64,000 nucleotides of DNA, from contig JAUJNZ010000001.1 in the NCBI GenBank assembly GCA_030447905.1, positions 305,466 to 369,465 on the forward strand, read 5' to 3'. This DNA comes from Thermoleophilaceae bacterium. GTDB taxonomy: Bacteria; Actinomycetota; Thermoleophilia; Solirubrobacterales; Thermoleophilaceae. The position numbers were made by a program, and so were the translations under genes. Shown here one piece after another: positions 1-64,000 of this stretch. The notes under the pieces were generated by a model. The model was not told where the DNA came from. It did not search any database and was given only the letters and a program-made list of their open reading frames with translations. Numbering within the stretch: position 1 is the first letter of the stretch; each line of letters starts with the position of its first letter.

Positions 1-954
1 GTCGTCGTCGACATCCTGACCGTGGCCGCGACCCTCGCCGCCGAGCTCGAGGAGCGGCCCTGGGTGTCGCTCGTACCGCACCTGCTCCCCACTCCACAGC
101 CCGGTCTGCCGCCTTACTCGACGGGAGCTAAGCCGCCGCGCACCGGACTCGGGCGAACGCTGTGGCGAGCGGTCGACCCGCTCACGCGGGCGGCGCTGCG
201 CCGCGGCCGCGACGAGCTGAACGGCGCACGCGTACGGGTGGGGCTCCCGCCGCTCGCCCACCTGCACGGCGGCCTCTCGCGCCGGCTCACGCTCGTCGCC
301 ACCTTCCCCCAACTCGAGGCCGCGCGCACGGTGCCGAGCTGGGCCACCGTCACCGGGCCGCTGATCTGGGAGCGACCGGCCGAGGAGGACGCCACTTGGG
401 CCCCGCCCGGCGACGAGCCGCTCGTCCTCGTCGCCCCCAGCACGTCTCAGGACCCCTCGCACCGGCTGCTGCGAGCGACGCTCGCGGGGCTTGCGGGCGA
501 GCCGGTGCGGGTGCTCGCAGCCACCAACGGACGGGCCCTGCCCGCCGGGGTCCGGGTTCCGCCCAACGCGCGCATCGTCGACTGGCCCTCCTACTCGCGC
601 ACGATGCCCCACTGCGCCGCCGTCGTCTGCCACGCCGGGCACGGGACGGTCGCCCAAGCGCTCGCGGCGGGCGCGCCGGTGATCTGCTCGCCTGCGGGGG
701 GCGACATGGGCGAGAACGCGGCGCGCGTGGCGTGGGCGGGAGCGGGCCTGTCGGTGCCCTGGCGGCTCGCCGGCCCGCAGGCGGTGCGACTCGCGGTGCG
801 CAGGCTCCTCACCCAGCCGAGTTTCACGCGGCGTGCCGGGGAAATCGCCGGCTCGGTCCGATCGGGACCCGGGACAGCGGCGGAGGCGCTCGAGGCCGTC
901 GCCGGCCGCGGTTCCCTGACAGCTCCCCGGGTAGGACTCGAACCTACAACCTAG
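1..954 (+). CDS. Glycosyltransferase, GT1 / MGT-like family (C-terminal part; 5' end lies outside the window)
   Basis: The frame is open back to nt 1. It carries the GT-B nucleotide-sugar binding signature VVCHAGHGTVAQALAAGAPVICSPAGGDMGENAARV. The last ~10 codons have low GC3 and run antisense into tRNA-Asn. Confidence 0.7.
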   Translation, partial: VVVDILTVAATLAAELEERPWVSLVPHLLPTPQPGLPPYSTGAKPPRTGLGRTLWRAVDPLTRAALRRGRDELNGARVRVGLPPLAHLHGGLSRRLTLVATFPQLEAARTVPSWATVTGPLIWERPAEEDATWAPPGDEPLVLVAPSTSQDPSHRLLRATLAGLAGEPVRVLAATNGRALPAGVRVPPNARIVDWPSYSRTMPHCAAVVCHAGHGTVAQALAAGAPVICSPAGGDMGENAARVAWAGAGLSVPWRLAGPQAVRLAVRRLLTQPSFTRRAGEIAGSVRSGPGTAAEALEAVAGRGSLTAPRVGLEPTT

Positions 955-995
955 CGGTTAACAGCCGCTCGCTCTGCCGATTGAGCTACCGGGGA
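923..995 (-). tRNA. tRNA-Asn (anticodon GTT)
   Basis: The reverse complement folds as a 73-nt cloverleaf. Acceptor TCCCCGG/CCGGGGA; D arm GCTC..GAGC; anticodon stem AGCGG/CCGCT with loop CTGTTAA; T arm GTAGG-TTCGAGT-CCTAC; discriminator G. CCA is not encoded. Confidence 0.9.
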
Positions 996-1055
996 AAGTA
1001 GCTCGGACGCCCGCCGCATCCGCGCGCGCGAAGGGTAGCGGACCCTCGGATCCGG

Positions 1056-2843
1056 TCAGCGGGCCTCGCCCATCAGCTCGGCGACCTGCGCGCGCGTTCG
1101 CTCTCGCTCCTCCAGCAGGAGCCTCTGGCGCTCGAACTCTCGTTCCTGGGCGGCGGATCGGAGCTGTCGATCGACCCGGCGGAGCTCGAGCTGGAGAAAG
1201 CTCAGTTGCAGGACGGGCTCAGACGAGGGCTCTGACTCGGCGAGCATGGCCACCTCGGTGATGAGGGCCGCCTCGTCGGGGTCCTCGGGCAAGGCGGCGA
1301 GCGGATCGTCGAGATGGTCCACGAGGTGGGCGCGTACCGGTCGCAGACGCTCGGAGAGGTCATCCTCCCCCACACGTTCGAGGAGCTCGCGCCCGAGGCG
1401 CGGCTGCCCGACGCACATGGCCAGGAAGGCCCGCTCGGCCCGCTCGACGGGACTGGGCGACGGTCGCGGTAGGCGGGCCTCCGCGGCAGCGCCTCGGTCC
1501 CGGCCGCCGACCGGTTCGGTCGAGGGCCCACCGCGCGATACCTCGCTGGCGGTCCCCGGCGTCACGTAAGAGGCCGGCACCTCGAGCCGATCGGTGACCA
1601 GGCGCACGAGCTCGTCGCGCACCACGCTGCGCTGCGGCGTCGCCGCTACGAGCGGACGCAGACGCTCGAGCGCACGGTCGCGCCCGTGGGCCGTCCCCAG
1701 ATCGGCGGCGTCGAGCACCCGGCGGGCCTCGAACTCCGGGACCGACAGCGCCCCCTCGAGCAGGCGCTCGAACGCCGGCGCGCCGTCGGCCGCGACGAGC
1801 TCGGCCGGATCGCTTCCCTCCGGCAAGGCGACCACCCGCAGCTCCATTCCCCGCTCGGTCGCCGCCCTCGCCGCCCGCAGCATCGCCTCCTGGCCCGAGG
1901 CGTCGGCGTCGAGGGCCATGAGCACGGTGGTCGCCGCGCGGCCGAGCTCGACGAGCTGCTCGGGGGTGAGCGCGGTTCCCATGATCGCCACCGACTCGTC
2001 GAGTCCGGCGCCGTGGAGGGCCAGCACGTCGGTGTAGCCCTCGACCACGATCACCCGCCCCGCCCGCGCCGCCGGCGCACGAGCGCGGTCGATCCCGAAC
2101 AGGTGGCGGCCCTTGCGGTAGAGCTCGTTCTCGGAGCTGTTGAGGTACTTGGGCTTCTGGGAGTCGCGCACCGCGCGGGCTCCGAACCCGAGCACCCGCC
2201 CGCGGGCGTCGGCGAGCGGAAAGGTGATCCGCGCCCGGAAGCGGTCGAAGTAGCCCCCCCGGCGGCCGGTCTGGGCGACCCCGGCGGCGACCATCTCCTC
2301 CGGGGCATACCCGTCGCGCTGGCCGGCGAGGAGCACACGGTTCCAGGCGCTCGGAGCGTAGCCGACCCGAAAGGCGCGCAGGACCTGCTCGTCGAGGCCG
2401 CGCGCGGCGAGGTGGTCGCGGGCGGCGCGGGCCTCGGCCGAGTCCCACAGGTAGCGCGCGTAGAAGGTCGCCGTGCGGTCGAGCAGCCGCATCAGCCGGT
2501 CGCGGCGGCGGCGGTCCTCCTCGGCCCGCGGATCCTCCTCCTCGCGCTCGAGCTCGACTCCGTAGCGGTCGGCGAGATGCTCGATCGCCTCGGCGAAGGC
2601 AAGCCCCTCGGTCTCGCGCACGAAGGAGATGGCGTCGCCCGAGGCCCCGCAGCCGAAGCAGTAGTAGAGGCCGTGCTCGGCGTTGACCGAGAACGAGGGG
2701 GTGCGCTCGTCGTGGAAGGGACAGAGGCCTACGTGGCGCGTACCGACGCGGCGCAGGTGGATGCGCGCGCCGACGAGCTCGACCATGTCGATCGCGTCCT
2801 TGACGTGCTCGACCGACCCGCGCGTGAAGATGGCCATGGACAC
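1056..2843 (-). CDS. dnaG: DNA primase
   Basis: Zinc-finger CPFHDERTPSFSVNAEHGLYYCFGCGASGD. TOPRIM region VVEGYTDVLAL ... LDADASGQEA. Lies next to dgt as in actinobacteria. Confidence 0.95.
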   Translation of the reverse strand: MSMAIFTRGSVEHVKDAIDMVELVGARIHLRRVGTRHVGLCPFHDERTPSFSVNAEHGLYYCFGCGASGDAISFVRETEGLAFAEAIEHLADRYGVELEREEEDPRAEEDRRRRDRLMRLLDRTATFYARYLWDSAEARAARDHLAARGLDEQVLRAFRVGYAPSAWNRVLLAGQRDGYAPEEMVAAGVAQTGRRGGYFDRFRARITFPLADARGRVLGFGARAVRDSQKPKYLNSSENELYRKGRHLFGIDRARAPAARAGRVIVVEGYTDVLALHGAGLDESVAIMGTALTPEQLVELGRAATTVLMALDADASGQEAMLRAARAATERGMELRVVALPEGSDPAELVAADGAPAFERLLEGALSVPEFEARRVLDAADLGTAHGRDRALERLRPLVAATPQRSVVRDELVRLVTDRLEVPASYVTPGTASEVSRGGPSTEPVGGRDRGAAAEARLPRPSPSPVERAERAFLAMCVGQPRLGRELLERVGEDDLSERLRPVRAHLVDHLDDPLAALPEDPDEAALITEVAMLAESEPSSEPVLQLSFLQLELRRVDRQLRSAAQEREFERQRLLLEERERTRAQVAELMGEAR

Positions 2844-2846
2844 CGC

Positions 2847-3854
2847 CTAGGGGTCTTCGGCCGGCGCGAGCTCCGCGTACGCCCGCTCGGCGTAGCGGTC
2901 GGTCATCCCGGCGATCCAATCGGTCACTCGCTCGGCTTCGGACGCCCCCGCGGCGAGCGGTGGAGGCGGGCGCTCGGCGCAGGCCTCGACTAGCGCCGAC
3001 ACCACTCGCTCGATTCGCTCGTGCTCTGCCTGCACCGCTGCTCCGAGGTAAACCCGCTCGAACATGAACTCCCGCAGGCGCCCCATGGCCGCCCCGACCT
3101 CCTCGCCCTGGGCGATCGCCCCCGCCTGCGCCGAGTGCTCGACGAGGTCGCGCACGAGCGTGTCGATCCGGGCCGAGCCGGACTCCCCGAGCACGGCGAT
3201 CTCCGCCCGGGGGAGCTCGCTGCGGTGGAGAACCCCGGCGCGCACGGCGTCGTCTATGTCGTGGTTGATGTAGGCGATCCGGTCGACGAGCCGGACTATC
3301 TGGCCCTCGAGCGTCGCGGGCGCCTCGGTTCCCGTGTGACGCAGGATGCCGTCGCGCACGGGCTCGGTGAGGTTGAGTCCCCGACCGTCGCGCTCGATGC
3401 GCTCCACCACCCGCAGCGAGTGCTCGTGGTGGCGGAACCCGGCTCCGTAGCGCTCGCGCACCCGCCGGTCGAGCGCGGCCTCGCCGATGTGGCCGAACGG
3501 CGGGTGCCCGAGGTCGTGCCCGAGGCCGATCGCCTCGGTCAGGTCCTCGTTCAGCGCCAGCGCGCGCGCCACCGTGCGGGCGATCCCGCACGTCTCGAGC
3601 GTATGGGTCAGGCGGGTGCGGTAGTGGTCGCCCTCGGGCGAGATGAACACCTGGGTCTTGTGCTTGAGGCGGCGAAACGCCTTCGAGTGGACGATCCGGT
3701 CGCGGTCGCGTGCGAAGGGGGTGCGCACCGGCGAGTCCTCTTCCGCGATCGCGCGGCGGGCCGGGTAGGAGCGCGTGGCGTACGGCGAGAGGAAGGCGTC
3801 CTCGAGGGCCGCGATGCGGTCGCGCAGCGGGACGGGCGGAGCGGCGGTGACCAT
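2847..3854 (-). CDS. dgt: dGTPase-like HD-domain triphosphohydrolase
   Basis: FARDRDRIVHSKAFRRLKHKTQVF and the HD motif GLGHDLGHPPFGH. Stop is 3 nt before the dnaG start. Confidence 0.85.
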   Translation of the reverse strand: MVTAAPPVPLRDRIAALEDAFLSPYATRSYPARRAIAEEDSPVRTPFARDRDRIVHSKAFRRLKHKTQVFISPEGDHYRTRLTHTLETCGIARTVARALALNEDLTEAIGLGHDLGHPPFGHIGEAALDRRVRERYGAGFRHHEHSLRVVERIERDGRGLNLTEPVRDGILRHTGTEAPATLEGQIVRLVDRIAYINHDIDDAVRAGVLHRSELPRAEIAVLGESGSARIDTLVRDLVEHSAQAGAIAQGEEVGAAMGRLREFMFERVYLGAAVQAEHERIERVVSALVEACAERPPPPLAAGASEAERVTDWIAGMTDRYAERAYAELAPAEDP

Positions 3855-3925
3855 GCCCTCATTATCCCAGGCGCAACGGCGGCGCCCCGCCCGCGCGAGC
3901 AGATCGGACCCGGCTGCCCAACGCG

Positions 3926-4642
3926 CTAGGCGACGCGGCGAAGGCGCACGTGAGCGTGGTGCTCGAGCGTCTCGGCGATGGCGCGATCGGCCTGGCGCAG
4001 AGCGGGCTCGAGCGCCTCGGGAGCCTCGGCGAGAGGGCGGCCCAGCGCGGCGGTGAGAAAGTCGTGGGCCTCCTTGCCGAACGGGAAGGAGCTCGCCTCA
4101 CAGCCCGCGCAGACTACGCCGCCCGCGCTCGCCGAGAAGCCCGTGAGGTCCTCGGGGTCGCCACAGGCCGCGCACGCGGCGAGCTCGGGGAGGAAGCCCG
4201 CGGCAAGGGCGAGCTTGAGCCGGAAGGCCAGGCTGTGCGCGCGGGTCGCCGCGGCGGGCTCTGAGTCGAGCAGCGCCAGCTCGCGGCAGAGCAGGTGGAA
4301 GGCGGGGCGGTTCGGCTCGGCGGCGTCGAAGAGGCGCAGGACGGCGTCGCAGGCCTCCGCCGCGCGCTCGAGAGCGTCGCGGCGCTCGCGCAGAGCGGGA
4401 TGGGCGTGGACGGTCTCGGCGGCGGTGACCGTGCACAGCTCGCCGCGGCCCTCGTGGAGGACGAGCCGGGTCCGAAAGAAGGGCTCGAGCCGCCCGCCGA
4501 AGCGCGAGCGGGGACGGCGCACCCCCTTGGCCACCGCGCCGAGGCGACCGCGCTCGGCGGTGTAGAGGTGAAGCACCCGGTCGGCTTCGCCGAAGCGGAT
4601 CGAGCGCAGCACGACGGCTTCGGTCTTGAACGGTCCGGGCAT
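3926..4642 (-). CDS. recO: DNA repair protein RecO
   Basis: Internal ATG at 4642 of track ORF 3926..5014. N-terminus MPGPFKTEAVVLRSIRFGEADRVLHLYT. C-terminal CxxC...CxxC (CAACGD...CAGCE). The upstream 124 codons are a shadow extension. Confidence 0.85.
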   Translation of the reverse strand: MPGPFKTEAVVLRSIRFGEADRVLHLYTAERGRLGAVAKGVRRPRSRFGGRLEPFFRTRLVLHEGRGELCTVTAAETVHAHPALRERRDALERAAEACDAVLRLFDAAEPNRPAFHLLCRELALLDSEPAAATRAHSLAFRLKLALAAGFLPELAACAACGDPEDLTGFSASAGGVVCAGCEASSFPFGKEAHDFLTAALGRPLAEAPEALEPALRQADRAIAETLEHHAHVRLRRVA

Positions 4643-4699
4643 GGCCGAAGGAGGCTGCCAGGCGTCGCGGACGCCGCCGCCGCGGCTAGTCTCTGGGGC

Positions 4700-4954
4700 G
4701 TGGCAGGGGTCACGGTCTACACCACCGAGCCGTGCGGCTTCTGCTCGCAGGCCAAGGCGCTGCTGACCGCCCGGGGGGTCGACTTTGAGGAGGTCAACCT
4801 GGCCAAGGACGCCGACGGGCGCGCCGAGCTCGTCGCGACGACCGGGCAGATGACCTTCCCCCAGATCCTCGTCAGCGGGCGCTCGATCGGCGGCTTCCGA
4901 GAGCTGCTCGAGGCCGACCGCGACGGGCGCCTGCCGCGGCTGCTGGCGGCCTAG
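4700..4954 (+). CDS. Glutaredoxin-family protein (CGFC active site)
   Basis: GTG at 4700 within track ORF 4295..4954. VTVYTTEPCGFCSQAKALL ... TFPQILVSGRSIGGFRELL is a typical Grx fold signature. Confidence 0.75.
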   Translation: MAGVTVYTTEPCGFCSQAKALLTARGVDFEEVNLAKDADGRAELVATTGQMTFPQILVSGRSIGGFRELLEADRDGRLPRLLAA

Positions 4955-5865
4955 AAGACCGCCGCGGCGCGGGCCGGGCGACCTCGCCGCGGGGGCCGCG
5001 GGCGCGTCTGGCACCCCTCACACACGTAGGTCCCCCGCTGAGCCACCCGCAGCTTGACGATCTCGCGCCCGCAGTCGGGGCACGGCTCGCCGGCGCGGCG
5101 GTGGACGAGGAAGCGGTCCTGGAAGGAGCCGCGCGCCCCGTCGGGCTGGCGAAAGTCGTCGATCGTCGCCCCGCGCGCGTCGATGCCGGCCTCGAGCGAC
5201 GCGACGACCGCGTCGCGCAACGCGGCGAGCTGGCTGCGCCGCAGCGACCCCACCGGGCGCAACGGGTGGATACCGGCGCGAAAGAGCGCCTCGTCGGCAT
5301 AGATGTTCCCCACCCCCGCGATCCGCTCCTGGCTCAGCAGGAAGGCCTTGACCGGCGCGCGGCGGCCCGCCGCCAGCGCGTGCAGCGCGTCGGCGGTGAA
5401 GTCGGGATCGAGCGGCTCGACGCCGAGGCGGGCAGCGAAGTAGGCGTCCCGAGCCTCTGCTCCGCGCAGGAGGACGCCGGTGCCGAACCGGCGGGGGTCG
5501 GTGAAGGCCACGCGGTCTCCGGTGCCGAGCTCGAAGCGGACGCGCAGATGGGGCGCCTGGGTCGCCTCGCCGGGCGCGACGAGCAGGAGGTTGCCGGTCA
5601 TGCGCAGGTGGAGCACCAGGTAGACCGGTCCGGGGGCGACCGCGCCGGCGAGCTGAGCCGCGGGCGGACCGAGCTTCCAGACCAGGTACTTGCCGCGCCG
5701 GGCCAGCCGCTCGACCGGTCGTTCGGCGACCGCCGCCTCGAGCTCGGCGGGCGGGGCCGGCGCACAGAAGCGCGGATCCATGATCTCGAGGCGCTCGAGA
5801 ACGGCGCCCTCGACCCGGGAGGCTAGGGCGCGCCGGATGGTCTCGACCTCGGGGAGCTCGGGCAT
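4951..5865 (-). CDS. mutM: Formamidopyrimidine-DNA glycosylase
   Basis: N-terminal MPELPEVE (catalytic Pro2/Glu3). C-terminal zinc finger CPDCGREI...CEGCQ. Confidence 0.93.
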   Translation of the reverse strand: MPELPEVETIRRALASRVEGAVLERLEIMDPRFCAPAPPAELEAAVAERPVERLARRGKYLVWKLGPPAAQLAGAVAPGPVYLVLHLRMTGNLLLVAPGEATQAPHLRVRFELGTGDRVAFTDPRRFGTGVLLRGAEARDAYFAARLGVEPLDPDFTADALHALAAGRRAPVKAFLLSQERIAGVGNIYADEALFRAGIHPLRPVGSLRRSQLAALRDAVVASLEAGIDARGATIDDFRQPDGARGSFQDRFLVHRRAGEPCPDCGREIVKLRVAQRGTYVCEGCQTRPRPPRRGRPARAAAVF

Positions 5866-5895
5866 GGAACCCGAGGCTAATGGCTCGTCTGCAGC

Positions 5896-6834
5896 TCACT
5901 CCACGGCCCGCGGATGGGCGCTGAAGTAGACCTCCTTGAGGCGGTCGGTGGAGAGGTGGGTGTAGATCTGAGTGGTCGAGACGTCGGCGTGGCCCAGCAT
6001 CTCCTGGAGCGAGCGCAGGTCGCAGCCGCCGGCCAGGAGGTGGGTGGCGAAGGTGTGGCGCAGGGTGTGGGGGCTCATGCGGCCGGCCAGCCCGGCGCTC
6101 CGGGCGTGACGCTCCACGATCCCGTGCAGGCCCTGGCGCGTGAGGGGTCCACCGCGCGCGTTCACGAAGATGCGTACCTCGAGGCGCGTGCCGACGAGCT
6201 TGGGCCGTCCTCGCTCGAGATAGGCCCGCAGCGCCGACCGCGCCGCCCGGCCGACCGGCACGATCCGCTCCTTCGACCCCTTGCCGCGCCCGCGCAGTAT
6301 CCCCGCTTCGAGATCGAGGTCCCGCAGCTCGAGACCGGTTACCTCCGAGGCGCGCAGACCGCAGGCGTACATCGTCTCGAGCAGCGCGCGGTCGCGCAGC
6401 GCGAGCGGCTCGGTGCCCTTCGGTTGGGTCAGCAGGGAGCGGACCTCGTCGCGGCTGATGACGTCGGGCAGGCGCGCGGGGCGGCGCGGGGTGGCGATCC
6501 CCGTCGTGGGGTCTGACTGGCGCACCCCCTCGCGACGCAGGTGGCGATAGAAGGAGCGCAGGCAGGCGGATCGGCGGCGCAGCGTCGCGGCCGAGGCCGC
6601 GCGGCCGCCGTCGCCCGAGGCCAGGTGGGCGAGGTAGTCGGCGAGATCGCGTTGGGAGGCGGACTCAGGGTCTGAGCCGCGCTCGGCGAGGTGGCGGCCG
6701 AAGTGGAGGAGGTCGGAGCGGTAGGCGGTCAGCGTGTTGCGAGCGAGACCGCGCTCGAGCTCGAGGTGGGCGAGGAAGTCGAGCACGAGCTCCTCGAAGC
6801 GGCGCGTGGTCGGCGTGGAGGCCGGCGGGGCCAT
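5896..6834 (-). CDS. xerD: Site-specific tyrosine recombinase XerD
   Basis: Catalytic region SPHTLRHTFATHLL ... LGHADVSTTQIYTH. Sits in the conserved nudix-pyrG-recN neighbourhood, as xerD does in mycobacteria. Confidence 0.85.
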   Translation of the reverse strand: MAPPASTPTTRRFEELVLDFLAHLELERGLARNTLTAYRSDLLHFGRHLAERGSDPESASQRDLADYLAHLASGDGGRAASAATLRRRSACLRSFYRHLRREGVRQSDPTTGIATPRRPARLPDVISRDEVRSLLTQPKGTEPLALRDRALLETMYACGLRASEVTGLELRDLDLEAGILRGRGKGSKERIVPVGRAARSALRAYLERGRPKLVGTRLEVRIFVNARGGPLTRQGLHGIVERHARSAGLAGRMSPHTLRHTFATHLLAGGCDLRSLQEMLGHADVSTTQIYTHLSTDRLKEVYFSAHPRAVE

Positions 6835-6876
6835 TCCTGACCCTTCGCCGCCCGGCCGAGGCGACCTCCCGGCCGA

Positions 6877-7404
6877 TCAGCTTCCGCGCAGGTAGGCGCG
6901 AAACCAGAGCAGCCCGACGAGGGTCTTCGCGTCGCGGTTGTTCGCGATCGTCGCGTCGAGCTCTGCGAGCGGGATCTCGCGGATGTCGATCCGCTCCTCC
7001 TCGTCGGACTCGGCGGAGGCGGCGGAGAGCTCGGTGGCCAGGTAGATCCACACCTCCTCGTCGGTGAAACCGGCCGACGAGTAGAACGTGGTCAGGTGAC
7101 GCCAGCTCTCGGCGCGCTTGCCTATCTCCTCGGCGAGCTCGCGCTGGGCGGTTTCGAGGGGGTCCTCGCCCTCTTCGTCGAGCTTTCCGGCCGGGAGCTC
7201 GAGGAGCTCGTCCTCCCCCACCGCCTCGCGCGGCTGGGCGACCAGCCAGAAGCGCTCCTCGTCGTGGGCGAGGACCGCGACCGCCCCCGGGTGGACGACC
7301 CGCTCGCGGGTGACCTCCTCGCTGTCGTCGTGGCGAAACCGGTCGACGCGGACGGTGAAGATCTTGCCCGCATAGACCTCTTCCCCGCCGGTGTGCTCAA
7401 ACAT
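6877..7404 (-). CDS. NUDIX hydrolase (ADP-ribose pyrophosphatase-like)
   Basis: Nudix box GKLDEEGEDPLETAQRELAEEIG. Confidence 0.85.
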   Translation of the reverse strand: MFEHTGGEEVYAGKIFTVRVDRFRHDDSEEVTRERVVHPGAVAVLAHDEERFWLVAQPREAVGEDELLELPAGKLDEEGEDPLETAQRELAEEIGKRAESWRHLTTFYSSAGFTDEEVWIYLATELSAASAESDEEERIDIREIPLAELDATIANNRDAKTLVGLLWFRAYLRGS

Positions 7405-7434
7405 CTACGGCCTCCTCCTCGTCGTGGAGTCGCA

Positions 7435-8574
7435 TCATCCACTCCGCCCGACGATCCCGAGCGCCACGTCGAGCGCGGTCTCCAGGGAGGCCACGCTTAC
7501 CCGCTCGTCGGGGCGGTGGTTGTGCTCGGTGCCGTCGGCGACGTTCAGGCACGGAAGCCCGGCGGCGTTGAGGACGTTGGCGTCCGAGCCCGCGGCCGTC
7601 GCCCGCAGGCGCGGCTCGAGGCCGAGCTCGGCGAGCGCCGCGGACGCGACCTGGACAGGCTCGGCGCTGCGGGCCAGGCGATAGCCGCGAAAGCCCTCCT
7701 CGACCTCGGTCTCGACGTCGCATTCGGCGACGCCCGCGGCGTCGGTGAGGACGTCGACGATCTCGGTCACGGTCGCGTGCGCGCGCCCGCGGTCGAGGCT
7801 GCGGACCTCGAGCTCGACCCGGCAGCGCTCGGGGACGACGTTGGCGGCGCTGCCGCCCTCGATGCGACCGACGTTGGCGGTGGTCTCCTCGTCGAGGCGT
7901 CCGAGGCGCAGGCGGGCGATCGCCCCGGCGGCGGCGACGACGGCGCTGCGACCCGCCTCGGGCGCCAGGCCCGCGTGGGCGGCCTGGCCCCGGAAGGTCG
8001 CTTCGATCCGGTAGTAGGTGGGGGCGGCGGCGATCAGCTCCCCGACCGGCGAGGCGTGGTCGAACACGAAGCCGTAGTCGGCCCGCAGGAGGGAGCGGTC
8101 GAAGGCCTTGGCGCCGGCGAGCGCGCGCTCCTCGCAGGTGGTGAACAGCAGCTCGACGTCCGCCCGTGCGGGCTCGCGCGCGAGCCGTCGCGCAACTCCG
8201 AGCAGCACGGCGACCGCGACCTTGTTGTCGGCACCGAGGATGGCCTCGTGGCGGTTGGCGAGAAAGCCCTCCTCGCGGACGACCTCGATCGGGCCGGCGA
8301 GCGGCACGGTGTCCATGTGAGCGCAGAGCAGGACCGTGCGCTCGCCGTCGGTGCCCGCGACGCGCGCGAGCAGGTTTCCCGCGTCGGCGCGGGTCTCGGA
8401 GGAGCTACCGTCCTCGCTGACCTCGAGGCCGACGGCCTGCAGCTCCCGCGTCACCGCGTCGGCCACCCCGCGCTCGCGGCGCGACGGGCTCTCGATCTCG
8501 CATAGGCGGATGAAGTCGTCGAGCAGGCGCTGGCGCTCCTGCGGGTGAGCGCGGAAGGCGGCTTCGGTCGGCAC
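7435..8574 (-). CDS. M20/M25/M40 family metallopeptidase (PepT-like)
   Basis: GTG at 8574 inside track ORF 7435..8889. Motifs LLCAHMDTVP, GADNKVAVA, TTCEERALAG, GRIEGGSAANVVP. Confidence 0.75.
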   Translation of the reverse strand: MPTEAAFRAHPQERQRLLDDFIRLCEIESPSRRERGVADAVTRELQAVGLEVSEDGSSSETRADAGNLLARVAGTDGERTVLLCAHMDTVPLAGPIEVVREEGFLANRHEAILGADNKVAVAVLLGVARRLAREPARADVELLFTTCEERALAGAKAFDRSLLRADYGFVFDHASPVGELIAAAPTYYRIEATFRGQAAHAGLAPEAGRSAVVAAAGAIARLRLGRLDEETTANVGRIEGGSAANVVPERCRVELEVRSLDRGRAHATVTEIVDVLTDAAGVAECDVETEVEEGFRGYRLARSAEPVQVASAALAELGLEPRLRATAAGSDANVLNAAGLPCLNVADGTEHNHRPDERVSVASLETALDVALGIVGRSG

Positions 8575-8681
8575 CGCCGGGACGCTAGAGGACGCACCGT
8601 CGATAGGCTCTCCCGCCCGTAGGTGGTGTGCCGGCCTCGCGGCGAGCGCCCCGCACCCACCGGGGCGAGGTCGCTCGGGCG

Positions 8682-10340
<1,659 letters not shown>

Positions 10341-10424
10341 GGAATCTCCGGGCGAGTCTAGTCGGGCCAGCACGGGCGATGGCGACCAAGCCAACCTACC
10401 GGTGAAGTCGGACGCAAGCCACGC

Positions 10425-12125
10425 TCAGGCGGCGGTGAGTAGCGCCTCGGCGTGGCGACGGGCGCCGTCGTCGTCGGCGTTGCCGCCGAGCATGCGACAG
10501 AGCTCGTCAACCACCGCCCCACCCGCGAGCTCCTCGACCACCGTGTGGGCGAGATCGGTCCCCGGTCGCTTCTCGATCCGGAAGTGGCGATCGGCCAGCG
10601 AGGCGATCTGGGGCAGGTGGGTGATGCAGAGGACCTGGCGGTGCTCGGCCAGGCGTGCGAGCTTGCGGCCGACCGCGCGCGCGGTCTGGCCGCCGATCCC
10701 TGCGTCGACCTCGTCGAAGACGAGCGTCTCGCCTCCCTCGCCGTCGTCGGCCCCGGCGGCGCTCGCCACGGTCATGAGCGCGAGCATGGTCCGCGACAGC
10801 TCGCCCCCCGAGGCGATCTCGCGCAGGGGCGCCGCCGCGACCCCGGCGTTCGGGGCGATCAGGAGCTCGACCCGCTCGTCGCCGAGCGCGGTCCGCTGCT
10901 CGCGCGGCTCGAGCCCGACAGAGAAAGAGGCTCCCTCCATGCCGAGCTCGGAGAGCTCGCCCGTCACCGCCTCGGCGAGGCAGGGAGCGGCCTCGCGCCT
11001 GGCCGCACTCAGGGTGCGAGCGTGCTCGTCCTCCTCGGCGGCGACCGCGGCGAGCGCCCGCTCGACCGCGTCGATCGACTGCTCGGCGGTCTCGAGCCCC
11101 TCGAGCTCGGACCGGCATCGCGCGGCGTGGGCGAGCACCGACTCGACGCTGCCACCGTGCTTGCGCGCGAGGCGTTCGTAGCGGTCGAGCCGGTCCTCCA
11201 CCTCCTCGAGTCGACCCGGCTCCCGCGACAGCCCGTCGGCGTAGCGGCGAAGCTCGCCGCCGAGGTCGCTCGCCTCGATGCGCAGGGCACGCAATCGCTC
11301 GGCGAGCGCGTCGAGCGCGGGGTCGACGCCCGCCACCGAGTCGGTCCGCCGCTCGCTCTCGGCGAGCGCCTGAAGGACGTCGAGCCCGTCCGCGGACTCT
11401 GCGGACAGCGCCTCGGCGCCACCCCCGGCCGCCGCGCGCAGCGCGCCGACCTGGCGCAGGCGCTCGCGCTCCTCGCGCAGGGAGAGCTCCTCGCCGGAGT
11501 CGGGCCCGAGCGCGTCGATCTCCTCGAGCTCGTAGGCGAGCAGATCCCGCTCGCGCTCGCGCGCGCCGGTGCGGGCCCGAAGCTCGGCCAGCTCGGCCTC
11601 GAGCTGGCGCACGCGCGCGTGCGCCCCCGCGAGATCCGCCCGGTGCTCGAGATGGCCGGCGCCGCAGAAGGAGTCGACGATCTCAAGCTGCTGCGCGGCG
11701 AGGGTCAGGCGACGGTGCTCGTGCTGGCCGTAGAAGGAGAGGAGGCGTCCCCCGAGCTCACGCAGATCGGCCGCACTCGCCGCGCGCCCCTGCACGAACG
11801 CGCGCGTGCGGGCTTCGGCGCCCACCCGGCGGGCGAGGACGAGCTCGTCGTCGCCCTCGGCGGGCAGGCGCTCGCGAAGCTCGGCGAGCGCCGGGTCGTC
11901 GAGCAGCCTCTCCGGGGGCGCGAAGACTCCCTCGACGTAGGCCTCGCTCGCCCCGGGCCGCACGATCCCGGCGCGAGGGCGCCCGCCGAGCAGGAGGTCC
12001 AAGGCGTGGGCTACCACGGTCTTACCGGCCCCGGTCTCCCCGGTGAGGGCGGTCAGCCCGGGTCCGAGGCGGAGGTCGGCGCGCTCGATCAGAAGGAGGT
12101 TTTCGACGCGCAGCTCAAGCAGCAT
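10425..12125 (-). CDS. recN: DNA repair protein RecN
   Basis: ATG at 12125 gives MLLELRVENLLLIERADL. Walker A GETGAGKT; signature ASGGELSR; Walker B LVFDEVDAGIGG. The upstream 400 codons of the track ORF are a shadow frame across nadK. Confidence 0.92.
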   Translation of the reverse strand: MLLELRVENLLLIERADLRLGPGLTALTGETGAGKTVVAHALDLLLGGRPRAGIVRPGASEAYVEGVFAPPERLLDDPALAELRERLPAEGDDELVLARRVGAEARTRAFVQGRAASAADLRELGGRLLSFYGQHEHRRLTLAAQQLEIVDSFCGAGHLEHRADLAGAHARVRQLEAELAELRARTGARERERDLLAYELEEIDALGPDSGEELSLREERERLRQVGALRAAAGGGAEALSAESADGLDVLQALAESERRTDSVAGVDPALDALAERLRALRIEASDLGGELRRYADGLSREPGRLEEVEDRLDRYERLARKHGGSVESVLAHAARCRSELEGLETAEQSIDAVERALAAVAAEEDEHARTLSAARREAAPCLAEAVTGELSELGMEGASFSVGLEPREQRTALGDERVELLIAPNAGVAAAPLREIASGGELSRTMLALMTVASAAGADDGEGGETLVFDEVDAGIGGQTARAVGRKLARLAEHRQVLCITHLPQIASLADRHFRIEKRPGTDLAHTVVEELAGGAVVDELCRMLGGNADDDGARRHAEALLTAA

Positions 12126-12220
12126 GCGCCACATGTACCACCGCCGTCCGACGGACCACCCGCGAGAGCCGGCCCCCGGCGCCTGTCCGTGACACGCCCG
12201 TAACACCGGTGACCGGGTTT

Positions 12221-12251
12221 TCACGCTCTTCCCAGGGCCGGAAGAGCGTGA
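12221..12251 (-). other. Perfect 12-bp stem / 7-nt loop hairpin 20 nt downstream of the nadK stop (possible U-tract-less terminator or processing site before recN)
   Basis: TCACGCTCTTCC-cagggcc-GGAAGAGCGTGA. On the gene strand it is followed by AAAACC, not a T tract. Confidence 0.35.
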
Positions 12252-12271
12252 CGGCCGCCCTGGCTCTCGGC

Positions 12272-13129
12272 TCAATACGCCAATCGCCCAAACTTCTCGC
12301 GCAGACGGTGGTAGAAGCTCGTGCCGGGAAGCTGGGCGATCAGCACCCCGTCGTGGCAGAAGCGAACCTCGGCGCGCCCCCCGGGGGCGAGCGTGGCCAC
12401 GTCGCGCCCGTCGGTGCTTACGTCGACCGGGTAGCGGCGTGAGCGGTTCTCGACCTCGAGCACGGTGTCGGTGTCGACGACGAGCGCTCGCGCGGTAAGG
12501 GTATGCGGCGCGATGAACGACACGACGAACCCCTCGACCTTCCAGGCGAGAACCGGTCCGCCGTTGGCCAGGTTGTAGCCCGTCGAGCCGACCGGCGTCG
12601 AGGCCACGAGGCCGTCGCAGCGCACGCAGCCGAGCTCCTCGCCCTCGACCGAGTAGGCAAGCTCGGCGACTCGCTCGTCGGGGCGCCGGTGGAAGGAGAC
12701 GTCGTTTACGGCGAGCCGTGCCCCCCCGTCGACGTGGACCTCGAGCGCGGGTATGGGAAGGATCTCGAAGTCGCCGGAGAGGACCCGCCCGATCCCTTCC
12801 TGAAGCTCGCCGTGGTCGACCGTCGACAGGAAGCCGATCGCCCCGTAGTTGATGGCGAAGACGGGGACGTGACGCCCTCCGTAGGCCCGCAGCGTGGTGA
12901 GAATGGTCCCATCGCCGCCGAGCACGACGGCGATGTCGGCATCGGTCGAGGCCTCCTCGCCCACCACGACTCCGGACCCTTCCTCGATGCCGTGCTTGTG
13001 GGCTTCGTCCGGCGGCATCCGGACCTCGACCCCGGCCGCGCTCGCGGCATCGAGCAGCGCGACGACGCCGTCCGCCGTGTCCTCGACCGTCGCGTGCGTG
13101 AACAGGGCGATCGACTCCGGGCTGCTCAC
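12272..13129 (-). CDS. nadK: NAD+ kinase
   Basis: GTG at 13129 overlaps the tlyA TGA (GTGA). Motif VVLGGDGTILTTLR. tlyA-nadK-recN synteny. Confidence 0.9.
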   Translation of the reverse strand: MSSPESIALFTHATVEDTADGVVALLDAASAAGVEVRMPPDEAHKHGIEEGSGVVVGEEASTDADIAVVLGGDGTILTTLRAYGGRHVPVFAINYGAIGFLSTVDHGELQEGIGRVLSGDFEILPIPALEVHVDGGARLAVNDVSFHRRPDERVAELAYSVEGEELGCVRCDGLVASTPVGSTGYNLANGGPVLAWKVEGFVVSFIAPHTLTARALVVDTDTVLEVENRSRRYPVDVSTDGRDVATLAPGGRAEVRFCHDGVLIAQLPGTSFYHRLREKFGRLAY

Positions 13130-13923
13130 GGCTCGGCGCTCCGCGCGGCGTGCTCGAGGTCGGCGACGCCTCCGCCGCGACCGGGCTCGGCGAGCCACGC
13201 AAAGCTCTCGCGGTTTCCGGCCGGCCCGGGCAGGCCGGAAGAGGCGAAGCCGAGCACCGCGCAGCCGAGCTCGTCGCGCGCGTGACGCCCCAGCGCGACG
13301 AGGGCCTCGCGCCGCGCACTCGGATCGCGGACGACGCCGCCCCGCCCGACGCGCTGGGGGCCGAGCTCGAACTGCGGCTTGACGAGCGCCAGCACGTCGA
13401 AGCGTTCTGCGAGGCAGGCCAGAACCTGGCCGAGCACCTTGACCAGCGAGATGAAGGAGAGGTCGAGGACGGCGAGCTCGGGCCGGTACGGCAGCAGCTC
13501 GGGGCGCAGGGCCCGGGCGTTGGTGCGCTCTAGCACGGTCACCCGGGGGTCGGAGCGCAGGCGCCAGGCGAGCTCGCCGTAGCCGACGTCGACTGCGGTC
13601 ACCGCCACGGCCCCGCGCTCGAGCAGACAGTCGGAAAAGCCGCCGGTGGAGGCCCCGACGTCGAGGCAGCGGCGCCCTGCCGGGTCGACGCCGAGCGCGT
13701 CGAGGCCGTGGGCGAGCTTGATTCCCCCGCGCGATACGTACTGCGCTGGCCGGGCCAGCAGGAGCTCGACGTCGGGTCGAACGAGCTGACCGGGCTTGGC
13801 CGTCCGTCCGCCGGCGGGCTCGCCGAGGCGGACGTCGCCGGCCATTACCGCTGCGGCGGCGCGGGAGCGCGACTCGTACAGGCCGCGCTCGACGAGCAGG
13901 GCATCGAGCCTCGTCTTCCCCAT
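13126..13923 (-). CDS. tlyA: TlyA-family rRNA 2'-O-methyltransferase
   Basis: S4-like N-terminus MGKTRLDALLVERGL. FtsJ-type SAM site LDVGASTGGFSDCLL. Confidence 0.9.
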   Translation of the reverse strand: MGKTRLDALLVERGLYESRSRAAAAVMAGDVRLGEPAGGRTAKPGQLVRPDVELLLARPAQYVSRGGIKLAHGLDALGVDPAGRRCLDVGASTGGFSDCLLERGAVAVTAVDVGYGELAWRLRSDPRVTVLERTNARALRPELLPYRPELAVLDLSFISLVKVLGQVLACLAERFDVLALVKPQFELGPQRVGRGGVVRDPSARREALVALGRHARDELGCAVLGFASSGLPGPAGNRESFAWLAEPGRGGGVADLEHAARSAEP

Positions 13924-13931
13924 TCGGCGTC

Positions 13932-15266
13932 CTAGCTGCGCTCGGCGTGGGTCTCGTCCTCGCCCGGAGCCCCGCCCTCCTGCGACACCGGCTCGGCCCG
14001 CAACTCCTCCACCTGCGCCTCTCCCACCCTGGTGATCTCGAGCGGGTGACCGTCGACCTGCACGACCTCGCCCTGACGCGGCAGACGCCCAAGGGCCTCG
14101 ACGACGTGGCCGCCGATAGTGGCTTCGCGGGCGGCCGTGGGCGCGATGCCGAGCTCCTCCTCGACCAGCCGCAGCGGGGCCCCGCCCTGGATCACCACGG
14201 CATCGCCGTCGCGGCGGACGAGCTCGGCGCCCGAGGGGTCGAACTCGTCCTCTATCTCGCCGACGATCTCCTCGAGGAGGTCCTCGAGGGTGACGATACC
14301 GATCGCCGTGCCGTGCTCGTCGACCACGAGCGCCATGTGCTGGCGCTCTCTGCGGAGCTTGAGCAGGAGCTCGTCCAGGGCGGTGGCGTCGGAGACGCGC
14401 GGCAGCGGCCGCGCCAGCGCGCGCAGCTCGACCTCGCGCGACTCGAGGGCCTCGGACAACACGTCCTTTACGTGCAGCAGGCCAGCGACGTTGTCGAGTC
14501 CCCCGTCCGGCTCCACGACCGGAAAGCGTGTGTGACCGGTCTCGCGCGATCGCTCAGCGGCGCCCGCGGGAGTCTGGTCGGCCGACACCACCATCACGTC
14601 AGGCCGGGGAATCATGACCTCGCGCGTGCGGCGGTCGCCGAAGGAGAAGACGTTCTCGGCGAAGGTGTGCTCGTGCGGGTGGATCAGGCCCTCCTCCGAG
14701 CTCTGGCGCACGAGCGTGCGCAGCTCCGCCTCGGAGGCCGGGGCGTGGCCGGCCTCGCGGGCCGGCGGGATCCCGAACGGCTTGAGCAGCAGGTTCCCCA
14801 TCCCGTTGAACAGGTCGACGAGGGGCTTGGTCAAAAAGTAGAAGATCCGCATCGGCGTAGCTACGGCGAGGGAGATGCGCTCGGTGCGAGCGATCGCGAG
14901 GCTCTTGGGGGCCAGCTCGCCGACGACGACGTGCAGCAGGGTGATGATCAGGAAGGCGGCCGCCCCGGCGAGGCCGACGCTCGCGATCCGCGTCTCCTCC
15001 CCCAGGAGCGGCTCGAGCAGGTCGTGGAAGACCCGCTCGCCGACCACGCCCAGGCCGAGGCTCGCCATCGTAATGCCGAGCTGACACGCCGCCAAATAGG
15101 CGTCGATGCGGTCGACGGCGTGACGCACCGAGCCGGCTGTCGCCCTTCCCTCGCTTTCGAGGTCCGACACCTGCGCGGGTCGCATGCGCGTGATGGCGAA
15201 CTCGGTGGCGACGAAGAAGCCGTTGGCGGCGACGAGGGCGAAGGTGAGGATGAGTTCGAGGGCCAC
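13932..15266 (-). CDS. CNNM/CorC (TlyC-type 'hemolysin') family membrane protein: DUF21 + CBS pair + CorC_HlyC domain
   Basis: VALELILTFALVAANGFFVATEFA is a DUF21 N-terminus with the same spacing as B. subtilis YhdP-type proteins. CBS region and C-terminal transporter-associated domain follow. The track start at 15371 adds 35 low-GC3 codons, so I prefer GTG 15266. The start remains uncertain. Confidence 0.8.
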   Translation of the reverse strand: MALELILTFALVAANGFFVATEFAITRMRPAQVSDLESEGRATAGSVRHAVDRIDAYLAACQLGITMASLGLGVVGERVFHDLLEPLLGEETRIASVGLAGAAAFLIITLLHVVVGELAPKSLAIARTERISLAVATPMRIFYFLTKPLVDLFNGMGNLLLKPFGIPPAREAGHAPASEAELRTLVRQSSEEGLIHPHEHTFAENVFSFGDRRTREVMIPRPDVMVVSADQTPAGAAERSRETGHTRFPVVEPDGGLDNVAGLLHVKDVLSEALESREVELRALARPLPRVSDATALDELLLKLRRERQHMALVVDEHGTAIGIVTLEDLLEEIVGEIEDEFDPSGAELVRRDGDAVVIQGGAPLRLVEEELGIAPTAAREATIGGHVVEALGRLPRQGEVVQVDGHPLEITRVGEAQVEELRAEPVSQEGGAPGEDETHAERS

Positions 15267-15495
15267 GGTGACGGGAGCGGCGACGTTGAGCGCAAGGTCC
15301 TCCCCGAGCGATCTTCCGCACCGTCGGCGTCGGCAAACGCTCGTACTCGCCGGCCGTGTGATGGCACTCACAGACAGGTGCCCGGCGACCTCCTAGATTG
15401 AGGACTGTCTCTGACAGTGCGATCCGGCGGTGCGAACGGTAGCTGCAGCCCCAAAGACTTCCCCTCAGAGACCACATAACGCAGCACTCCTCCCT

Positions 15496-15528
15496 GAGCG
15501 ACCCGCCGCCCCCCTCGGCGGGTCGCTC
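15496..15528 (+). terminator. Strong GC hairpin (13-bp stem, 7-nt loop) followed by GCTTTCTGGGTT; intrinsic-terminator/attenuator-like element in the leader of the oxidoreductase gene
   Basis: GAGCGACCCGCCG-cccccct-CGGCGGGTCGCTC, then a TTT-containing tail on the plus strand only. Confidence 0.4.
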
Positions 15529-15639
15529 GCTTTCTGGGTTCGGGTGTGCGGGCGACTTACGTGTGGCACAGTTCGGCGATCCGCTCGACCCTCCGCACGG
15601 CCGGGACGCCCCTCCGTTTCGTACCGCGGCGCAAGCCGG

Positions 15640-17091
15640 TTGCCTGAGGCCCGCGACGCGATCGTCGTCGGCTCGGGGCCCAACGGCCTGGCGGCGGCGA
15701 TCACGCTCGCCCGCACCGGCCGCTCGGTCCTGGTGCTCGAAGCCGAGCCGGCCGTCGGAGGGGGCATGCGGTCGGAGGCGCTCACCCTCCCGGGCTTTGT
15801 GCACGACGTCTGCTCGACCGCCCATCCGCTGTTGCTCGGCTCGCCGTTTTTCTCCGAGGTGCCGCTGGACGAGCACGGGCTCGAGCTGATCCAGCCCCCG
15901 GCGCCGCTCGCTCACCCGCTCGACGACGGCAGCGCCGTGGTGCTCGAGCGCTCGGTGGAGGCGACCGCCGCCCCCCTCGGACCGGACGCGACCTCCTACC
16001 GCGAGTTGTTCGGGCCGCTCGTCGGCGACGCGGCGCGTCTGCTCCCGGGCATCCTCGGCCCGCTGCGCCCGCCGCGCCACCCGCTGTCGCTGGTCCGGTT
16101 CGGCCTGAGCGGCCTGCGCTCGGCGCAAGGCCTTGCGCGCCGACGCTTCGAGGGGGAGCGGGCACGAGCCCTGGTGGCCGGCTGCGCCGCCCACTCCATG
16201 CTGTCCCTGAGCCAAAGCCCGAGCGCCGCCTTCGGCCTCGTGCTCGCGCTGCTGGGCCACGCGGTCGGCTGGCCCGTCGCCCGCGGCGGCTCACAGCGCA
16301 TCGCCGACGCGCTCGCCTCGCACCTGCGCTCGCTCGGCGGCGAGATCGAGACCGGCCGGCGCGTGCGCTCGATCGACGAGCTGCCTCCCGCCCGAGCCGT
16401 CCTGCTCGACCTCAGCCCACGCGGCGTGCTCGAGGTGGCGGGACACCGGCTGCCCGACCGTTACCGCCGCGCGCTCGGACGCTTTCGCTACGGGCCGGGG
16501 ATCTTCAAGCTCGACTGGGCGCTCGACGCGCCGATCCCCTGGAGCGCGCCGGAGACCGCGCGCGCCGGTACCGTGCACCTCGGCGGATCGCTCGCTCAGA
16601 TCGCGGCGTCCGAGGACGCGGTGGCCCGGGGGCGCCCTCCCGAGCGGCCCTACGTCCTGCTCGTCCAGGCGAGCCTGTTCGACCCAGAGCGCGCACCGCC
16701 CGGCCGGCACACCGCGTGGGGTTACTGCCACGTACCGAACGGCTGCACAGCCGACATGACCGGCGCGATCGAGGCGCAGATCGAGCGCTTCGCTCCCGGC
16801 TTCACCGACCGGGTGCTCGCCCGCGCGCGGATGACGAGCGCCGACGTCGAGCGCCGCAACCCGAACTTCGTGGGCGGCGACATCAACGGCGGCCGGCAGG
16901 ACCTGGGCCAGCTGTTCACGCGCCCGGTGGCGCGCCCGGTGCCCTACGCGACGCCGGTCGAGGGCATCTACATCTGCTCCTCCTCGACGCCGCCCGGGGG
17001 AGGCGTCCACGGCATGAGCGGCTTCTTCGCGGCTCAGGGCGCGCTGAGAGGGCTCGATCGGCCGAGCCGTGGAGCGCCGCGCCGCGCCTAG
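15640..17091 (+). CDS. NAD(P)/FAD-dependent oxidoreductase, phytoene-desaturase (CrtI/COG1233) family
   Basis: Dinucleotide fold [37 protein letters not shown]. The TTG at 15640 gives a typical N-terminus. An alternative GTG lies at 15544. Confidence 0.75.
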
Positions 17092-19052
17092 ACCTCCGTC
17101 AGCGCGCCGCGGGGGGCGAGCAGGGTCTCGGCCACGCGTCCCGCCACCGCCTCCGGTGTGAGCCCGACCTCCTCGCGCAGAAGCGCCGGCTTTCCGTGGG
17201 TCACGAAGCGGTCGGGAAGCCCGAGGCGCAGGACCCGGGTCTCGGCGAGGGCGTCGTGGTCGGCGAGGGTTTCGAGCACGGCCGAGCCGAAGCCGCCGGC
17301 AAGCACGTTCTCCTCGACGGTGACGACAAGCTCGTGCTCTGCGGCGAGGTCGCAAAGGAGCGGTTCGTCGAGCGGCTTGACGAAGCGCGCGTCGACCACC
17401 GTGGGCTCCACGCCGTGCTCGGCTTCGAGCTGCTGCGCCGCCCCGAGCGCCACCGCCACGCCGTAGCCGTAACCGACCAGCGCGACGCGGTCGCCGCCGC
17501 CTCGCAGGACCTCGCCGCGGCCGATCTCGATCGGGGCGGGATGCTCGGGCAGTAGCACGCCCTCGCCTTCGCCGCGCGGATACCGCAGCGCGATCGGCCC
17601 GGCGTCGTAGACCAGCGCCGTACGCAGCATGTGAACGAGCATGGCCTCGTCGCGCGGGGCCATGGCCACGATGTTGGGCAGGCAGCGAAGGTAGGAGACG
17701 TCAAAGGCGCCGTGGTGAGTCGGTCCGTCATCGCCGACCAGTCCGGCGCGGTCCATGGCGAAGACCACGCTCAGGCCCTGCAGGCAGACGTCGTGGACGA
17801 TCTGGTCGAAGCCGCGCTGAAGGAACGTCGAGTAGATCGCCGCCACCGGCTTTGCGCCCTGGAGGGCGAGTCCGGCGGCGAACAGAACGGCGTGCTGCTC
17901 GGCGATGCCGACGTCGTAGTAGCGGTCGGGGAGCGCCTTTTGGAGGATGTCGAGCCCCGTGCCGGAGTTCATGGCCGCGGTGATCCCGACCACGCGCTCG
18001 TCGCGCCGGCACTCCTGGACGAGGGCCTCGCCGAAGACCTTCGTGTACTGGGGCGCCGGCTTGGGCTTGGCGGCGCCCGCCGCTCCCTGCGCGGTCGTCG
18101 TCTTCGAGGCGGCCTGGCGGTTGACGATCGAGGACGGCTTGGCCGCGTGCCACTTCTCCATACCCTCGAGGCCGCCCTCCTCGGCCGGGGCGAAGCCCTT
18201 GCCCTTGACGGTCTTGGCGTGCACGACCACCGGGCGATCGGCCTCGAGCGCCTCGCCGATCGCCTCGCGAAGGGCGGCCATGTCGTGGCCGTCGACCACG
18301 CCGACGTAGGCGATGTCGAGCTCCTCGAAGATAAGTCCCGGCGCCCAGTAGGCCTTGAGCGACTCCTTGAGGATCGGCCCGAACCGCTCGATCCGCTCGC
18401 CGAGGCCGGCGGGGAGCTTGGTCAGGCCGGTCTCGACCTCCTCGCGGGCCTTGTGCAGCTTGGGGTTGAGCCGCACCCGGTTGAAGTAACGGGAGAGGCC
18501 TCCCACGTTCGGGGCGATCGACATGCCGTTGTCGTTGAGGACGATCACGATCGGCACCCCGAGGCCGCCGGCGTTCTGCAGCGCCTCGAAGGCCACGCCG
18601 CCGGTGAGCGCCCCGTCGCCGACCACGGCGACGACCTTGCCGTCCTCCCCGCGGCCCTGGCGCATCGCCTCCTTGAGCCCGACCGCGTAGGAGATCGCCG
18701 TCGAGGCGTGGCCGGCGCCCATTATGTCGTGCTCGGACTCGAAGACCGAGCAGAAGGGTGCGAGGCCGCCGTACTTGCGGATAGTGTCGAGCCGGTCGCG
18801 GCGCCCGGTGAGGACCTTGTGGGGATAGGCCTGGTGGCCGACGTCCCACAGCACCTTGTCGCGTGGCGAGTCGATCAGCGAGTGGATGGCCGTGGCTAGC
18901 TCACATGCGCCGAGGTTCGCCCCGAAGTGCCCGCCGATCTCGCCGATCGTGTCGATGATCAGCTCGCGGACCTCCTGGGCGACCTGTGCGAGCTCGGCGT
19001 CGGACAGGCCGTGCAGGTCGTTTGGCTTGTCGATCTTCTCGAGCAGGGTCAT
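17088..19052 (-). CDS. dxs: 1-deoxy-D-xylulose-5-phosphate synthase
   Basis: GGHFGANLG, GHASTAISYAVG, and the ThDP site VVGDGALTGG...LNDNGMSI. ATGA overlap with the upstream ispA-like stop. Confidence 0.95.
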   Translation of the reverse strand: MTLLEKIDKPNDLHGLSDAELAQVAQEVRELIIDTIGEIGGHFGANLGACELATAIHSLIDSPRDKVLWDVGHQAYPHKVLTGRRDRLDTIRKYGGLAPFCSVFESEHDIMGAGHASTAISYAVGLKEAMRQGRGEDGKVVAVVGDGALTGGVAFEALQNAGGLGVPIVIVLNDNGMSIAPNVGGLSRYFNRVRLNPKLHKAREEVETGLTKLPAGLGERIERFGPILKESLKAYWAPGLIFEELDIAYVGVVDGHDMAALREAIGEALEADRPVVVHAKTVKGKGFAPAEEGGLEGMEKWHAAKPSSIVNRQAASKTTTAQGAAGAAKPKPAPQYTKVFGEALVQECRRDERVVGITAAMNSGTGLDILQKALPDRYYDVGIAEQHAVLFAAGLALQGAKPVAAIYSTFLQRGFDQIVHDVCLQGLSVVFAMDRAGLVGDDGPTHHGAFDVSYLRCLPNIVAMAPRDEAMLVHMLRTALVYDAGPIALRYPRGEGEGVLLPEHPAPIEIGRGEVLRGGGDRVALVGYGYGVAVALGAAQQLEAEHGVEPTVVDARFVKPLDEPLLCDLAAEHELVVTVEENVLAGGFGSAVLETLADHDALAETRVLRLGLPDRFVTHGKPALLREEVGLTPEAVAGRVAETLLAPRGALTEV

Positions 19053-19957
19053 CGCCGGCGGGTGAGGATGTAGTCCGCCACCTGTGCGAGCTTAGCCGTC
19101 CGGCCGCCGGCCTCGGCCAAGGCCGCCCGGGCCCCCGCGTGCGACTCGGACGCGAGCTCCCGCGCGCGATCGAGCCCGAACACGCTCACGTAGGTCGCCT
19201 TGCCGTGGCGCTGGTCCGAGCCGCTCGGCTTTCCGATGGCATGCTGGTCGCCCGTGACGTCCAGGATGTCGTCGACGATCTGGAAGAGGACCCCGAGCTC
19301 GCGGGCGAAGCGGCGGTAGGGCGCGGTCTCCGCTTCGGACATGCCGCTGAGCAGCAGCACGCACTCGACCGAGGCGCCGATCAGGCGGCCGGTCTTCAGG
19401 CCGTGCAGGCGCCGCAGCGACTCGCCGTCGGCCGGTGCGTCGCCCGCGATGTCGAGGAACTGGCCACCTACCATCCCGTTCACCCCGGCCGCGGCCACGA
19501 GCTCGCGCGCCGCGGCGAGCAGATCCGCGGGGTCAGCGGCCTGGCGCTCGAGCAGGAGCCGAAGGGCCTCCGCGAACAGGCCGTCGCCGGCGAGGATGGC
19601 GACTCCCTCGCCGAAGGCGACGTGGCAGGTCGGCCGTCCGCGGCGCAGCTCGTCGTCGTCCATAGCCGGGAGGTCGTCGTGGATCAACGAGTAGGTGTGC
19701 ACGAGCTCGAGCGCCGCGGCGAGCGGCATCACCTCGGCGGGCGCTCGGCCGACGGCCTCGGCGGTGGCGAGCGCGAGCACGGGGCGGACGCGCTTGCCGC
19801 CGGCGAGCAGCGAGTAGCGCATCGCCTCGTCGAGGCCCTCCATGCCCGGTACGGTCGCGAACTCGAGGTCGGCCAGGTACGCCTCGACCTCGTCCTGGAG
19901 GGCGACGGGGTAGGCGGCGTGCTCGGCGCCGCTGCTCGCCGGAGGGCCGGCGTTCAC
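19049..19957 (-). CDS. ispA: Polyprenyl (farnesyl/geranylgeranyl) diphosphate synthase
   Basis: GTG at 19957 (GTGA with the hpnE stop). FARM LIHDDLPAMDDDELRRG; SARM FQIVDDILD. Position upstream of dxs as in xseB-ispA-dxs operons. Product chain length is not determinable. Confidence 0.8.
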   Translation of the reverse strand: MNAGPPASSGAEHAAYPVALQDEVEAYLADLEFATVPGMEGLDEAMRYSLLAGGKRVRPVLALATAEAVGRAPAEVMPLAAALELVHTYSLIHDDLPAMDDDELRRGRPTCHVAFGEGVAILAGDGLFAEALRLLLERQAADPADLLAAARELVAAAGVNGMVGGQFLDIAGDAPADGESLRRLHGLKTGRLIGASVECVLLLSGMSEAETAPYRRFARELGVLFQIVDDILDVTGDQHAIGKPSGSDQRHGKATYVSVFGLDRARELASESHAGARAALAEAGGRTAKLAQVADYILTRRR

Positions 19958-21375
19958 CGCGGCGTCGCCCCCGCCTCGAGCCCGGCGAGGTCCCGACCGC
20001 CGTCGGGCGTGGCGTCGTCCCAACGGGCACCCGAGAGCGCCGCCACCGCCTCTTCTGCCGCGCTGATCCCGCTGCGCACCGCGCCCTCCATGGTGGCGGG
20101 CCACCCGGTGTCGGTCCAGGCTCCGGCGAGGACGAGGCCGGGCGCTCGCGTCCGCGGCCCGGTACGCAGGCGCGCGACCCCAGGCGCGGCGCGGAACGTC
20201 GCCGCCGGCTCACGGGTGGCAAAGAAGCGCTCCAGGCGGGCGTCGCGGGCTCCGGGGAAGAGCGCGGCTAGCGCAGGCAGGAAGCGCTCGCGCAGCGCAT
20301 CGCGGCGCATCGCGATCTCCTCGGTGGCGCCCGACAGGGAGACGGCGAGGTACTGGCCGCTCGCAAGCCCCGAGGACTCCGTGCGGTCGAAGACCCACTG
20401 GACCGGACTCCCCACCGCGGCGGCGAAGGGCAGATCCGTCACTGGGCGGTCGTAGACGACGTGCAGGTTCACGATCGGCGACTCGCCGAGCCGCTCGAGG
20501 CGACCGGGGTCGGCGAGCGCGCCGGCGGGCAGGAGGGCGCCCGCGCGTGCTGGCGGGACAGCCAGCACCACCGCGTCGGCGGCGATCGCACCCGCCGGCC
20601 CCGCTATCTCGTAGCCGCCCCGCCCGTCGCCTGCGATCCGCCCGGCGCGCCACCGCAGGCGTACGTCCACCCCGGCCGCGTACAGCGCCCGCCGCACCGG
20701 CTCGTCGTGCAGGTTCGAGAGGGGAGCGGCCGCATAGCCGATGTCGGCCGCGTCACGGTGCTCCAGGAGACCGACCTGGAAGACCTGCGCGGCGAGGGCG
20801 AGGCTGGCCTCTGAGGCCGGAAGGTTGAGGGTCGGCAGGGCGATCAGGTCCCAGAGCGCCTCGACCGCCGCGGCGCTTTCGCCCCGCTCGGCGAGCCAGT
20901 CGCCGAAAGTCGCGCAGTCGAGCGCGGGATCCTCCCGATCGAGGCGGGACAGAGCGAGCGCCGTGCGGGCACAGCGCGCGCGTTCGGATCGCGTCAGGTG
21001 GCGATAGCGGGCCAGCGACGCGCCCAGTTGGAGCGGAGCAGGCAGGGCGTTGCGCTCGAGGCGCGCAGCGCGACCCCCAGGGGCGAGCACGGTGAGCGAT
21101 AGTCGCCGCTGCAGGACAGCGGAATCCGCAGCGCCGACGCGCTCCAGAAAACCGCGGTAGGCGGTGCAGCAGCGCAGGAAGACATGCTGGCCGTTGTCGA
21201 TCCACGTTCCGTCGCGACGGAACGAGTAGGCCGCTCCGCCCAGACGCGGCCGTACCTCGAGCAGCGTGACCTCCGCCCCCGCGTCGGCGCAGGCGAGCGC
21301 CGCCGAGGCTCCGGCGAGCCCCCCGCCGACGACGGCGACACGGGAGCCGCTCGGGCGCTGGCTCAGAGGACTCAG
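19954..21375 (-). CDS. hpnE: Hydroxysqualene dehydroxylase (squalene-associated FAD-dependent desaturase)
   Basis: VAVVGGGLAGASAALACADAGAEVTLLEVRPRLGGAAYSF... follows hpnC-hpnD. There is no in-frame ATG/GTG/TTG before the FAD fold. A CTG at 21375 overlaps the hpnD TGA (CTGA). The start is uncertain. Confidence 0.75.
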   Translation of the reverse strand: MSPLSQRPSGSRVAVVGGGLAGASAALACADAGAEVTLLEVRPRLGGAAYSFRRDGTWIDNGQHVFLRCCTAYRGFLERVGAADSAVLQRRLSLTVLAPGGRAARLERNALPAPLQLGASLARYRHLTRSERARCARTALALSRLDREDPALDCATFGDWLAERGESAAAVEALWDLIALPTLNLPASEASLALAAQVFQVGLLEHRDAADIGYAAAPLSNLHDEPVRRALYAAGVDVRLRWRAGRIAGDGRGGYEIAGPAGAIAADAVVLAVPPARAGALLPAGALADPGRLERLGESPIVNLHVVYDRPVTDLPFAAAVGSPVQWVFDRTESSGLASGQYLAVSLSGATEEIAMRRDALRERFLPALAALFPGARDARLERFFATREPAATFRAAPGVARLRTGPRTRAPGLVLAGAWTDTGWPATMEGAVRSGISAAEEAVAALSGARWDDATPDGGRDLAGLEAGATPR

Positions 21376-22217
21376 AGCGGTACCAGGTTGCGGGCCGCGA
21401 CCAACGCCTTCTCCGACGCGGGGAGCGCGAGCCGGCCCTCCAGGACCGCCCCCGGACGGCGCTCGATGCGATCGAGGATGCGCCGATAGATGCCCGACAT
21501 CGCGCCAACGCACGCCCGGCTGCGGGCGTCGAGCATGGGCAGGAGCTCGAGACCCGTGGCAAACCAGGACCGAGCACGGTCGGCCTCGAAGCGCACCAGC
21601 GCCGCGAAGTTGTCCGGCGGAGCCGCCCTGAGCTCGAGCGAGCACCCGAAGCGCTCCAGATCTTCCTTCGGGAGGTAGACCCGGCCCCGCAACCCGTCCT
21701 CGCGGACGTCGCGAAGGATGTTCGTGAGCTGCATCGCGATCCCGAGGTCGTCGGCTCGGCCCGAGGCTCGGGGCCCGTCGCTCGCGCCGAAGACGGCCAC
21801 CGAGAGCCGCCCGATCGAGCCCGCCACCCGCCGGCAGTAGACCTCGAGCTCCTCGGCTCGGTGGTAGCACGTCTCGTGGACGTCCATGGTGACCCCGTCG
21901 ATCAGATCCCCGAACGCCGACACCGGAAGCGGAAAGCGCTCCCGTGCGTGGCCGAGAGCGGCGAGCACCGGATCGGACGAGTCGGGCCTCAGGGACGTGA
22001 GCTCGGCGCGGGCGAGCTCGAGCTGGCGCTCCTTCTCGTCGGGCGGAAGCGAGCCGTCGCCCACGTCGTCCACCCGCCGCGCAAAGGCGTAGATCGCGCA
22101 CATCGCCCGGCGCTTGGCCGGCGGGAGCAGGCGGATGCCGTAGTAGAAGTTCCCGGCCGCCCGGCGCGTGACCTCCTCGCACGACCGGTAGGCGGCCTCG
22201 GCCTCGACCGGGCTCAC
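21372..22217 (-). CDS. hpnD: Presqualene diphosphate synthase
   Basis: GTG at 22217 (GTGA with the hpnC stop). GNFYYGIRLLPPAKRRAMCAIYAFARRVDDVGD is the squalene/phytoene synthase fold of HpnD type. Confidence 0.8.
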   Translation of the reverse strand: MSPVEAEAAYRSCEEVTRRAAGNFYYGIRLLPPAKRRAMCAIYAFARRVDDVGDGSLPPDEKERQLELARAELTSLRPDSSDPVLAALGHARERFPLPVSAFGDLIDGVTMDVHETCYHRAEELEVYCRRVAGSIGRLSVAVFGASDGPRASGRADDLGIAMQLTNILRDVREDGLRGRVYLPKEDLERFGCSLELRAAPPDNFAALVRFEADRARSWFATGLELLPMLDARSRACVGAMSGIYRRILDRIERRPGAVLEGRLALPASEKALVAARNLVPL

Positions 22218-23077
22218 CTCGCCCGCGCTCGGCCGAGCGTCGCGAGCAGCGCACGACCGTGGTCGCGACGCGACGCCCGCGGAGGCCCGCCGAGCACGTC
22301 GTGGCCCGCCCGCTCGACGGCGTCGAGCGCGGCCCGGCCTCCGGCGACGAACGCCGCGACCGCGAGCGCCGGGCGGCCGCGCAGGGTGCGCACGAGCGGA
22401 AGCCCGTCGTCGAGCAGCGTGCGCGCCCGGTCGACCTCGAACGCGATCAGCGCCCGCAGCCGGCCGCTCGCCGGGGGCTTCGAGAGGTCGCTCTGGTCGC
22501 AGCCGAAGCCTCGCATGTCGGCGGCCGGAATATAGACCCGGCCGCGGGCCGCATCCTCGGCCACGTCCTGCCAGTGCTCGGTGAGCTGGAGCCCGCTGCA
22601 GATCGCATCGGAAAGGCGGAGGCGCTCGGGCGTCGCCGCGCCGAAGACATGGAGCACGAGGTGGCCGATGGGGTTGGCCGAGAGCTCGCAGTAGGCGAGG
22701 AGGTCGTCGATCGTCTCGTAGCTCTTGACCTGCTGATCCTGGCGGTTGGCGTCGATCAGCCGGCGGAAGGGCTCGGCGGGGATCCGGCATTCGCGGACGG
22801 TCGGCGCGAGGCGGCGTATGAGCGGATGGGTCGGGGAACCGGAGTAGACCTGCTCGAGCTCGTCATCGAGCCAGTCGAGCAGTTCGAGGCGGTCTCCTGC
22901 CGCCTCGTCGCCGGCGTCGTCGACCAGGCGAGCGAAGCCATAGAGGGCGAGTAGGTGCGAGCGCTCGCGCCGAGGGAGAAACCGGCTGGCCACCGGGAAG
23001 TTCTCCGAGCGCGCCTGGGCCATCACCTCCGCCGAGGTCGGTGCGCTCGACCCGGAGGTCGCAGACGGGCTCGCCAT
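22214..23077 (-). CDS. hpnC: Hydroxysqualene synthase
   Basis: ATG at 23077. ENFPVASRFLPRRERSHLLALYGFARLVDDAGDE is the HpnC-type signature. Alternative GTG at 23095. Confidence 0.8.
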   Translation of the reverse strand: MASPSATSGSSAPTSAEVMAQARSENFPVASRFLPRRERSHLLALYGFARLVDDAGDEAAGDRLELLDWLDDELEQVYSGSPTHPLIRRLAPTVRECRIPAEPFRRLIDANRQDQQVKSYETIDDLLAYCELSANPIGHLVLHVFGAATPERLRLSDAICSGLQLTEHWQDVAEDAARGRVYIPAADMRGFGCDQSDLSKPPASGRLRALIAFEVDRARTLLDDGLPLVRTLRGRPALAVAAFVAGGRAALDAVERAGHDVLGGPPRASRRDHGRALLATLGRARAR

Positions 23078-23129
23078 CGAGCCGCGCGCGCTCACGGCCC
23101 GCCTGGCCCGACGGTGGACCGCCCCGCCC

Positions 23130-23354
23130 TCACAGCAACGGTTCCTGGCCACTTGGCGTGGGTTCGGCCCCCATCGTCCGCGAGGCGCGATCGAGCTCGC
23201 CGCCGGCGCGTGCGGCGAGCTCGGCGCAACGCTCGACGAGCTCGGCCGCCTCGTCGGGATCGAGACCGCCGGCCCGCAGGCGCTCCGCCGCCTCCTCGAG
23301 CTCTGCGATCGACGCGTCGAGGGCACTCAACCGCTCCGGGCCCCATCCGGTCAC
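23130..23354 (-). CDS. xseB: Exodeoxyribonuclease VII small subunit
   Basis: 74 aa. LSALDASIAELEEAAERLRAGGLDPDEAAELVERCAELAARAGGELD has the XseB helical-hairpin pattern. GTG at 23354 overlaps the nusB TGA. Confidence 0.75.
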   Translation of the reverse strand: MTGWGPERLSALDASIAELEEAAERLRAGGLDPDEAAELVERCAELAARAGGELDRASRTMGAEPTPSGQEPLL

Positions 23355-23740
23355 CCTGCCGGCGCCTCCTCCGCGGCCCGGTGCGCCGCGGCGAGTACCC
23401 CGTTCACGAAGGCCGCCGCCTCGGCCGCGCACAGGTCCTTGGCCGCCTCGACGGCTTCGTCGATCGCCACCTCGGCGGGCACGTCGGGGCGGTGCTCGAG
23501 CTCGTACAGCCCAACTCGGAGAATGTTGCGCTCGAGCGGGGCGATCCGGTCCAGCGACCAGCCGATCGAGTGGCGCCGGATGGCCGCGTCAAGCTCCGCG
23601 CGGGTCTGCTCGACGCCCTCCACGAGCTCGCGCGTGAAGGCGGGGGCCTGCCGGTCGAGGAGCTCTGCCGCCGCCCGCTCGGTGATCTCGTGCTGATAGA
23701 GCGCGAAGACCGCCGCGCGGCGCTGATCGGAGCGGCGCAC
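23351..23740 (-). CDS. nusB: Transcription antitermination factor NusB
   Basis: GTG at 23740. RRAAVFALYQHE ... WSLDRIAPLERNILRVGLYEL ... AIDEAVEAAKDL ... FVNGVL. Confidence 0.9.
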   Translation of the reverse strand: MRRSDQRRAAVFALYQHEITERAAAELLDRQAPAFTRELVEGVEQTRAELDAAIRRHSIGWSLDRIAPLERNILRVGLYELEHRPDVPAEVAIDEAVEAAKDLCAAEAAAFVNGVLAAAHRAAEEAPAG

Positions 23741-23745
23741 CCGGC

Positions 23746-24306
23746 CTACGCGCGGGCGACGTACTCGCCCGACCGCGTATCGACCCTGATGCGGTCGCCG
23801 GCGTTGACGAACAGCGGTACCCGGACCGATACTCCCGACTCGAGCGTGGCCGGCTTGTCCCCGCCGCCCGAGGCGGTGTCGCCGCGCAGGCCGGGCTCGG
23901 TCTCGGTTACGGTCATCTCGACGGCGCTCGGGACCTGGACGTCGGCGGGCCGCTCGTCGACGTGGAGCACCTCGACCTCCTCGCTCGGCGCGATCCAGCG
24001 CAGGGCGGCGGCCACCTGCTCCTGGGGCAGGGCGAGCTGGTCGTAGCTCTCCAAGTCCATGAAGTGGGCATCCGATCCGTCGGCGTAGAGGAACTGCATC
24101 CTGCGCGCCTCGGTCCGGATGGGGCGGAACTTCTCGCCGGCGCGGAAGGTCCGGTCGATCACCGCCCCGTCCGCCTGGCGGCGGAGCTTGGTGCGCACGA
24201 ACGCACCGCCCTTGCCCGGCTTGACGTGCTGAAACTCGACGATCTTGAAGACCGTCCCGTCGACCTCGATGTGGGTGCCGTTCTTGAACTGGTTGGTGCT
24301 GATCAC
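23746..24306 (-). CDS. efp: Elongation factor P
   Basis: MISTNQFKNGTHIEVDGTVFKIVEFQHVKPGKGGAFVRTKLR. Confidence 0.95.
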   Translation of the reverse strand: MISTNQFKNGTHIEVDGTVFKIVEFQHVKPGKGGAFVRTKLRRQADGAVIDRTFRAGEKFRPIRTEARRMQFLYADGSDAHFMDLESYDQLALPQEQVAAALRWIAPSEEVEVLHVDERPADVQVPSAVEMTVTETEPGLRGDTASGGGDKPATLESGVSVRVPLFVNAGDRIRVDTRSGEYVARA

Positions 24307-24414
24307 GCGGCTCCAAGACTAGCTTCGAAGGCGACCTCTCGCTCGGGGCGGTAGCGGTTCTAACTTGTCGGAGCTGAGCGCGTGTAGGGTGCGCGACCCG
24401 CTGAGAGAACGCCG

Positions 24415-25944
24415 ATGTCCGAAGAAGCCCTGCAACGCTCCGCCCTGGATCAGGCCGCCCTCGTGCGGGCCGGCGAGTTGCCCTCACGTGAGCTCGTCGA
24501 GGCGTCGCTCGAGGCGATCGACCGCCTCGATGGCGAGCTGAACGCGTTCGTAACGCTCGCGCCGGAGCGAGCGCTCGCCGAGGCCGACGCGATCGGACCC
24601 GGCGACGACCGCGCGCTCGCCGGCGTCCCGATCGCCGTCAAGGACATCCTCGCGCTGACCGAGGGGATCCGCACCACGTTCGGCACCGCCGCGGTCGGCG
24701 ACTGGGTCCCGCCGTTCGACAGCGCGGTCGTGCGCCGGCTGCGCTCGGCCGGAGCGATCGTCGTCGGCAAGACCAACACGCCCGAGATGGGGATCCTCCC
24801 GGTGACCGAGCCTCATCGCTTCGGGCCGACCCGAAACCCGTGGGACACCGCTCGAACGCCCGGCGGCTCCTCTGGCGGGAGCGCGGCCGCAGTCGCCGCC
24901 GGGATGGTCTCGCTCGGGCACGGAAACGACGGCGGGGGCTCGCTGCGCATCCCCGCCGCCTGCTGCGGGCTCGTCGGCCACAAGCCGAGTCGCGGCCGGG
25001 TCTCGACCGCGCCCGGTTCCGGCGACGTGATCGGCCTGGTCTCTGACGGCGTGCTCACGCGAACGGTGGCCGACACCGCGCTCGCGCTCGACATCCTGTC
25101 CGGCTACGAGCCGGGCGATCCCTTCCTCGCCCCCGCTCCCGCCATGCCCTTCGCGCGCGCCGCCGAGCGGGATCCGCGGTCGCTGCGGGTCGGAATCGTG
25201 ACCGAGGCTCCGCTCGACTTCCCGCTCGATCTCGAGCACGCCGAGGCTGTCCACGAGGCGGCAAGGCTGCTGCAGTCGCTCGGGCACGAAGTCGAGCGGG
25301 TCGGATTCCCGGTCGAAGATCCCGCCACCTTCCTGGCCAACTTCCTCCGCGTATGGGTCGCGGGCGTGGCCGGAAGCATCAAGACCCTCGGCACCGTCGT
25401 CGGCGGCGAGCTCGACCGCGGCCGCCTCGAGCCGCTGACGCGCCAGATGGTCGAGGCCGGGGAGGCCACCAGCGCGGTCGACTACGTCGCCTCGGTCGCC
25501 TACCTGCGCGTGGCCTCTCGCGGAATGCTGAGGTTCTGGACCGACCACGACGTGCTCGTCACGCCCACGCTCGCCCAGCCCCCCCTCGAGATCGGGGCGC
25601 TCGAGCCGGCCGAGGGCGAGGAGCCGATGGCCATGCTCGGCAAGTCGAGCGGCTTTGTCCCCTTCCCCCCGCCGATCAACGTCACCGGCCAACCCGCGAT
25701 CTCGCTGCCCCTCCACCAGTCCGGCGCCGGCCTGCCCGTCGGCGTCCACCTCGTCGGCCCGCCCGGCGACGACGAGCTGCTGATCTCGCTCGCCGGTCAG
25801 CTCGAGCGCGCGCGACCGTGGTCGGAGCGCCGGCCGGCGCTCACCGCCGCCGCCCTGAGCCAAGCCCGGCTCAGCCGCCCGGAGCGGGACGCACGGCCAG
25901 CGTCACCCGCGAGACCGCGCACAGGCGGCCCTCGTCGTCTGTGA
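24415..25944 (+). CDS. Amidase-signature family amidase
   Basis: GVPIAVKD (catalytic Lys) and GGSSGGSAAAVAAG. The low-complexity C-terminal tail overlaps the convergent thioesterase gene. Confidence 0.85.
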   Translation: MSEEALQRSALDQAALVRAGELPSRELVEASLEAIDRLDGELNAFVTLAPERALAEADAIGPGDDRALAGVPIAVKDILALTEGIRTTFGTAAVGDWVPPFDSAVVRRLRSAGAIVVGKTNTPEMGILPVTEPHRFGPTRNPWDTARTPGGSSGGSAAAVAAGMVSLGHGNDGGGSLRIPAACCGLVGHKPSRGRVSTAPGSGDVIGLVSDGVLTRTVADTALALDILSGYEPGDPFLAPAPAMPFARAAERDPRSLRVGIVTEAPLDFPLDLEHAEAVHEAARLLQSLGHEVERVGFPVEDPATFLANFLRVWVAGVAGSIKTLGTVVGGELDRGRLEPLTRQMVEAGEATSAVDYVASVAYLRVASRGMLRFWTDHDVLVTPTLAQPPLEIGALEPAEGEEPMAMLGKSSGFVPFPPPINVTGQPAISLPLHQSGAGLPVGVHLVGPPGDDELLISLAGQLERARPWSERRPALTAAALSQARLSRPERDARPASPARPRTGGPRRL

Positions 25945-26281
25945 AGTCGACGTCCCACAACCACGTGGTCCGGCCGTGGTGGCGCCGGCGGCCCTCGGCG
26001 TGCACGGTGCCGTCGAGGACGGGGCGCAGGAAGCTCGTGTGGTTGGACAGGCCGACGGCGATCAGGCCGTTCGAGGCGACGGCCTCGTAGGTGGCGGCCG
26101 ACGCCAGCGACTCGGCGAAGGCGGCGAACGCACCCCCGTGCACGAGGCCCAGAGGCTGCTTGACCCGGTCAGCGGCGGAGAAGCGGCCGGTCGCTCGCTC
26201 GGGACCGAGCTCGAGCAGCTCGAAGCCGAGCGTTGCGATCAGCGTGTCATCGGGGGCGACCGCTGGCGGCGACGGCGACAC
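25871..26281 (-). CDS. PaaI-family hotdog-fold thioesterase
   Basis: GFELLELGPERATGRF...NPLGLVHGG-like LGLVHGGAFAAFAESL ... HHGRTTWLWDVDFTDDEGRLCAVSRVTLAV. GTG 26281 is preferred over 26335, which would overlap the divergent gene. Confidence 0.8.
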   Translation of the reverse strand: MSPSPPAVAPDDTLIATLGFELLELGPERATGRFSAADRVKQPLGLVHGGAFAAFAESLASAATYEAVASNGLIAVGLSNHTSFLRPVLDGTVHAEGRRRHHGRTTWLWDVDFTDDEGRLCAVSRVTLAVRPAPGG

Positions 26282-26307
26282 GCGAGGAGGGTACCCTTTG
26301 GGCCCCG

Positions 26308-27525
26308 ATGGCCACCCTCGACTCCCTCGAGCCACAGCGACGGGCGATCATCGAGCTCCTCCTGGGTCAGGGGAAGGGCTACGACGAGCTTGCGGAGATG
26401 CTCGACACGCCCTCTGAGCGGGTCCGCGAGCTCGCCCTGGAGGCGCTCGTCTCGCTGGCGCCCGGCCGGGCCCGGCGAGTCGACGACGACTGGCGCGCCC
26501 AGGTCGCCGACTACGTGCTCGGCGAGCAGGCGGGTCCGGATGCGCGGGCGACCCGCGGCCACCTCAAGCGCTCGGAGCCGGCCCGCCTGTGGGTCTCCTC
26601 GCTGGTCGACTCGCTCGACCACCTCTACGGCGACGGTCCCCGCCCCGACGTCCCCGAGCCCGACGGTCGCGGTGGCGCCCGACCGCCTCGGGAAGCGGTC
26701 GGCCGGCGGGCCGCGGTACCGGCGTGGGCGCCACCTGCCACGACGGCTGGTGGGGAGCGCAGACGCGGCCAGAGCGAGGACGGCGATGGGCAGGAGATCG
26801 AGGCCGACGTGGGGACGGCGACGGCCCACGAGCCATCGGCGGCGGGCGGGTCCGTCGCCGCACCCGCCGTCGCCCCGACCCCGGGGCCCACCACTGCGCC
26901 ACCGGGTTGGGAGGGCCAGCGAACCCGCGGGCGCTCCTCCGGGCGCCGGGCGGCCGTCCGGCGCCGGCGGCTCATGGGAGGCGCGCTGGCAGCCGCCGCG
27001 GTCGTGGCGGCGCTCGTGCTGGCGCTCGCCCTGACCGGCGGCGGCGAGGAGCAGGACAAGGGAGGTTCGCAGCCCGCCGAGAGCCAGGGCGATCAAGCGC
27101 AGATAAGGCTCCTGGGCCAGGGCCAGCTCGCGAACGTCGGCGACGGCGATGCGCAGGGCGTCGCCGTGATCGCCGAGCGCGGCGGCCAGACCCAGCTGCT
27201 CGTTCAGGCCCGCGGGCTCAAGCCGAGCGGTCGCCGGGGGGCCTACGAGGTCTGGCTGTACAACTCCCGGCGCGACGCCGTCTCGCTCGGAGGCCAGGTG
27301 GCGGACGGGAGCGGGAGGCTCCAAGGGGCGGGCCCGTTGCCGTCGAGCTTCCGCAGCTACCGCCTAATCGACATCTCCCGCGAGAAGATCGACCGCAACG
27401 CGGGGCACTCGGGCGACTCCGTCCTGCGGGTGCCGGTCTCAGACGTACTGCGCGGGGCCGCCGCCGCGGGCGCCGGAGACGCCGGGGGCGCGGGCGCCGC
27501 CCCTGGCGGCGGGGCGGCACCCTAG
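26308..27525 (+). CDS. Single-pass membrane protein: N-terminal sigma-70 region-4-like HTH, low-complexity linker, TM helix, C-terminal RskA-like (anti-sigma-K) extracytoplasmic domain
   Basis: ATG at 26308. LEPQRRAIIELLLGQGKGYDELAEMLDTPSERVRELALEAL resembles ECF sigma region 4. TM helix LMGGALAAAAVVAALVLALALTGG. C-terminus GAYEVWLYNSRRDAVSLGGQ...YRLIDISRE is RskA_C-like. Confidence 0.6.
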   Translation: MATLDSLEPQRRAIIELLLGQGKGYDELAEMLDTPSERVRELALEALVSLAPGRARRVDDDWRAQVADYVLGEQAGPDARATRGHLKRSEPARLWVSSLVDSLDHLYGDGPRPDVPEPDGRGGARPPREAVGRRAAVPAWAPPATTAGGERRRGQSEDGDGQEIEADVGTATAHEPSAAGGSVAAPAVAPTPGPTTAPPGWEGQRTRGRSSGRRAAVRRRRLMGGALAAAAVVAALVLALALTGGGEEQDKGGSQPAESQGDQAQIRLLGQGQLANVGDGDAQGVAVIAERGGQTQLLVQARGLKPSGRRGAYEVWLYNSRRDAVSLGGQVADGSGRLQGAGPLPSSFRSYRLIDISREKIDRNAGHSGDSVLRVPVSDVLRGAAAAGAGDAGGAGAAPGGGAAP

Positions 27526-29222
27526 CCTCGGAGCTCACGGCGCGCCGGCTCGGGCGAAGACCCCTCCTCCCAAGGCACCAGCTTGCCCGGGTTCATGATC
27601 CCGGTCGGGTCGAGACGTGCCTTGACCGCGCGCAGCGCCTCGACCCCGAGCTCGCCGACTTCGGCCGACAGCCACGGCAGGTGAACGCTTCCCACCGCAT
27701 GGTGATGGGTGATCGTGCCACCCCCCGCCACGATCGCCTCGCTCGCCGCGACCTTGGCCGCTCGCCACTGCTCGAGCTCGCACCCTCGCTCCTGCCGCGC
27801 GAGCACAGTGAAGTAGAGCGACGCCCCCGAGCGGTACACATGCGAAACGTGGCAGCCGATGAGCGGCGTGGCGCCGCGAGCGGCGAGCGCGCCGGTCAGC
27901 GTGGCCCCGACCGACCGGTGGAGTTCGGCCAGCCGGTCCCAGGTCGTCGCGGTCTCGAAGGTCTCGACGAGGATCCCGGCGTCGAGCAGATCGTCGCGGA
28001 GGTAGGGACCCTCGAAGCGCCCGCGCGCCCAGGCGTGCCCCGGGCGTGGCCCCAGCGCGAGTCCGCCGGCCGCACGCAGGAGGCGCGTCGAACGAGCCCC
28101 CCGCCGGCTCACCTCCCCCTCCACGTCCTCCCAGCCGACGATCGCCAGGCACGGTCGGCGCTGGCCGCGTAGACGCAGGTAGCGGCGCAGCGCGCGCGCG
28201 CCAAGGCCGCCGCCGGCGGCCGCCTGAGTGAGTGCGAGCGAGGTCTCTCCGGCGTCGGAGAGCCGTGCCACGTCGGGGGCGGCGCCCGCCTGGGCGAGAG
28301 CCCGCAGGGCCTCGGCGCCCGCTTCGAAGGAGGCGAAGGAGAAGCCCTCGTAGCGGCGCGCGGTCGGCCGGCGGCGAACGGCGAGCGTCGCCTCGGTGAT
28401 CACTCCAAGAGCCCCCTCCGACCCGACGATCAGCTCGACCAGCGAAGGTCCGGCCGCCGAGGCCGGTATGGGGCGGGCGCGCACCTCCCCGGCAGGCGTC
28501 GCGCAGCGCAGGCCGAGTACGAGATCGTCGACGCGTCCGTAGCCTGCCGAGGCCTGCCCGGCCGAGCGGGTGGCCACATAGCCGCCGATCGTCGCGTGCT
28601 CGAACGACTGGGGGAAGTGCCCGAGCGTGAGACCGCGTGCGTCGAGCAGCGCCTCGGCGCGGCGCCCGGAGATCCCGGCCTCGAAGGTGGCGGTGAGCGA
28701 GCGCTCGTCGAGGGCGACCAGGCGATCGAGGCGACCAAGGTCGAGCGAGACCACGGCCGGGAACCGGCCCCGGCCGGGCTCGACGCCGCCGACCACGCTC
28801 GTGCCCCCGCCGAAGGGGACGACGGCCACCTCCTCCTCCCGGCACACGGCCAGCGCTGCGGCGACCTCTTCCCGGGACCCCGGCGCCACCACCGCGTCCG
28901 GCGCACCGCGACCGTCGCCGCCGCGCAGGCGCACGAGGTCCTCGTAGCTCTGGCCGGCCGCGTGGGCGACGCGGGCACGGTGATCCTCGTCGACGTGCTC
29001 CGCCCCTACCGCCCGTATCAGCCCTTCCCGCGCTCGATCGGAGAGAGCGGACGCGCGGACCTCGATCTGCTCGAGCGGCACCGGCGGCGCCAAGCCGGTC
29101 GCCACGCCGAGTGCTCGCCGCAGCACGTCACGGGCGCCCGCCGACAGCCGCGGGCCAGCGCGCCCGCCACCCCAGCCCCACCCGCGCTCGCTCGTACCCG
29201 CCGCCCCGGTTGCCGGCAGCAC
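27522..29222 (-). CDS. FAD-linked oxidase, alkyl-dihydroxyacetonephosphate synthase (AgpS/AGPS)-like
   Basis: GTG at 29222. The N-terminal RGWGWGG recalls the KWNGWG motif of AGPS as I remember it. ...EDHRARVAHAAGQSYEDLVRLRGG...DAVVAPGSREEV...VVPFGGGTSVVGG parallels the AGPS N-terminal and FAD_binding_4 architecture. Confidence 0.65.
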   Translation of the reverse strand: MLPATGAAGTSERGWGWGGGRAGPRLSAGARDVLRRALGVATGLAPPVPLEQIEVRASALSDRAREGLIRAVGAEHVDEDHRARVAHAAGQSYEDLVRLRGGDGRGAPDAVVAPGSREEVAAALAVCREEEVAVVPFGGGTSVVGGVEPGRGRFPAVVSLDLGRLDRLVALDERSLTATFEAGISGRRAEALLDARGLTLGHFPQSFEHATIGGYVATRSAGQASAGYGRVDDLVLGLRCATPAGEVRARPIPASAAGPSLVELIVGSEGALGVITEATLAVRRRPTARRYEGFSFASFEAGAEALRALAQAGAAPDVARLSDAGETSLALTQAAAGGGLGARALRRYLRLRGQRRPCLAIVGWEDVEGEVSRRGARSTRLLRAAGGLALGPRPGHAWARGRFEGPYLRDDLLDAGILVETFETATTWDRLAELHRSVGATLTGALAARGATPLIGCHVSHVYRSGASLYFTVLARQERGCELEQWRAAKVAASEAIVAGGGTITHHHAVGSVHLPWLSAEVGELGVEALRAVKARLDPTGIMNPGKLVPWEEGSSPEPARRELRG

Positions 29223-29326
29223 CGCAAGCGGTCCCGGCGCCGGACCGCCCGTGCCGCGGCGCCGGCCTCGCCTCACCGTCAGGCGATCGCGGCCGTCGAG
29301 CCGTGGCGGCTGGCCCGCGGCACGGC

Positions 29327-29875
29327 CTACGCGCCGTCGTAGGTGATCAAGCTGTGTACGTCGGCGTCGCCTAGGCGCTCGCGCCCGGCGAGGAATGCGA
29401 GCTCGATCAAAAAGGCGCAGCCCGCGACCTGCGCGCCGGCTCCGCGCACGAGCTCGCACAGGGCCCCCGCTGTGCCGCCGGTCGCCAGCAGGTCGTCGTG
29501 GACCAGCACGCGCGCGCCGCCTGCGAGCGCGTCTCGGTGGACCTCGAGCGCGTCGACCCCGTACTCGAGCGCATACTCGGCCGCGGTGGTCTCGAGGGGG
29601 AGCTTGCCGGGCTTGCGCGCGGGGATGAACCCGGCACCGACGCGCGCCGCCACCGCAGCCCCCAGTATGAAGCCACGCGCCTCGGCCGCGACGACGACCT
29701 CGACCTTGCGCTGGTCCGCGTACTCGGCCGTGAGCTCGATGACCCGGGCCAGCGCGCTCGCGTCGAGGAACAGCGGCGTGAGGTCCTTGAAGACGATCCC
29801 CGGCCGAGGGAAGTCCGGGATGTCGCGGACGTAGGCGCGCAGGTCGAGGTCGGCGGGTGCCGTCTCGGCTTCCAC
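29327..29875 (-). CDS. apt: Adenine phosphoribosyltransferase
   Basis: YVRDIPDFPRPGIVFKDLTPLF and the PRPP loop VLVHDDLLATGGTA. Confidence 0.92.
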   Translation of the reverse strand: MEAETAPADLDLRAYVRDIPDFPRPGIVFKDLTPLFLDASALARVIELTAEYADQRKVEVVVAAEARGFILGAAVAARVGAGFIPARKPGKLPLETTAAEYALEYGVDALEVHRDALAGGARVLVHDDLLATGGTAGALCELVRGAGAQVAGCAFLIELAFLAGRERLGDADVHSLITYDGA

Positions 29876-29882
29876 GGGACCC

Positions 29883-30731
29883 TCAGCCGGGTGCGAGACG
29901 CCGCAGATCGCGCACGAGCAGCAGGTGCTTGAGGTGCGAGGCGACGGTGGCGAGGTTCTCGAGCGTCTCGATGGCCTCGCGCCGGCGCTCGGGGTTGCGC
30001 GAGCGCAGCGACGGGGCGAGGATCTGCTCGAGCAGGGCGGCCTCGCGATCGGCCGAGGTTCGAAAGACGCGCAGGTTGCGACCGCCGACGCCGAAGCGGG
30101 CGAGCTCCGCGGCGGCGCGAACGATCTCGCGCTCGGTCTCGTCGTAGGTCAGCTCACCGCCCTCCTGCTGGCCCTTGACCACCCCGAACTCCTCGAGCTC
30201 GCGGACGAGGCCGGGCTGGGCGCCCGTCTCCTCGAGCACGCTCTGGAGCGGGTACCGCGCCTCGGCGCGCTCGCCGACCGAGACCGTGGCGCGGCGCAGT
30301 GAGCGCGGGTCGGGTGCCTGGGACTCGCGGTCGCCCGTGTCGGCGCGGCCGGCGGCGAGCTCCTGGCGGATCACCCGCAGCGGCAGGAACTCGTCGCGCT
30401 GGAGTCGCAGGATCGTGCGCAGGCGGTTTACCTCCCGCGCGCTGTAGAGGCGGTACCCACCGGGCGTGCGTCGGGGGGCGAGCAGCTTTTGGTCCTCGAG
30501 GTAGCGGATCTTGGAGATCGAGATCTCGGGGAACTCCCGCTCGAGCTGCTTGCACACCGCGCCGATGGTCAGCGTCTTCGAGGGCAACGACGAGCCGGAT
30601 CGCCGGCCGGGCGGCCCCGCCTCGGGCCCGCGGGTACCCGGGGTCACTCCCGAGCGCGTCGATGTGCCCTCGCCCGCGTCGGCCTCGCCCCGCGAGCGCG
30701 GGTCGGGCGGGGTGTCGACGCCGGTCGTCAT
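29883..30731 (-). CDS. MerR-family transcriptional regulator (Rv1828-type, downstream of an FHA gene)
   Basis: ATG at 30731 (ATGA with the FHA gene stop). HTH LTIGAVCKQLEREFPEISISKIRYLEDQKLLAPRRTPGGYRLYS. Confidence 0.8.
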   Translation of the reverse strand: MTTGVDTPPDPRSRGEADAGEGTSTRSGVTPGTRGPEAGPPGRRSGSSLPSKTLTIGAVCKQLEREFPEISISKIRYLEDQKLLAPRRTPGGYRLYSAREVNRLRTILRLQRDEFLPLRVIRQELAAGRADTGDRESQAPDPRSLRRATVSVGERAEARYPLQSVLEETGAQPGLVRELEEFGVVKGQQEGGELTYDETEREIVRAAAELARFGVGGRNLRVFRTSADREAALLEQILAPSLRSRNPERRREAIETLENLATVASHLKHLLLVRDLRRLAPG

Positions 30732-31225
30732 CGCTCGAGGTAGGTCAGCTTGTACTTGCCGATCTGAACCTCGTCCCCATCGGCGAGCTTGTGCGATTCG
30801 ATCCGGTGGCGGTTGATGTAGGTCCCGTTGAGGGAGCCGAGGTCGTCGATGTAGACCCCGTCGCGGCGACGGACGAGCAGGGCATGGTTGCGCGAGACCG
30901 TGACGTCGTCGAGGAAGACGTCGGCCTCGGGACTGCGGCCGACGCGCGTCTGCTCGCCCCCGAGCGTGAAGGCCTCTCCCGAGCGCCCGCCTCCCGAGCG
31001 GATGACGAGCGTTCCGCCCTCGGTGCCGACCTGCTCGAGATCGACGGCGTGGAGCTCGCCGGACTCGTCGAGCTGATAGGCGATCGTCGTGTCGCCCGGG
31101 GCCGCGTGGCGCGGGCGCGACTCGCCTCCCAGGAAGGCGCCGCACTTCTGGCAGTAGTTCGCGCCCTCCGGGTTGACGAAGCCGCACTCCGGACAGTGGA
31201 GCGCGCCTCGCTCCGGCCGCGCCAT
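30728..31225 (-). CDS. FHA-domain protein with N-terminal zinc-ribbon
   Basis: CPECGFVNPEGANYCQKCG zinc ribbon. FHA core VGRSPEADVFLDDVTVSRNHALLVRRRDGVYIDDLGSLNGTYINRHRI. Confidence 0.85.
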   Translation of the reverse strand: MARPERGALHCPECGFVNPEGANYCQKCGAFLGGESRPRHAAPGDTTIAYQLDESGELHAVDLEQVGTEGGTLVIRSGGGRSGEAFTLGGEQTRVGRSPEADVFLDDVTVSRNHALLVRRRDGVYIDDLGSLNGTYINRHRIESHKLADGDEVQIGKYKLTYLER

Positions 31226-31233
31226 CGGCTCAT

Positions 31234-31602
31234 CTACTCCTCGGTGGCCCTGTCAGGGTCGAAGCCACGCTCATCGGCGTCTCCCTCGTGCGCGAGCCCG
31301 CCATCAGCCAGGAGGCGCTCATCGGCGGCGGCCTCGTCTACCTGCTCGGCGCCGCCGGGGGGCGATTCCCCACGGCCGCCCAGGATTTCGGTGAGCTGGC
31401 GCACGTCGGCCCCGGTGATGATCGGCTCGCCTTCCTCTCGCTTTGTCCGCAGCCGATTGACGAGCTCCGCGCGCAGAATGTCGATCTTCCCGTGCAGGAG
31501 GCGCCGCTGGTAGGAGACCTCACGCTCATCGTCCGTGAGCTCCTGGATCAGATCCTTGAGCTCCTGGTCCGAGAGGGCGCCGAGATCGGGAAAGGTGTCC
31601 AT
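31234..31602 (-). CDS. Small acidic coiled-coil protein with one E-x3-S-x2-R-x3-H-x3-D motif (RsiG-like; function hypothetical)
   Basis: 122 aa. ALSDQELKDLIQELTDDEREVSYQRRLLHGKIDILRAELVNRL. GGAGG sits 8 nt before the ATG. A TATACT -10-like hexamer lies at 31626-31631. Confidence 0.5.
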   Translation of the reverse strand: MDTFPDLGALSDQELKDLIQELTDDEREVSYQRRLLHGKIDILRAELVNRLRTKREEGEPIITGADVRQLTEILGGRGESPPGGAEQVDEAAADERLLADGGLAHEGDADERGFDPDRATEE

Positions 31603-31698
31603 GGCTCGCCTCCGGTCGGGTCGGGTCGGAAGGCGAGTATACCGCTGGCTCTCAAGCGGAGGTTGAGGGTCCGCCGACTGTCCCCGAGCGGTCGCTCG

Positions 31699-32313
31699 TC
31701 AGGCGCGGCGGCGGAGCCTGAACCCGTCGCGCAGGTAGAGCAACGTTGCCCACACGCTCAGGCCGAGACCGAGCAGCAGCAGCCCGCTGGCGACCCAGGT
31801 CGTCGAGACCATGGCCAAAAAGATCGAGAACATGGTCGGCCAGACTGCCCAGCGCCCGACCATCTTGATCTCGAAGTCGATGCCGCGGCGCAGAGCGAGC
31901 TCGGTTAGGACGAGCATGAAGAGCTCGCGGGCGGCGAGGGCGGCGAGCGCCCAGCGGGGGAGCAGCTCGAAGTGCCAGGACACGACCGCCCCGGCGAGCA
32001 CGAGCAGGCGGTCGGCGACGGGATCGAGCAGCGCCCCCAGCCGGCTGTACTGGCCGGTCAGGCGGGCCAGCATCCCGTCGAGGTAGTCGGTGGCCCCGAT
32101 GAAGGCGTAGAGCAGGGCCGCAGCGGGCGCACGCCCGTCCCCCGAGCTCAGACCCAGGACCAGGAACACCGGTATCAGGGCGAGCCGCATGTAGCCGACG
32201 GCGTTGGGAATCGTCCACGGGCGCAGCGGCTCGCCGCGGCGGGTGGCCTTGGGCAGACCGCCCGAGCGGTCGAGGCCGAGCAGCCGTCGGGCGGTCAGGG
32301 GGCCCTGCGCCAC
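31699..32313 (-). CDS. pgsA: CDP-alcohol phosphatidyltransferase (phosphatidylglycerophosphate synthase-like)
   Basis: CDP-alcohol motif DYLDGMLARLTGQYSRLGALLDPVADR. Multiple TM helices. The 5' end overlaps the proS stop by 19 nt, so the start is uncertain. Confidence 0.8.
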   Translation of the reverse strand: MAQGPLTARRLLGLDRSGGLPKATRRGEPLRPWTIPNAVGYMRLALIPVFLVLGLSSGDGRAPAAALLYAFIGATDYLDGMLARLTGQYSRLGALLDPVADRLLVLAGAVVSWHFELLPRWALAALAARELFMLVLTELALRRGIDFEIKMVGRWAVWPTMFSIFLAMVSTTWVASGLLLLGLGLSVWATLLYLRDGFRLRRRA

Positions 32314-33992
32314 AGCTCGAGCGCCTCCTGCGCCGCTCCCTCGAGGGAGAGAGTCCGGCGCTCACGACCGCGCCGCACCTGGGCCTCGACCTCCCTCGCC
32401 TCGACGCCCTTGCGCCCGACCGTGAGGCGTAGGGGGCAGCCCAGCAGCTCGGCGTCGGCGAACTTCTCCCCCGCGCTGCGCGGGCGATCGTCGAGCAGCA
32501 CGTCGAGGTCCGCGGCCCGCAGCTCGTCGTAGAGCCGCTCGGCCACCGCGAGCGACTCCTCGCCGGCCTTGCCGAGCGCGACGACCTCGACGTCGAAGGG
32601 CGCGAGCCGGCGCGGCCAGGAGATCCCCTGCTCGTCCGCGCTCTGCTCGACGGCCGCGGCGAGGATGCGCGCGAGGCCGATCCCGTAGGAGCCCATCCAG
32701 ACGTGTCGCTCGCTACCGCCCTCGTCGAGGTAGGTCGCCTCGAGCGGCTCCGAGTAGCGGGTCCCGAGCTTGAAGATGTTGCCGACCTCGATCGCCCGCT
32801 CGAGGTGGATCGACGCCCCCGCCGGACAGGTGTCACCGGCCTCGACCGAGCGCACGTCGGCCCACTCGGGCTCGAAGTCGCGGCCGGGCTCGACGCCGCG
32901 CAGGTGGCGGTCGGCCTCGTTGGCGCCGGCCACGAGGCCGCGCAGGTCGCGCACCGCCTCGTCGGCGACGACCGGCACCGGCGCCCCGACGGGCCCGATG
33001 TACCCGGGCACAGAGCGAAACAGTGGTTCGACCTCGTCGGCCTGAGCGGGTCGCGTGGCCTCACCGAGCGCATTGGCGAGCTTGATCTCGTTGAGGCGAT
33101 GGTCGCCGCGAGTGACCACGAGGACGGGCCCGCGTCCACTGGCGATCACCGGGAAGGCCTTGAGCAGGGCGGCGGCGGGGACGCCGAGGCCGCGCGCGAC
33201 GTCATCGATCGTGGTCTGGCCGGGGGTGTCCACCGGCTCGGGCGAGTCGAGGGCGGGCGGGAGTCCATTAACCGGACGCGGCGCCGCGCTCGCCACCTCG
33301 ACGTTAGCCGCGTAGCCCGCCGGCGACAGCGCGACCTCGTTCTCGCCGGCCGGACACGGGGCCATGTACTCGTGAGCGCCGAGGCCGCCCATCATGCCGA
33401 CGTCTGAGGCCACCCGGTGCCACTCGAGCCCGCAGCGATCGAAGACGCGGTCGTAGGCTTCGACGTGGAGCCCGTAGGAGCGGTCGAGGCCCTCGGCGTC
33501 GCGATCGAACGAGTATGAGTCCTTCATGATGAACTCGCGCGTGCGCAGCAGGCCCGCGCGCGGGCGCGGCTCGTCGCGCTCCTTGACCTGGAACTGGTAG
33601 AGGATCTGGGGCAGGTCGCGATAGGAGCGGACCTCGCGGGCCACGTGCCAGGTCAGGGCCTCCTCGTGGGTCATGGCCAGTACGTGCTCGGCGCCCTTGC
33701 GGTCTGAGAGCTTGAGCAGCTCCTCGATCGCATACCGGCCGGTGCGCCGCCACGGATCGGCGGGCTGCAGGACCGGGATGAGCATCTCCTGGGCGCCGAT
33801 TCGGTCGAGCTCCTCGCGGACGATCTGCTCGGCACGGCGGTGACAACGCCAGCCGGCGGGCAGGAAGGTCCACATACCCGTGCCGAGCTGGCGCACCAGG
33901 CCGGCGCGCACTAGCAGCCGGTGGGAGACCGCCTCGGCATCGGCAGGCGGCTCCTTGACGGTGGGCAGGAGGTACGAGGAGAGCCGCGTCAC
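32295..33992 (-). CDS. proS: Proline--tRNA ligase
   Basis: MTRLSSYLLPTVKEPPADAEAVSHRLLVRAGLVRQLGTGMWTFLP, plus class II motifs. Confidence 0.95.
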   Translation of the reverse strand: MTRLSSYLLPTVKEPPADAEAVSHRLLVRAGLVRQLGTGMWTFLPAGWRCHRRAEQIVREELDRIGAQEMLIPVLQPADPWRRTGRYAIEELLKLSDRKGAEHVLAMTHEEALTWHVAREVRSYRDLPQILYQFQVKERDEPRPRAGLLRTREFIMKDSYSFDRDAEGLDRSYGLHVEAYDRVFDRCGLEWHRVASDVGMMGGLGAHEYMAPCPAGENEVALSPAGYAANVEVASAAPRPVNGLPPALDSPEPVDTPGQTTIDDVARGLGVPAAALLKAFPVIASGRGPVLVVTRGDHRLNEIKLANALGEATRPAQADEVEPLFRSVPGYIGPVGAPVPVVADEAVRDLRGLVAGANEADRHLRGVEPGRDFEPEWADVRSVEAGDTCPAGASIHLERAIEVGNIFKLGTRYSEPLEATYLDEGGSERHVWMGSYGIGLARILAAAVEQSADEQGISWPRRLAPFDVEVVALGKAGEESLAVAERLYDELRAADLDVLLDDRPRSAGEKFADAELLGCPLRLTVGRKGVEAREVEAQVRRGRERRTLSLEGAAQEALELWRRAP

Positions 33993-34001
33993 GGCCCGAG
34001 T

Positions 34002-34883
34002 CTACCCGTGCGTCGCCTCGCCGCTCGGGGACTGAAACCCCTCGTTGAGCGCGCCCGACCGCAGGGGCTCCAGATCGATAGCGGTGCGCACGTAGCCGGC
34101 CTCGCGCAGAGCCGTGGCGATCGCCGCCCGGGCCGCTGGGGCGAGCGCGCGCTCGAGGTCGGCCGCCGGAAGCTCGAGCTTGCCGAGGTCCTCGTGGTGG
34201 CGCACGCGCAACACCGGGTAGCCGAGCGCCCGCACCGCGCGCTCGGCGCGATCGACCCGCGCGAGCCTGGCCGGCTCGACGCGCGTTCCGTAGGGCAGGC
34301 GGGAAGCCAGGCACGGGCTGGCGGGCTTCTCGGCGCTGGGCACGCCGAGGCGGCGCGCGAGTGCTCGCACCTCGGCCTTGCCGGCTTCCGCCTCGAGCAG
34401 GGGATGGCGCACCCCGTGCTCGGCGGCCGCGCGCAGCCCGGGGCGCCAGTCGCCGCGGTCGTCGGCGTTCGCCCCGGAGAGCAGGACCGCGAAGCCGCGC
34501 TCGGCGGCGAGCCTCCACAGCTCCCCGTATAGCTCGGTCTTGCAGTGATAGCAGCGGTCGCGAGCGTTGCGGCGGTAGCCCTCACGACCCAGCTCGTCGG
34601 TGGCGATCACCAGATGCTCGACCCCGATCGCCGCAGCCACCCCGCTCGCTCCTTCGAGCTCTCCGGAGGCCAGGGCGGGTGAGACCGCCGTGACCGCGAG
34701 GGCGCGGTCGCCGAGGGCTCGGGCGGCGAGGGCCGCGACCACGGAGGAGTCGACCCCGCCCGAGAAGGCGACCACGGCGCTCTCGAGCTCGGCGAGCGAG
34801 CGCTCGAGCCGCCCGCGCAAGGCGTCGACCGTGAGGTCGCTCGGCTCCCCGCCGGCGACCGGGAGCTCGCGCACCGAGCTCAC
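34002..34883 (-). CDS. larE: ATP-dependent sacrificial sulfur transferase LarE (PP-loop ATPase)
   Basis: GTG at 34883 (GTGA with the larC stop). PP-loop VAFSGGVDSSVV. RDRCYHCKTELY cysteine region. Follows larB-larC. Confidence 0.85.
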   Translation of the reverse strand: MSSVRELPVAGGEPSDLTVDALRGRLERSLAELESAVVAFSGGVDSSVVAALAARALGDRALAVTAVSPALASGELEGASGVAAAIGVEHLVIATDELGREGYRRNARDRCYHCKTELYGELWRLAAERGFAVLLSGANADDRGDWRPGLRAAAEHGVRHPLLEAEAGKAEVRALARRLGVPSAEKPASPCLASRLPYGTRVEPARLARVDRAERAVRALGYPVLRVRHHEDLGKLELPAADLERALAPAARAAIATALREAGYVRTAIDLEPLRSGALNEGFQSPSGEATHG

Positions 34884-36079
34884 GCTCGCTCTTCCTCCGC
34901 GAGCCAGCGCTGTCCGGCGGCCAGCGCCGCGGACCAGATCGACACGGTCGAGCGGCCGGTCCGCTCGGCGGCGCGGGCGCAGTCGTCGTGCTCGGGCGCG
35001 ACGTTGACCACGTCGCCGTCGAGGCGGCCGAGCTTGACCCGCACCGCCTCGCCGGAGACCTCGATGGCCCGCCACTCGCGCTCGAGCTCGACCCGCTCGA
35101 AGCGAGCCACGCGCACTCCGAGCGCGGTCGTCGAGCGCAGCAGCGCCTCCGCCACGGCGGCCTCGCGCTCGGGGCGTACGAGCGCCGAGACGATCACGCC
35201 CGGCCTGCCCTTCTTCATGCCCGCCGGCGTCGTCCACACGTCGAGCGCCCCCGCCGCCGTCGCGCTCTGCGCGGCGTCGGGCACGAGCTCCGGCGAGAGG
35301 TCGTCGAGGTTGGTCTCTACGAGCGACACCGGCTGGGTTGGGGCGCGCGGGGCGGCCTCATCCGCCTCCCCCAGGAGGACGCGCACCACGTTGGGCACGC
35401 GCCCGAGCTCGCGCGCGCCCGCGCCGTAGCCGGTGGCTTCGAGTCGCAGGGCGGGGAGCGGCCCGAAGCCCTCGACGAGCGCGCCGACCAGCGCGGCGCC
35501 GGTGGGGGTCACGAGCTCCTCGTCGCCTTCGACGCCGTGCAACGGCGCGCCCTCGAGCAGCGCGAGGGTGGCGGGAGCGGGCAGCGGCAGGGGTCCGTGC
35601 GCGCTCGCCACCACCCCGCGCGCGACCGGCAGCGGCGAGCAGGCGATTCGCTCCACCCCCAGCGACTCGAGCGCGAGGGCGACTCCGCAGACGTCGGCCA
35701 GCGCGTCGGCGGCCCCGACCTCGTGGAAGGTCACCTCCTCGGGCGCGATGCCGTGCACCCGACCCTCGGCGACGGCGAGCCGGTCGAAGGTCGTGAGCGC
35801 GCGCTCGCGCGCTCGCGGCGGCAGACGCGCGCCCTCGATCAGCTCGCGTACTTCGCGCGGGCCCCGGGGCGGTTGATCGGGCGGCCCGACGACCTCGACC
35901 CGCGCGGCGTCGAGCGGCCCGCGCCGCGCCCGCCCGATCCGCACCTCGAGGTCCTCGATGCCGAGGCGGGCGAGCCCGGACCGGACGAGATCGGCGTCGG
36001 CGCCGGCGTCGAGCAGGGCGCCGAGCAGCATGTCGCCCGCGACGCCGCCCACACAGTCGATGTAGGCCAGCCTGCTCAC
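34880..36079 (-). CDS. larC: Nickel-pincer cofactor nickel insertase LarC (DUF111)
   Basis: GTG at 36079 (GTGA with the larB stop). N-terminus LAYIDCVGGVAGDMLLGALLDAG is typical of LarC. Confidence 0.85.
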   Translation of the reverse strand: MSRLAYIDCVGGVAGDMLLGALLDAGADADLVRSGLARLGIEDLEVRIGRARRGPLDAARVEVVGPPDQPPRGPREVRELIEGARLPPRARERALTTFDRLAVAEGRVHGIAPEEVTFHEVGAADALADVCGVALALESLGVERIACSPLPVARGVVASAHGPLPLPAPATLALLEGAPLHGVEGDEELVTPTGAALVGALVEGFGPLPALRLEATGYGAGARELGRVPNVVRVLLGEADEAAPRAPTQPVSLVETNLDDLSPELVPDAAQSATAAGALDVWTTPAGMKKGRPGVIVSALVRPEREAAVAEALLRSTTALGVRVARFERVELEREWRAIEVSGEAVRVKLGRLDGDVVNVAPEHDDCARAAERTGRSTVSIWSAALAAGQRWLAEEERA

Positions 36080-36855
36080 GCCGCTGGCGCGCTCGCCCGG
36101 GCGATCCGCGCCGCGATCGTGCCCGCCCCGAAGCCGTCGTCGATCCCGACCACCGCGAGCCCGGCCGCGCACGAGGCCAGCATCGCCAACAGAGCCGAGA
36201 GGCCGCCAAAGGCGGCCCCGTAGCCCGCGCTCGTCGGGACGCCGATCACCAGCGCGGCGACGAGCCCGCCGACCACCGAGGCCAGCGCGGCGTCCTGGCC
36301 CGCCACGACGACCACGCAGTGGGCGCGCTCGAGGTCCTCGAGCGCGGTCCCAAGCCGCGCGATCCCGGCCACCCCGATGTCGCGCTGGACCGCCACCTCG
36401 GCCCCGAGCAGGCGCGCGCGGATCTCGGCCTCGCGCACCACCGGTCCGTCGGCGGTCCCGGCGGAGACGATCGCCACCTGCCCGGCGACCGCAGGGACCG
36501 CCCGCGCCACCCACGCCAGGCGGGCGCGTTCGTCGAGCTCGGCCTCGCCCGGGGCGGCTCGGGCTACGGCGGCCCGGGCGGCCTCGTCGGCGCGCGTCAC
36601 GAGCACGCTTCCCACCCCGTCGGCGAGCATCGCCGTGACGATCGCCTCGATCTCCCCGGGCGACTTGCCCTCGCCGAGCACGGCCTCGGGCGCACCCTGG
36701 CGCAGCTCCCGGTGGGTATCCACGCGCGCGAAGCCGAGGTCGCGGAACGGCAGGTGCTGGAGCTCTGAGAGGGCGGCTTGTGCGGCGACCTCCCCCCGCT
36801 CGACCGACTCGAGCAGGGCGAGGAGGTCGGCCGGCGAGGTCGGAGCCGACGTCAC
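36076..36855 (-). CDS. larB: Pyridinium-3,5-biscarboxylic acid mononucleotide synthase LarB (AIR-carboxylase-like)
   Basis: GTG at 36855 (GTGA). FARVDTHRELRQGAPEAVLGEGKS, IVSAGTADGPVVREAE, VVVAGQDAALASVVGGLV...GVPTSAGYG. Confidence 0.85.
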   Translation of the reverse strand: MTSAPTSPADLLALLESVERGEVAAQAALSELQHLPFRDLGFARVDTHRELRQGAPEAVLGEGKSPGEIEAIVTAMLADGVGSVLVTRADEAARAAVARAAPGEAELDERARLAWVARAVPAVAGQVAIVSAGTADGPVVREAEIRARLLGAEVAVQRDIGVAGIARLGTALEDLERAHCVVVVAGQDAALASVVGGLVAALVIGVPTSAGYGAAFGGLSALLAMLASCAAGLAVVGIDDGFGAGTIAARIARASAPAA

Positions 36856-37637
36856 CGGCGCCCCGCCGCCCCGGCCAGCGCGCCGATCGCCGCGCCCACG
36901 CGCTCGGTGAACTCCTGGGGCTCCTCGCCCGCCAGCGGCTCGACGGCAGGGCCGAAGCGGACCTCCGTCCGCCCGCGCCGGGTCACCCCGCGCCCCTTGG
37001 GCATCAACAGCCCCGTTCCGCTCACGTGCACCGGCACCGCCGGCGTGCCCGTCGCCACGCACAGCCGCCCGACCCCGCCGCGCAGGCCCCCGAGGCCGGA
37101 GGTCCGGGTCGCCTGCGGATAGATGAGCACGTTGGACCCGCCGCGCAGGTGCTCGGCGGCGGCGGCCAGCCCGCGCCCCTCGCTCCCGCGGTCGAAGGGA
37201 AAGGTGTTGATCCACAGCGACGCCATCAGCGCGGTGCGGCGGCTCGCGTAGAAGCGATCGCTCGCCGCCCCGACCACGGTTCGCATCCGCCACACGCGCG
37301 GCAGCGCCCATAGGACCAGCGGAGTGTCGACGTCGCTCGAGTGGTTGGGGGCGATCACCGCCGGCTGGGGCGCGTGCAGGAGGTCGTCGGCCCCGCTGAC
37401 CTTCGGGCTCGTGACGACGCGGGTGAGCGGAAACAGCAGCGACTGCTGGAGGCCCTCCCGGGCGAGGGAGGCGCGCCGGCCGCGCAGCCATGGCTGGTCG
37501 GCCACTTCGGCGGCAGCGCTCCAGGGATCGGGCCCGCCGCGGCGGGTGCGCCAGCGCGCGGGCGACCGCGCCGATCCGCCGGTCCCGCCGTCTCGGGGCG
37601 GCCCCGCCAGGCGCTCGAGCAGGCGACCGCTCCTCAC
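36852..37637 (-). CDS. Lysophospholipid/glycerol-phosphate acyltransferase family protein (PlsC-type, HX4D)
   Basis: HX4D block PNHSSDVD, then FPFDRG and IYPQATRT blocks. GTG 37637 overlaps the LarA-like TGA, and the codons between 37505 and 37637 keep high GC3. Alternative GTG at 37505. Confidence 0.75.
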   Translation of the reverse strand: MRSGRLLERLAGPPRDGGTGGSARSPARWRTRRGGPDPWSAAAEVADQPWLRGRRASLAREGLQQSLLFPLTRVVTSPKVSGADDLLHAPQPAVIAPNHSSDVDTPLVLWALPRVWRMRTVVGAASDRFYASRRTALMASLWINTFPFDRGSEGRGLAAAAEHLRGGSNVLIYPQATRTSGLGGLRGGVGRLCVATGTPAVPVHVSGTGLLMPKGRGVTRRGRTEVRFGPAVEPLAGEEPQEFTERVGAAIGALAGAAGRR

Positions 37638-39298
37638 TCGACCTCGCAGTAGAAGAGCGGCGGGCACCCGAAGTGGGTGATCGAGGGATCGCGCCCCACG
37701 ACCTGCTCGGCCATCTCGAGCGCGTCGAGCATCGTGTCGGCCCGGCGAAAGCCCATCCGCCGGCACGCCTCGCGGTCCCCGCCGACGAAGATCACCTCGC
37801 CGACGTGCTCGAGCGCGTGGGCGCCCCAGTACCACATGTAGAAGGGATGGACGCCGTGGTAGGCGTGGGATGTGCGATAGAGGTGGCGATACCACTCGTC
37901 CTCGGCGTAGTCGCGCTCGAAGCGGCGCTCGAGCTCGGCCGGGTCGGTGGTCTCGGCGAGCACCTCCTCGTAGAAGTCGATGTAGGAGGGGTGATGCACC
38001 GGGTGGAAGTCGCGCGGCACGGGATGGGTGAAGATCAGCGCGCCGCCCTCGCGCACGAGCGGTCGTCCCTGGTACAGGTTGAAGAAGTACCCGAGTCCCA
38101 GGCACATGACGAGGATCGGGTTGAGGATCGAGTTGACGTTGTAAGGACCGATGTAGGGAAGCCCGGCGGTGACGACGTCGGACTGTCCCTCGACCCGAAC
38201 CGCCTGCTGCTCGGCGAGGCGCTCGAGCGCCACGGCGTGGGCGGCGTCGACCGCGCCCCCCGTCACCGAGGTGACCGCGTACGGCGCCGACATGCGACTG
38301 AAGGCGGTCCGCCGGGCGCGGACCGGCATCCGGTCGACCGCCCGCTTGACCCCCGCGAACACGACCTGCTCGCGCGGCGTCCACAGGTGCTCGGGCTTGC
38401 CCAGGAAGCGCAGCGGCTCGGCGTACATGGCGTCGTTGAGGGTGGCCTCGAGGTGGAAGACCGGCACCGCCCGCTCGATCAGCTCGCCCTGACGCCCCGA
38501 GGAGTGATGGAGCTCGGAGTGGTCGGGATCCATGAACGAGCGCGAGTGACGAAGCGTGTGCGTCGTGTGGTGGGCGCTGATCGACCGGTAGGTGCCGAGC
38601 CCGATCGCCGCCGACTTCGGTCCGCCCTGCAGGGGCGCGGTGACGAGGTGCACGTACACGAGCAGGTCGGACTCGGCGGCGCGGCGGTTGAGGGTCACCG
38701 GCTCGCCGTGGTCGGTCTCGCCGATGACGACGTTTCCGTCGGGGTCCTCGGCGTCGTGGTTGTAGAGCTCGTCGGGACCGAAGGCGTCGAAGACCGCGGG
38801 TCCGAGCGCGTGTCGCAGCTCGGCCGGGGTCATGCGCCGGTGCAGGGCAAGCGCGGCGATCAGGTGGATGTCGTCGACGCCGGCGCGGTAGGCACGCTCG
38901 AGCACGCGCTCGACGATCCGCCCGCGGACGTCCGGCGCGCGCATCGGCGGCAGCGGCACCGACAGGTCGTCGAAGGCGATGGTGAGCCGCATCCCGGCAC
39001 GCAGGCGCGCGTCGAGCGGGTCGGCGCCGAGCGGCTCGTCGAGCGCGCGGTCGATCGCCGCGTCGAGATCGCCGAGCCCCTTGAGCGGCGGGGGGGCGTG
39101 CACCACCCGCGACCCGACCGGCAGTCGCTCGAGCCGAAAGGACTCGCCGGCGTGGAAAAGGGTCGGTGGCGACTTCACGGTGACCTCGGACACGCTCGCC
39201 CCCCGCTCGGCGGCGGGTCGTCGCCGCGCGGGGCGCCCGTCGGCGCTCGGCGCGGGCGGCTCGACCATCGTCGTTCGCGGCCTCGGGGCGAGCGTCAT
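37634..39298 (-). CDS. LarA-family (nickel-pincer nucleotide dependent racemase/epimerase-like) protein, oversized (554 aa)
   Basis: ATG at 39298 shares its A with the upstream TGA. DUF2088/LarA_N-like region. LIAALALHRRMT, VHLVTAPLQGGPKS and an HH 15-16 residues after the Lys match my recollection of LarA His108, His174, Lys184 and His200. Confidence 0.75.
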   Translation of the reverse strand: MTLAPRPRTTMVEPPAPSADGRPARRRPAAERGASVSEVTVKSPPTLFHAGESFRLERLPVGSRVVHAPPPLKGLGDLDAAIDRALDEPLGADPLDARLRAGMRLTIAFDDLSVPLPPMRAPDVRGRIVERVLERAYRAGVDDIHLIAALALHRRMTPAELRHALGPAVFDAFGPDELYNHDAEDPDGNVVIGETDHGEPVTLNRRAAESDLLVYVHLVTAPLQGGPKSAAIGLGTYRSISAHHTTHTLRHSRSFMDPDHSELHHSSGRQGELIERAVPVFHLEATLNDAMYAEPLRFLGKPEHLWTPREQVVFAGVKRAVDRMPVRARRTAFSRMSAPYAVTSVTGGAVDAAHAVALERLAEQQAVRVEGQSDVVTAGLPYIGPYNVNSILNPILVMCLGLGYFFNLYQGRPLVREGGALIFTHPVPRDFHPVHHPSYIDFYEEVLAETTDPAELERRFERDYAEDEWYRHLYRTSHAYHGVHPFYMWYWGAHALEHVGEVIFVGGDREACRRMGFRRADTMLDALEMAEQVVGRDPSITHFGCPPLFYCEVE

Positions 39299-40446
39299 CA
39301 CTCCGTGCGCAGGTCGAAGACCGTCCTGACCTGGCCCGAGCGGGCCGCCCGCGGGGCCTCCGCGAGCGCGCGAGAGTGGTCGCTCAGATGCCAGCCGTCG
39401 GCCACGAGCCGCCCGGTCCCCAGCCGACCGGCGAGGTCGATCGCCGCGGGGAAGTCGCCGCGGTAGCCATAGGCGCCGCGCAGCTCGAGCTCTCGCTGCC
39501 ACGCGAGCGAGAGGTCGGCGCGCACCTGCCCGGGCATACCCACGAGCACGACCGTACCGCGCGGGCGCGTGACCGTCACCGCCGCCTCGAGCGAATCGCC
39601 GCTGCCGACGCAGTCGAGCACGCGATCGAGGCCGCCGAGCAGGAGCTCGCGCCCGAGGTGGCCGACGAGCCTCCGGGCGCCGGTCAGCCGCGCCGCCTCG
39701 ACCGGCAGCTGCTCGGGCGCACAGGTGTGGTCGGCGCCGAGGCGGCGCGCGGCGTGCGCCTGGGCGGGGTGCTTTGCCGTGCACAGTACGACGGCATCCG
39801 GCGCGAGCTCACGCAGCGCCGCCACGCAGAGGAGCCCGATCGTCCCCGCCCCGATCACGCCCACCGCCTCGCCCGGACTCGGCGCCGCCGCCCGCGCGGC
39901 GTTGAGCGCGCACGCCAGCGGCTCGACCAGCACCGCATCCTCGTCGGAGAGCTCGGCCGGCACGGCGTGCAGCTGCGAGTGGTGGGCCACGAGCCCCTCG
40001 CTCCAGCCCCCGCCGGTGTCGCGGCAGTAGCCGATCTGCAGGCCCGCCGAGACCTCTCCTTCGACGGTATTGCGACACAGGGCCGTGAGTCCCTCCGCGC
40101 ACTCCGTGCACTCGGGCTCGGCGCCTCGCACCACGCACGAGAGCGCCGGCTCGACTACGACCCTCTCACCACGACGCTCCCCACCCGCGATCTCGCCGAC
40201 GATCTCGTGACCGGGGACGAACGGCGTCGAGGTGAGCGTCCCCAGGTACGGCGACGCCGAGCCCGAGAAGAGCGCCTGATCCGATCCGCAGATGCCGCTC
40301 AGCCTGGGGCGGACCGCGAGCCAGTCGGCGTTCGGTGGCCGTGGGGGCGCCATCCGACGCAGCGTGAGACCCCCCTCCCCCGCCCGGCGGGAGACCCGCG
40401 CCGCCGCGTGCCGCGCCACGGACGGCGTGTACTCGAGGGCGAGCAT
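39298..40446 (-). CDS. Zinc-dependent medium-chain alcohol dehydrogenase family protein
   Basis: GICGSDQALFSG...PGHEIVGEI catalytic Zn site. Cys cluster CVVRGAEPECTECAEGLTALC. Rossmann motif VIGAGTIGLL. Confidence 0.85.
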   Translation of the reverse strand: MLALEYTPSVARHAAARVSRRAGEGGLTLRRMAPPRPPNADWLAVRPRLSGICGSDQALFSGSASPYLGTLTSTPFVPGHEIVGEIAGGERRGERVVVEPALSCVVRGAEPECTECAEGLTALCRNTVEGEVSAGLQIGYCRDTGGGWSEGLVAHHSQLHAVPAELSDEDAVLVEPLACALNAARAAAPSPGEAVGVIGAGTIGLLCVAALRELAPDAVVLCTAKHPAQAHAARRLGADHTCAPEQLPVEAARLTGARRLVGHLGRELLLGGLDRVLDCVGSGDSLEAAVTVTRPRGTVVLVGMPGQVRADLSLAWQRELELRGAYGYRGDFPAAIDLAGRLGTGRLVADGWHLSDHSRALAEAPRAARSGQVRTVFDLRTE

Positions 40447-40447
40447 G

Positions 40448-42790
40448 TCAGGCGCCGGCCGCGACCGGCGCCGGCGGACGGGTCCGGGCGCCGGGCTCGG
40501 TGGCCCAGGTCAGCACCGGCCACCCCCGCCGCCGGGCCTCGCGGGCGAGGCGGAAGTCCGGATTGACCGAGTGGGCATGGCCGACGACCTCCAGCAGCGG
40601 CAGGTCGGAGACGCTGTCGCCGTAGGCGTGGCAGTCCGCGAGCGCGACCCCGCGGTCGGTCGCCAGGCGCGTGGCCAGGGCGGCGCGGGCCTCCGCGGTC
40701 AGCGGCGGCTCCTCGAGCTCGCCGGTGAAGACCCCGAGCTCCTCGCGCAGCCGCGCGGCGACGAGCTCGTCGCCCAGCGCCCGGAGGGGCGCGACCAGGA
40801 AGTCGACCGCGCCGGTCAGGAGGACGATCCGGTCGCCGCGGCGGCGATGGGCGCGGATGCGGCGCACCGCGGCCTGCTGGAGGCGGGGGAGGATGTGCTC
40901 CTCGAGCGCGCTCTCGGCCTCGGCGCGCAGCTCGGCGGCCGGCAGACCGCGGTAGGTTCGGTAGAAGTCCCGGTTGAAGGCCGCACGCGACCGGCGGTCG
41001 GCGAGCGCCCAGCCGGGCGCCCGCGCGGCCACCCCGGCTCCCCACACGACCCGGTCGAGCCCCGGCATGCCGCGCGAGCGCAACCACGCGTAGAAGTGGG
41101 CGACCGTCGTGTCGACGACCACGCCCTCGACATCGAAGAACGCGAGCGCGGGGGGGCCGTCCGGCAGCGCTCCGTCCCCCGACCCGAGCGCCCGGGCGGG
41201 ACCGGTCGCGCGCGGGGGGCGGGGAGGGCGCACGAGCTCGCGTAGGGCTGGGAGGTGGACCCGATCCAGGTAGTCGGTCCAGTCGATCGCCGCCGTGTCG
41301 AAGGACAGCCGCTCCCGGTCGGAGGGCGACAGGCGACCGAGCAGCTCGCACGTGCCGCGATCGTCGAAAATGCAGTCGAGCTCGACGTAGGGACCGTATA
41401 TCTCGGCGAGGCGTCGCAGCCGCTCGACCCGGCGGCGCTCGACGTGCAGACGCCGCTCGGCGTCGTCGACGCGAGGCACCGGGACGCGGTCGAGCAGGCG
41501 CCGACCCGTGCGCAGCGCGCGCTCGGCGCGGTCGAGGGCTCCCATCACTCGCGCCCCCGACGCGTAGCGCATGTCGGAGAACTCGATCGGGGCGCCGTCC
41601 TCGTCGGGCAGCGGGCGGGCCCGGAAGTGGTCGGTGACCGTCCGGCTGATCTCTGCGAGCGTGATCGGGTTACGCCTCCCGCTCGCGAGCGCGAGCGTCC
41701 GCGGGCTCGGCATCGGCGGATGCGCCGCCGCGACGACGCAGGCGTTGGCCACTAGATCGACGGGCACGACGTCGAGCACGCCGGAGGGGTTGCCGGGCAG
41801 GCGTGAGGCCAGGCCGCCCGCATACGCCAGGATGATCGGGTCGGCGACCTTGATGCCCTCGAGCCATCCCGGTCTTGGCTCGTGCAGGGCCGACTCGATG
41901 ATCGCCGGACGCACGAACGTGAGCGAGGTCAGGTTCTGGGCGCACAGGGCCCGCTCGGCGAGGCCCTTCGACAGCGAGTAGCCGTCGGCCCAGCCGAGCG
42001 TACGGCAGCGGCGCCGCCCGCGCTCGACGAGCTCCGACGCGATCCAGGCGCGGCGCAGCTCCTCGGCGCGACGACCGACGGGCAGCGAGCCGGCCGGACC
42101 GAGCTCCTGCCTCGCCTCGCGAGCGAAGCGCTCCTGGTGGTCGGGCAGGCGGGACTCGGCATCGAGGTCGCGCCGCCACGCGCGCGCCGCGTCGAGCTCT
42201 GAGTCGAGATCGAGCTCGGGCTCCTCGGGCGACTCCCCGGAGGGTCGCTCGAGCACGAGCCCGGTGCGGTTGCCCGCCGCGTACGCGGTGGAGACATGCA
42301 CGAGCGCGGGCTCTGCGGCCCCGCTGGCGCGGGCACCCGCCCGCAGGGCCTCGACCAGCCGCAGCGCCCCGAGTGCGTTCATATCGATGATCTCGTCGAG
42401 GGGCTGCTCGAAGGAGACCGAGGCCGCGCAGTGGATCGCCACGTCGATCCCGCCGAGCGCGTCGTCGCCCTCGGGCCGCCCAAGCGCGTCGGCCGTGAAG
42501 TCACCGGCGAGGGCACGCAGGCGCCCGGCCGCGAGCGCGCTGTCGGCCGACTTGCGGACGTGGTCGAACGCGTCGCTCGCGAGGACGTCGGAGCGCAGGC
42601 GCTCGAGCGCCCCCTCGTCGTCGCCGGCCCGGAGCACAAGCCGGATCTCGCGCAGATCGGAGGCTTCTCGGAGGAGGACGCCGAGCACTGCCTTGCCGAG
42701 AAAGCCCGACGCCCCGGTCAAGAGGAGGGTCCGGCCCGCGAGCCGCCCGGCGATCGTCTCCTGGTCGCTCCCCGTCACCGCTTTGCGCAC
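40448..42790 (-). CDS. Fusion protein: fatty acyl-CoA/ACP reductase (NAD_binding_4 + sterile-like region) + C-terminal HAD-IB (SerB-like) hydrolase domain
   Basis: LLLTGASGFLGKAV, YSLSKGLAE (YxxxK), IYGPYVELDCIFDD. HAD motifs FFDVEGVVVD ... LLTGAVDF ... YGDSVSDLPLL. The track start 42907 overlaps tetR and crosses low-GC3 palindromic DNA, so I prefer GTG 42790 (alternative 42778). Confidence 0.75.
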   Translation of the reverse strand: MRKAVTGSDQETIAGRLAGRTLLLTGASGFLGKAVLGVLLREASDLREIRLVLRAGDDEGALERLRSDVLASDAFDHVRKSADSALAAGRLRALAGDFTADALGRPEGDDALGGIDVAIHCAASVSFEQPLDEIIDMNALGALRLVEALRAGARASGAAEPALVHVSTAYAAGNRTGLVLERPSGESPEEPELDLDSELDAARAWRRDLDAESRLPDHQERFAREARQELGPAGSLPVGRRAEELRRAWIASELVERGRRRCRTLGWADGYSLSKGLAERALCAQNLTSLTFVRPAIIESALHEPRPGWLEGIKVADPIILAYAGGLASRLPGNPSGVLDVVPVDLVANACVVAAAHPPMPSPRTLALASGRRNPITLAEISRTVTDHFRARPLPDEDGAPIEFSDMRYASGARVMGALDRAERALRTGRRLLDRVPVPRVDDAERRLHVERRRVERLRRLAEIYGPYVELDCIFDDRGTCELLGRLSPSDRERLSFDTAAIDWTDYLDRVHLPALRELVRPPRPPRATGPARALGSGDGALPDGPPALAFFDVEGVVVDTTVAHFYAWLRSRGMPGLDRVVWGAGVAARAPGWALADRRSRAAFNRDFYRTYRGLPAAELRAEAESALEEHILPRLQQAAVRRIRAHRRRGDRIVLLTGAVDFLVAPLRALGDELVAARLREELGVFTGELEEPPLTAEARAALATRLATDRGVALADCHAYGDSVSDLPLLEVVGHAHSVNPDFRLAREARRRGWPVLTWATEPGARTRPPAPVAAGA

Positions 42791-42820
42791 CCTCTCGAGA
42801 GGTCGACTGCGCGCGCACTC

Positions 42821-42836
42821 TACTGACAAGTCAGTA
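42821..42836. promoter_or_regulatory. Candidate TetR operator: 16-bp palindrome TACTGAC-AA-GTCAGTA in the divergent promoter region
   Basis: Perfect 7-bp arms. It overlaps a TATACT -10-like hexamer on the minus strand and TATAAA on the plus strand. It lies in the only AT-rich stretch between the tetR GTG (42855) and the operon GTG (42790). Confidence 0.5.
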
Positions 42837-42854
42837 TAAAAGTCGAAGCACCTC

Positions 42855-43490
42855 GTGAGCTCCGCCGCCTCCATCCCCCTCCGTCCCGCCTCCTCGCGGG
42901 ATCTCATCCTGCTCGCAGCCCGCGCCGAGTTCGCCGATCACGGCTTCGACGGAGCGCGGCTGCAGGCCATCGCCGCCCGGGCAGGGGTACGCCACCCGAC
43001 GCTGCTCTACCACTTCGAGTCGAAGGAGCTGCTCTACCGCGCGGTGATCGAGTCGGTCGTGGGCGACTGGGCGGTCGAGACCGAAGCCGCGATCTCGACC
43101 GGCCTGCGCGGCTTCGACCAGGTCGCCGCGCTCGTCGACGCCGGCTTTCGGTTCTTCGAGCGAAACCGGGACTTCGTGCGCATCGTCCGACGCGAGGCCA
43201 TCGAGGGGGGCGGGCGCATGGAGGCCCAGATGGCCGAGTTCGTACGGCCGTTCCTCGAGGACGCCGTGCGGTTTCTGCGCCGCGAGATGCGCGGTGGGCG
43301 CCTGCGCCGCCACGACCCGCTCGAGCTGATGCAAGTGATCTACGGCGCCGTCTTCACCTACTTCTCGGACGCGCGCTTTCGCGCCAACCTCACCGGCGAG
43401 GACCCCCTGGACGCTCGGGCGCTGCGGCGGCACGAGCGAGCGCTGATGAAGCTGCTGGGGGCCGCGCTCGAGCCGGCGACGGGTTCGTGA
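42855..43490 (+). CDS. TetR/AcrR-family transcriptional regulator
   Basis: N-terminal HTH RDLILLAARAEFADHGFDGARLQAIAARAGVRHPTLLYHFESKELLY. Confidence 0.9.
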   Translation: MSSAASIPLRPASSRDLILLAARAEFADHGFDGARLQAIAARAGVRHPTLLYHFESKELLYRAVIESVVGDWAVETEAAISTGLRGFDQVAALVDAGFRFFERNRDFVRIVRREAIEGGGRMEAQMAEFVRPFLEDAVRFLRREMRGGRLRRHDPLELMQVIYGAVFTYFSDARFRANLTGEDPLDARALRRHERALMKLLGAALEPATGS

Positions 43491-43529
43491 AGCCGGAGGG
43501 CCGAGCCTGACACTCTTGCCCGTCTGCGC

Positions 43530-44036
43530 TTACCGGGCGAGAGCGTCCCGCTCGCCCCGCCGCGCCAGAGCGATCCCGCCGACCAACAGGAGCGCCCCGA
43601 GGGCGAGGAAGGCTAGGTCCAGGAGCGGGGCGCCGGCCCTGACGTGGTGGATTGCGAGGATGTGGTGGTCGACCACACCCTCGACGAGGTTGAAGGTGCC
43701 CCAGCCGGCGAGTATGAGGCCCAGGAGCAGGTGCCCGGACCAGGCGACACCCGACGCCACCGCGCGCGCCAGGAGAACCAATCCCGCCGCGGTGAAGAGC
43801 CACGTCGAGGCATGGAAGAGGCCATCCCACAGGGTGTTGACCTCGAGGCCCCCGACTGTGGTGGCGGGGTAGCTGCCCTCGCTGGTGAGCATGTGGTGCC
43901 ACTGGAGGATCTGGTGCAGCACGATCCCGTCGACGAAGCCGCCGAGGCCGAGTCCCAGAAGGAGGCCGGGGGCGGTGAGCGAGGCGCGTCGGTGCGAGGG
44001 GGGTGAGGTTGCGCTGGGTGCTGCCTTCGTTGCCAC
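43530..44036 (-). CDS. DUF2243-like integral membrane protein
   Basis: GGFVDGIVLHQILQWHHML ... TLWDGLFH ... FNLVEGVVDHHILAIHHV, with 4 TM segments. GGAAGGAG lies 6 nt before the GTG. Confidence 0.6.
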   Translation of the reverse strand: MATKAAPSATSPPSHRRASLTAPGLLLGLGLGGFVDGIVLHQILQWHHMLTSEGSYPATTVGGLEVNTLWDGLFHASTWLFTAAGLVLLARAVASGVAWSGHLLLGLILAGWGTFNLVEGVVDHHILAIHHVRAGAPLLDLAFLALGALLLVGGIALARRGERDALAR

Positions 44037-44172
44037 CGTCGGCTCCTTCCGTCCGTTCCATCCGGCGCACGCCGCACGATCTAACGCGCCGTCGCTCGGC
44101 CAAGCTAACGCTGTCGCTCGCCCCCGGGGACAGCATTACGTGTGCCTACGCGGGAAAGGCCATCCCGTGAGC

Positions 44173-44925
44173 TCAATCCGCCCGCGCGAAAACGACCACG
44201 TTGTCGCGGTAGTGCCCCCGTGAAGCATCGAACGAGCCGCCGCAGGTGATGAGCCGCAACGTCGGCTTCTGTGTGCGCGAGTAGACGCGCTCGGTAGGGA
44301 AGTGACGCTTCGGGTAGCGATGGCGCTCCATCACGGAGAAGCTCGCGCGCGAGCCGTCGCGGTGGACGATCCGCACGCGGTCTCCCGGCCGAAGCTGACG
44401 CAGGCGGTAGAAGACGGCAGGTCCACCGTTGGCGGCCACGTGCCCGACGATCACCGCGGTGCCTCGGCGTCCGGCCTTGGCCCCGCCCGACCACCAGCCG
44501 GCCTGGGAGGCCGAACCGGGAACCTGGAGCGTGTCGTCGCCGTTCTTGCCGAGGCGTATCACCGGCGCGCGCACGCCGATGGCGGGAATCGATATCCGAG
44601 CTATCGCGTCGCCGAAGGCGGGCCGATGCCCCGGTGCCAGCCGCTGGCGAGGTTTCTCTTCGGCAGGGGGCTTCGGCCGTTCCCTCGGTTTTTGCCTCTC
44701 GCGTCGAGGCGGCTTTGAGCGCGGACGGTCCTCCTGGTAGCGCAAGGGAAGCGGCGCCTCGGCGACAGCTCCGAGTGCAGGCGACTTGGCGCGGGGCGGC
44801 GGCTCGGGGGAGACCGCGAGGACCCAGAGCAGGACGGCGCCGCCGAGCGACGCCGCCGCGGCAGCCAGCGCGCGCGTGCGGTGGCGCCGGATGGACCCGG
44901 CGACCGACCGGAGCCTCTCGCTCAC
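44173..44925 (-). CDS. Class F-type sortase
   Basis: N-terminal TM, Pro/Lys/Arg-rich linker. IPAIGVRAPVIRLG, His VIVGHV, catalytic Cys TLRLITCGG, Arg HYRDNVVV. The GTG directly abuts the TAA of the upstream substrate gene. Confidence 0.8.
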   Translation of the reverse strand: MSERLRSVAGSIRRHRTRALAAAAASLGGAVLLWVLAVSPEPPPRAKSPALGAVAEAPLPLRYQEDRPRSKPPRRERQKPRERPKPPAEEKPRQRLAPGHRPAFGDAIARISIPAIGVRAPVIRLGKNGDDTLQVPGSASQAGWWSGGAKAGRRGTAVIVGHVAANGGPAVFYRLRQLRPGDRVRIVHRDGSRASFSVMERHRYPKRHFPTERVYSRTQKPTLRLITCGGSFDASRGHYRDNVVVFARAD

Positions 44926-45483
44926 TTAGGCGCGGCGGCGGAGCGCGATGGCCGCGAGGCCAAGCGACAAGAGGGCAAGCGCGGTTCCCCCGGCGGCCAG
45001 AGGCAGGTTCACGCGGCTCCCGCCTGACGGCCCGGCGGTTGCGCCGCCGAGGCCAGTCTCGACTCCGCCCTCGGGGAAGTCGTTTTCGCCACCCTCGTCC
45101 CTTGAGGGGAGGTCCTCGCAGGCGATGCCGTCGTCCTCACCGTCGTCCTCGTCCAACCTGTCTTCGTCGGACCCACCTTGGGAGCGGAAGAACTCCTGGG
45201 CATCCTCCTGAAACTGGAAGTCATCGCAGTTGACGTCGTCCTGGCCGTTCGTCGAATCCGAGGTGCCCTCACCGTCCACGCTTCCCGACCCGTCGCTTCC
45301 GGCGCCCTGAGCCTCGACCTTGGCGTCGCCACCCTCCGGCGAGTCCTCATCGACGGTTCCGGCCGCCGCAGCACCCGGCGCCTCATCCGCTCCCTGGGCA
45401 AACGCACTCCCGCTGAGCATCAGCAGCGCAAGCAGGCTCAGCAGCACGGCGATTCCCCAACACGATCCGTTTCTCTGCCGCAC
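44926..45483 (-). CDS. Secreted acidic Excalibur (Ca-binding) domain protein with C-terminal sorting signal; likely sortase substrate
   Basis: GTG at 45483 is preceded by GGGGGAGAG. Signal peptide WGIAVLLSLLALLMLSGSAFA. Excalibur motif NCDDFQFQEDAQEFF...DEDDGEDDGIACEDL. C-terminus LPLAAGG + hydrophobic helix + RRRA. Confidence 0.7.
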   Translation of the reverse strand: MRQRNGSCWGIAVLLSLLALLMLSGSAFAQGADEAPGAAAAGTVDEDSPEGGDAKVEAQGAGSDGSGSVDGEGTSDSTNGQDDVNCDDFQFQEDAQEFFRSQGGSDEDRLDEDDGEDDGIACEDLPSRDEGGENDFPEGGVETGLGGATAGPSGGSRVNLPLAAGGTALALLSLGLAAIALRRRA

Positions 45484-45523
45484 GATTCTCTCCCCCTCGA
45501 TCTCCTCCGGTGTCGGCGGAAAC

Positions 45524-45551
45524 CTACCCAAACTCGAGCTTTCTTGGGTAG
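45524..45551 (-). terminator. Hairpin downstream of ispG (8-bp stem), followed by GTTTCC on the gene strand
   Basis: CTACCCAA-gaaagctcgagt-TTGGGTAG on the minus strand, 66 nt after the ispG stop. The T tract is weak. Confidence 0.3.
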
Positions 45552-45616
45552 CAGGCAACGAGACATGCACGCCGCCGTGCACGCACGCTGGCCCGGAAGT
45601 CCTGCGACCTGCGGCG

Positions 45617-46927
45617 CTACCCGCGCTTGAAGCGCCGCCCGGCCGTCGGCGAGGCGGTCTCGTCGAGGCGCAGGCGCTCAGCCGCCGCGACGGGCAGGGC
45701 GATGACCTCGCCGTCGCCGTTCGGCGCCGCGCCGGCCTCGGCCTCGGCCGCCGCCTGCGCGGCCTCCATCGCCGCCAGCCGCTCCGGGGTCAGCTCGCCC
45801 GCGTTCTCGTCCTCGATGCGCCGCAGCCACTCGGCCCCCTCCGCGGACTTGCGCTCGTCGACCACGGTCTGGCCCACCTGCAGCGACCTGTCGATCTCGG
45901 CGAACAGCTCGTCCACGAGGCGCTCGGTCGGGACTTTGCGCAGCGGCTTTCCGTGGGCGAATATCAACCCCTCGTCCTTGGCGCCGGTGATCCCGAAGTC
46001 GGCGTGCGAGGCCTCGCCGATGCCGTTGACCGCGCACCCGAGCACGGCGACCTCGACCGGGCTCTCGTAGCGCTCGAGGCGCCGCTCGATGTCGGCGACC
46101 ACCGTGTCCATGTCGAACTGGAGGCGCCCGCACGTCGGGCAGGCGATCAGCACCGGCCCCTTCTCGCGCAGCTTGAGGGCCTTGAGGATCTCCCAGGCGA
46201 CCTTGACCTCCTCCTCGGCGTGGAAGGTCGAGAGCGAGATCCGCATCGTGTCGCCGATGCCGTCGGCGAGCAGCGTGCCGAGGCCGACCGCCGACTTCAG
46301 AGAGCCGGTCCACCTGGTGCCGGCCTCGGTGATCCCGAGGTGCAGCGGGTAGTCGATCCGCTCGGAGAGCAGGCGGTTCGAGGCGATCGTGTTCGGCACC
46401 GAGGTCGACTTGATCGACACCTTGAAGTCCTCGAAGCGCAGCGACTCCATGAGCTCGACGAACTCGACGGCGGCGCGCACGAGCGCCTCGACCGAGTCCT
46501 CGCGCTCGAGCTCGTGCAGGTGCCTGGGCAGCGAGCCCGAGTTCACCCCGATCCGCATCGGCACTCCGGCCGCCCGGGCCCGGTCGGCGACCTGCCTGAC
46601 CTTCTCGGGACCGCCGATGTTTCCCGGATTGAGGCGGATGCAGTGTGCGCCGGCGTCGATCGCCTTGAGCGCGAGGGTGTGGTTGAAGTGGATGTCGGCG
46701 ATCACCGGGATCGGGGAGTCGACGACGATCTCCTTGAGGGCCTCGATGTCCTTGTTGCGCGGCACGGCGACGCGGACGATGTCCGCCCCCGCCTCGGCGA
46801 TGCGGCGGATCTGGTCCTTCGTCGCCTCGAGGTCGGCGGTCTCGGTCTTGGTCATCGACTGCACGGCCACGGGCGCGCCGCCCCCGATCGGAACACTCCC
46901 GACGTGGATCTGGCGCCTCGATGCCAC
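45617..46927 (-). CDS. ispG: 4-hydroxy-3-methylbut-2-en-1-yl diphosphate synthase
   Basis: VGSVPIGGGAPVAVQSMTKT, IRVAVP, INPGNIG-like LNPGNIGG, CPTCGR [4Fe-4S] region. Ala/Glu-rich C-terminal tail. Confidence 0.93.
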   Translation of the reverse strand: MASRRQIHVGSVPIGGGAPVAVQSMTKTETADLEATKDQIRRIAEAGADIVRVAVPRNKDIEALKEIVVDSPIPVIADIHFNHTLALKAIDAGAHCIRLNPGNIGGPEKVRQVADRARAAGVPMRIGVNSGSLPRHLHELEREDSVEALVRAAVEFVELMESLRFEDFKVSIKSTSVPNTIASNRLLSERIDYPLHLGITEAGTRWTGSLKSAVGLGTLLADGIGDTMRISLSTFHAEEEVKVAWEILKALKLREKGPVLIACPTCGRLQFDMDTVVADIERRLERYESPVEVAVLGCAVNGIGEASHADFGITGAKDEGLIFAHGKPLRKVPTERLVDELFAEIDRSLQVGQTVVDERKSAEGAEWLRRIEDENAGELTPERLAAMEAAQAAAEAEAGAAPNGDGEVIALPVAAAERLRLDETASPTAGRRFKRG

Positions 46928-46936
46928 GGGCCGAGT

Positions 46937-48388
46937 CTAGCCCCCGCGTGGGACCGCCAAGGCGCAGCCCACGCCCGCGAGCGCGACCGCCGCGCTGACC
47001 AGGAAGCCGAGTGTGAACGCGCTCTCGGCGGGAGCGCCGGCTCCCAGCGCGAACGCGGCGAGCAGGGCCGCCGCGACCTGGCCGCCGACCGCCCCTCCCA
47101 TCCGCCGGGTCACGCTGTTGAGGGCGGTGGCCACGCCGGTCTCCGCTCGTCGGACGCCCTCAGCCACCAGGGTAGTCCCCGGTCCGATGGCGAAGCCGAG
47201 TCCCACCCCCATGAGGAAGGTACCGATCACGACCTCGAGCGGCTCGGCGTGAAAGAGCGCGAGCGCTCCGGCTCCGGCAGCGAGGAGCAGGAGGCCGCCG
47301 GCGAGCGTCGCCTTCTGGGAGGAGCGCTCCGCGACCCAGCCTGAAACGGGGCCCGCGAGCAGCTGCCCAACCGCGTTCGGCAGCAGGAACAGCCCGGTCT
47401 CGAGCGCGCTCGCGCCGAAGCCGTAGCCGGTAGATCCACCCGGCGACTCGACGAGGTGGGGCACGAGGAAGAGCATCCCGAACAACACGTAGCCGAGCAG
47501 GAAGGTCGTCATGTTGGCGAAGAGGACCGGTCGGGCTCCGAGGGCGCGCAGGTCGACGAGCGGCTCGTGGGCGCGGAGCTCATGGCGCACCCAGGCGACC
47601 AGCGCGAGCGCGCCCGCGACGCCGAGGCCGAGCGTCGGCGGCGAGGTCCAGCCCCAGCGCTCGCCCTCGGTGATCGGGATGAGCACGAGCGCCAGACCGA
47701 CGCCGAGAAGAGCGGCGCCCGGCATGTCGAGACGGGCCTGGTTGCGCACGGGCGACGGCGGGACGAGCAGTCGCACCAGGACGGCGGCGAGAACGACCAG
47801 GACCGCCCCGGAAACGAATACCGACCGCCAAGAGAACGCCTCGACGAGGAACCCTGTCAAGCCGAGCCCGAGCGCGCCGCCGAGGCCGAACGCGCTCGTC
47901 AGCCACCCCATGCCGGTGCCGACGCGCGCTTCGGGGAACTCGTCACGGACCACCGACTGGCTGAGCGGGAAGACCGCCCCGCCGAGTCCCTGAAGCGAGC
48001 GAAAGACGATCAGCCAGCCGATGCTCGGGGCGAGCGCCGCGCCCACCGAGCCCACGAGGAACGATGCGAGCGCGATCAGGATCAGCCGGTGCTTGCCGTG
48101 GCGGTCGCCGAGCTTGCCGAGCAATGGCGCCGTGACCGCCGCGACGACGAGATAGCCGGTGAGCAGCCAGGCGCTGAGGCGCGTCGGGGCGCCGAGGTCA
48201 CCCTCGATCGTGGGAAGCGCCGGAACGACGGCGGTCTGCTGGAACGCGAACGCGGTGGTGCCGAGCACGAGCGCCACCAGGGCGCCCAGGTAGCGGCGGC
48301 GGTCGCCGAGCTCGCGGGCGGGCGGGCGTCGGGGGAGCCGGCCGGTACGGACCTCGCTGCTCACCTGGCGAGAGTACATTCGGCTCAT
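46937..48388 (-). CDS. MFS transporter (DHA2/EmrB-like, about 14 TM)
   Basis: ATG at 48388. LGDRHGKHRLILIALASFLVGS (motif A-like). Many TM helices. Confidence 0.8.
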   Translation of the reverse strand: MSRMYSRQVSSEVRTGRLPRRPPARELGDRRRYLGALVALVLGTTAFAFQQTAVVPALPTIEGDLGAPTRLSAWLLTGYLVVAAVTAPLLGKLGDRHGKHRLILIALASFLVGSVGAALAPSIGWLIVFRSLQGLGGAVFPLSQSVVRDEFPEARVGTGMGWLTSAFGLGGALGLGLTGFLVEAFSWRSVFVSGAVLVVLAAVLVRLLVPPSPVRNQARLDMPGAALLGVGLALVLIPITEGERWGWTSPPTLGLGVAGALALVAWVRHELRAHEPLVDLRALGARPVLFANMTTFLLGYVLFGMLFLVPHLVESPGGSTGYGFGASALETGLFLLPNAVGQLLAGPVSGWVAERSSQKATLAGGLLLLAAGAGALALFHAEPLEVVIGTFLMGVGLGFAIGPGTTLVAEGVRRAETGVATALNSVTRRMGGAVGGQVAAALLAAFALGAGAPAESAFTLGFLVSAAVALAGVGCALAVPRGG

Positions 48389-49190
48389 GGCCACGCTGGC
48401 CGAGGCGGCGCTGAGGGCAGAGGAGCGAAGGGCGCTCGACCACTTCGTCGAGCGGCTCGAGCTCGAGCTTGGTGGCGACCTGCGTGGGGTGTGGCTGTAC
48501 GGCTCGCGCGCACGGGGCGAGTGGACGGGACCGGAGTCAGACGTCGATCTGCTGGTGATCACCACAGACGGCAGCGAGGAGGCCTGGCTTCGGAGCGCGC
48601 TGTGGGAGACGGTCGAAGCGGAGCGCGCGAGCCCGTTTTTCTTCTCGCTCCAAGTCTACGGGCTCGACCGGCTGGCCGAGCGGCGAGGGATCCAAGCGTG
48701 GTTCGAGAAGGAGGTCGACCGCGAACGGATCGTGCTTGCCGGCGATCCCGAAGGATTAGCGGGGGTGAGAGCACCGGCGCCGGAGCTTCTACCCGGAGAG
48801 ATGCGACGGCGGACCGAGGAGCTGCTCGAGGAGGCGCACGAGCGCTTGGAGGTCGCCAGGCTCTCGGTCGGAGCGGAAATCGGCACCCCGGCGGTGAGCC
48901 TGGCGTACTACGCGGCTTTCGACGCCGCGCGCGCGGCGCTGAGCGAGGAGGATCGCCACACTCGAAGCCACGAAGGCACGTGGCAGCTCTTCCGCGAGAC
49001 CTTCGTGCTCGCCGGCCGCTTCGACGCCGGACTCTACGCGGCCACCCACGCTGGCCAGGAGCGGCGAGAGAACGCCGACTACAGGCGGGTGCGCTTCACA
49101 CCCGAGGAGGCTCGCTCGATCATCGAGACCTGCGATCGTTTCCTGACCGCGGTCGAGGCCATGCTCGCACGCGACCCGGACCCGAAATGA
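48387..49190 (+). CDS. Fused minimal nucleotidyltransferase (MNT) - HEPN domain protein
   Basis: NTase motif YGSRARGEWTGPESDVDLLV (GS...DxD). C-terminal HEPN-like four-helix region with RHTRSH (R-x4-H) and ERRENADY. Confidence 0.7.
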   Translation: MATLAEAALRAEERRALDHFVERLELELGGDLRGVWLYGSRARGEWTGPESDVDLLVITTDGSEEAWLRSALWETVEAERASPFFFSLQVYGLDRLAERRGIQAWFEKEVDRERIVLAGDPEGLAGVRAPAPELLPGEMRRRTEELLEEAHERLEVARLSVGAEIGTPAVSLAYYAAFDAARAALSEEDRHTRSHEGTWQLFRETFVLAGRFDAGLYAATHAGQERRENADYRRVRFTPEEARSIIETCDRFLTAVEAMLARDPDPK

Positions 49191-49265
49191 GAGTCTCAGC
49201 CGCCGACTGGCTCCGCAGTGGGGAACGGCGCGTAGCTCGACGGACGCCCTTCGCCCCGACCACCC

Positions 49266-49934
49266 TCACCGCGACGAGAACAGGTTCAGCAGCGAGATGA
49301 AGATGTTGACGATCGACACGAAGATCCCGGTCGCAAGCCACACCACGTCGTTCTCGCCCGCCCGCTTGCGCAGGAAGTTGAAGTTGACGAGGATCAACGC
49401 CGCCGACAGCCCGTAGATGAGGAGCGACAGGATCGGGCTGCCCGCCGCGCCGACGACGAGCATCACGATCGACACTCCGACGGCGATGAGCACGAGGATC
49501 GACAGCGGGCGCATCCAGCGGGCAAGGTCCTTCGAGAGCGTGAAGCCGAGGGCGCCCATGCCGAGCACGGTGAGGGCGGTGCCGCCCGCGGCCTGGGTGA
49601 GGATCCCCGGCTGGCTCGCCGTGAAGTAGGCGATCGTCGGGCCGAGACCGAGCCCGATGAGGAGCGCCAGGGCATAGAGCCATCCGATCCCGAAAGCTCC
49701 GACGCGGAAGCGCTCGCCGCCGAACGATGCGATCAACAGCATGCCCAGCCCGCCGAACGAGCAGATGAGAGCGGTGCCCGGGGCGAGGTCCTTGCCGATG
49801 ACCGTGCCGAGGGTGAGAAAGCCGATGGCTACGGCCACGAGGAAGAGCGTGCGACCGAGGATGGTCGCCGTGCTGACCGCGGCACCGGCGCCGACCGTTG
49901 CGAACCTACCCTGCGATCCCGCGTACGAAGGCAT
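49266..49934 (-). CDS. Bax inhibitor-1/YccA family membrane protein
   Basis: ATG at 49934 with GAGAGGAGAG 4 nt upstream. About 7 TM helices. 222 aa, typical of the family. Confidence 0.7.
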   Translation of the reverse strand: MPSYAGSQGRFATVGAGAAVSTATILGRTLFLVAVAIGFLTLGTVIGKDLAPGTALICSFGGLGMLLIASFGGERFRVGAFGIGWLYALALLIGLGLGPTIAYFTASQPGILTQAAGGTALTVLGMGALGFTLSKDLARWMRPLSILVLIAVGVSIVMLVVGAAGSPILSLLIYGLSAALILVNFNFLRKRAGENDVVWLATGIFVSIVNIFISLLNLFSSR

Positions 49935-49940
49935 CGACTC

Positions 49941-49969
49941 TCCTCTCGCAATCAGTGTCTCCGAGAGGA
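49941..49969 (-). promoter_or_regulatory. SD-sequestering hairpin in the BI-1 gene leader, with a competing upstream hairpin
   Basis: On the minus strand, TCCTCTCG (49969-49962) is perfectly complementary to CGAGAGGA (49948-49941), which is the Shine-Dalgarno. CCGAG/CTCGG (49977-49973 / 49965-49961) competes for the anti-SD. Confidence 0.4.
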
Positions 49970-50152
49970 TACCTCGGCCCAAGAGCGCAGCGAGCGTCGG
50001 TCAGACCGCCTTCCTCACGTCGATCACGTCGCCAGGACGAGGGCGCGGGCGCCGCTCCGCGGCTTGACCTCGACGCGCGCGTGAGGGCAGTCTGCACGCG
50101 CTCCCTCCGTTGTCACCTCGCTCGTCGCACCCCGCAATGCCCCCAGGAGGGA

Positions 50153-51241
50153 TTACCGCACCCTGAAGCCCTCCCCGGTGAGCCGGCCGATGTCGTTCGT
50201 CAGCCCGATGACGAACAGCACCGCGACGAGCATGAAGCCGACGACCCCGGCCCGTTCCATGACGCTGAAGGGCACCGGCCTTCGCCGCACCTTCTCCACT
50301 AGCGACCAGAAGATGTGGCCGCCGTCGAGCGGCAGGAACGGGAACAGGTTGATGACCGCGAGGGCGAGCGAGATCACCCCGAGGATGCCGACGACCTCGG
50401 CGGCGTCGTCGAGGATGGTCTGGCGGGTGATCTCGTAGGAGCCGACGATGCCGGTGATCTGCTTGCGCTTCTCGGCGTCGAACAGGCGCAGCGGGAGCTT
50501 GATCGTCTCCCAGGTGACCAGTAGGAAGCGGTCGGCGGTGATCGCCACCGCCTCACCGAGAGGCAGCGGATCGCGCGGCCCGGCGGCGTAGGAGAACCCG
50601 AGCCGGGTGCGGCCTACCGCCGGGTCGTAGATCGGCCGCGCCGCGACCGCGCGCCGCTCGCCGCCGCGCTCGACGAGCAGGGTCACCGGCCGGGCGGCCG
50701 CGCAGCCGCGCCGCGGGGGCTGGGCGGCGCAGCGGTTGTCGGAGATCGCGGTCGAGAGCTGTTGGGGCTCGCCGCGCCGACCGTCCACGGCGAGGATGCG
50801 ATCGCCGGGCTTGAGCACCCCGGCGGCCGGGTAGCCGCGCTCGAGCGTCCCGACCCGGCTGCTCACGGTCTCGGGTCCGATGGCCGCGAACAGGACGAGC
50901 AGAAGGAGAAAGGCCAGCACGAAGTTCACCAGCGGCCCGGCGGCGATGACGACGATCCGCTTCCACACCGGCTGGGCCGTGTAGGCGCGGGTGCGGACGT
51001 CGTCGGGCAGGTCCTCGTCCGGAGTCATGCCGGTGATCTTCACGTAGCCGCCCGCGGGGATCGAGCCGAGCGCGTACTCGGTCTCGCCGATCTTCTTGCG
51101 CAGCAACAGCGGCGGAAAGAACAGCGCAAACCGCTCGACGCGCATGCCGACGGCCTTGGCCGCGGTGAAGTGGCCGAGCTCGTGCAGGACGACGAGGACC
51201 ATGAAGCCGAGCGCGGCGCCGACGATGGCGACCAGGTTCAC
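50153..51241 (-). CDS. rseP: RIP metalloprotease RseP (site-2 protease, M50)
   Basis: GTG at 51241 (GTGA with the dxr stop). VLHELGHFTAAK HExxH motif, PDZ region, LPLDGGH. Confidence 0.9.
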   Translation of the reverse strand: MNLVAIVGAALGFMVLVVLHELGHFTAAKAVGMRVERFALFFPPLLLRKKIGETEYALGSIPAGGYVKITGMTPDEDLPDDVRTRAYTAQPVWKRIVVIAAGPLVNFVLAFLLLLVLFAAIGPETVSSRVGTLERGYPAAGVLKPGDRILAVDGRRGEPQQLSTAISDNRCAAQPPRRGCAAARPVTLLVERGGERRAVAARPIYDPAVGRTRLGFSYAAGPRDPLPLGEAVAITADRFLLVTWETIKLPLRLFDAEKRKQITGIVGSYEITRQTILDDAAEVVGILGVISLALAVINLFPFLPLDGGHIFWSLVEKVRRRPVPFSVMERAGVVGFMLVAVLFVIGLTNDIGRLTGEGFRVR

Positions 51242-52395
51242 GCGGCCGCCTCGATGGCCTCGACCAGCGCGGCCGCGCGGGTGCGGGCGGCGCTGTCGAC
51301 GGCGTAGAGGTCCTCGAAGCGCCCGACCGGCTCGGCGGGCGTGGCCTCGAGCGCTTCCTCGACGACGCGGGCGATCCCCGGGAACGAGAGCCGGCCCGCC
51401 AGGAAGGCCTCGACGGCGACCTCGTTGGCCGCGTTGAGGGTGCAGGGCACGGTTCCGCCGGCCGCGGCGGCGCGGCGGGCGAGCGCGAGGCACGGGAAGG
51501 CCTCGAGGTCCGGCGCCTCGAAGGTCAGCGAGCCGACCTCGGCCAGGTCGAGGGCGCGCACCGGCACGTCGGCGCGGTCAGGCTCGTGCAGGGCGTAGGC
51601 GATCGGCACCCGCATGTCCGGGTGACCGAGGTGGGCGAGCGCCGCGCCGTCGGCGAGGGTGACGAGCGAATGCACGATCGACTGGGGATGGACGACGACG
51701 TCGATTCGCTCGAGCGGGATGCCGAACAGGTGCACGGCCTCGATGACCTCGAGGCCCTTGTTCATCAGCGTCGCCGAGTCGACGGTGATCTTGCCGCCCA
51801 TCTCCCACGTCGGGTGGGCGAGCGCCTCCGCCGGCCCCACGTCGGCGAGCTCTGAGGCCGAGTGGCCCCGGAAGGGACCACCGGAGGCCGTCAGGACGAG
51901 CCGCTCAACGGCGCCCGGGCGCTCGCCCCGGACGAGTTGCCACAGCGCCGAGTGCTCGGAGTCGACCGGGAGGATCCGGGCTTCGGTCGCCTCGGCGAGG
52001 GCCATCACGAGCTCGCCGCCGACCACCAGGCTCTCCTTGTTGGCAAGCGCGAGGTCGATCCCCTCTCCGAGCGCCGCCACCGTCGGCCCGAGGCCGGCCG
52101 ATCCGACGAGCGCGTTGAGCACGACATCGCACTCGCACTCGGTGACGAGGCGGACGAGACCCTCGGCGCCCGAGAGGACGGTCCCGGCGGTCCAGGCCTC
52201 GGCGGCACGGGCGGCGGCGCGCTCGTCGGCGAGCGCGATCCGCTCGACGCCCAGGCGCTGGGCCTGCGCGAGCAGCGGCTCGAAGCTCGAGTGCGCGGCG
52301 AGGCCGGCGACTGAGAGCTCGTCGGAGCGAGCGATGACGTCGAGCGCCTGCTCGCCGATCGACCCGGTCGAGCCGAGGATGAGGACCCGCTTCAC
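51238..52395 (-). CDS. dxr: 1-deoxy-D-xylulose 5-phosphate reductoisomerase
   Basis: MKRVLILGSTGSIGEQALDVI, LANKESLV, DSEHSA. Confidence 0.95.
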   Translation of the reverse strand: MKRVLILGSTGSIGEQALDVIARSDELSVAGLAAHSSFEPLLAQAQRLGVERIALADERAAARAAEAWTAGTVLSGAEGLVRLVTECECDVVLNALVGSAGLGPTVAALGEGIDLALANKESLVVGGELVMALAEATEARILPVDSEHSALWQLVRGERPGAVERLVLTASGGPFRGHSASELADVGPAEALAHPTWEMGGKITVDSATLMNKGLEVIEAVHLFGIPLERIDVVVHPQSIVHSLVTLADGAALAHLGHPDMRVPIAYALHEPDRADVPVRALDLAEVGSLTFEAPDLEAFPCLALARRAAAAGGTVPCTLNAANEVAVEAFLAGRLSFPGIARVVEEALEATPAEPVGRFEDLYAVDSAARTRAAALVEAIEAAA

Positions 52396-52434
52396 CCCGA
52401 CGAGTGTAGGTGGGCTCGCCGGTGCGCCGACGGC

Positions 52435-53070
52435 TCAGGACCGCGGGCGCTCGACCGGCCCCGCGCGCGCCGGGCGCGGGCGCGCGATGCCGGGCAGGCG
52501 CTCGGCGATGGCTCCGAACCGCTCGGCGAGACCCTGGAGCGGCTCGACCGCCGCCGCTAGGGTGGTCGCGGCTCGGCCGAGGTCGTCGATCGAGTCGCCG
52601 ATGCGGGTCACCGACGGCAGCCCGGCCTCGAGCCGCTCGCCCACCGCCAGGATCTTGGCCGAGGAGCCCTCGAAGCGGTCTGCGGCGGCGAGCATCGAGT
52701 CGACCCGCTCGTCGATCCCGCCGAGGCGGTCGAGGATCGATTCGGCACGAGCGTCGAGTTGGTCGATGCGAGCCAGGACGGCTTCGGCCCGGGCGTCGAG
52801 CCGCTCCCCCGCCCCCGAGACCGCCTTGCCCTGCCTCTCGATGCGTTCGCCGAGCGCGACCGCGGCCTCGAGCCGATCGCCGAGCTCGCCCAGCGTCTCG
52901 GTGGCCTCGACGACCTCGCCGGCGCGCCGGTCGAGGGCTTCGAGCCGCTCGGACAGCGCTCGCTCGGTGTCCGGAACGGTGCGTGCGAGCGCGGCGAGGT
53001 CTCGGAGGTCGTCGAGCCCCTCGGCCAGCGCGCCGTCGGGCTCCGGGTCGCGCGCGGCTTCGGCCAGCAT
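52435..53070 (-). CDS. Helical-repeat / coiled-coil protein of unknown function
   Basis: A (D/E)-R-(L/I/V/F) motif recurs about 12 times at 7/10/11/14-residue spacing. The coding-type GC1/GC2/GC3 pattern continues upstream of the ATG to 53163. The true 5' end is unclear. Confidence 0.55.
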   Translation of the reverse strand: MLAEAARDPEPDGALAEGLDDLRDLAALARTVPDTERALSERLEALDRRAGEVVEATETLGELGDRLEAAVALGERIERQGKAVSGAGERLDARAEAVLARIDQLDARAESILDRLGGIDERVDSMLAAADRFEGSSAKILAVGERLEAGLPSVTRIGDSIDDLGRAATTLAAAVEPLQGLAERFGAIAERLPGIARPRPARAGPVERPRS

Positions 53071-53163
53071 CCGGGCGGCGACCGCGAGCTCGTGCAGATC
53101 GTCGAGGGCGCGAGCCAGCAGCCGCGGCGGGAGGAGCAGGGGATTGATGATGTTCTCAGTCTC

Positions 53164-54378
53164 TCATGCCCCGGCCGGCGCCAAACGCCGCACGAGCGCC
53201 AGGCAGAGCCGCGCGGCGTCCGCCACGCGCGCGTAGTCCACCCGTTCGGGCGTGTCGGTGGGCCAGTGGTAGTCGGTCGGCACCTTGAACTCGTCCACCG
53301 ACGCGATCGCCGCGCACGGGTAGCCGGCTCGCAGGGGGACCAGGCCGTCGGTGGCGTTGCGAAAGCGCAGGCCGCGCTGGAGGTCGACCTCGGCCTCCTC
53401 GGCGCAGCGCGCGACCAGGTCGCGGATGGCCGGCGGGTAGTCGGTCATCGTGAGCATGCCCTCGCCTTCGAGCACGGCGAGCCGCGGCGAGCCGACCGTG
53501 TCGAGGCAGAACACGTGCGTCCCTTCGGTCGGCAGCGCGGAGAAGTGACGCGCCGCAAAGGCGGTCATGCCCTCCTGATGGGACTCCTCGGCGCCCGTCG
53601 AGACGAGCATCACCCGCAGCCCCGGCGGTGGTCCGCCCGCGCCGGCCAGGGCGTGGGCCAGCGAGAGCAGCGCGGCGACTCCGCTCAGGTTGTCGTTCGC
53701 CCCGGGCACGACGGCGCGCAGCCCGATGTCCACGAACGCCGCGGCATACGCCGCCGACACGACCGTTCCGAGCCGGCGCACCGCCGTCCGACCCGCCAGC
53801 GCGCCCAGCGCGACGAGCGCCGGCCCCCCCACCGCGCCCCACATCACGGGCGGGCTGGTGTTCGCGTGCTCGAGCACGGCCGGGAAGCGACGAAGGAAGG
53901 CCCGGGGAAGGTCCGGATGGAAGATCAGCCCCGAGTGGGCGGCGTCGTGGTGGGCGGTGATCAGCACCGTGCGCTCCGCGTCCGGGTCGCCGAGCTCGGC
54001 GACAACGTTGGCGGTCTCGCGCCGGGGCAGTATGCGGCGGCGTAGCCAGCGCGACCCGCCGCCGAGATCGTCGACCACCGCGACGAGCCCGAGGGCGGCG
54101 AGCGCGGCGCCGACCAGGCGCCGCGGAGCACTCGGCGGGCCTCGCGCGATCACGCCGCCGGCGGTGGCGACCGCCAGCGGCAGGCCGGTCGGCCACCAGT
54201 GCGTCCCGTGGACGGTCTCGGGCTCGATCCGCACCCGGGCTCCGACCTCGCGGAGCTCTCCGGCGATCAGCTCGGCCGCCGCGAGCTCGCCGGCCGAGGC
54301 CGAGGGACGGTTCAAGGCCGCGAGCCTGGCAACGCGCTCGCGGAGCTCTTCCTCCGAGAGGAGGCCGCCACTGCTCAC
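53164..54378 (-). CDS. M28-family metallopeptidase with internal TM segments
   Basis: GTG at 54378 (GTGA with the cdsA stop). ITAHHDAAHSG, PGANDNLSGVAALLSLA, STGAEESHQEG. Confidence 0.8.
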   Translation of the reverse strand: MSSGGLLSEEELRERVARLAALNRPSASAGELAAAELIAGELREVGARVRIEPETVHGTHWWPTGLPLAVATAGGVIARGPPSAPRRLVGAALAALGLVAVVDDLGGGSRWLRRRILPRRETANVVAELGDPDAERTVLITAHHDAAHSGLIFHPDLPRAFLRRFPAVLEHANTSPPVMWGAVGGPALVALGALAGRTAVRRLGTVVSAAYAAAFVDIGLRAVVPGANDNLSGVAALLSLAHALAGAGGPPPGLRVMLVSTGAEESHQEGMTAFAARHFSALPTEGTHVFCLDTVGSPRLAVLEGEGMLTMTDYPPAIRDLVARCAEEAEVDLQRGLRFRNATDGLVPLRAGYPCAAIASVDEFKVPTDYHWPTDTPERVDYARVADAARLCLALVRRLAPAGA

Positions 54379-55277
54379 AGAATGGCGAGGCTCATGTAGT
54401 AGGCCACGGGCACGCTGAACAAGACCGCGTCCAGGCGGTCGAGGACGCCGCCGTGGGGACCGAAGAAGCCGCCCGTGTCCTTGACGTCGAGGTCGCGCTT
54501 GACGAGCGATTCGAACAGGTCTCCGAGGGGCGCGGCGAGGGCCACGCCGAACCCGATCAGGAGCGCCTGGCCCCCGGTCATGAACTCCTGGTAGGAGGTC
54601 TCGAACAGCCAGAAGGCGAGCGTCCCGCCCACGATCCCGAGCACCAGGCCTTCGACGGTCTTGCTCGGGGAGATATGCGGCGCGAGCCGGCGCCGCCCCC
54701 ACGCCTTGCCGCCCGAGTAGGCGATGCTGTCGCCGACGAAGGTCCCGATCAGGGCGTCGAGCAGGAGCGCTCCTCCGTGGGCGCCCTCGCGCAGGAAGAC
54801 GGCGTGGGCGAGCGGCAGGCCCACCCACAGCACGCCGAATAGAGTCACCGCCACCGCCCAGGAGACCTGCTCGCGCCACGGTCGCGCGACCGCGAGCGCG
54901 TAAGTGACCGGAAAGGCGCAGGCGAGCCCGAGCACGACGTGAAAGGGCTCGCCGAACAGGGCGCCCAGGACGATCCCGACAAGGGCGAGGAAGCCGGCGA
55001 TGTCGACCGGGCGCACCGAGCGCGTCATCGAGTAGAGCTCGTGCAGCGCCACGACGCCGAGCGCGGAGATACCGAGCGCAAAGACCAGCCCGCCCTGGGC
55101 CACGATGAAGATCGCGAACGCCGCGGCGGGCACGCCCCAGACGACCCGGCGGCGCAGCTCGCGGTCCCCGCGCCGACGCTCGCGCGGCTCGCGGCGGCGC
55201 ACGCGGGCGCGGGCGGCGCCCCGCTCGGCGGCCGCGCTGGGGCCGCGGCGGGCGCGGCGACGAAGGCGCAGGGCCAC
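54375..55277 (-). CDS. cdsA: Phosphatidate cytidylyltransferase
   Basis: Polytopic membrane protein. C-terminal signature SLVKRDLDVKDTGGFFGPHGGVLDRLD. Confidence 0.9.
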   Translation of the reverse strand: MALRLRRRARRGPSAAAERGAARARVRRREPRERRRGDRELRRRVVWGVPAAAFAIFIVAQGGLVFALGISALGVVALHELYSMTRSVRPVDIAGFLALVGIVLGALFGEPFHVVLGLACAFPVTYALAVARPWREQVSWAVAVTLFGVLWVGLPLAHAVFLREGAHGGALLLDALIGTFVGDSIAYSGGKAWGRRRLAPHISPSKTVEGLVLGIVGGTLAFWLFETSYQEFMTGGQALLIGFGVALAAPLGDLFESLVKRDLDVKDTGGFFGPHGGVLDRLDAVLFSVPVAYYMSLAIL

Positions 55278-55289
55278 CGCTCGCCAGCC

Positions 55290-55952
55290 TCAGCGTGCCC
55301 CGAAGCGGCGCTCGCGGACGGCGTACTCCTCTAGCGCCGCCGCCAGCTCGTCGCGGTCGAACTCCGGCCACAGCGCCTCGGAGAAGACGAGCTCCGAGTA
55401 CGCGCACTGCCACAGCAGGTAGTTCGAGAGGCGCCGCTCCCCGCTCGTGCGGATGAGCAGCTCGGGATCGGTCATCTCCGGGGCGTACAGGCAGCGGCGA
55501 AAGGCCTCCTCGTCCCCGCCGTCGAAGCGACGGGCGGCGTCGAGGATCTCCGCCCGGCCGCCGTAGTTGAAGGCGACGAACAGGGTCATCCGGTCGTTGG
55601 CCTCGGTGCGCTCCTCGGCCCAGCCCATGCGAGCGCGCAGCTCCTCGGACACCCCGTCGCGCCGCCCGACGAAGCGCAGGCGCACGCCCTCCTCGTCGAG
55701 CTCGGGGGTCTCCGACTCGATCAGGTCGGTGAACAGGGCCATCAGCCCGTCGACCTCGGCGCGCGGGCGAGTCCAGTTCTCGGTCGAGAACGCGTACACG
55801 GTGAGCTCGCGCAAGTCGAGGGCGACGGCGTGGCGGACCGTGCGCTTGAGTGCCTCGGCGCCCTGGCGGTGACCTTCGAGCACCGGCACGCCGCGCTGCT
55901 GAGCCCAGCGGGCGTTCCCGTCCATGATGATGGCGACGTGCCGTGCGGCCAA
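55290..55952 (-). CDS. uppS: Isoprenyl (undecaprenyl-type) diphosphate synthase, cis-prenyltransferase
   Basis: HVAIIMDGNARWA ... AFSTENW ... RLSNYLLWQ. Confidence 0.92.
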   Translation of the reverse strand: MAARHVAIIMDGNARWAQQRGVPVLEGHRQGAEALKRTVRHAVALDLRELTVYAFSTENWTRPRAEVDGLMALFTDLIESETPELDEEGVRLRFVGRRDGVSEELRARMGWAEERTEANDRMTLFVAFNYGGRAEILDAARRFDGGDEEAFRRCLYAPEMTDPELLIRTSGERRLSNYLLWQCAYSELVFSEALWPEFDRDELAAALEEYAVRERRFGAR

Positions 55953-55999
55953 GGGAGGCGGGCGGTCTGCCGCGAGGGCGAGGGGCGAGGAGGCCTTCC

Positions 56000-56569
56000 T
56001 CAGACCTCGAGGATCTCTTGTTCCTTGCGACCGAGCGCCTCGTCGATCTCCCCCACGCGCTCGTCGGTCAGCCCCTGGAGCTCGGTCTCCGCGCGGTGCT
56101 CCTCGTCTGAGCCGACGTCGCCCTCGCCCTTCAGCTCGCGCAGGTCGTGCATCACCGATCGGCGGATGTTGCGGACTGCAACCCGCCCGTCCTCGGCGAT
56201 CGCACGCACGACCCGGACCAGCTCGCGCCGGCGCTCCTCGGTCAGCTCGGGCAGCGTGAGCCGGACGAGGTTGCCGTCGTTTGAAGGCGTGAGGCCGAGC
56301 CCCGACTCCATGATCGCCTTCTCGATCGACCGGATCGAGCTCTTGTCGTAGGGAGTGATGGTGAGCAGCCGCGCCTCGCTCGCCGATACGTTGGCGAGCT
56401 GGCGCAGAGGGGTCTGGGTGCCGTAGTACTCGACCGACACGCGATCGAGGAGCGCCGGCGAGGCGCGGCCGGTGCGCACGGTGGCGAACTCGCCCCGGGT
56501 CGAGTCGACCGACTTCGCCATGCGCTCGCGGGCGTCCTCGAGGAGGTCCGAGACGAGGTCGCTCGCTAT
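56000..56569 (-). CDS. frr: Ribosome recycling factor
   Basis: [19 protein letters not shown] etc. The homology-implied N-terminus (I)[20 protein letters not shown] begins at an ATA codon overlapping the pyrH TAG. The first canonical start (ATG 56521) would remove about 16 conserved residues. Confidence 0.8.
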
Positions 56570-57324
56570 GTCGAGACCACCGTTCCCACTCGCTCGCCGC
56601 AGACTATCCGGTCGATGTTGCGCTCGTCGTCCATGTTGAAGACGTGGATCGGGAGGGCGTTGTCCATGCACAGCGACAGGGCCGTGGAGTCCATTACCTG
56701 CAGGCGGCGCTCGATCGCCTCGCGGTGGGAGATGGCGTCGAGGAAGCGGGCCTCGGGGCGCTCGCGAGGGTCGGCGTCGTACACGCCCTCGACGCCGTTC
56801 TTGGCCATGAGGATGGCTTCGGCGTGGATCTCGAGCGCCCGCAGCGCCGCGGCGGTGTCGGTGGTGAAGAACGGGTTGCCCGTGCCGGCGGCGAAGATCA
56901 CGATCCGGCCCTTCTCGAGATGGCGCATGGCGCGACGGCGGATGTAGGGCTCGGCGACCTCGGAGATCGTGATCGCAGACTGCACGCGCGTCACCGCGCC
57001 GACCTTCTCGAGCGCGTCCTGGAGCGCGAGCGCGTTGAGCACGGTGGCGAGCATGCCCATGTAGTCGCCGGTGGAGCGATCCATGCCTTCGGCGGCGGCG
57101 CGCAACCCGCGGTAGACGTTGCCTCCGCCGACGACGATCGCGACCTCCACGCCGCGGTCGGCGACGTGCTTTATCTGCGCAGTGATGGCGGCGATGCGCT
57201 CGGGGTCGGCGCCGTAGTCGAGCTCGCCCATGAGCGCCTCCCCCGAGAGCTTGATGAGGATCCGGGAGAAGGCGGGTGCGCGGCCGTCGGGCCCGCTGCC
57301 GTTGCCCTCGCCGGTCGCGTCCAC
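56566..57324 (-). CDS. pyrH: UMP kinase
   Basis: [36 protein letters not shown]. Confidence 0.95.
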
Positions 57325-57331
57325 GCGCTGG

Positions 57332-57937
57332 CTATTCCTCGCCGACGGCGAAGCGCGCGAAGCGGCGGACGACCACGTTCTCGCCGGTGCGCGCGGCCGT
57401 CTCGGCGCGCAGCTCCTCGATCGTCTGGCCGGCGTGCTTGTCGGCGTTCACGTGGGCTTGGTTGAGCAGCACGACCTCCTCGAGCCACTTGCGCATGCGG
57501 CCCTCGGCGATCCGGGGGCGGACGTCCTCCGGCTTGTCCTGGGCCTGCTCGATGAAGATGCGCATCTCGGCCTCGCGGGCCTCCTCCGGGACCTCGTCCT
57601 CGGATACGTACATGGGCGCGGCGGCGGCGACGTGGAGGGCGACGTCGCGGGCGAAGTCACGGAAGTCGTCGTTGCGGGCGACGAAGTCGGTCTCGCAGTT
57701 GACCTCGACCAGCACCCCGACCTTGCCCGTGGCGTGGATGTAGCTCTGGACGACGCCCTCGGAGGCCGTGCGACCGGAGCGCTTGGCGGCCTGCGCCTGG
57801 CCGCGTACCCGCAGGAGCTCGACGGCGGCGTCGAAGTCGCCGCCCGACTCCTCGAGCGCACGCTTGCAGTCCATCATGCCGGCCTGGGTGCGGTCGCGGA
57901 GGGCCTTGACGTCGCCGGCGGAGACGCTGACGCTCAC
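57332..57937 (-). CDS. tsf: Elongation factor Ts (short form)
   Basis: GTG at 57937 (GTGA with the rpsB stop). [45 protein letters not shown]. Confidence 0.92.
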
Positions 57938-59001
57938 GAGCGCGACTCCTCTCGGTCGGCTTCCGAGGGCTTGTCCTCCGGAGCCTTGTTCGCCTGCGCG
58001 GCCTCCGCCGGGGCCGCGGCCCCGGTGTCCTCGCCCGGAGCGGCTTGACGGTCTGAGGTGGCCGGTGAGGCCTGGGCGGGAGCGGCCGAACGATCCGGGG
58101 AGACCTGGGCGGGGGCGGCCGGCGGGGCGTCGCCGGCCGCCACGACCTGAGGCTCGGCCTCGATCTCCGGTCCGGGGGCACGCTCCTCGGCGTCGCGGGC
58201 GGCCTGCTCGGCGGCCTCGCGGCGGGCCTGCTCCTCGGCCTCGCGCCGCTCGCGCTCCTCCCGCTCGCGGCGGGCCTGCTCCTCTGCCTCGCGCCGCGCC
58301 CGCTCCTCCTCGGCGCGGAAACGGCCGGCGCTGTCGCGCACGACGTCCCCGATCGCCTCGACGATTAGCCGGCAGGAGCGGATCGCGTCGTCGTTGCCGG
58401 GCACGGGGTAGGAGACCGGACCGGGATCGACGTTCGAGTCGACGAGCGCGATGATCGGCAGGTTGAGCCGCTCGGCCTCGCGCAGGGCGATCGTCTCGGT
58501 CTTCAAATCGACGATGAACACCGCGTCGGGGACGCGCTGCATGTTGCGCACTCCGCCGAGGTTGACCTCGAGCTTGGCGAGCTCGGACTCGGCGGCGATT
58601 CGCTCGCGCACGGGCAGCAGGTCGAGCGTGCCGTCCTCGCGCCACCGGGTGAGCTCGTGGAGGCGGTCGATGCGCCCCGAGATCGTCCCGAAGTTGGTCA
58701 GCAGCCCCCCGAGCCAGCGTTGGTCGACGTAGGGCATGCCGGCCTCCGTGGCGACCTCGCGGACCGAGTCGGTGGCCTGCTTCTTGGTCCCCACGAACAG
58801 GACCGTCCCCCCGCGACCGGCGACCCCGGCGGCGAAGTCCCGTGCCTCCCCGAGCAGGGCCTCGGTCCGCTGCAGGTCGATGATGTGGATCCCACCCCGC
58901 TCGCCGAATATGTAGCGGCGCATGCGGGGATTCCAGCGCCTCGTCTGGTGGCCGAAGTGGACTCCGGCCTCGAGCAGCTCCTTGATCCCTACATCGGGCA
59001 C
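57934..59001 (-). CDS. rpsB: 30S ribosomal protein S2 with about 128-aa charged/low-complexity C-terminal extension
   Basis: GTG at 59001 after [38 protein letters not shown]. The tail begins near residue 228 ([16 protein letters not shown]...). Confidence 0.92.
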
Positions 59002-59152
59002 TTCGCGTCCTTCCCTTGTCGTTTCGTGCTGCCCGCCGGGGCGTCGCGCGGGACCCGGGTGCGACGTGCGTCCGGGCAGGGCCGCGGCGGAATCCGGGCG
59101 GGGTGGGTGGTTGACCCGCGAAGGATAGGGCACGGCCTGAGGACGCGCGGGG

Positions 59153-60079
59153 TCATGTCGAGCCACGCTCGCCTCGCGCCCGCTCGAGGGCCGCGGTCAG
59201 GTCGGCGGGCAGCGGCGAGCCGAAGGCGAGCCGCTCCTCGGTCACCGGGTGCTCGAGGGCGAGGCGGGCGGCGTGGAGGAACTGGCGGCCTAGGCCGAGC
59301 CGTCGCCCCGAGGCCGAGCCGCCGTAGCGCGCGTCCCCGCACACCGGGTACCCGATGGCCGCGAGGTGGGTGCGGATCTGGTGGGTGCGCCCGGTCTCCA
59401 GCGAGACCTCGAGCAGGGCGGATAAAGCGAGCGCCTCCCGGACCTCGAAGTGGGTCCGGGCCGAGCGCGGGCGGTCGGTGGCCGTCGAGACGAGCGTGCG
59501 GTCGGCGCGGTCGCGGCCGACGGGCGCGTCGATCGTCGCTGTGCGGGCGTCCGGGATTCCCTCGACGAGCGCGAGGTACTCGCGCCGAACGGCGCGTCGG
59601 AGGAGCGCCGCGCTCAGGGCGGCGTGCGCCCGCTCGGACTTCGCCACCACCAGCAGCCCGGAGGTGTCCCGATCGATGCGGTGGACGATGCCGGCCCGCT
59701 CGGGCGCTCCGCCCGCGGTGCGATCGGCCAGCGCCTGGGCGAGCGTGCCGTGCTTGCGGCCGTGGCCGGGGTGGACGACCACGCCGGCAGGCTTGTCGAC
59801 CACGATCAGGTGGTCGTCCTCGAATACGACCGCGTGCGGGGCGGTGGGGAGCTCTGTGGCCGAGGCTTCGGCGGGCACCTCCTCGAGCTCGACCGCCACC
59901 TGCTCTCCCGCGGCGAGCCGGTGACCCTTCTGTCGCCGGCGGCCGTCCACGGTCACCCGTCCCGCCTCGATCAGCCGCTGGGCGGCCGCGCGCGACCCGA
60001 CCTCGCGCCTGGCGCCGAGGACCCCGTCGAGCCGTCCTCCCGTCTCGTCGGGCCCGGCGGTCAGCTCGAGTCGCGACAC
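59153..60079 (-). CDS. rluD: RluA/RluD-family 23S rRNA pseudouridine synthase
   Basis: S4-like N-terminus, catalytic HRIDRDTSGLLVVAK, HQIRTHLA. Confidence 0.85.
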   Translation of the reverse strand: MSRLELTAGPDETGGRLDGVLGARREVGSRAAAQRLIEAGRVTVDGRRRQKGHRLAAGEQVAVELEEVPAEASATELPTAPHAVVFEDDHLIVVDKPAGVVVHPGHGRKHGTLAQALADRTAGGAPERAGIVHRIDRDTSGLLVVAKSERAHAALSAALLRRAVRREYLALVEGIPDARTATIDAPVGRDRADRTLVSTATDRPRSARTHFEVREALALSALLEVSLETGRTHQIRTHLAAIGYPVCGDARYGGSASGRRLGLGRQFLHAARLALEHPVTEERLAFGSPLPADLTAALERARGERGST

Positions 60080-60092
60080 GACGGTCGCCGGG

Positions 60093-60623
60093 TCAGGCGG
60101 CGTCCGCCCGTGGCTCGGTCGGCTCGCGCGCCGGCTGCGACCGCCGCTCGCCGGCGTACAGGACCCCGAGCACGCCGATCACGATCGCGGTGTCGGCGAG
60201 GTTGAAGGCCGGCCAGAAGGCCGGGTCGATGAAGTCTACGACCGCGCCGGTGCGCCCGCGATCGATCAGGTTGCCGGCCGCGCCGCCGAGCACCATGCCG
60301 ACCGGCAGCCACAGGACCGGCCGGGTGGCTCGAACCGCGAAGAAGCCGACGAGGGCGACGACCGCGACCACCGTCACGGCGACGATCAGTCCCTCCCCCG
60401 CCCCGGCGAGGGCGCCGAAGGCGATGCCCGTGTTGCGCACGAGGTGCAGATCGATGCCCAAGAAGAGGCTGACGCTCTCCCCCCTAGCCAGCCACTCGAG
60501 CGCGAGCGCCTTTGTCGCCTGGTCGAGCCCGGCGACCGCCACCGCGACGATGGCCGCGAGGGCACACGCCCGCGCCGGCGACGCGGGCCCTTGCCGGTGC
60601 CACAGGGCCACCGCGGTGGGCAC
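60093..60623 (-). CDS. lspA: Lipoprotein signal peptidase II
   Basis: DQATKAL, VRNTGIAFG, GNLIDR, VVDFID, FNLADTAI. Confidence 0.9.
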   Translation of the reverse strand: MPTAVALWHRQGPASPARACALAAIVAVAVAGLDQATKALALEWLARGESVSLFLGIDLHLVRNTGIAFGALAGAGEGLIVAVTVVAVVALVGFFAVRATRPVLWLPVGMVLGGAAGNLIDRGRTGAVVDFIDPAFWPAFNLADTAIVIGVLGVLYAGERRSQPAREPTEPRADAA

Positions 60624-60944
60624 CTAGCCCCCGATCAGGGCGACGACGATGCCCCGGACGATCATCAGCACGAAGATGCCGACGATCGGGCTGAGGTCGA
60701 GCGCGGCGGGGCCGAGCCGCACCGCCGGGAGGATGCGGCGAAACAGATTGAGGTAAGGGTCGGTGACGTCCTGCACGAACCCGACGACCGCACGGAGCAC
60801 CGGGTTGTAGGGCATCCGCGGTATCCAGGACAGGACGATGCGGACGATGATCAGCGCGATGTAGACCGTGAACAGGGTGGCGACGTAGGTCGCGACCTCG
60901 CCGCGGGTGATGGCGAGCAGCTCGCTCGCGGCGAAGGTCCTCAT
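60624..60944 (-). CDS. yggT: YggT-family membrane protein
   Basis: YIALIIVRIVLSWIP ... DVTDPYLNLFRRILP ... LDLSPIVGIFVL. ATGA overlap with the proC stop. Confidence 0.85.
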   Translation of the reverse strand: MRTFAASELLAITRGEVATYVATLFTVYIALIIVRIVLSWIPRMPYNPVLRAVVGFVQDVTDPYLNLFRRILPAVRLGPAALDLSPIVGIFVLMIVRGIVVALIGG

Positions 60945-61699
60945 CGACGGCCCGTCCCGACCACCGCGTCGACCGCCCCGTCGAAGGCGCTGCGCACGCC
61001 GCCCCGCTCGAGCGCGGCGAGCCCGCGGGCGGTCGAGCCGCCGGGAGAGGTCACCCGCCGCCGCAGCTCCGAGGTCTCGAGCTCTCGTCCCGCGAGCAGC
61101 GCGGCGGTCCCGGCCATGGTCTCGCAGGCCATCAGAGCGGCCCGCTCGGGCGGCAGTCCGTGGCGCACGCCGGCCTCGCCGAGCGCCTCGAGCACGAGGG
61201 CGAAGAAGGCGGGCGCGCAGCCCATGAGCGCCGTGGCCGGCTCGATCAGCGGCTCCTCGAGCTCGATGACCGTGCCGAGCCGGCCGACCAGCCCGAGCAG
61301 CTCTCGCTCGGGGCCGTCGGCCGCCCGCGTGCCGGGCGCGTAGCAGACGACCCCGCGGCGGGTCTCGACGGCCAGATTGGGCATGAAGCGGTAGGCCGGT
61401 ACGCCGGGGTAGGCGTCCTCGACCGCCGCCACGCCGACCCCGCCCAGGATCGAGGCCACGGCCCGGGCCCGGCCACCGGTCTGCCCCGCGACCTCGTGCA
61501 GCTGAGCCGGCTTGTGGGCGAGGATCACGATCTCGGCCCGCTCGGCCAGCTCGGCGCTAGAGCCGAGCGCCTCGCCCTCGAGCTCCACCGCCAGCGACTC
61601 GGCGCGCGCTCTGTCCGCGTCGGCGACGAGCAGCGGCTCGCCGAGCCCGCGGGCGAGCGCCGAACCCATGTTGCCCGCTCCGATGAGCCCGATGACCAT
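60941..61699 (-). CDS. proC: Pyrroline-5-carboxylate reductase
   Basis: MVIGLIGAGNMGSALARGL; C-terminal VTSPGGSTARGL. Confidence 0.9.
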   Translation of the reverse strand: MVIGLIGAGNMGSALARGLGEPLLVADADRARAESLAVELEGEALGSSAELAERAEIVILAHKPAQLHEVAGQTGGRARAVASILGGVGVAAVEDAYPGVPAYRFMPNLAVETRRGVVCYAPGTRAADGPERELLGLVGRLGTVIELEEPLIEPATALMGCAPAFFALVLEALGEAGVRHGLPPERAALMACETMAGTAALLAGRELETSELRRRVTSPGGSTARGLAALERGGVRSAFDGAVDAVVGTGRR

Positions 61700-61742
61700 C
61701 CCGAGAGGATAGGTGCGCCGGCCGTGCGAGGGAGCCGTGCGC

Positions 61743-62294
61743 TCAGGACTGGTTGTAGAAGCCCTTCTCGATCAGCCGCGCCCGCTCCTCGGCGGAGACC
61801 TCGACGTTGCGCGGCGTGAGCATGAAGACCTTGTCGGCGACCTTCTGCATGCCGCCGTCGAGCGCGTACGCGAGGCCCGAGGAGAAGTCGATCAGGCGCT
61901 TGGTGAGCTCGGTCTCGGTTCCCTGGAGGTTGAGGATCACTGGAAGCCCGTTCTTGAACTGGTCGGCGACCTGCTGAGCGTCGTTGAAGTTCTTGGGAAC
62001 GACGAGGTGCACCTGGACCCCGGCGCGCCCGTTCTCGGGCACCGCCCGCAGCGCGCGCGTCGGGCGGCTGTCGGCCGACTCCGGCTCGTCGCCGAAGATC
62101 TCGTCGATGTCGTCGCCGCGGCGGCGCGTGGAGAGGCGGCGCACGTTGGGGCGATCCCGGTAGCGCGCCTTGAGCTCGGTCTCGGGCTCGGGGCCCCGCT
62201 CGACCTCCTCGAGCTCGGGTTCGTACGGATAGCGGTCGTCCTCGGCCAGGCCGAAGTAGACGAGCGTACGGTGCCAGGTGTCGCGCAGGGCCAT
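61743..62294 (-). CDS. sepF: Cell division protein SepF
   Basis: ATG at 62294. MALRDTWHRTLVYFGL N-terminal amphipathic helix. Core VVPKNFNDAQQVADQFKNGLPVILNL ... RLIDFSSGLAYALDG. Confidence 0.9.
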   Translation of the reverse strand: MALRDTWHRTLVYFGLAEDDRYPYEPELEEVERGPEPETELKARYRDRPNVRRLSTRRRGDDIDEIFGDEPESADSRPTRALRAVPENGRAGVQVHLVVPKNFNDAQQVADQFKNGLPVILNLQGTETELTKRLIDFSSGLAYALDGGMQKVADKVFMLTPRNVEVSAEERARLIEKGFYNQS

Positions 62295-62366
62295 CGCGGT
62301 GCCTTTCGCGCGCGCGGGCGAAAATCCTCGCGCGGGCGATGAAAAACTAGCCGTCGAGGTTACAAC

Positions 62367-63218
62367 TTGGCGATGACGACCACCGGCGACGCAGACCCGA
62401 CGGGCTTCGAGGTGCCGCTGCCCGGCGGCGGTCGCCTCGCGGGTCAGATCGCCGGCGCGGGCGCGACGATCCTCCTCCTCCACGGGGTGACCGCCACCCG
62501 CCACAACGTCGTCCAGGGCTCGCGGCATCTCGAGCGCCACGGCCACCGCGTCGTCGCCTACGACGCCCGGGGCCACGGGGATTCGTCGCCGGCGCCGAGC
62601 CCCGAGGCCTACGAGTACCGCGACCTCGTCGGCGATCTCGAGCGACTGCTCGACGACCTCGAGCTCGAGCGGGTCGTGCTCGCCGGCAGCTCGATGGGCG
62701 CGGCGACCGCCCTCGCCTTCGCCCTAGAGCATCCGGAGCGTGTCGACGCGCTCGTGCAGGTCACCCCGTCATCGCGCGGCGCACCGAAGGACGACGCCGA
62801 CGAGCTCGCCGCCTGGGACTCGCTCGCGCGCGGGCTGCGCGAGGGCGGCGTCGAGGGCTTCCTGGACGCCTGGGAGCCCCGGGTCGAGGAGCGCTGGCGC
62901 GAGTCGGTCATTAGCGCGACCCGCCAGCGGCTCGAGGCTCACCTCCACCTCGACGCCGTCGCCGACGCGGTCGAGGTCGTGCCCCGGTCGCGGGCCTGGG
63001 ACGGCGGTCTGGATGCTCTCAACACCCTCAACGTCCCGACGCTCGTCGTCGGCAGCCGCGACGACTCGGATCCCGGCCATCCCCTGGAGGTCGCTATGGC
63101 CTACGCGGAGGTGATTCCGCAGGTCGAGCTGGCGGTCGAGGAGGAGGGCGAGTCGCCGCTTGCCTGGCAGGGCGCGCGGCTGTCGCGAACGATCGCCGAG
63201 TTCCTCGGGGTCCGCTGA
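62367..63218 (+). CDS. Alpha/beta-fold hydrolase
   Basis: LLLHGVTATRH, nucleophile elbow LAGSSMGAAT, C-terminal His region. TTG 62367 or ATG 62373. Confidence 0.8.
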   Translation: MAMTTTGDADPTGFEVPLPGGGRLAGQIAGAGATILLLHGVTATRHNVVQGSRHLERHGHRVVAYDARGHGDSSPAPSPEAYEYRDLVGDLERLLDDLELERVVLAGSSMGAATALAFALEHPERVDALVQVTPSSRGAPKDDADELAAWDSLARGLREGGVEGFLDAWEPRVEERWRESVISATRQRLEAHLHLDAVADAVEVVPRSRAWDGGLDALNTLNVPTLVVGSRDDSDPGHPLEVAMAYAEVIPQVELAVEEEGESPLAWQGARLSRTIAEFLGVR

Positions 63219-63292
63219 GCGTTGGAGCTCTGCCTTCGGGTACCCCAGCTCATCGGCTCGCAGACCGCGCCGAAGCTCGCTGGATCGGGGTC

Positions 63293-63985
63293 TCAGGACG
63301 CGTCGCCGGCGCCCTCGTAGAGGACGCTTCCGAGGCGTACGATCGTCGCACCCTCGGCGACCGCGATCTCGAAGTCCTGCGTCGTGCCCATCGAGAGCCG
63401 CGCCAGGCCGTGCTCGGCCGCGAGCTCGGCGAGGTGGGCGAAGTGGCGGCGGCTGTCCTCGGGGCGCTCGGCGGCCGGCGGCATGGTCATCAAACCGGTC
63501 ACCGGCACCGGCGCGCCGGCGAGGAAGTCGGGGAGGTTGCCGGGGGCGATCCCCGCCTTGCCTTCTTCGTCGGCGACGTTGACCTCCACGAGCACCTCGG
63601 GCACCGGATCGTCGGCGAGCCGGCGCAGCGCCGATTCCGAGGCCACCGAGTGGATCAGCCTGACCGCTCCGGCCAGGTCGCGGACCTTGCGGCTCTGAAG
63701 CGCGCCGATGAAGTCCCAGGCAAAGAGGCCCGCGTGCTCGCTGCGCTTGGCCCACAGATCCTGGGCGCGGTTCTCCCCCACGACCTCGATGCCCGCCTCC
63801 GCCAGTGCGGGCAGCTCGGCCGCGGCGACGTACTTGATCGCCGCGCAGACCTCGACCTCCCGCGGATCGGCCCCCGCCGACGCAATTCGGTCCCGTACGC
63901 GGGCGAGGTTCTCGGCGATCCGCTCGGCGCGCAGACCGGTCAAGCCGGGTCGCGTACCCGAGGTAGGGCTCACGGATCTCTCCAC
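63293..63985 (-). CDS. yggS: YggS/YlmE-family pyridoxal-phosphate homeostasis protein
   Basis: VEVCAAIKYV (PLP Lys), IGALQSRKV, LSMGTTQDFEIAVAEGATIVRLGS. Confidence 0.9.
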   Translation of the reverse strand: MERSVSPTSGTRPGLTGLRAERIAENLARVRDRIASAGADPREVEVCAAIKYVAAAELPALAEAGIEVVGENRAQDLWAKRSEHAGLFAWDFIGALQSRKVRDLAGAVRLIHSVASESALRRLADDPVPEVLVEVNVADEEGKAGIAPGNLPDFLAGAPVPVTGLMTMPPAAERPEDSRRHFAHLAELAAEHGLARLSMGTTQDFEIAVAEGATIVRLGSVLYEGAGDAS

Positions 63986-64000
63986 ACGATCCCGCCCTGA

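Follow-up and report, generated by a model that had tools for sequence, protein, structure and literature searches.

Why would genes for the synthesis of the nickel-pincer nucleotide (NPN) stand in one operon with enzymes of lipid type? The question is posed by seven closely packed genes on the minus strand (34002-42790) of the window, by which we mean the whole 64,000-nucleotide stretch of DNA analyzed here, from a soil actinobacterium (Thermoleophilaceae). In order, they encode a fatty acyl reductase fused to a HAD domain (FAR-HAD), a Zn-dependent alcohol dehydrogenase (ADH), a 554-amino-acid LarA homologue (LarAH), an HX4D acyltransferase (AT), LarB, LarC, and LarE. A single nucleotide separates the FAR-HAD TGA, which ends at 40448, from the ADH ATG, which starts at 40446; the A at 39298 is common to the ADH TGA and the LarAH ATG; and the other four junctions are GTGA start/stop overlaps (37634-37637, 36852-36855, 36076-36079, and 34880-34883). 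In every gene the first 240 nucleotides have a GC3 of 0.90 or higher, which indicates that the proposed starts are coding, and since it is 0.74, unlike coding sequence, in the in-frame extension 5' of the FAR start, FAR-HAD starts at the GTG at 42790. The packing as a unit far exceeds chance, and all of the junctions listed in a preliminary description of this locus were found in the sequence. The end coordinate given there, 42854, takes in the 64-bp spacer 42791-42854, as its author implied.

Divergent from the operon, on the plus strand, lies a gene for a TetR-family regulator (42855-43490; Pfam TetR_N, 2e-13; TetR_C_29, 3.9e-12). The proposal of one coupled operon under a divergent TetR gene is supported. 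The intervening promoter/operator spacer of 64 bp (42791-42854) holds several palindromes and has a G+C content of 55%, against 72 to 77% in the flanking sequence; a simple sigma-70 scan of this spacer found no consensus promoter. A candidate TetR operator, TACTGAC-NN-GTCAGTA, is present as a perfect 7+7 inverted repeat with AA at its center (42821-42836). This palindrome occurs once in the 64-kb window (chance expectation, 0.02 matches) and recurs once, in the TetR-FAR spacer, in seven Thermoleophilia loci (L001, L003, L004, L005, L007, L081, and L082); in L006 it has one mismatch. Roughly half of 80 related loci also have a homologous TetR gene in divergent orientation upstream of FAR. It is probable that the regulator would let go of the palindrome upon binding a lipid-type ligand.

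Pfam and NCBIfam profile searches, for which the preliminary description had called, confirmed the domain calls of the operon products. The equivalog profiles for LarB, LarC, and LarE all exceed their cutoffs; the three proteins are orthologous to the enzymes that build NPN, and their genes are genuine, as had been proposed. All three lie on the minus strand: larB (36076-36855; NF033503, 225.7 bits; cutoff, 175) would encode a carboxylase/hydrolase acting on NaAD; larC (34880-36079; Pfam Ni_insertion, 1.9e-125; TIGR00299 and NF052512, both above cutoff), a CTP-dependent nickel insertase with LarC1 and LarC2 fused; and larE (34002-34883; TIGR00268, 301.9 bits; cutoff, 150), an ATP-dependent sulfur insertase with the motifs SGGVDS, CYHC, and SPCLASR. 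As in larABCE of Lactiplantibacillus plantarum, larB/C/E equivalogs accompany a LarA-fold client with the NPN Lys and the Ni His. The two systems differ in that LarE of the window carries the CXXC-C motif of the [4Fe-4S] LarE type (PMC9283937) rather than being of the sacrificial single-Cys type, LarC is one fused polypeptide, the window operon has no Ni transporter gene, and the client, at 67.5 bits with the profile for true LarA (cutoff, 460), is no lactate racemase.

This client (37634-39298, minus strand) is, as judged by sequence, a LarA-fold member of the family LarAH14/15/16 that keeps the NPN-tethering residues. It matches Lar_N, scores 813.7 bits with NF052592 (cutoff, 740), and is 54% identical to Frankia LarAH14; in Foldseek its AF2 model (pLDDT, 89.4) gave 19 significant hits, every one a LarA-family structure, with 9q3k (LarA_Sp) at the top (TM, 0.85). 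The NPN Lys, Ni His, ribose Asp, and one catalytic His are retained; the key residues are D111, H153, K228, and H244, with D110/D111, H153, K228, and H243/H244 invariant among 43 diverse homologues. The earlier view of a LarA-like protein in which both the NPN Lys and the Ni His are present is supported. The carboxylate-binding Arg is absent, with Val/Ile/Leu at the Arg75 position, and the family is without the canonical second His (His174). The signature of the window protein (D, a hydrophobic residue for Arg75, H, a gap at His174, K, H) is common to LarAH14/15/16, for which the alignment of Desguin et al. has the same gap.

The NCBIfam family name, "NPN-dependent hydroxyacid isomerase," could be taken to mean that LarAH is an ordinary 2-hydroxy-acid racemase with lipid-type neighbors by chance. 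This reading is strongly disfavored and, to our minds, barely credible, given the low score with the true LarA profile, the missing Arg, and the inactivity of Frankia LarAH14 in all seven racemase/epimerase assays run, to which synteny in 80/80 loci and in myxobacteria is added. Order and strand of FAR-HAD, (ADH), LarAH, and AT are kept in all 80 related loci fetched, as far as each contig extends, and these loci come from Thermoleophilia, Acidimicrobiia, Dormiibacterota, Chloroflexi, Thermomonospora, and Jiangellaceae. A HAD partner is present in every one, and the AT gene is immediately 3' of LarAH wherever the contig is long enough. The lipid-gene link of LarAH is therefore not due to chance, and the proposed partnership with lipid-type enzymes is kept across phyla. 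LarAH relatives at 43% and 32% identity are still found in elbC-elbD(-elbE) or elbB-elbC-elbD arrangements; one relative at 34% identity has no lipid-gene neighbors, and its contig, with eukaryote-like signature genes, may be Asgard archaeal.

Part of this association had been tabulated before. Table S1 of Desguin et al. (2020) places LarAH14/15/16 beside AGPAT, HAD, ADH, thioester-reductase, and acyl-CoA-synthetase genes, with HAD the steadiest partner (88 to 100%). The AGPAT, HAD, Zn-ADH, and thioester-reductase neighbors match the window, whereas larBCE, present in the window, are not among the close neighbors listed. The LarA papers searched made no mention of lipids in connection with LarAH14/15/16, and our literature searches found no paper tying NPN to ether lipids. 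The statement that no NPN-dependent lipid pathway has been described is in line with these searches, but the gene association itself was already on record.

A likely product of the partnership is suggested by elbA-E of Myxococcus xanthus (MXAN_1527-1531; Lorenzen et al., 2014, via PMC9131029), which has four protein families in common with the window operon. The order of the M. xanthus locus is SDR, HAD (PF12710), Lar_N (MXAN_1529), ElbD, SDR, where ElbD (MXAN_1528) combines NAD_binding_4, Sterile, AMP-binding, PP-binding, and Acyltransferase domains. LarAH is 48% identical to ElbC (MXAN_1529) over 513 amino acids (E, 1e-175), the FAR is 30.5% identical to the ElbD N terminus over 557 amino acids (2e-51), the HAD domain is 40% identical to ElbB (1e-40), and the AT is 34% identical to the C-terminal acyltransferase domain of ElbD (1e-12); in both operons HAD precedes LarAH and the acyltransferase comes after it. 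On these alignments LarAH is the orthologue of ElbC, the "unknown" gene of elbA-E. The accessible ether-lipid literature, where ElbC is of "unknown function," gives it no nickel link, and ElbC is not among the elb genes with a disruption described in PMC9131029. The window operon differs in that it is without an AMP-binding or ACP module, its FAR is fused to HAD and not to an acyltransferase as in ElbD, a single Zn-ADH stands in place of two SDR genes (ElbA and ElbE), and it carries a TetR gene and larBCE in addition; no larBCE were found at the M. xanthus elb locus.

In M. xanthus, elbD is needed for alkyl and vinyl ether lipids, and an ElbD-dependent fatty aldehyde, but no fatty alcohol, was seen (PMC9131029). 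We consider it fairly probable that the TetR-controlled, translationally coupled operon corresponds to the elbA-E ether-lipid operon in an actinobacterial, split-gene form with larBCE built in. What is new here is that the LarAH family is the ElbC family and that an elb-type operon can have NPN synthesis built in, which suggests that a nickel enzyme acts in bacterial ether-lipid synthesis and not in hydroxy-acid racemization. In a sponge-symbiont preprint, the gene-cluster families GCF 5-10 are reported to hold only elbD and elbB homologues, and it may follow that ElbC is not obligatory for ether formation.

The components can be placed tentatively into such a pathway. FAR-HAD (40448-42790, minus strand) joins a fatty acyl reductase (residues ~1-530; NAD_binding_4, 5.7e-43; Sterile; motifs TGASGFLGK and YSLSK; nearest solved structure, the fatty acyl-CoA reductase 7eoz, 5.5e-60) to a HAD-IB domain (~531-780; PF12710, 1.5e-27; TIGR01490, 104 bits; cutoff, 98), and the reductase would convert a fatty acyl thioester to an aldehyde or alcohol. 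As HAD motif I is D-x-E instead of D-x-D and motif III has Arg for Lys, phosphatase activity of this domain is not assured. NPN-loaded LarAH, always paired with a HAD phosphatase-type domain, could perform a redox-neutral hydride shuttle on a phosphorylated glycerol-lipid intermediate, a step that would involve no hydroxy-acid racemization. The ADH (39298-40446, minus strand; Pfam ADH_N and ADH_zinc_N) is of the polyol/ketose-reductase type, its nearest solved structures being NADP ketose reductase (1e3j), L-idonate 5-dehydrogenase, and sorbitol dehydrogenase. Where present, it may act on the C2 keto/hydroxyl of the glycerol backbone; its gene is found in 55 of the 80 related loci, and no SDR replacement was found nearby in the other 25. 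The PlsC/AGPAT-like AT (36852-37637, minus strand; PF01553, 4.4e-11; NHSSDVD as HX4D motif) would add an ester chain, giving a 1-O-alkyl(acyl)glycerol(-phosphate) lipid as end product.

A FAR and an acyltransferase could in principle also yield wax-type esters. The product might then be a lipid other than a glycerol ether, with LarAH isomerizing a polar precursor; fatty alcohols, wax-type esters, acylated polyol phosphates, and long-chain diol lipids are candidates. The kinship of the ADH with polyol dehydrogenases would fit, as would Pontiella, in which elbD homologues are present and no ether lipids were detected, and the structurally nearest LarA subfamily is tied to sugar-phosphate metabolism. 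That subfamily, LarA_Sp/LarA_Bw (9q2u, 9q3k, and 9q3j; Gatreddi et al., 2025; phmmer E, 3.5e-30; TM, 0.85), whose chemistry is suspected to be unidirectional or other than racemization and to involve a phosphorylated substrate, shares with LarAH a single catalytic His and a length greater than that of LarA. It is only ~20% identical, however, has Lys at the Arg75 position, and is found among genes of glycolysis and sugar metabolism instead of lipid genes. Since four components have their homologues in the elb operon, where genetics show that ether lipids depend on elbD, and since the acyltransferase is of the HX4D glycerolipid rather than the wax-synthase type, we think a non-ether product unlikely.

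The preliminary description had suggested that LarAH could act in a DHAP-type route, inverting C2 of an (alkyl/acyl)glycerol phosphate or 2-hydroxy lipid via a keto intermediate; it counted AGPS among the parts of that route and pointed to pgsA and cdsA nearby. The AGPS-like gene (27522-29459) is indeed a true AGPS homologue (E, 1e-89 to 2uuu), situated ~4.5 kb past larE both here and in L081, and the AGPS route (MXAN_1676-1674; eukaryotic peroxisomal) has a FAR, a GNPAT/AGPAT-type acyltransferase, and a ketoreductase-type partner in common with the window. The LarA fold and NPN residues would also suit inversion, as would H217, an extra His of the window clade 11 residues before the NPN Lys, near the canonical -10 position (loop H-LVTAPLQGG-P-K, versus N-x-N-LVxMDGG-H-K in the common loop class of LarAH14/15/16). 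Yet AGPS, pgsA, and cdsA occur in 0/80 related loci, so a FAR + GNPAT + AGPS + ketoreductase list does not define the unit; cdsA is 11.5 kb off, within a housekeeping dxr-ispG-proS block. The guess of an ether-lipid route is borne out by a different argument, the component-wise elb homology. The AGPS route of M. xanthus has an operon of its own, without a LarA homologue or HAD gene, and comparison of the two myxobacterial operons suggests that HAD and LarAH fill the place of AGPS. Inversion needs two acid/base residues, and the family is without the second His and the carboxylate/phosphate-binding Arg; with Asn at the H217-equivalent position in most members and the gap at His174, a two-base mechanism is not a family property. 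We therefore hold C2 inversion to be quite unlikely.

It could finally be asked whether in most lineages LarAH is NPN free, serving as a binding or structural subunit or using a different cofactor, while larBCE of this clade serve another client, such as the ADH or FAR. Built-in larBCE occur in one Thermoleophilaceae clade, and among the 78 loci of the common loop class only 3 have larBCE within 10 kb. The NPN Lys has been lost in Frankia group-16 paralogues, and NAD(P)-annotated oxidoreductases beside larBCE can be NPN enzymes, as with NPN-binding AKRs. The earlier premise that NPN users are confined to the LarA family is outdated by the AKR-type NphT, reported in 2026 in a paper that also cites an NPAD-dependent ornithine cyclodeaminase. 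An NPN-free LarAH is nevertheless very improbable in our estimation, since the Lys, Ni His, ribose Asp, and catalytic His are invariant in the 43 diverse members and both FAR and ADH retain standard Rossmann glycine motifs. NPN dependence of LarAH is rather to be expected from the invariant Lys/His/Asp, the LarA fold, and the several arrangements in which larBCE join the cluster. They follow AT in the window, L081, L082, and L083, precede the cluster in L006 and L083, and lie on the opposite strand in L062, with larE alone in L080, and these independent insertions of larBCE are always beside a LarAH-containing cluster.

The seven genes on the minus strand encode, in order of transcription, a fatty acyl reductase fused to a HAD domain (FAR-HAD; 40448-42790, start GTG at 42790), a Zn-dependent alcohol dehydrogenase (Zn-ADH; 39298-40446), a 554-aa LarA homologue (LarAH; 37634-39298), an HX4D acyltransferase (AT; 36852-37637), LarB (36076-36855), LarC (34880-36079), and LarE (34002-34883). 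The junctions described previously, namely, a 1-nt spacer, a TGATG overlap, and four GTGA overlaps, are all correct in the sequence, and all seven genes have a GC3 of ≥0.90 from their first codons on, which makes the gene starts credible. The window has a G+C content of 70 to 77%, and the 64-bp spacer between FAR-HAD and the divergent TetR gene (42855-43490) has 55% G+C and many palindromes. The palindrome TACTGAC-NN-GTCAGTA (42821-42836) is present as a single copy in the 64-kb window and as one copy each in the TetR-FAR spacers of seven related Thermoleophilia loci, where the flanking sequence has diverged, and it is taken here as a candidate TetR operator. A TetR_N helix-turn-helix domain and a palindromic operator candidate kept by relatives in the common spacer are thus found together, as expected of a TetR gene with a divergent operon. 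The conservation of the palindrome makes the proposed TetR gating a well-supported prediction. Scans for sigma-70 promoters and intrinsic terminators from 33800 to 43600 gave zero sites and are uninformative for this organism.

Downstream, 9 nt (33993-34001) without a terminator-like site lie between the larE stop and the GTG of proS (32295-33992). In L081, a relative with 90% identity, the same gap is 588 nt and contains an 82-aa open reading frame (ORF). In the window, transcription of the operon may continue into proS.

Profile searches of Pfam and NCBIfam bore out every domain call for the operon products. The reductase is full length (E value of 5.5e-60 against the solved fatty acyl-CoA reductase 7eoz) and carries TGASGFLGK and YSLSK motifs. 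Its HAD domain (approximately 40451-41200) has FFDVEGVV as motif I (approximately 41111-41140), which is D-x-E instead of D-x-D, and Arg instead of Lys in motif III. Fused actinobacterial HADs mostly have FDLENT or FDVEG, with FDVDGT, as in ElbB of the Myxococcus xanthus ether-lipid operon elbA-E, in 7 of 80. The D-x-E-G-T form is typical of enolase-phosphatase E1, the substrate of which is an α-keto phosphate. By PDB and NCBIfam matches, the Zn-ADH is closest to ketose reductase, sorbitol dehydrogenase, and idonate dehydrogenase, with no equivalog cutoff reached; the target of these relatives is the secondary hydroxyl or ketone of a polyol and not a fatty aldehyde, a hint that the window enzyme may have polyol-type specificity. 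The HX4D motif of the acyltransferase is NHSSDVD, and its counterpart in ElbD is NHSSHLD.

LarB and LarE match their equivalog models at 225.7 bits (cutoff of 175) and 301.9 bits (cutoff of 150), respectively, and LarC is a fusion of LarC1 (196.5 bits, cutoff of 90) and LarC2 (132.4 bits, cutoff of 50). Together, LarB, LarE, and LarC convert NaAD into the nickel-pincer nucleotide (NPN), which is then tethered to a lysine of the client protein. The window LarE has an SGGVDS PP-loop, a CYHC motif, and a further Cys within SPCLASR; this CXXC-C pattern marks LarE enzymes of the catalytic [4Fe-4S] type (PMC9283937), whereas Lactiplantibacillus plantarum LarE is of the sacrificial single-Cys type. 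The NCBIfam LarE model is named "sacrificial" despite the CXXC-C motif in the window protein.

LarAH matches NF052592, named "NPN-dependent hydroxyacid isomerase, LarAH14/15/16 family," at 813.7 bits (cutoff of 740) over model positions 2 to 520 of 520. It falls below the cutoffs of the lactate and malate racemase equivalogs, with 67.5 bits against 460 for the lactate racemase model NF033504 and 74.1 bits against 500 for NF052593. The AlphaFold (AF2) model (pLDDT of 89.4, pTM of 0.88) has the predicted two-domain LarA fold; all 19 significant Foldseek matches in the PDB are LarA-family structures (target TM of 0.60 to 0.85), and the closest are the single-histidine LarA_Sp and LarA_Bw (target-normalized TM of 0.83 to 0.85). 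The best database matches are proteins from Thermoleophilaceae MAGs, 85 to 100% identical, which places the source among the Thermoleophilia actinobacteria. Searched exhaustively with phmmer, a set of 1.84 billion cluster representatives yielded 348 clusters at E values of ≤1e-30 and 2,268 at ≤0.001; the family is moderately large, with full-length members down to approximately 32% identity.

When LarAH is aligned with solved LarAs and 42 to 43 diverse homologues, D111 (LarA D72, ribose contact), H153 in ALHRR (LarA H108, catalytic), and K228 in GGPKS (LarA K184, thioamide tether to NPN) are invariant among the homologues. H244, at K228+16, corresponds to the Ni ligand H200 of LarA, and both H243 and H244 are invariant. 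LarA Arg75, which contacts the carboxylate of the substrate and the phosphate of NPN, is not kept, being V114 in LarAH and I, L, or V in groups 14 and 15. The second catalytic histidine of LarA, His174, lies in an insertion absent from the LarAH family, and the table of Desguin et al. (2020) has a gap at this position for groups 14 and 15. At position K-11, the family has Asn and the window clade has His217, which is only a candidate equivalent of H174 and might restore a second acid/base residue. Desguin et al. (2020) also purified the Frankia protein LarAH14 (54% identity to LarAH of the window) and ran seven racemase/epimerase assays on it, none of which showed activity. Because of the residues kept and lost, together with the inactivity of the Frankia protein, we infer that LarAH is a LarA-fold enzyme that probably binds NPN and lacks the hallmarks of a 2-hydroxy-acid racemase. 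Profile, alignment, and fold all agree with the LarA-like protein of the preliminary description, and the NPN lysine and the Ni histidine are both kept. The suggestion in that description that LarAH could invert a C2 carbinol is not supported, as both the canonical second catalytic His and Arg75 are absent.

The association of LarAH with lipid-type genes could have been a chance juxtaposition. A one-genome-per-species scan gave at least 600 encoding stretches, of which the best 80 loci were kept; these come from Thermoleophilia, many Acidimicrobiia, Dormiibacterota, one Chloroflexi MAG, Thermomonospora, and Jiangellaceae. In tblastn searches with the window proteins, the order and orientation of FAR-HAD, ADH where present, LarAH, and AT do not vary among these 80 best loci from at least 600, contig permitting, which places the partnership beyond chance. 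ADH is found in 55 of the best 80 of at least 600 loci, and a divergent TetR gene is found in roughly half. In the other 25 (for example, L010, L019, L038, and L071), many of them from Acidimicrobiales, ADH is missing between HAD and LarAH, and no ElbA/E-like SDR substitutes for it beside the cluster. This leaves FAR-HAD, LarAH, and AT as the whole of the conserved core.

The most constant neighbor of LarAH is HAD (80/80 loci, again the best of at least 600), and Table S1 of Desguin et al. (2020) places HAD beside LarAH groups 14 to 16 at 88 to 100%. The neighbors listed there are COG0204 (AGPAT), COG0560 (HAD), and COG1063 at 88% and COG3320 at 50% for group 14; COG0451, COG0560, and COG1022 for group 15; and COG0204 and COG0560 for group 16, with all three groups filed under "unknown function." The raw co-occurrence of LarAH with lipid genes is thus already known from that table. 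When ORFs within 4 kb on either side of the core were clustered across all loci, the TetR gene was the sole recurrent partner, and the other clusters were lineage-specific housekeeping synteny or spurious high-GC ORFs. Alkyl-DHAP synthase (AGPS), pgsA, FHA, MerR, PRTase, and sortase genes had zero matches as conserved partners in the 80 loci; the amidase, an MFS-type ORF, and a few other window genes had matches in 1 to 7 of the 80, in inconsistent arrangements.

Linkage to the cofactor genes is more sporadic, with lar genes within 10 kb of the cluster in a minority of loci and in several distinct arrangements. In the window and in its near relatives L081, L082, and L083 (LarAH identities of 90%, 86%, and 77%), larBCE lies directly 3′ of AT. 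In L006, and also in L083, lar genes are upstream of the cluster; in L062, a Thermomonospora contig, they are on the opposite strand; and L080 has larE only, without larB or larC. No lar genes lie within 10 kb of the M. xanthus elb locus. These repeated, variously arranged juxtapositions, together with the invariant NPN residues, form the best available evidence that the LarA family here would use NPN. The clade with larBCE downstream also has a loop of its own preceding the tether lysine. The stretch that includes LarAH residues 217 to 228 (38615-38650) reads VYV-H217-LVTAPLQGG-P-K228, which we term class H, and the remaining family, myxobacteria included, has VYV-N-x-N-LVxMDGG-H-K in its place. 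Class H coincides exactly with the Thermoleophilaceae clade that has larBCE downstream (the window, L081, L082, and L083); L001 is also class H, and its contig stops before the larBCE region can be read.

In L083 (ENA ERZ27252443, k141_238583), larB-larC-larE flanks the FAR-HAD/ADH/LarAH/AT core on both sides. The gene lengths of the downstream copy are those of L082, and the double set reflects either true duplication or chimeric assembly.

The comparison with M. xanthus places the window operon into a physiological context. LarAH group 15 of Desguin et al. consists of myxobacterial proteins, among them MXAN_1529, which sits between a HAD gene and ElbD (MXAN_1528), a protein that M. xanthus needs for its alkyl and vinyl ether lipids. 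The locus reads SDR, HAD (PF12710), a 536-aa Lar_N protein (MXAN_1529), a 1,470-aa protein with NAD_binding_4, Sterile, AMP-binding, PP-binding, and Acyltransferase domains, and a second SDR. It matches elbA-B-C-D-E of PMC9131029, in which ElbC is "a protein of unknown function." The window LarAH is 48% identical to ElbC over 513 aa (E value of 1e-175), the HAD domain is 40% identical to ElbB over 219 aa (1e-40), the FAR is 30.5% identical to the N terminus of ElbD over 557 aa (2e-51), and the AT is 34% identical to its C terminus over 163 aa (1e-12). Relatives 43% and 32% identical to LarAH are still found in elbC-elbD-elbE and elbB-elbC-elbD arrangements. From the four protein matches, we take the window operon to be an elb cluster in actinobacterial, split-gene form. 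The two differ in that HAD is fused to FAR in the window and is the separate ElbB in M. xanthus, in that the ACS and ACP modules of ElbD have no AMP-binding or PP-binding counterpart in the window operon, and in that the Zn-ADH replaces the ElbA and ElbE SDRs. Among the best 80 of at least 600 loci, the only ACS-type signal was a short match at the edge of L011, and SDR matches in the 80 were rare and far from the cluster.

By homology with elb, the product of the operon should be 1-O-alkyl glycerol lipids. A 2023 paper by Sinninghe Damste on ether lipids of Rubrobacterales reportedly describes abundant 1-O-alkyl glycerol lipids and a putative elb-like operon in Rubrobacter; for Thermoleophilia and Acidimicrobiia, the literature found on ether lipids was community surveys only. 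In M. xanthus, ElbD-dependent fatty aldehyde was seen and fatty alcohol was not, and the elb genes whose disruption is described do not include elbC (PMC9131029). Recent ether-lipid surveys name elbB, elbD, and elbE or elbB to elbE and never discuss ElbC, and a sponge-symbiont preprint describes gene cluster families GCF 5 to 10 with only elbD and elbB homologues. A full-text literature search found no paper with both "ether lipid" and "lactate racemase," and the sole paper with "elbD" and "nickel" together was a carotenogenesis review.

The preliminary description had built its ether-lipid reading around a nearby AGPS homologue. This homologue (27522-29459; E value of 1e-89 against PDB 2uuu, Dictyostelium ADHAPS) is genuine, and for that reason the organism, like M. 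xanthus, probably has two ether-lipid routes, one of them of the AGPS type. The AGPS gene keeps its synteny in L081 and is absent within 10 kb in 80/80 other related loci (the best of at least 600). Both AGPS and pgsA, being absent from these 80 best loci, can be dismissed as parts of the unit, and cdsA belongs to a housekeeping run of cdsA, dxr, ispG, [operon], and proS. Of the two myxobacterial operons, one contains AGPS, FAR-AT, and SDR, and elb contains HAD, LarAH, FAR-ACS-ACP-AT, and SDRs (PMC9131029), so that FAR, AT, and SDR are common to both and HAD plus LarAH would stand in the place of AGPS. The ether-lipid theme is kept, without the AGPS-centered parts list.

The operon and its TetR gene are placed between a sortase gene and proS. 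Their surroundings form an isoprenoid and phospholipid housekeeping block, with polyprenyl synthetase (19049-20209) and squalene/phytoene synthase (22214-23326) on one side and ispG (45617-46936), dxr (51238-52434), and cdsA (54375-55289) on the other.

As HAD is the most constant neighbor of LarAH, the survey points to LarAH acting on a phosphorylated substrate or making a phosphorylated product. The most probable reading is that LarAH, once loaded with NPN, would shuttle hydride in a redox-neutral way on an intermediate linked to glycerol phosphate, a step that would enable or accompany ether formation, with ADH acting at the glycerol C2 keto or hydroxyl group, AT attaching the ester chain, and the HAD domain removing or handling the phosphate. 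A bolder version, which we regard as unlikely although worth stating, is that ElbC/LarAH14-15 with its HAD partner is the missing AGPS-independent ether-bond former of aerobic bacteria, working by NPN "borrowed-hydrogen" chemistry. In such a reaction, the hydride taken up by NPN would come from C1′ of the fatty alcohol or C2 of glycerol, the fatty aldehyde and a glycerol-phosphate hydroxyl would form a hemiacetal or oxocarbenium, and return of the hydride would give 1-O-alkyl-glycerol phosphate or 1-O-alkyl-DHAP in an overall redox-neutral process. Speculatively, a "borrowed-hydrogen ether synthase" would fit the single catalytic His, the absent carboxylate site, and the precedent of NphT for intermolecular hydride shuttling by NPN. 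If true, lipid metabolism would gain its first NPN enzyme, which would also be the first of these enzymes to form a C-O bond.

The observation made in the preliminary description thus holds as a whole; of its interpretation, the operon with conserved lipid partners and the ether-lipid theme stand, and the AGPS-centered list and C2 inversion do not. The unit is a variant on the elb cluster and on the LarAH14/15/16 family, both of them known, and its value lies in connecting the two and in opening the questions about each to experiment. Each of two literatures holds half the picture, NPN enzymology with LarAH14/15/16, a large family inactive in all hydroxy-acid assays tried, and lipid biochemistry with an elb operon that yields bacterial alkyl ether lipids without AGPS. 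Here, an ElbC orthologue shares one translationally coupled unit with larBCE, the genes for its presumed nickel cofactor, which makes a question about the ElbD route, namely, what forms the ether bond, directly testable. Nickel-dependent ether-lipid synthesis is predicted for soil and marine carriers of the cluster (Acidimicrobiia, Thermoleophilia, and Dormiibacterota) and for Myxococcota. This suggests that ElbC with larBCE is worth adding to ether-lipid gene surveys, which currently use ElbD, Agps, and Ger.

Two database proteins that resembled Rosetta-stone fusions, P0035 (ADH plus LarAH, 820 aa) and P0109 (LarAH plus AT, 791 aa), were rejected, as an off-frame Arg/Pro-rich linker in each marks a frameshift or gene-call artifact. 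Two distant family members, both with 34% identity, have no lipid-gene neighbors beside them. One (L085, GCA_014730295.1) adjoins a GH38 mannosidase on a contig with histone-fold, Ras/Arf small-GTPase, and LRR genes, which is possibly Asgard archaeal. In the other (L088), from a marine metagenome, the gene call is 947 aa long and runs together with a chlorophyll a/b-binding domain; it is probably algal.

What the first reader, a model, noticed from the sequence alone, without database searches (positions are those of the whole stretch)
37634..39298. LarA homologue about 130 aa longer than the lactate racemase prototype but apparently retaining the NPN-tethering and catalytic residues
Three features are visible in the translation: LIAALALHRRMT (a His-Arg as in the LarA His108 region), VHLVTAPLQGGPKS (His then GGxK), and HH 15-16 residues after that Lys. 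From memory of the L. plantarum LarA structure, His108 and His174 are the catalytic bases, Lys184 tethers NPN and His200 ligates Ni, and the spacing here is nearly identical. The extra length lies mostly in the C-terminal half, which is rich in His/Tyr/Trp (HPVPRDFHPVHHPSYIDFY, WYRHLYRTSHAYHGVHPFYMWYWGAH). That could form a different and larger substrate pocket.
Basis: partly seen in the sequence, partly recalled or inferred. Interest (0 to 1): 0.65.

Follow-up and report, generated by a model that had tools for sequence, protein, structure and literature searches.

The report
Nickel-cofactor enzyme in ether-lipid-type operon
This gene is a long relative of lactate racemase from an already named but functionally unsolved family, and the same family turns out to include the unexplained elbC gene of the myxobacterial ether-lipid operon, which points to a nickel-cofactor step in lipid synthesis rather than hydroxy-acid racemisation.

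Summary
The gene is real (minus strand, 37634-39298) and is a LarA homologue. It passes NCBIfam's curated cut-off for the LarAH14/15/16 family and is 54% identical, without gaps, to Frankia LarAH14. That protein was purified in 2020 and showed no activity in any of seven reactions tested.

His108, Lys184 and His200 map to H153, K228 and H244, which are invariant. The proposed His174 (H217) is wrong: LarA His174 aligns to V219, and H217 is a subclade-specific replacement of a conserved Asn. The carboxylate binders Arg75 and Lys298 are also lost.

The gene is the third of seven translationally coupled genes: FAR-HAD fusion, Zn-ADH, LarAH, acyltransferase, larB, larC, larE. The FAR-HAD/LarAH/acyltransferase core recurs in 65/66 to 77/77 related loci.

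The sister group 15 contains MXAN_1529. That is elbC, the "unknown function" gene of the Myxococcus xanthus ether-lipid operon, whose other parts (HAD, FAR and acyltransferase domains) match this operon's genes.

The best reading is an ElbC-type nickel-pincer enzyme doing a hidden-redox step on a lipid-linked, non-carboxylate alcohol. The exact reaction is inferred, not shown.

The parts
37634..39298 (-). LarAH14/15/16-family (ElbC-type) LarA homologue. It is 554 aa from ATG 39298; alternative starts are 39268 (544 aa) and 39193 (519 aa).
   Evidence: Lar_N E 7e-33; NF052592 813.7 bits against a cut-off of 740, covering profile positions 2-520 of 520; 54% identity, gap-free, to Frankia LarAH14; 48% identity over the full length to the ElbC-position genes of myxobacterial elb operons. 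AF2 pLDDT 83; best fold match is 9q3k.
38966..38971 (-). D110-D111. D111 is the LarA Asp72 equivalent (binds the cofactor ribose).
   Evidence: HMMER alignments to 5HUQ and 9Q2U. Invariant in 223 relatives.
38957..38959 (-). V114, at the position of LarA Arg75 (binds the NPN phosphate and the substrate carboxylate). The Arg is lost.
   Evidence: Leu or Val in all close relatives. The published group 14 table gives L/I.
38837..38842 (-). H153-R154 (the LHRR motif). H153 is the LarA His108 equivalent and the one canonical catalytic His that is retained.
   Evidence: Invariant.
38642..38650 (-). H217-L218-V219 at the end of strand 212-219. V219 aligns with LarA His174.
   Evidence: profile alignment; secondary structure; position 217 is N83/H27/S3 and position 219 is N83/V24 in group 14; both are N110/110 in group 15.
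38615..38626 (-). GGPK, aa 225-228. K228 is the LarA Lys184 equivalent (the NPN thioamide tether).
   Evidence: K in 223/223.
38567..38572 (-). H243-H244. H244 is the LarA His200 / LarASp His211 equivalent (Ni ligand).
37847..37876 (-). R475...H478...H481...H484 (YRTSHAYHGVHPF). This is homologous to LarASp YRYAHAFHPFHGF, whose His401 lines the ligand site.
   Evidence: alignment; published active-site residues. R475, H481 and H484 are invariant in 223 relatives.
38129..38143 (-). Y386-N387-V-N-S390 (the PYNVNS motif). Y386 aligns with LarASp Tyr307. The LarA Tyr294/Lys298 region is replaced.
   Evidence: pLDDT is below 50 for residues 384-388, so this is probably a flexible loop.
40448..42790 (-). 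[quoted passage not shown] The start is uncertain (GTG 42790 or 42778, or ATG 42874 or 42907).
   Evidence: PDB 7eoz fatty acyl-CoA reductase E 6e-60. The FAR part matches the N-terminus of ElbD (E 2e-33) and the HAD part matches ElbB (37% identity). Present upstream in 65/66 loci.
39298..40446 (-). Zn-dependent medium-chain (polyol-type) dehydrogenase. Its stop codon overlaps the LarAH start (TGATG).
   Evidence: Present in 54/79 related loci. Fused to LarAH in P0035.
36852..37637 (-). PlsC/AGPAT-family acyltransferase with an HX4D motif (NHSSDVD). Its GTG start overlaps the LarAH stop (GTGA).
   Evidence: Immediately downstream in 77/77 loci. Fused to LarAH in P0109. Weak match to the acyltransferase domain of ElbD.
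36076..36855 (-). larB (NPN biosynthesis carboxylase/hydrolase).
   Evidence: NF033503 223 bits against a cut-off of 175. GTGA overlap with the preceding gene.
34880..36079 (-). larC (CTP-dependent nickel insertase, with LarC1 and LarC2 fused).
   Evidence: Pfam Ni_insertion E 5e-125. TIGR00299 and NF052512. GTGA overlap.
34002..34883 (-). larE (ATP-dependent sulfur transferase).
   Evidence: TIGR00268 300 bits against a cut-off of 150. GTGA overlap.
42855..43490 (+). Divergently transcribed TetR-family regulator, the probable operon repressor.
   Evidence: A homologue sits in the same divergent position in 49 of 83 related loci; also seen in L001.

Best explanation
The gene encodes an ElbC-type member of the LarAH14/15/16 branch of the lactate-racemase superfamily. 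It most likely binds the nickel-pincer nucleotide (NPN) made by the larB, larC and larE genes in the same seven-gene, translationally coupled operon.

It probably does not racemise a free 2-hydroxy acid. It most likely performs a redox-neutral (hidden-redox) hydride-transfer step on a secondary alcohol of a lipid-linked, probably phosphorylated, glycerol-type intermediate. The pathway partners are a fatty acyl-CoA reductase fused to a HAD phosphatase, a Zn-dehydrogenase and an AGPAT-like acyltransferase. Together these look like an actinobacterial, split version of the myxobacterial elbA-E ether-lipid operon.

Shown here:
- family membership and the LarA fold
- conservation of the cofactor-binding residues and one catalytic His
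- loss of His174, Arg75 and Lys298
- operon structure and its conservation across related loci
- homology of each core gene to an elb component
- the identity of elbC (MXAN_1529) with LarAH group 15

Inferred:
- that NPN is actually bound
- that the pathway product is an ether or other fatty-alcohol-derived glycerolipid
- the chemical step

My preferred step is as follows. NPN takes the hydride from glycerol C2-H, with His153 as the base. It delivers the hydride to the carbon derived from the FAR-made fatty aldehyde, held as a hemiacetal or oxocarbenium on the sn-1 oxygen. This gives 1-O-alkyl-dihydroxyacetone phosphate. The dehydrogenase then reduces it, the acyltransferase acylates it, and the HAD domain dephosphorylates it. 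Simple C2 inversion of an acyl- or alkyl-glycerol phosphate is the main alternative step.
For: Family and fold:
- NF052592 scores 813.7 bits against a cut-off of 740.
- 54% identity, gap-free, to Frankia LarAH14.
- AF2 model pLDDT 83, TM 0.83 to 9q3k and 0.72-0.78 to LarA structures.

Cofactor:
- D111, H153, K228 and H244 align to LarA Asp72, His108, Lys184 and His200. They are invariant in 223 relatives.
- larB, larC and larE pass their curated cut-offs and are joined to the operon by GTGA overlaps.

Not a hydroxy-acid enzyme:
- Arg75 is replaced by Val, the His174 position by Val, and Lys298 by Asn.
- Frankia LarAH14 was inactive on seven reactions.

Pathway context:
- Acyltransferase downstream in 77/77 loci, FAR-HAD upstream in 65/66, Zn-ADH in 54/79.
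- Natural fusions exist: ADH+LarAH (P0035) and LarAH+acyltransferase (P0109).
- The published group 14 context is the same.

Link to elb:
- MXAN_1529 is listed as LarAH group 15.
- elbABCDE corresponds to MXAN_1531 to MXAN_1527, so elbC is MXAN_1529.
- elbC is described as having unknown function, and elbD is needed for alkyl and vinyl ether lipids.
- Anaeromyxobacter and myxobacterial loci show SDR, HAD, LarAH, then a [FAR-ACS-ACP-AT] protein, then SDR.
- The window LarAH is 48% identical to those ElbC-position genes. The window FAR matches the N-terminus of ElbD (E 2e-33), the HAD matches ElbB (E 4e-20), and the acyltransferase matches the ElbD acyltransferase domain (E 1e-5).
- An alkyl-DHAP synthase homologue also lies in the window.
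Against: - No experiment links any member of groups 14 or 15 to a reaction. The review reports insertion mutants of elbA, elbB, elbD and elbE but none of elbC.
- The operon lacks the acyl-CoA synthetase and ACP domains of ElbD. It has a Zn-ADH where the elb operon has SDR-type ElbA and ElbE.
- The acyltransferase match to ElbD is weak (E 1e-5, 87 aa).
- larBCE are next to the cluster in only 3 of 83 related loci. I could not check whether the other genomes, or M. xanthus, encode them elsewhere.
- Most actinobacteria carrying this cluster are not known to me as ether-lipid producers.
- The AGPS gene in the window is not linked to the cluster in any other locus (0/83).
- The proposed hydride shuttle has no direct support. 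I could not measure distances in the model because no coordinates were available.
Confidence: 0.55

Rival explanations
1. This is a conventional two-histidine LarA-type racemase or epimerase of a larger 2-hydroxy acid, for example a 2-hydroxy fatty acid, with an enlarged pocket built from the C-terminal insertions.
For: It has the LarA fold and the cofactor residues. A His (H217) lies 11 residues before the tethering Lys in this subclade. Every LarA homologue characterised so far acts on 2-hydroxy acids.
Against: H217 is Asn in 83/113 close and 110/110 group-15 relatives, and it aligns two residues before the His174 position. Arg75 and Lys298, which hold the carboxylate, are replaced by Val and Asn. 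Frankia LarAH14 showed none of the seven activities tested. The gene context contains no hydroxy-acid enzymes.
Confidence: 0.1
2. It is a stereo-inverting epimerase of the glycerol C2 hydroxyl of a lysophosphatidate-type intermediate (1-acyl- or 1-alkyl-glycerol phosphate). A residue from the C-terminal domain (Tyr386, His481 or His484) replaces His174 as the second acid/base. The downstream acyltransferase traps the inverted product.
For: The chemistry would be the same as in LarA. The cofactor residues and His153 are retained. New His and Tyr residues that are invariant align with the ligand-lining residues of LarASp. The acyltransferase is always adjacent and is sometimes fused. A racemase equilibrium needs a trapping step.
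Against: No lipids with inverted glycerol configuration are known to me from these taxa. The constant presence of a FAR domain is not explained. Published reasoning for single-His LarAHs favours one-enantiomer chemistry.
Confidence: 0.2
3. It is a carbohydrate- or sugar-phosphate-processing single-His LarAH, like the solved group 17 enzymes LarASp and LarABw. The lipid-type neighbours would then act on a sugar or polyol moiety.
For: The best sequence and fold matches are 9q2u, 9q3k and 9q3j. It shares the HH and YRxxHAxHxxHxF motifs with them. The Zn-ADH is closest to polyol and inositol dehydrogenases. HAD phosphatases often act on sugar phosphates.
Against: Identity to group 17 is only 20-23%. 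Lys76, Asn185 and His306 of LarASp are not conserved here (Val114, Val219, Pro385). There are no glycolytic or sugar-transport neighbours. Instead a bona fide FAR (7eoz, E 6e-60) and an AGPAT-type acyltransferase are near-universal.
Confidence: 0.1
4. It is a non-catalytic or cofactor-less scaffold subunit of the lipid enzyme complex.
For: In the wider family, about half of 56 diverse representatives have lost His153, Lys228 or His244. Published group 16 lacks the catalytic and NPN residues. Natural fusions suggest a physical complex.
Against: This protein and 223 close relatives keep every cofactor-binding residue. It is translationally coupled to larB, larC and larE.
Confidence: 0.05

Closest known systems
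LarAH14 of Frankia sp. EAN1pec (Franean1_4168), Desguin et al. 2020 group 14; NCBIfam NF052592 'NPN-dependent hydroxyacid isomerase, LarAH14/15/16 family'
   Same: 54% identity without gaps over 396 aa. Same signature residues (D, L/I/V, H, gap, K, H ... N ... D-W-Y-H-L-Y-T). Same gene neighbourhood of acyltransferase, HAD, Zn-ADH and thioester reductase. Above the curated family cut-off.
   Different: This subclade (27 of 113 close relatives) has VHLVTAPLQGGPKS where the family has VN(I/V)NLVxMDGGHKS. That is Asn217 to His and Asn219 to Val. Here larBCE are in the same operon, which is rare among related loci (3/83). The Frankia protein has no known activity.
ElbC (MXAN_1529) of the Myxococcus xanthus elbABCDE ether-lipid operon; LarAH group 15
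   Same: 48% identity over the full length to the ElbC-position genes of Anaeromyxobacter and myxobacterial loci. Shared invariant residues D111, H153, K228, H244, Y386, N387, S390, N393, H425, H436, H472, R475, H481 and H484. The neighbours are homologous to ElbB (HAD) and to the FAR and acyltransferase domains of ElbD.
   Different: In myxobacteria the FAR and acyltransferase domains lie in one 1,480-1,590-aa protein together with ACS and ACP domains, the HAD is a separate gene, and two SDRs flank the operon. Here FAR is fused to HAD, the acyltransferase is separate, a Zn-ADH replaces the SDRs, and ACS and ACP are absent. Some pocket positions differ: D467/W469/H494 here against N/S,T/N in group 15.
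LarASp and LarABw (PDB 9Q2U/9Q3K and 9Q3J), group 17 single-histidine LarA homologues, Gatreddi et al. 2025
   Same: Best sequence matches in the PDB (E 3.5e-30) and best fold matches (TM 0.83). About 500 aa long. Share the tethering Lys, the HH with the Ni ligand, one catalytic His, and the conserved YRxxHAxHxxHxF segment containing their ligand-lining His401. Function is unknown for both.
   Different: Only 20-23% identity. Their Asn185 loop is four residues longer. Lys76, Asn185 and His306 correspond to Val114, a gap or Val219, and Pro385 here. The query has a further insertion of about 46 aa between residues 266 and 367. Their gene context is glycolytic or carbohydrate-related.
Lactate racemase LarA of Lactiplantibacillus plantarum (PDB 5HUQ/6C1W)
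   Same: Two-domain fold (TM 0.72-0.77). The Asp72, His108, Lys184 and His200 equivalents are present. Depends on larBCE.
   Different: His174, Arg75 and Lys298 are not conserved. The C-terminal domain is not alignable by sequence. The protein is about 95-130 aa longer. The context is not lactate-related.

Membership tests
LarA superfamily (DUF2088 / PF09861; NPN-dependent enzymes) | Lar_N domain and two-domain LarA fold | tested here: met
   Pfam Lar_N E 7e-33. AF2 model pTM 0.85. Foldseek gives all 19 hits with E<=0.001 as LarA-family structures, with TM 0.59-0.83.
LarA superfamily (DUF2088 / PF09861; NPN-dependent enzymes) | Lys that tethers NPN (Lys184, GGxK motif) | tested here: met
   K228 aligns to Lys184 of LarA and Lys195 of LarASp. 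Invariant in 223 relatives.
LarA superfamily (DUF2088 / PF09861; NPN-dependent enzymes) | His that ligates nickel (His200) | tested here: met
   H244 lies 16 residues after K228 and aligns to His200 of LarA and His211 of LarASp. Invariant.
LarA superfamily (DUF2088 / PF09861; NPN-dependent enzymes) | Asp72 and first catalytic His (His108) | tested here: met
   D111 and H153. Invariant.
LarA superfamily (DUF2088 / PF09861; NPN-dependent enzymes) | Second catalytic His (His174) | tested here: not met
   The profile alignment places His174 on V219. Pairwise HMMER puts it in a 4-residue gap. The published table shows a gap for group 14. H217 is not conserved.
LarA superfamily (DUF2088 / PF09861; NPN-dependent enzymes) | Carboxylate/phosphate binders Arg75 and Lys298 | tested here: not met
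   Arg75 corresponds to V114. Lys298 corresponds to Asn (N393) in the published group 14 alignment, transferred through the gap-free alignment to Frankia LarAH14.
LarA superfamily (DUF2088 / PF09861; NPN-dependent enzymes) | Genome encodes LarB, LarC and LarE | tested here: met
   All three pass curated cut-offs and lie in the same operon with GTGA overlaps.
LarA superfamily (DUF2088 / PF09861; NPN-dependent enzymes) | Covalently bound Ni-NPN and 2-hydroxy-acid racemase/epimerase activity | not testable with these tools
   This needs protein chemistry. The 54%-identical Frankia LarAH14 showed none of the seven tested activities.
NCBIfam NF052592, LarAH14/15/16 family (Desguin group 14) | Score above the curated equivalog cut-off over the full profile | tested here: met
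   813.7 bits against 740. Residues 36-554 match profile positions 2-520 of 520.
NCBIfam NF052592, LarAH14/15/16 family (Desguin group 14) | Group 14 gene context (COG0204 acyltransferase, COG0560 HAD, COG1063 Zn-ADH, COG3320 reductase) | tested here: met
   All four are present in the operon. The arrangement is conserved in related loci.
Group 17 single-His LarAHs (LarASp/LarABw) | Invariant Asn replacing His174, Lys replacing Arg75, active-site His306/Tyr307/His401 | tested here: not met
   The window protein has Val219, Val114 and Pro385. Only Tyr386 and His484 are shared.
Group 17 single-His LarAHs (LarASp/LarABw) | Glycolytic/carbohydrate gene neighbourhood | tested here: not met
   The neighbours are FAR-HAD, Zn-ADH and an acyltransferase.
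ElbC of the elb ether-lipid operon (LarAH group 15) | Orthology-level similarity to the gene in the ElbC position | tested here: inconclusive
   48% identity over the full length to the ElbC-position genes in L089 and L090. MXAN_1529 itself is listed in group 15. The window protein belongs to sister group 14, so this is the same family but not demonstrably the same function.
ElbC of the elb ether-lipid operon (LarAH group 15) | Neighbours homologous to ElbB (HAD) and to the FAR and acyltransferase domains of ElbD | tested here: met
   tblastn gives FAR E 2e-33, HAD E 4e-20 and acyltransferase E 1e-5.
ElbC of the elb ether-lipid operon (LarAH group 15) | ACS and ACP domains of ElbD, and SDR-type ElbA/ElbE | tested here: not met
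   These are absent from the operon, which has a Zn-ADH instead.
ElbC of the elb ether-lipid operon (LarAH group 15) | Requirement for alkyl/vinyl ether lipid formation | not testable with these tools
   Genetic data exist for elbD, elbE and elbB only.

The most novel reading that the evidence does not exclude
ElbC-type LarA homologues (groups 14 and 15) are the missing ether-bond-forming enzymes of the AGPS-independent aerobic bacterial ether-lipid pathway. They would use the nickel-pincer cofactor to shuttle a hydride from glycerol C2 to the fatty-aldehyde-derived carbon on the sn-1 oxygen, a redox-neutral reductive etherification that yields 1-O-alkyl-DHAP. This would be the first NPN enzyme acting on a lipid and on a non-carboxylate substrate, and it would make bacterial ether-lipid synthesis nickel-dependent.
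Probability: 0.15. Interest if true: 0.9.

Novelty: new member of a known kind. Interest (0 to 1): 0.6.

Why it matters
Two open questions meet in this gene.

The first comes from the nickel-pincer field. It has had LarA homologues with a single catalytic histidine (groups 14, 15 and 17) since 2020, with no substrate. One member, Frankia LarAH14, has been purified and found inactive.

The second comes from the myxobacterial lipid field. It has an ether-lipid operon (elbA-E) whose main route does not need alkyl-DHAP synthase, whose ether-forming chemistry is unknown, and whose elbC gene is still drawn as "unknown function".

The published tables already contain the bridge: MXAN_1529 is listed in LarAH group 15. 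In the searchable literature I found no paper that connects the two fields.

If the link is functional, three things follow:
- It gives a defined substrate class to test on LarAH14/15.
- It predicts that ether-lipid synthesis depends on nickel and on larBCE.
- It extends elb-type lipid clusters to hundreds of actinobacterial species (Thermoleophilia, Acidimicrobiia, Frankia, Rubrobacter).

The operon in this window is the most compact statement of the case, because the pathway genes and the cofactor genes are translationally coupled in one unit.

Tried and rejected
1. Linkage of the window's alkyl-DHAP synthase homologue (27522-29459) to the cluster. It was absent from all 83 related loci and stands alone among unrelated genes. 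I kept it only as a side observation.

2. Contexts of more distant representatives P0133 and P0135. They are stand-alone genes in unrelated neighbourhoods and were uninformative. Archangium L086 and loci L087/L088 show LarAH alone or with only a HAD gene.

3. Literature searches for a function of groups 14 or 15. Nothing was found beyond "unknown function". The wax-ester metagenome paper, the 2026 sponge ether-lipid preprint and the 2026 Nat Chem hydride-shuttle paper do not mention this family.

4. Measuring distances between H217, V219, Y386, H481, H484 and the cofactor site. The model's coordinates are not exposed in the sandbox, so placement rests on alignments and secondary structure only.

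5. Aligning the C-terminal domain to LarA Lp by sequence. Even the family profile gives no significant match there. Only LarASp and LarABw align.

6. Checking whether M. xanthus and the Acidimicrobiia genomes carry larBCE elsewhere.

7. An AGPS-like acyl/alkyl exchange on transiently oxidised acyl-G3P. I considered this as the LarAH step and ranked it low, because that exchange needs the flavin adduct (my own chemical reasoning).

Full report
**1. The observation**

The minus strand carries an ORF that ends at 37634. From the ATG at 39298 it encodes 554 aa. Homology to lactate racemase is not in doubt. Pfam Lar_N scores E 7e-33. NCBIfam NF052592, "NPN-dependent hydroxyacid isomerase, LarAH14/15/16 family", scores 813.7 bits against a curated cut-off of 740, and residues 36-554 cover the whole 520-position profile.

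An AlphaFold2 model built on 28 homologues has mean pLDDT 83 and pTM 0.85. All 19 of its significant matches in the PDB are LarA-family structures.

The start codon is uncertain. ATG 39298 overlaps the stop of the upstream gene (TGATG). The identical public protein P0001 starts at ATG 39268 (544 aa). Family-wide homology, and the Frankia and Acidimicrobium proteins, begin near GTG 39193 (519 aa). Residues 1-26 are disordered in the model. The excess over the 424-aa prototype is therefore about 95-130 aa.

**2. The catalytic residues**

HMMER alignments to 5HUQ (LarA) and to 9Q2U (LarASp), with the single sequence and with a family profile, agree on the following:

| LarA residue | Window residue |
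|---|---|
| Asp72 | D111 |
| His108 | H153 |
| Lys184 | K228 |
| His200 | H244 |

These four are invariant in 113 actinobacterial and 110 myxobacterial relatives.

In the profile alignment LarA His174 falls on position 219, which is Val here. In the pairwise alignment it falls in a four-residue gap. H217 is Asn in 83 of 113 close relatives and in all 110 group-15 proteins. Only the window's own subclade has the remodelled loop VHLVTAPLQGGPKS in place of VN(I/V)NLVxMDGGHKS. That subclade is 27 sequences at 72-100% identity to the window protein.

Arg75 is Val114. By the published group 14 alignment, Lys298 is Asn.

None of this is new. Dataset S2 of Desguin et al. 2020 lists exactly this pattern for group 14. 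Gatreddi et al. 2025 state that groups 14 and 15 lack the His174 equivalent.

**3. Placement among known LarA homologues**

The protein is 54% identical, without a single gap over 396 residues, to Franean1_4168. That is the "LarAH14" protein that was purified and showed none of seven racemase or epimerase activities.

Its closest solved relatives are the group 17 single-histidine enzymes LarASp and LarABw, at E 3.5e-30, TM 0.83 and 20-23% identity. With them it shares:
- the HH pair
- a conserved C-terminal segment, YRTSHAYHGVHPF here and YRYAHAFHPFHGF in LarASp
- Tyr386, which aligns with LarASp Tyr307

In LarASp, His401 of that segment (H484 here) and Tyr307 line the unidentified ligand. The other group 17 hallmarks are absent: Lys76, Asn185 and His306 correspond to Val114, Val219 and Pro385.

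In the wider family, about half of 56 diverse representatives have lost the cofactor residues altogether. This matches published group 16.

**4. The operon**

The gene is the third of seven on the minus strand:

1. A full-length fatty acyl-CoA reductase (PDB 7eoz, E 6e-60) fused to a HAD-IB phosphatase
2. A Zn-dependent polyol-type dehydrogenase
3. The LarA homologue
4. A PlsC/AGPAT-family acyltransferase with an HX4D motif
5. larB
6. larC
7. larE

The junctions are one 1-nt spacer, one TGATG overlap and four GTGA overlaps, so the genes are translationally coupled. A TetR regulator is transcribed divergently.

I compared 83 related loci from Thermoleophilia, Acidimicrobiia, Microthrix, Aquihabitans, Thermomonospora and others. 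At least 580 species representatives carry a relative. The counts were:

| Feature | Loci |
|---|---|
| Acyltransferase immediately downstream | 77/77 |
| FAR-HAD gene upstream | 65/66 |
| Zn-ADH directly upstream | 54/79 |
| Divergent TetR | 49/83 |
| larBCE nearby | 3/83 |

Natural fusions also exist: Zn-ADH+LarAH (P0035) and LarAH+acyltransferase (P0109). The context matches the published group 14 context.

**5. The link to ether lipids**

Published group 15 has the context SDR, HAD and acyl-CoA synthetase, and it comes from Myxococcota. Its members in Dataset S2 include MXAN_1529.

The M. xanthus ether-lipid operon elbABCDE runs from MXAN_1531 (elbA) to MXAN_1527 (elbE). elbC is therefore MXAN_1529. 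A 2022 review describes the five products as follows:
- elbC: a protein of unknown function
- elbB: a HAD phosphohydrolase
- elbD: a FAR-ACS-ACP-AGPAT multidomain protein needed for alkyl and vinyl ether lipids
- elbA and elbE: SDR-type proteins

I fetched three such loci, one from Anaeromyxobacter oryzae and two from myxobacterial metagenome contigs. All show the order SDR, HAD, LarA homologue, then a 1,478-1,593-aa protein with NAD_binding_4, Sterile, AMP-binding, PP-binding and Acyltransferase domains, then SDR.

The matches between the window's proteins and these loci are:

| Window protein | Match in elb loci | Score |
|---|---|---|
| LarA homologue | ElbC-position gene | 48% identity, full length |
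| FAR part | N-terminus of ElbD | E 2e-33 |
| HAD part | ElbB | 37% identity, E 4e-20 |
| Acyltransferase | Acyltransferase domain of ElbD | E 1e-5 (weak) |

Groups 14 and 15 share the whole set of invariant polar residues: D111, H153, K228, H244, Y386, N387, S390, N393, H425, H436, Y439, Y470, H472, R475, H481, H484.

The LarA papers never mention lipids. No paper in the library combines ElbD with "racemase". The only paper combining "ether lipid" with "nickel-pincer" is unrelated. The library is incomplete, however, and the original elb paper is not in it.

**6. How it most likely works**

The evidence shows a protein built to bind NPN. It keeps one acid/base His and has lost the second His and both carboxylate binders. 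It is embedded in a fatty-alcohol and glycerolipid-type operon that is homologous, part by part, to the elb operon.

I infer that it carries out a hidden-redox hydride transfer on a secondary alcohol of a phosphorylated, lipid-linked glycerol intermediate.

My preferred step is a redox-neutral reductive etherification, because it uses every gene once:
1. The FAR domain supplies fatty aldehyde. The review notes an i15:0 aldehyde in wild type but not in elbD mutants.
2. The aldehyde forms a hemiacetal with the sn-1 hydroxyl of glycerol phosphate.
3. His153 deprotonates the C2 hydroxyl, and NPN takes the C2 hydride.
4. NPN returns the hydride to the dehydrated hemiacetal carbon, giving 1-O-alkyl-DHAP.
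5. The Zn-ADH (ElbA or ElbE in myxobacteria) reduces the ketone.
6. The acyltransferase acylates sn-2.
7. The HAD domain removes the phosphate.

[quoted passage not shown] It is inference only.

The main alternative is plain C2 inversion, with a residue of the C-terminal domain as the second base.

**7. Verdict**

The gene is a new member of a known, named and still orphan family.

The added value is the context. The window holds a complete pathway-plus-cofactor operon. The family is identical with ElbC. Together these turn an orphan enzyme into a testable hypothesis about nickel-dependent ether-lipid synthesis.

Noticed in passing
window 27522-29459 (-): A 645-aa FAD-linked oxidase. Its best PDB matches are alkyl-dihydroxyacetone-phosphate synthases (2uuu E 1.2e-89, 4bby E 1.3e-68), far ahead of D-lactate dehydrogenases (E 8e-31). 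The organism therefore probably also has the AGPS route to ether lipids, as M. xanthus does. The gene is not linked to the LarAH cluster in any of the 83 related loci.
   Followed up: partly
P0035 (820 aa), P0109 (791 aa), P0173 (947 aa); proteins: Natural fusions of the LarA homologue with the Zn-dehydrogenase (P0035) and with the acyltransferase (P0109). P0173 is a longer form that I did not characterise. The fusions suggest that these enzymes act on consecutive intermediates or form a complex.
   Followed up: partly
alignment A2: e.g. P0130, P0136, P0141, P0187, P0200, P0261: About half of 56 diverse family representatives (30-50% identity) have lost the His108, Lys184 and His200 equivalents but keep H481, H436, R154 and W489. 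This looks like a cofactor-less branch (published group 16) that may have another role.
   Followed up: partly
window 38642-38650 (aa 217-219) and relatives P0001-P0051: A Thermoleophilia subclade (27 of 113 sequences) has replaced the otherwise invariant Asn217 and Asn219 by His and Val. It has also changed MDGGH to LQGGP next to the tethering Lys. This is a coordinated remodelling of the loop that carries His174 in LarA and Asn185 in LarASp.
   Followed up: partly
window 42855-43490 (+): A divergent TetR-family regulator. It is conserved in the same position in 49 of 83 related loci, and its weak NCBIfam matches include the fatty-acid regulators FasR and FadR. It probably senses a lipid ligand.
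   Followed up: partly
L086 5528-7791 (Archangium sp.) and L087 12104-13537: In some Myxococcaceae the ElbC-type gene is unlinked from elbD. It sits beside a fatty-acid desaturase and FAD-dependent amine-oxidase-like genes (L086), or beside only a HAD gene and an FAD oxidoreductase (L087/L088).
   Followed up: no
window 21372-23326 (-): Two adjacent squalene/phytoene-synthase-family ORFs (E 1e-72 and 9e-69), possibly an HpnC/HpnD-type pair. IspG (GcpE) is at 45617-46927. These are isoprenoid lipid genes in the same neighbourhood.
   Followed up: no
window 44173-45582 (-): A sortase gene, followed by a small protein with a GVDTG C-terminal sorting domain. This looks like a dedicated sortase-substrate pair.
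   Followed up: no
window 32295-33992 (-): Prolyl-tRNA synthetase with an editing domain. It starts about 10 nt after the larE stop, so it may be co-transcribed with the operon.
   Followed up: no
L001 18047-19474: A HAD plus acyltransferase fusion (475 aa) lies 6.5 kb from the LarAH cluster in one genome. It is the reverse pairing of the FAR-HAD fusion and shows that HAD-IB domains recurrently partner with glycerolipid acyltransferases in actinobacteria.
   Followed up: no
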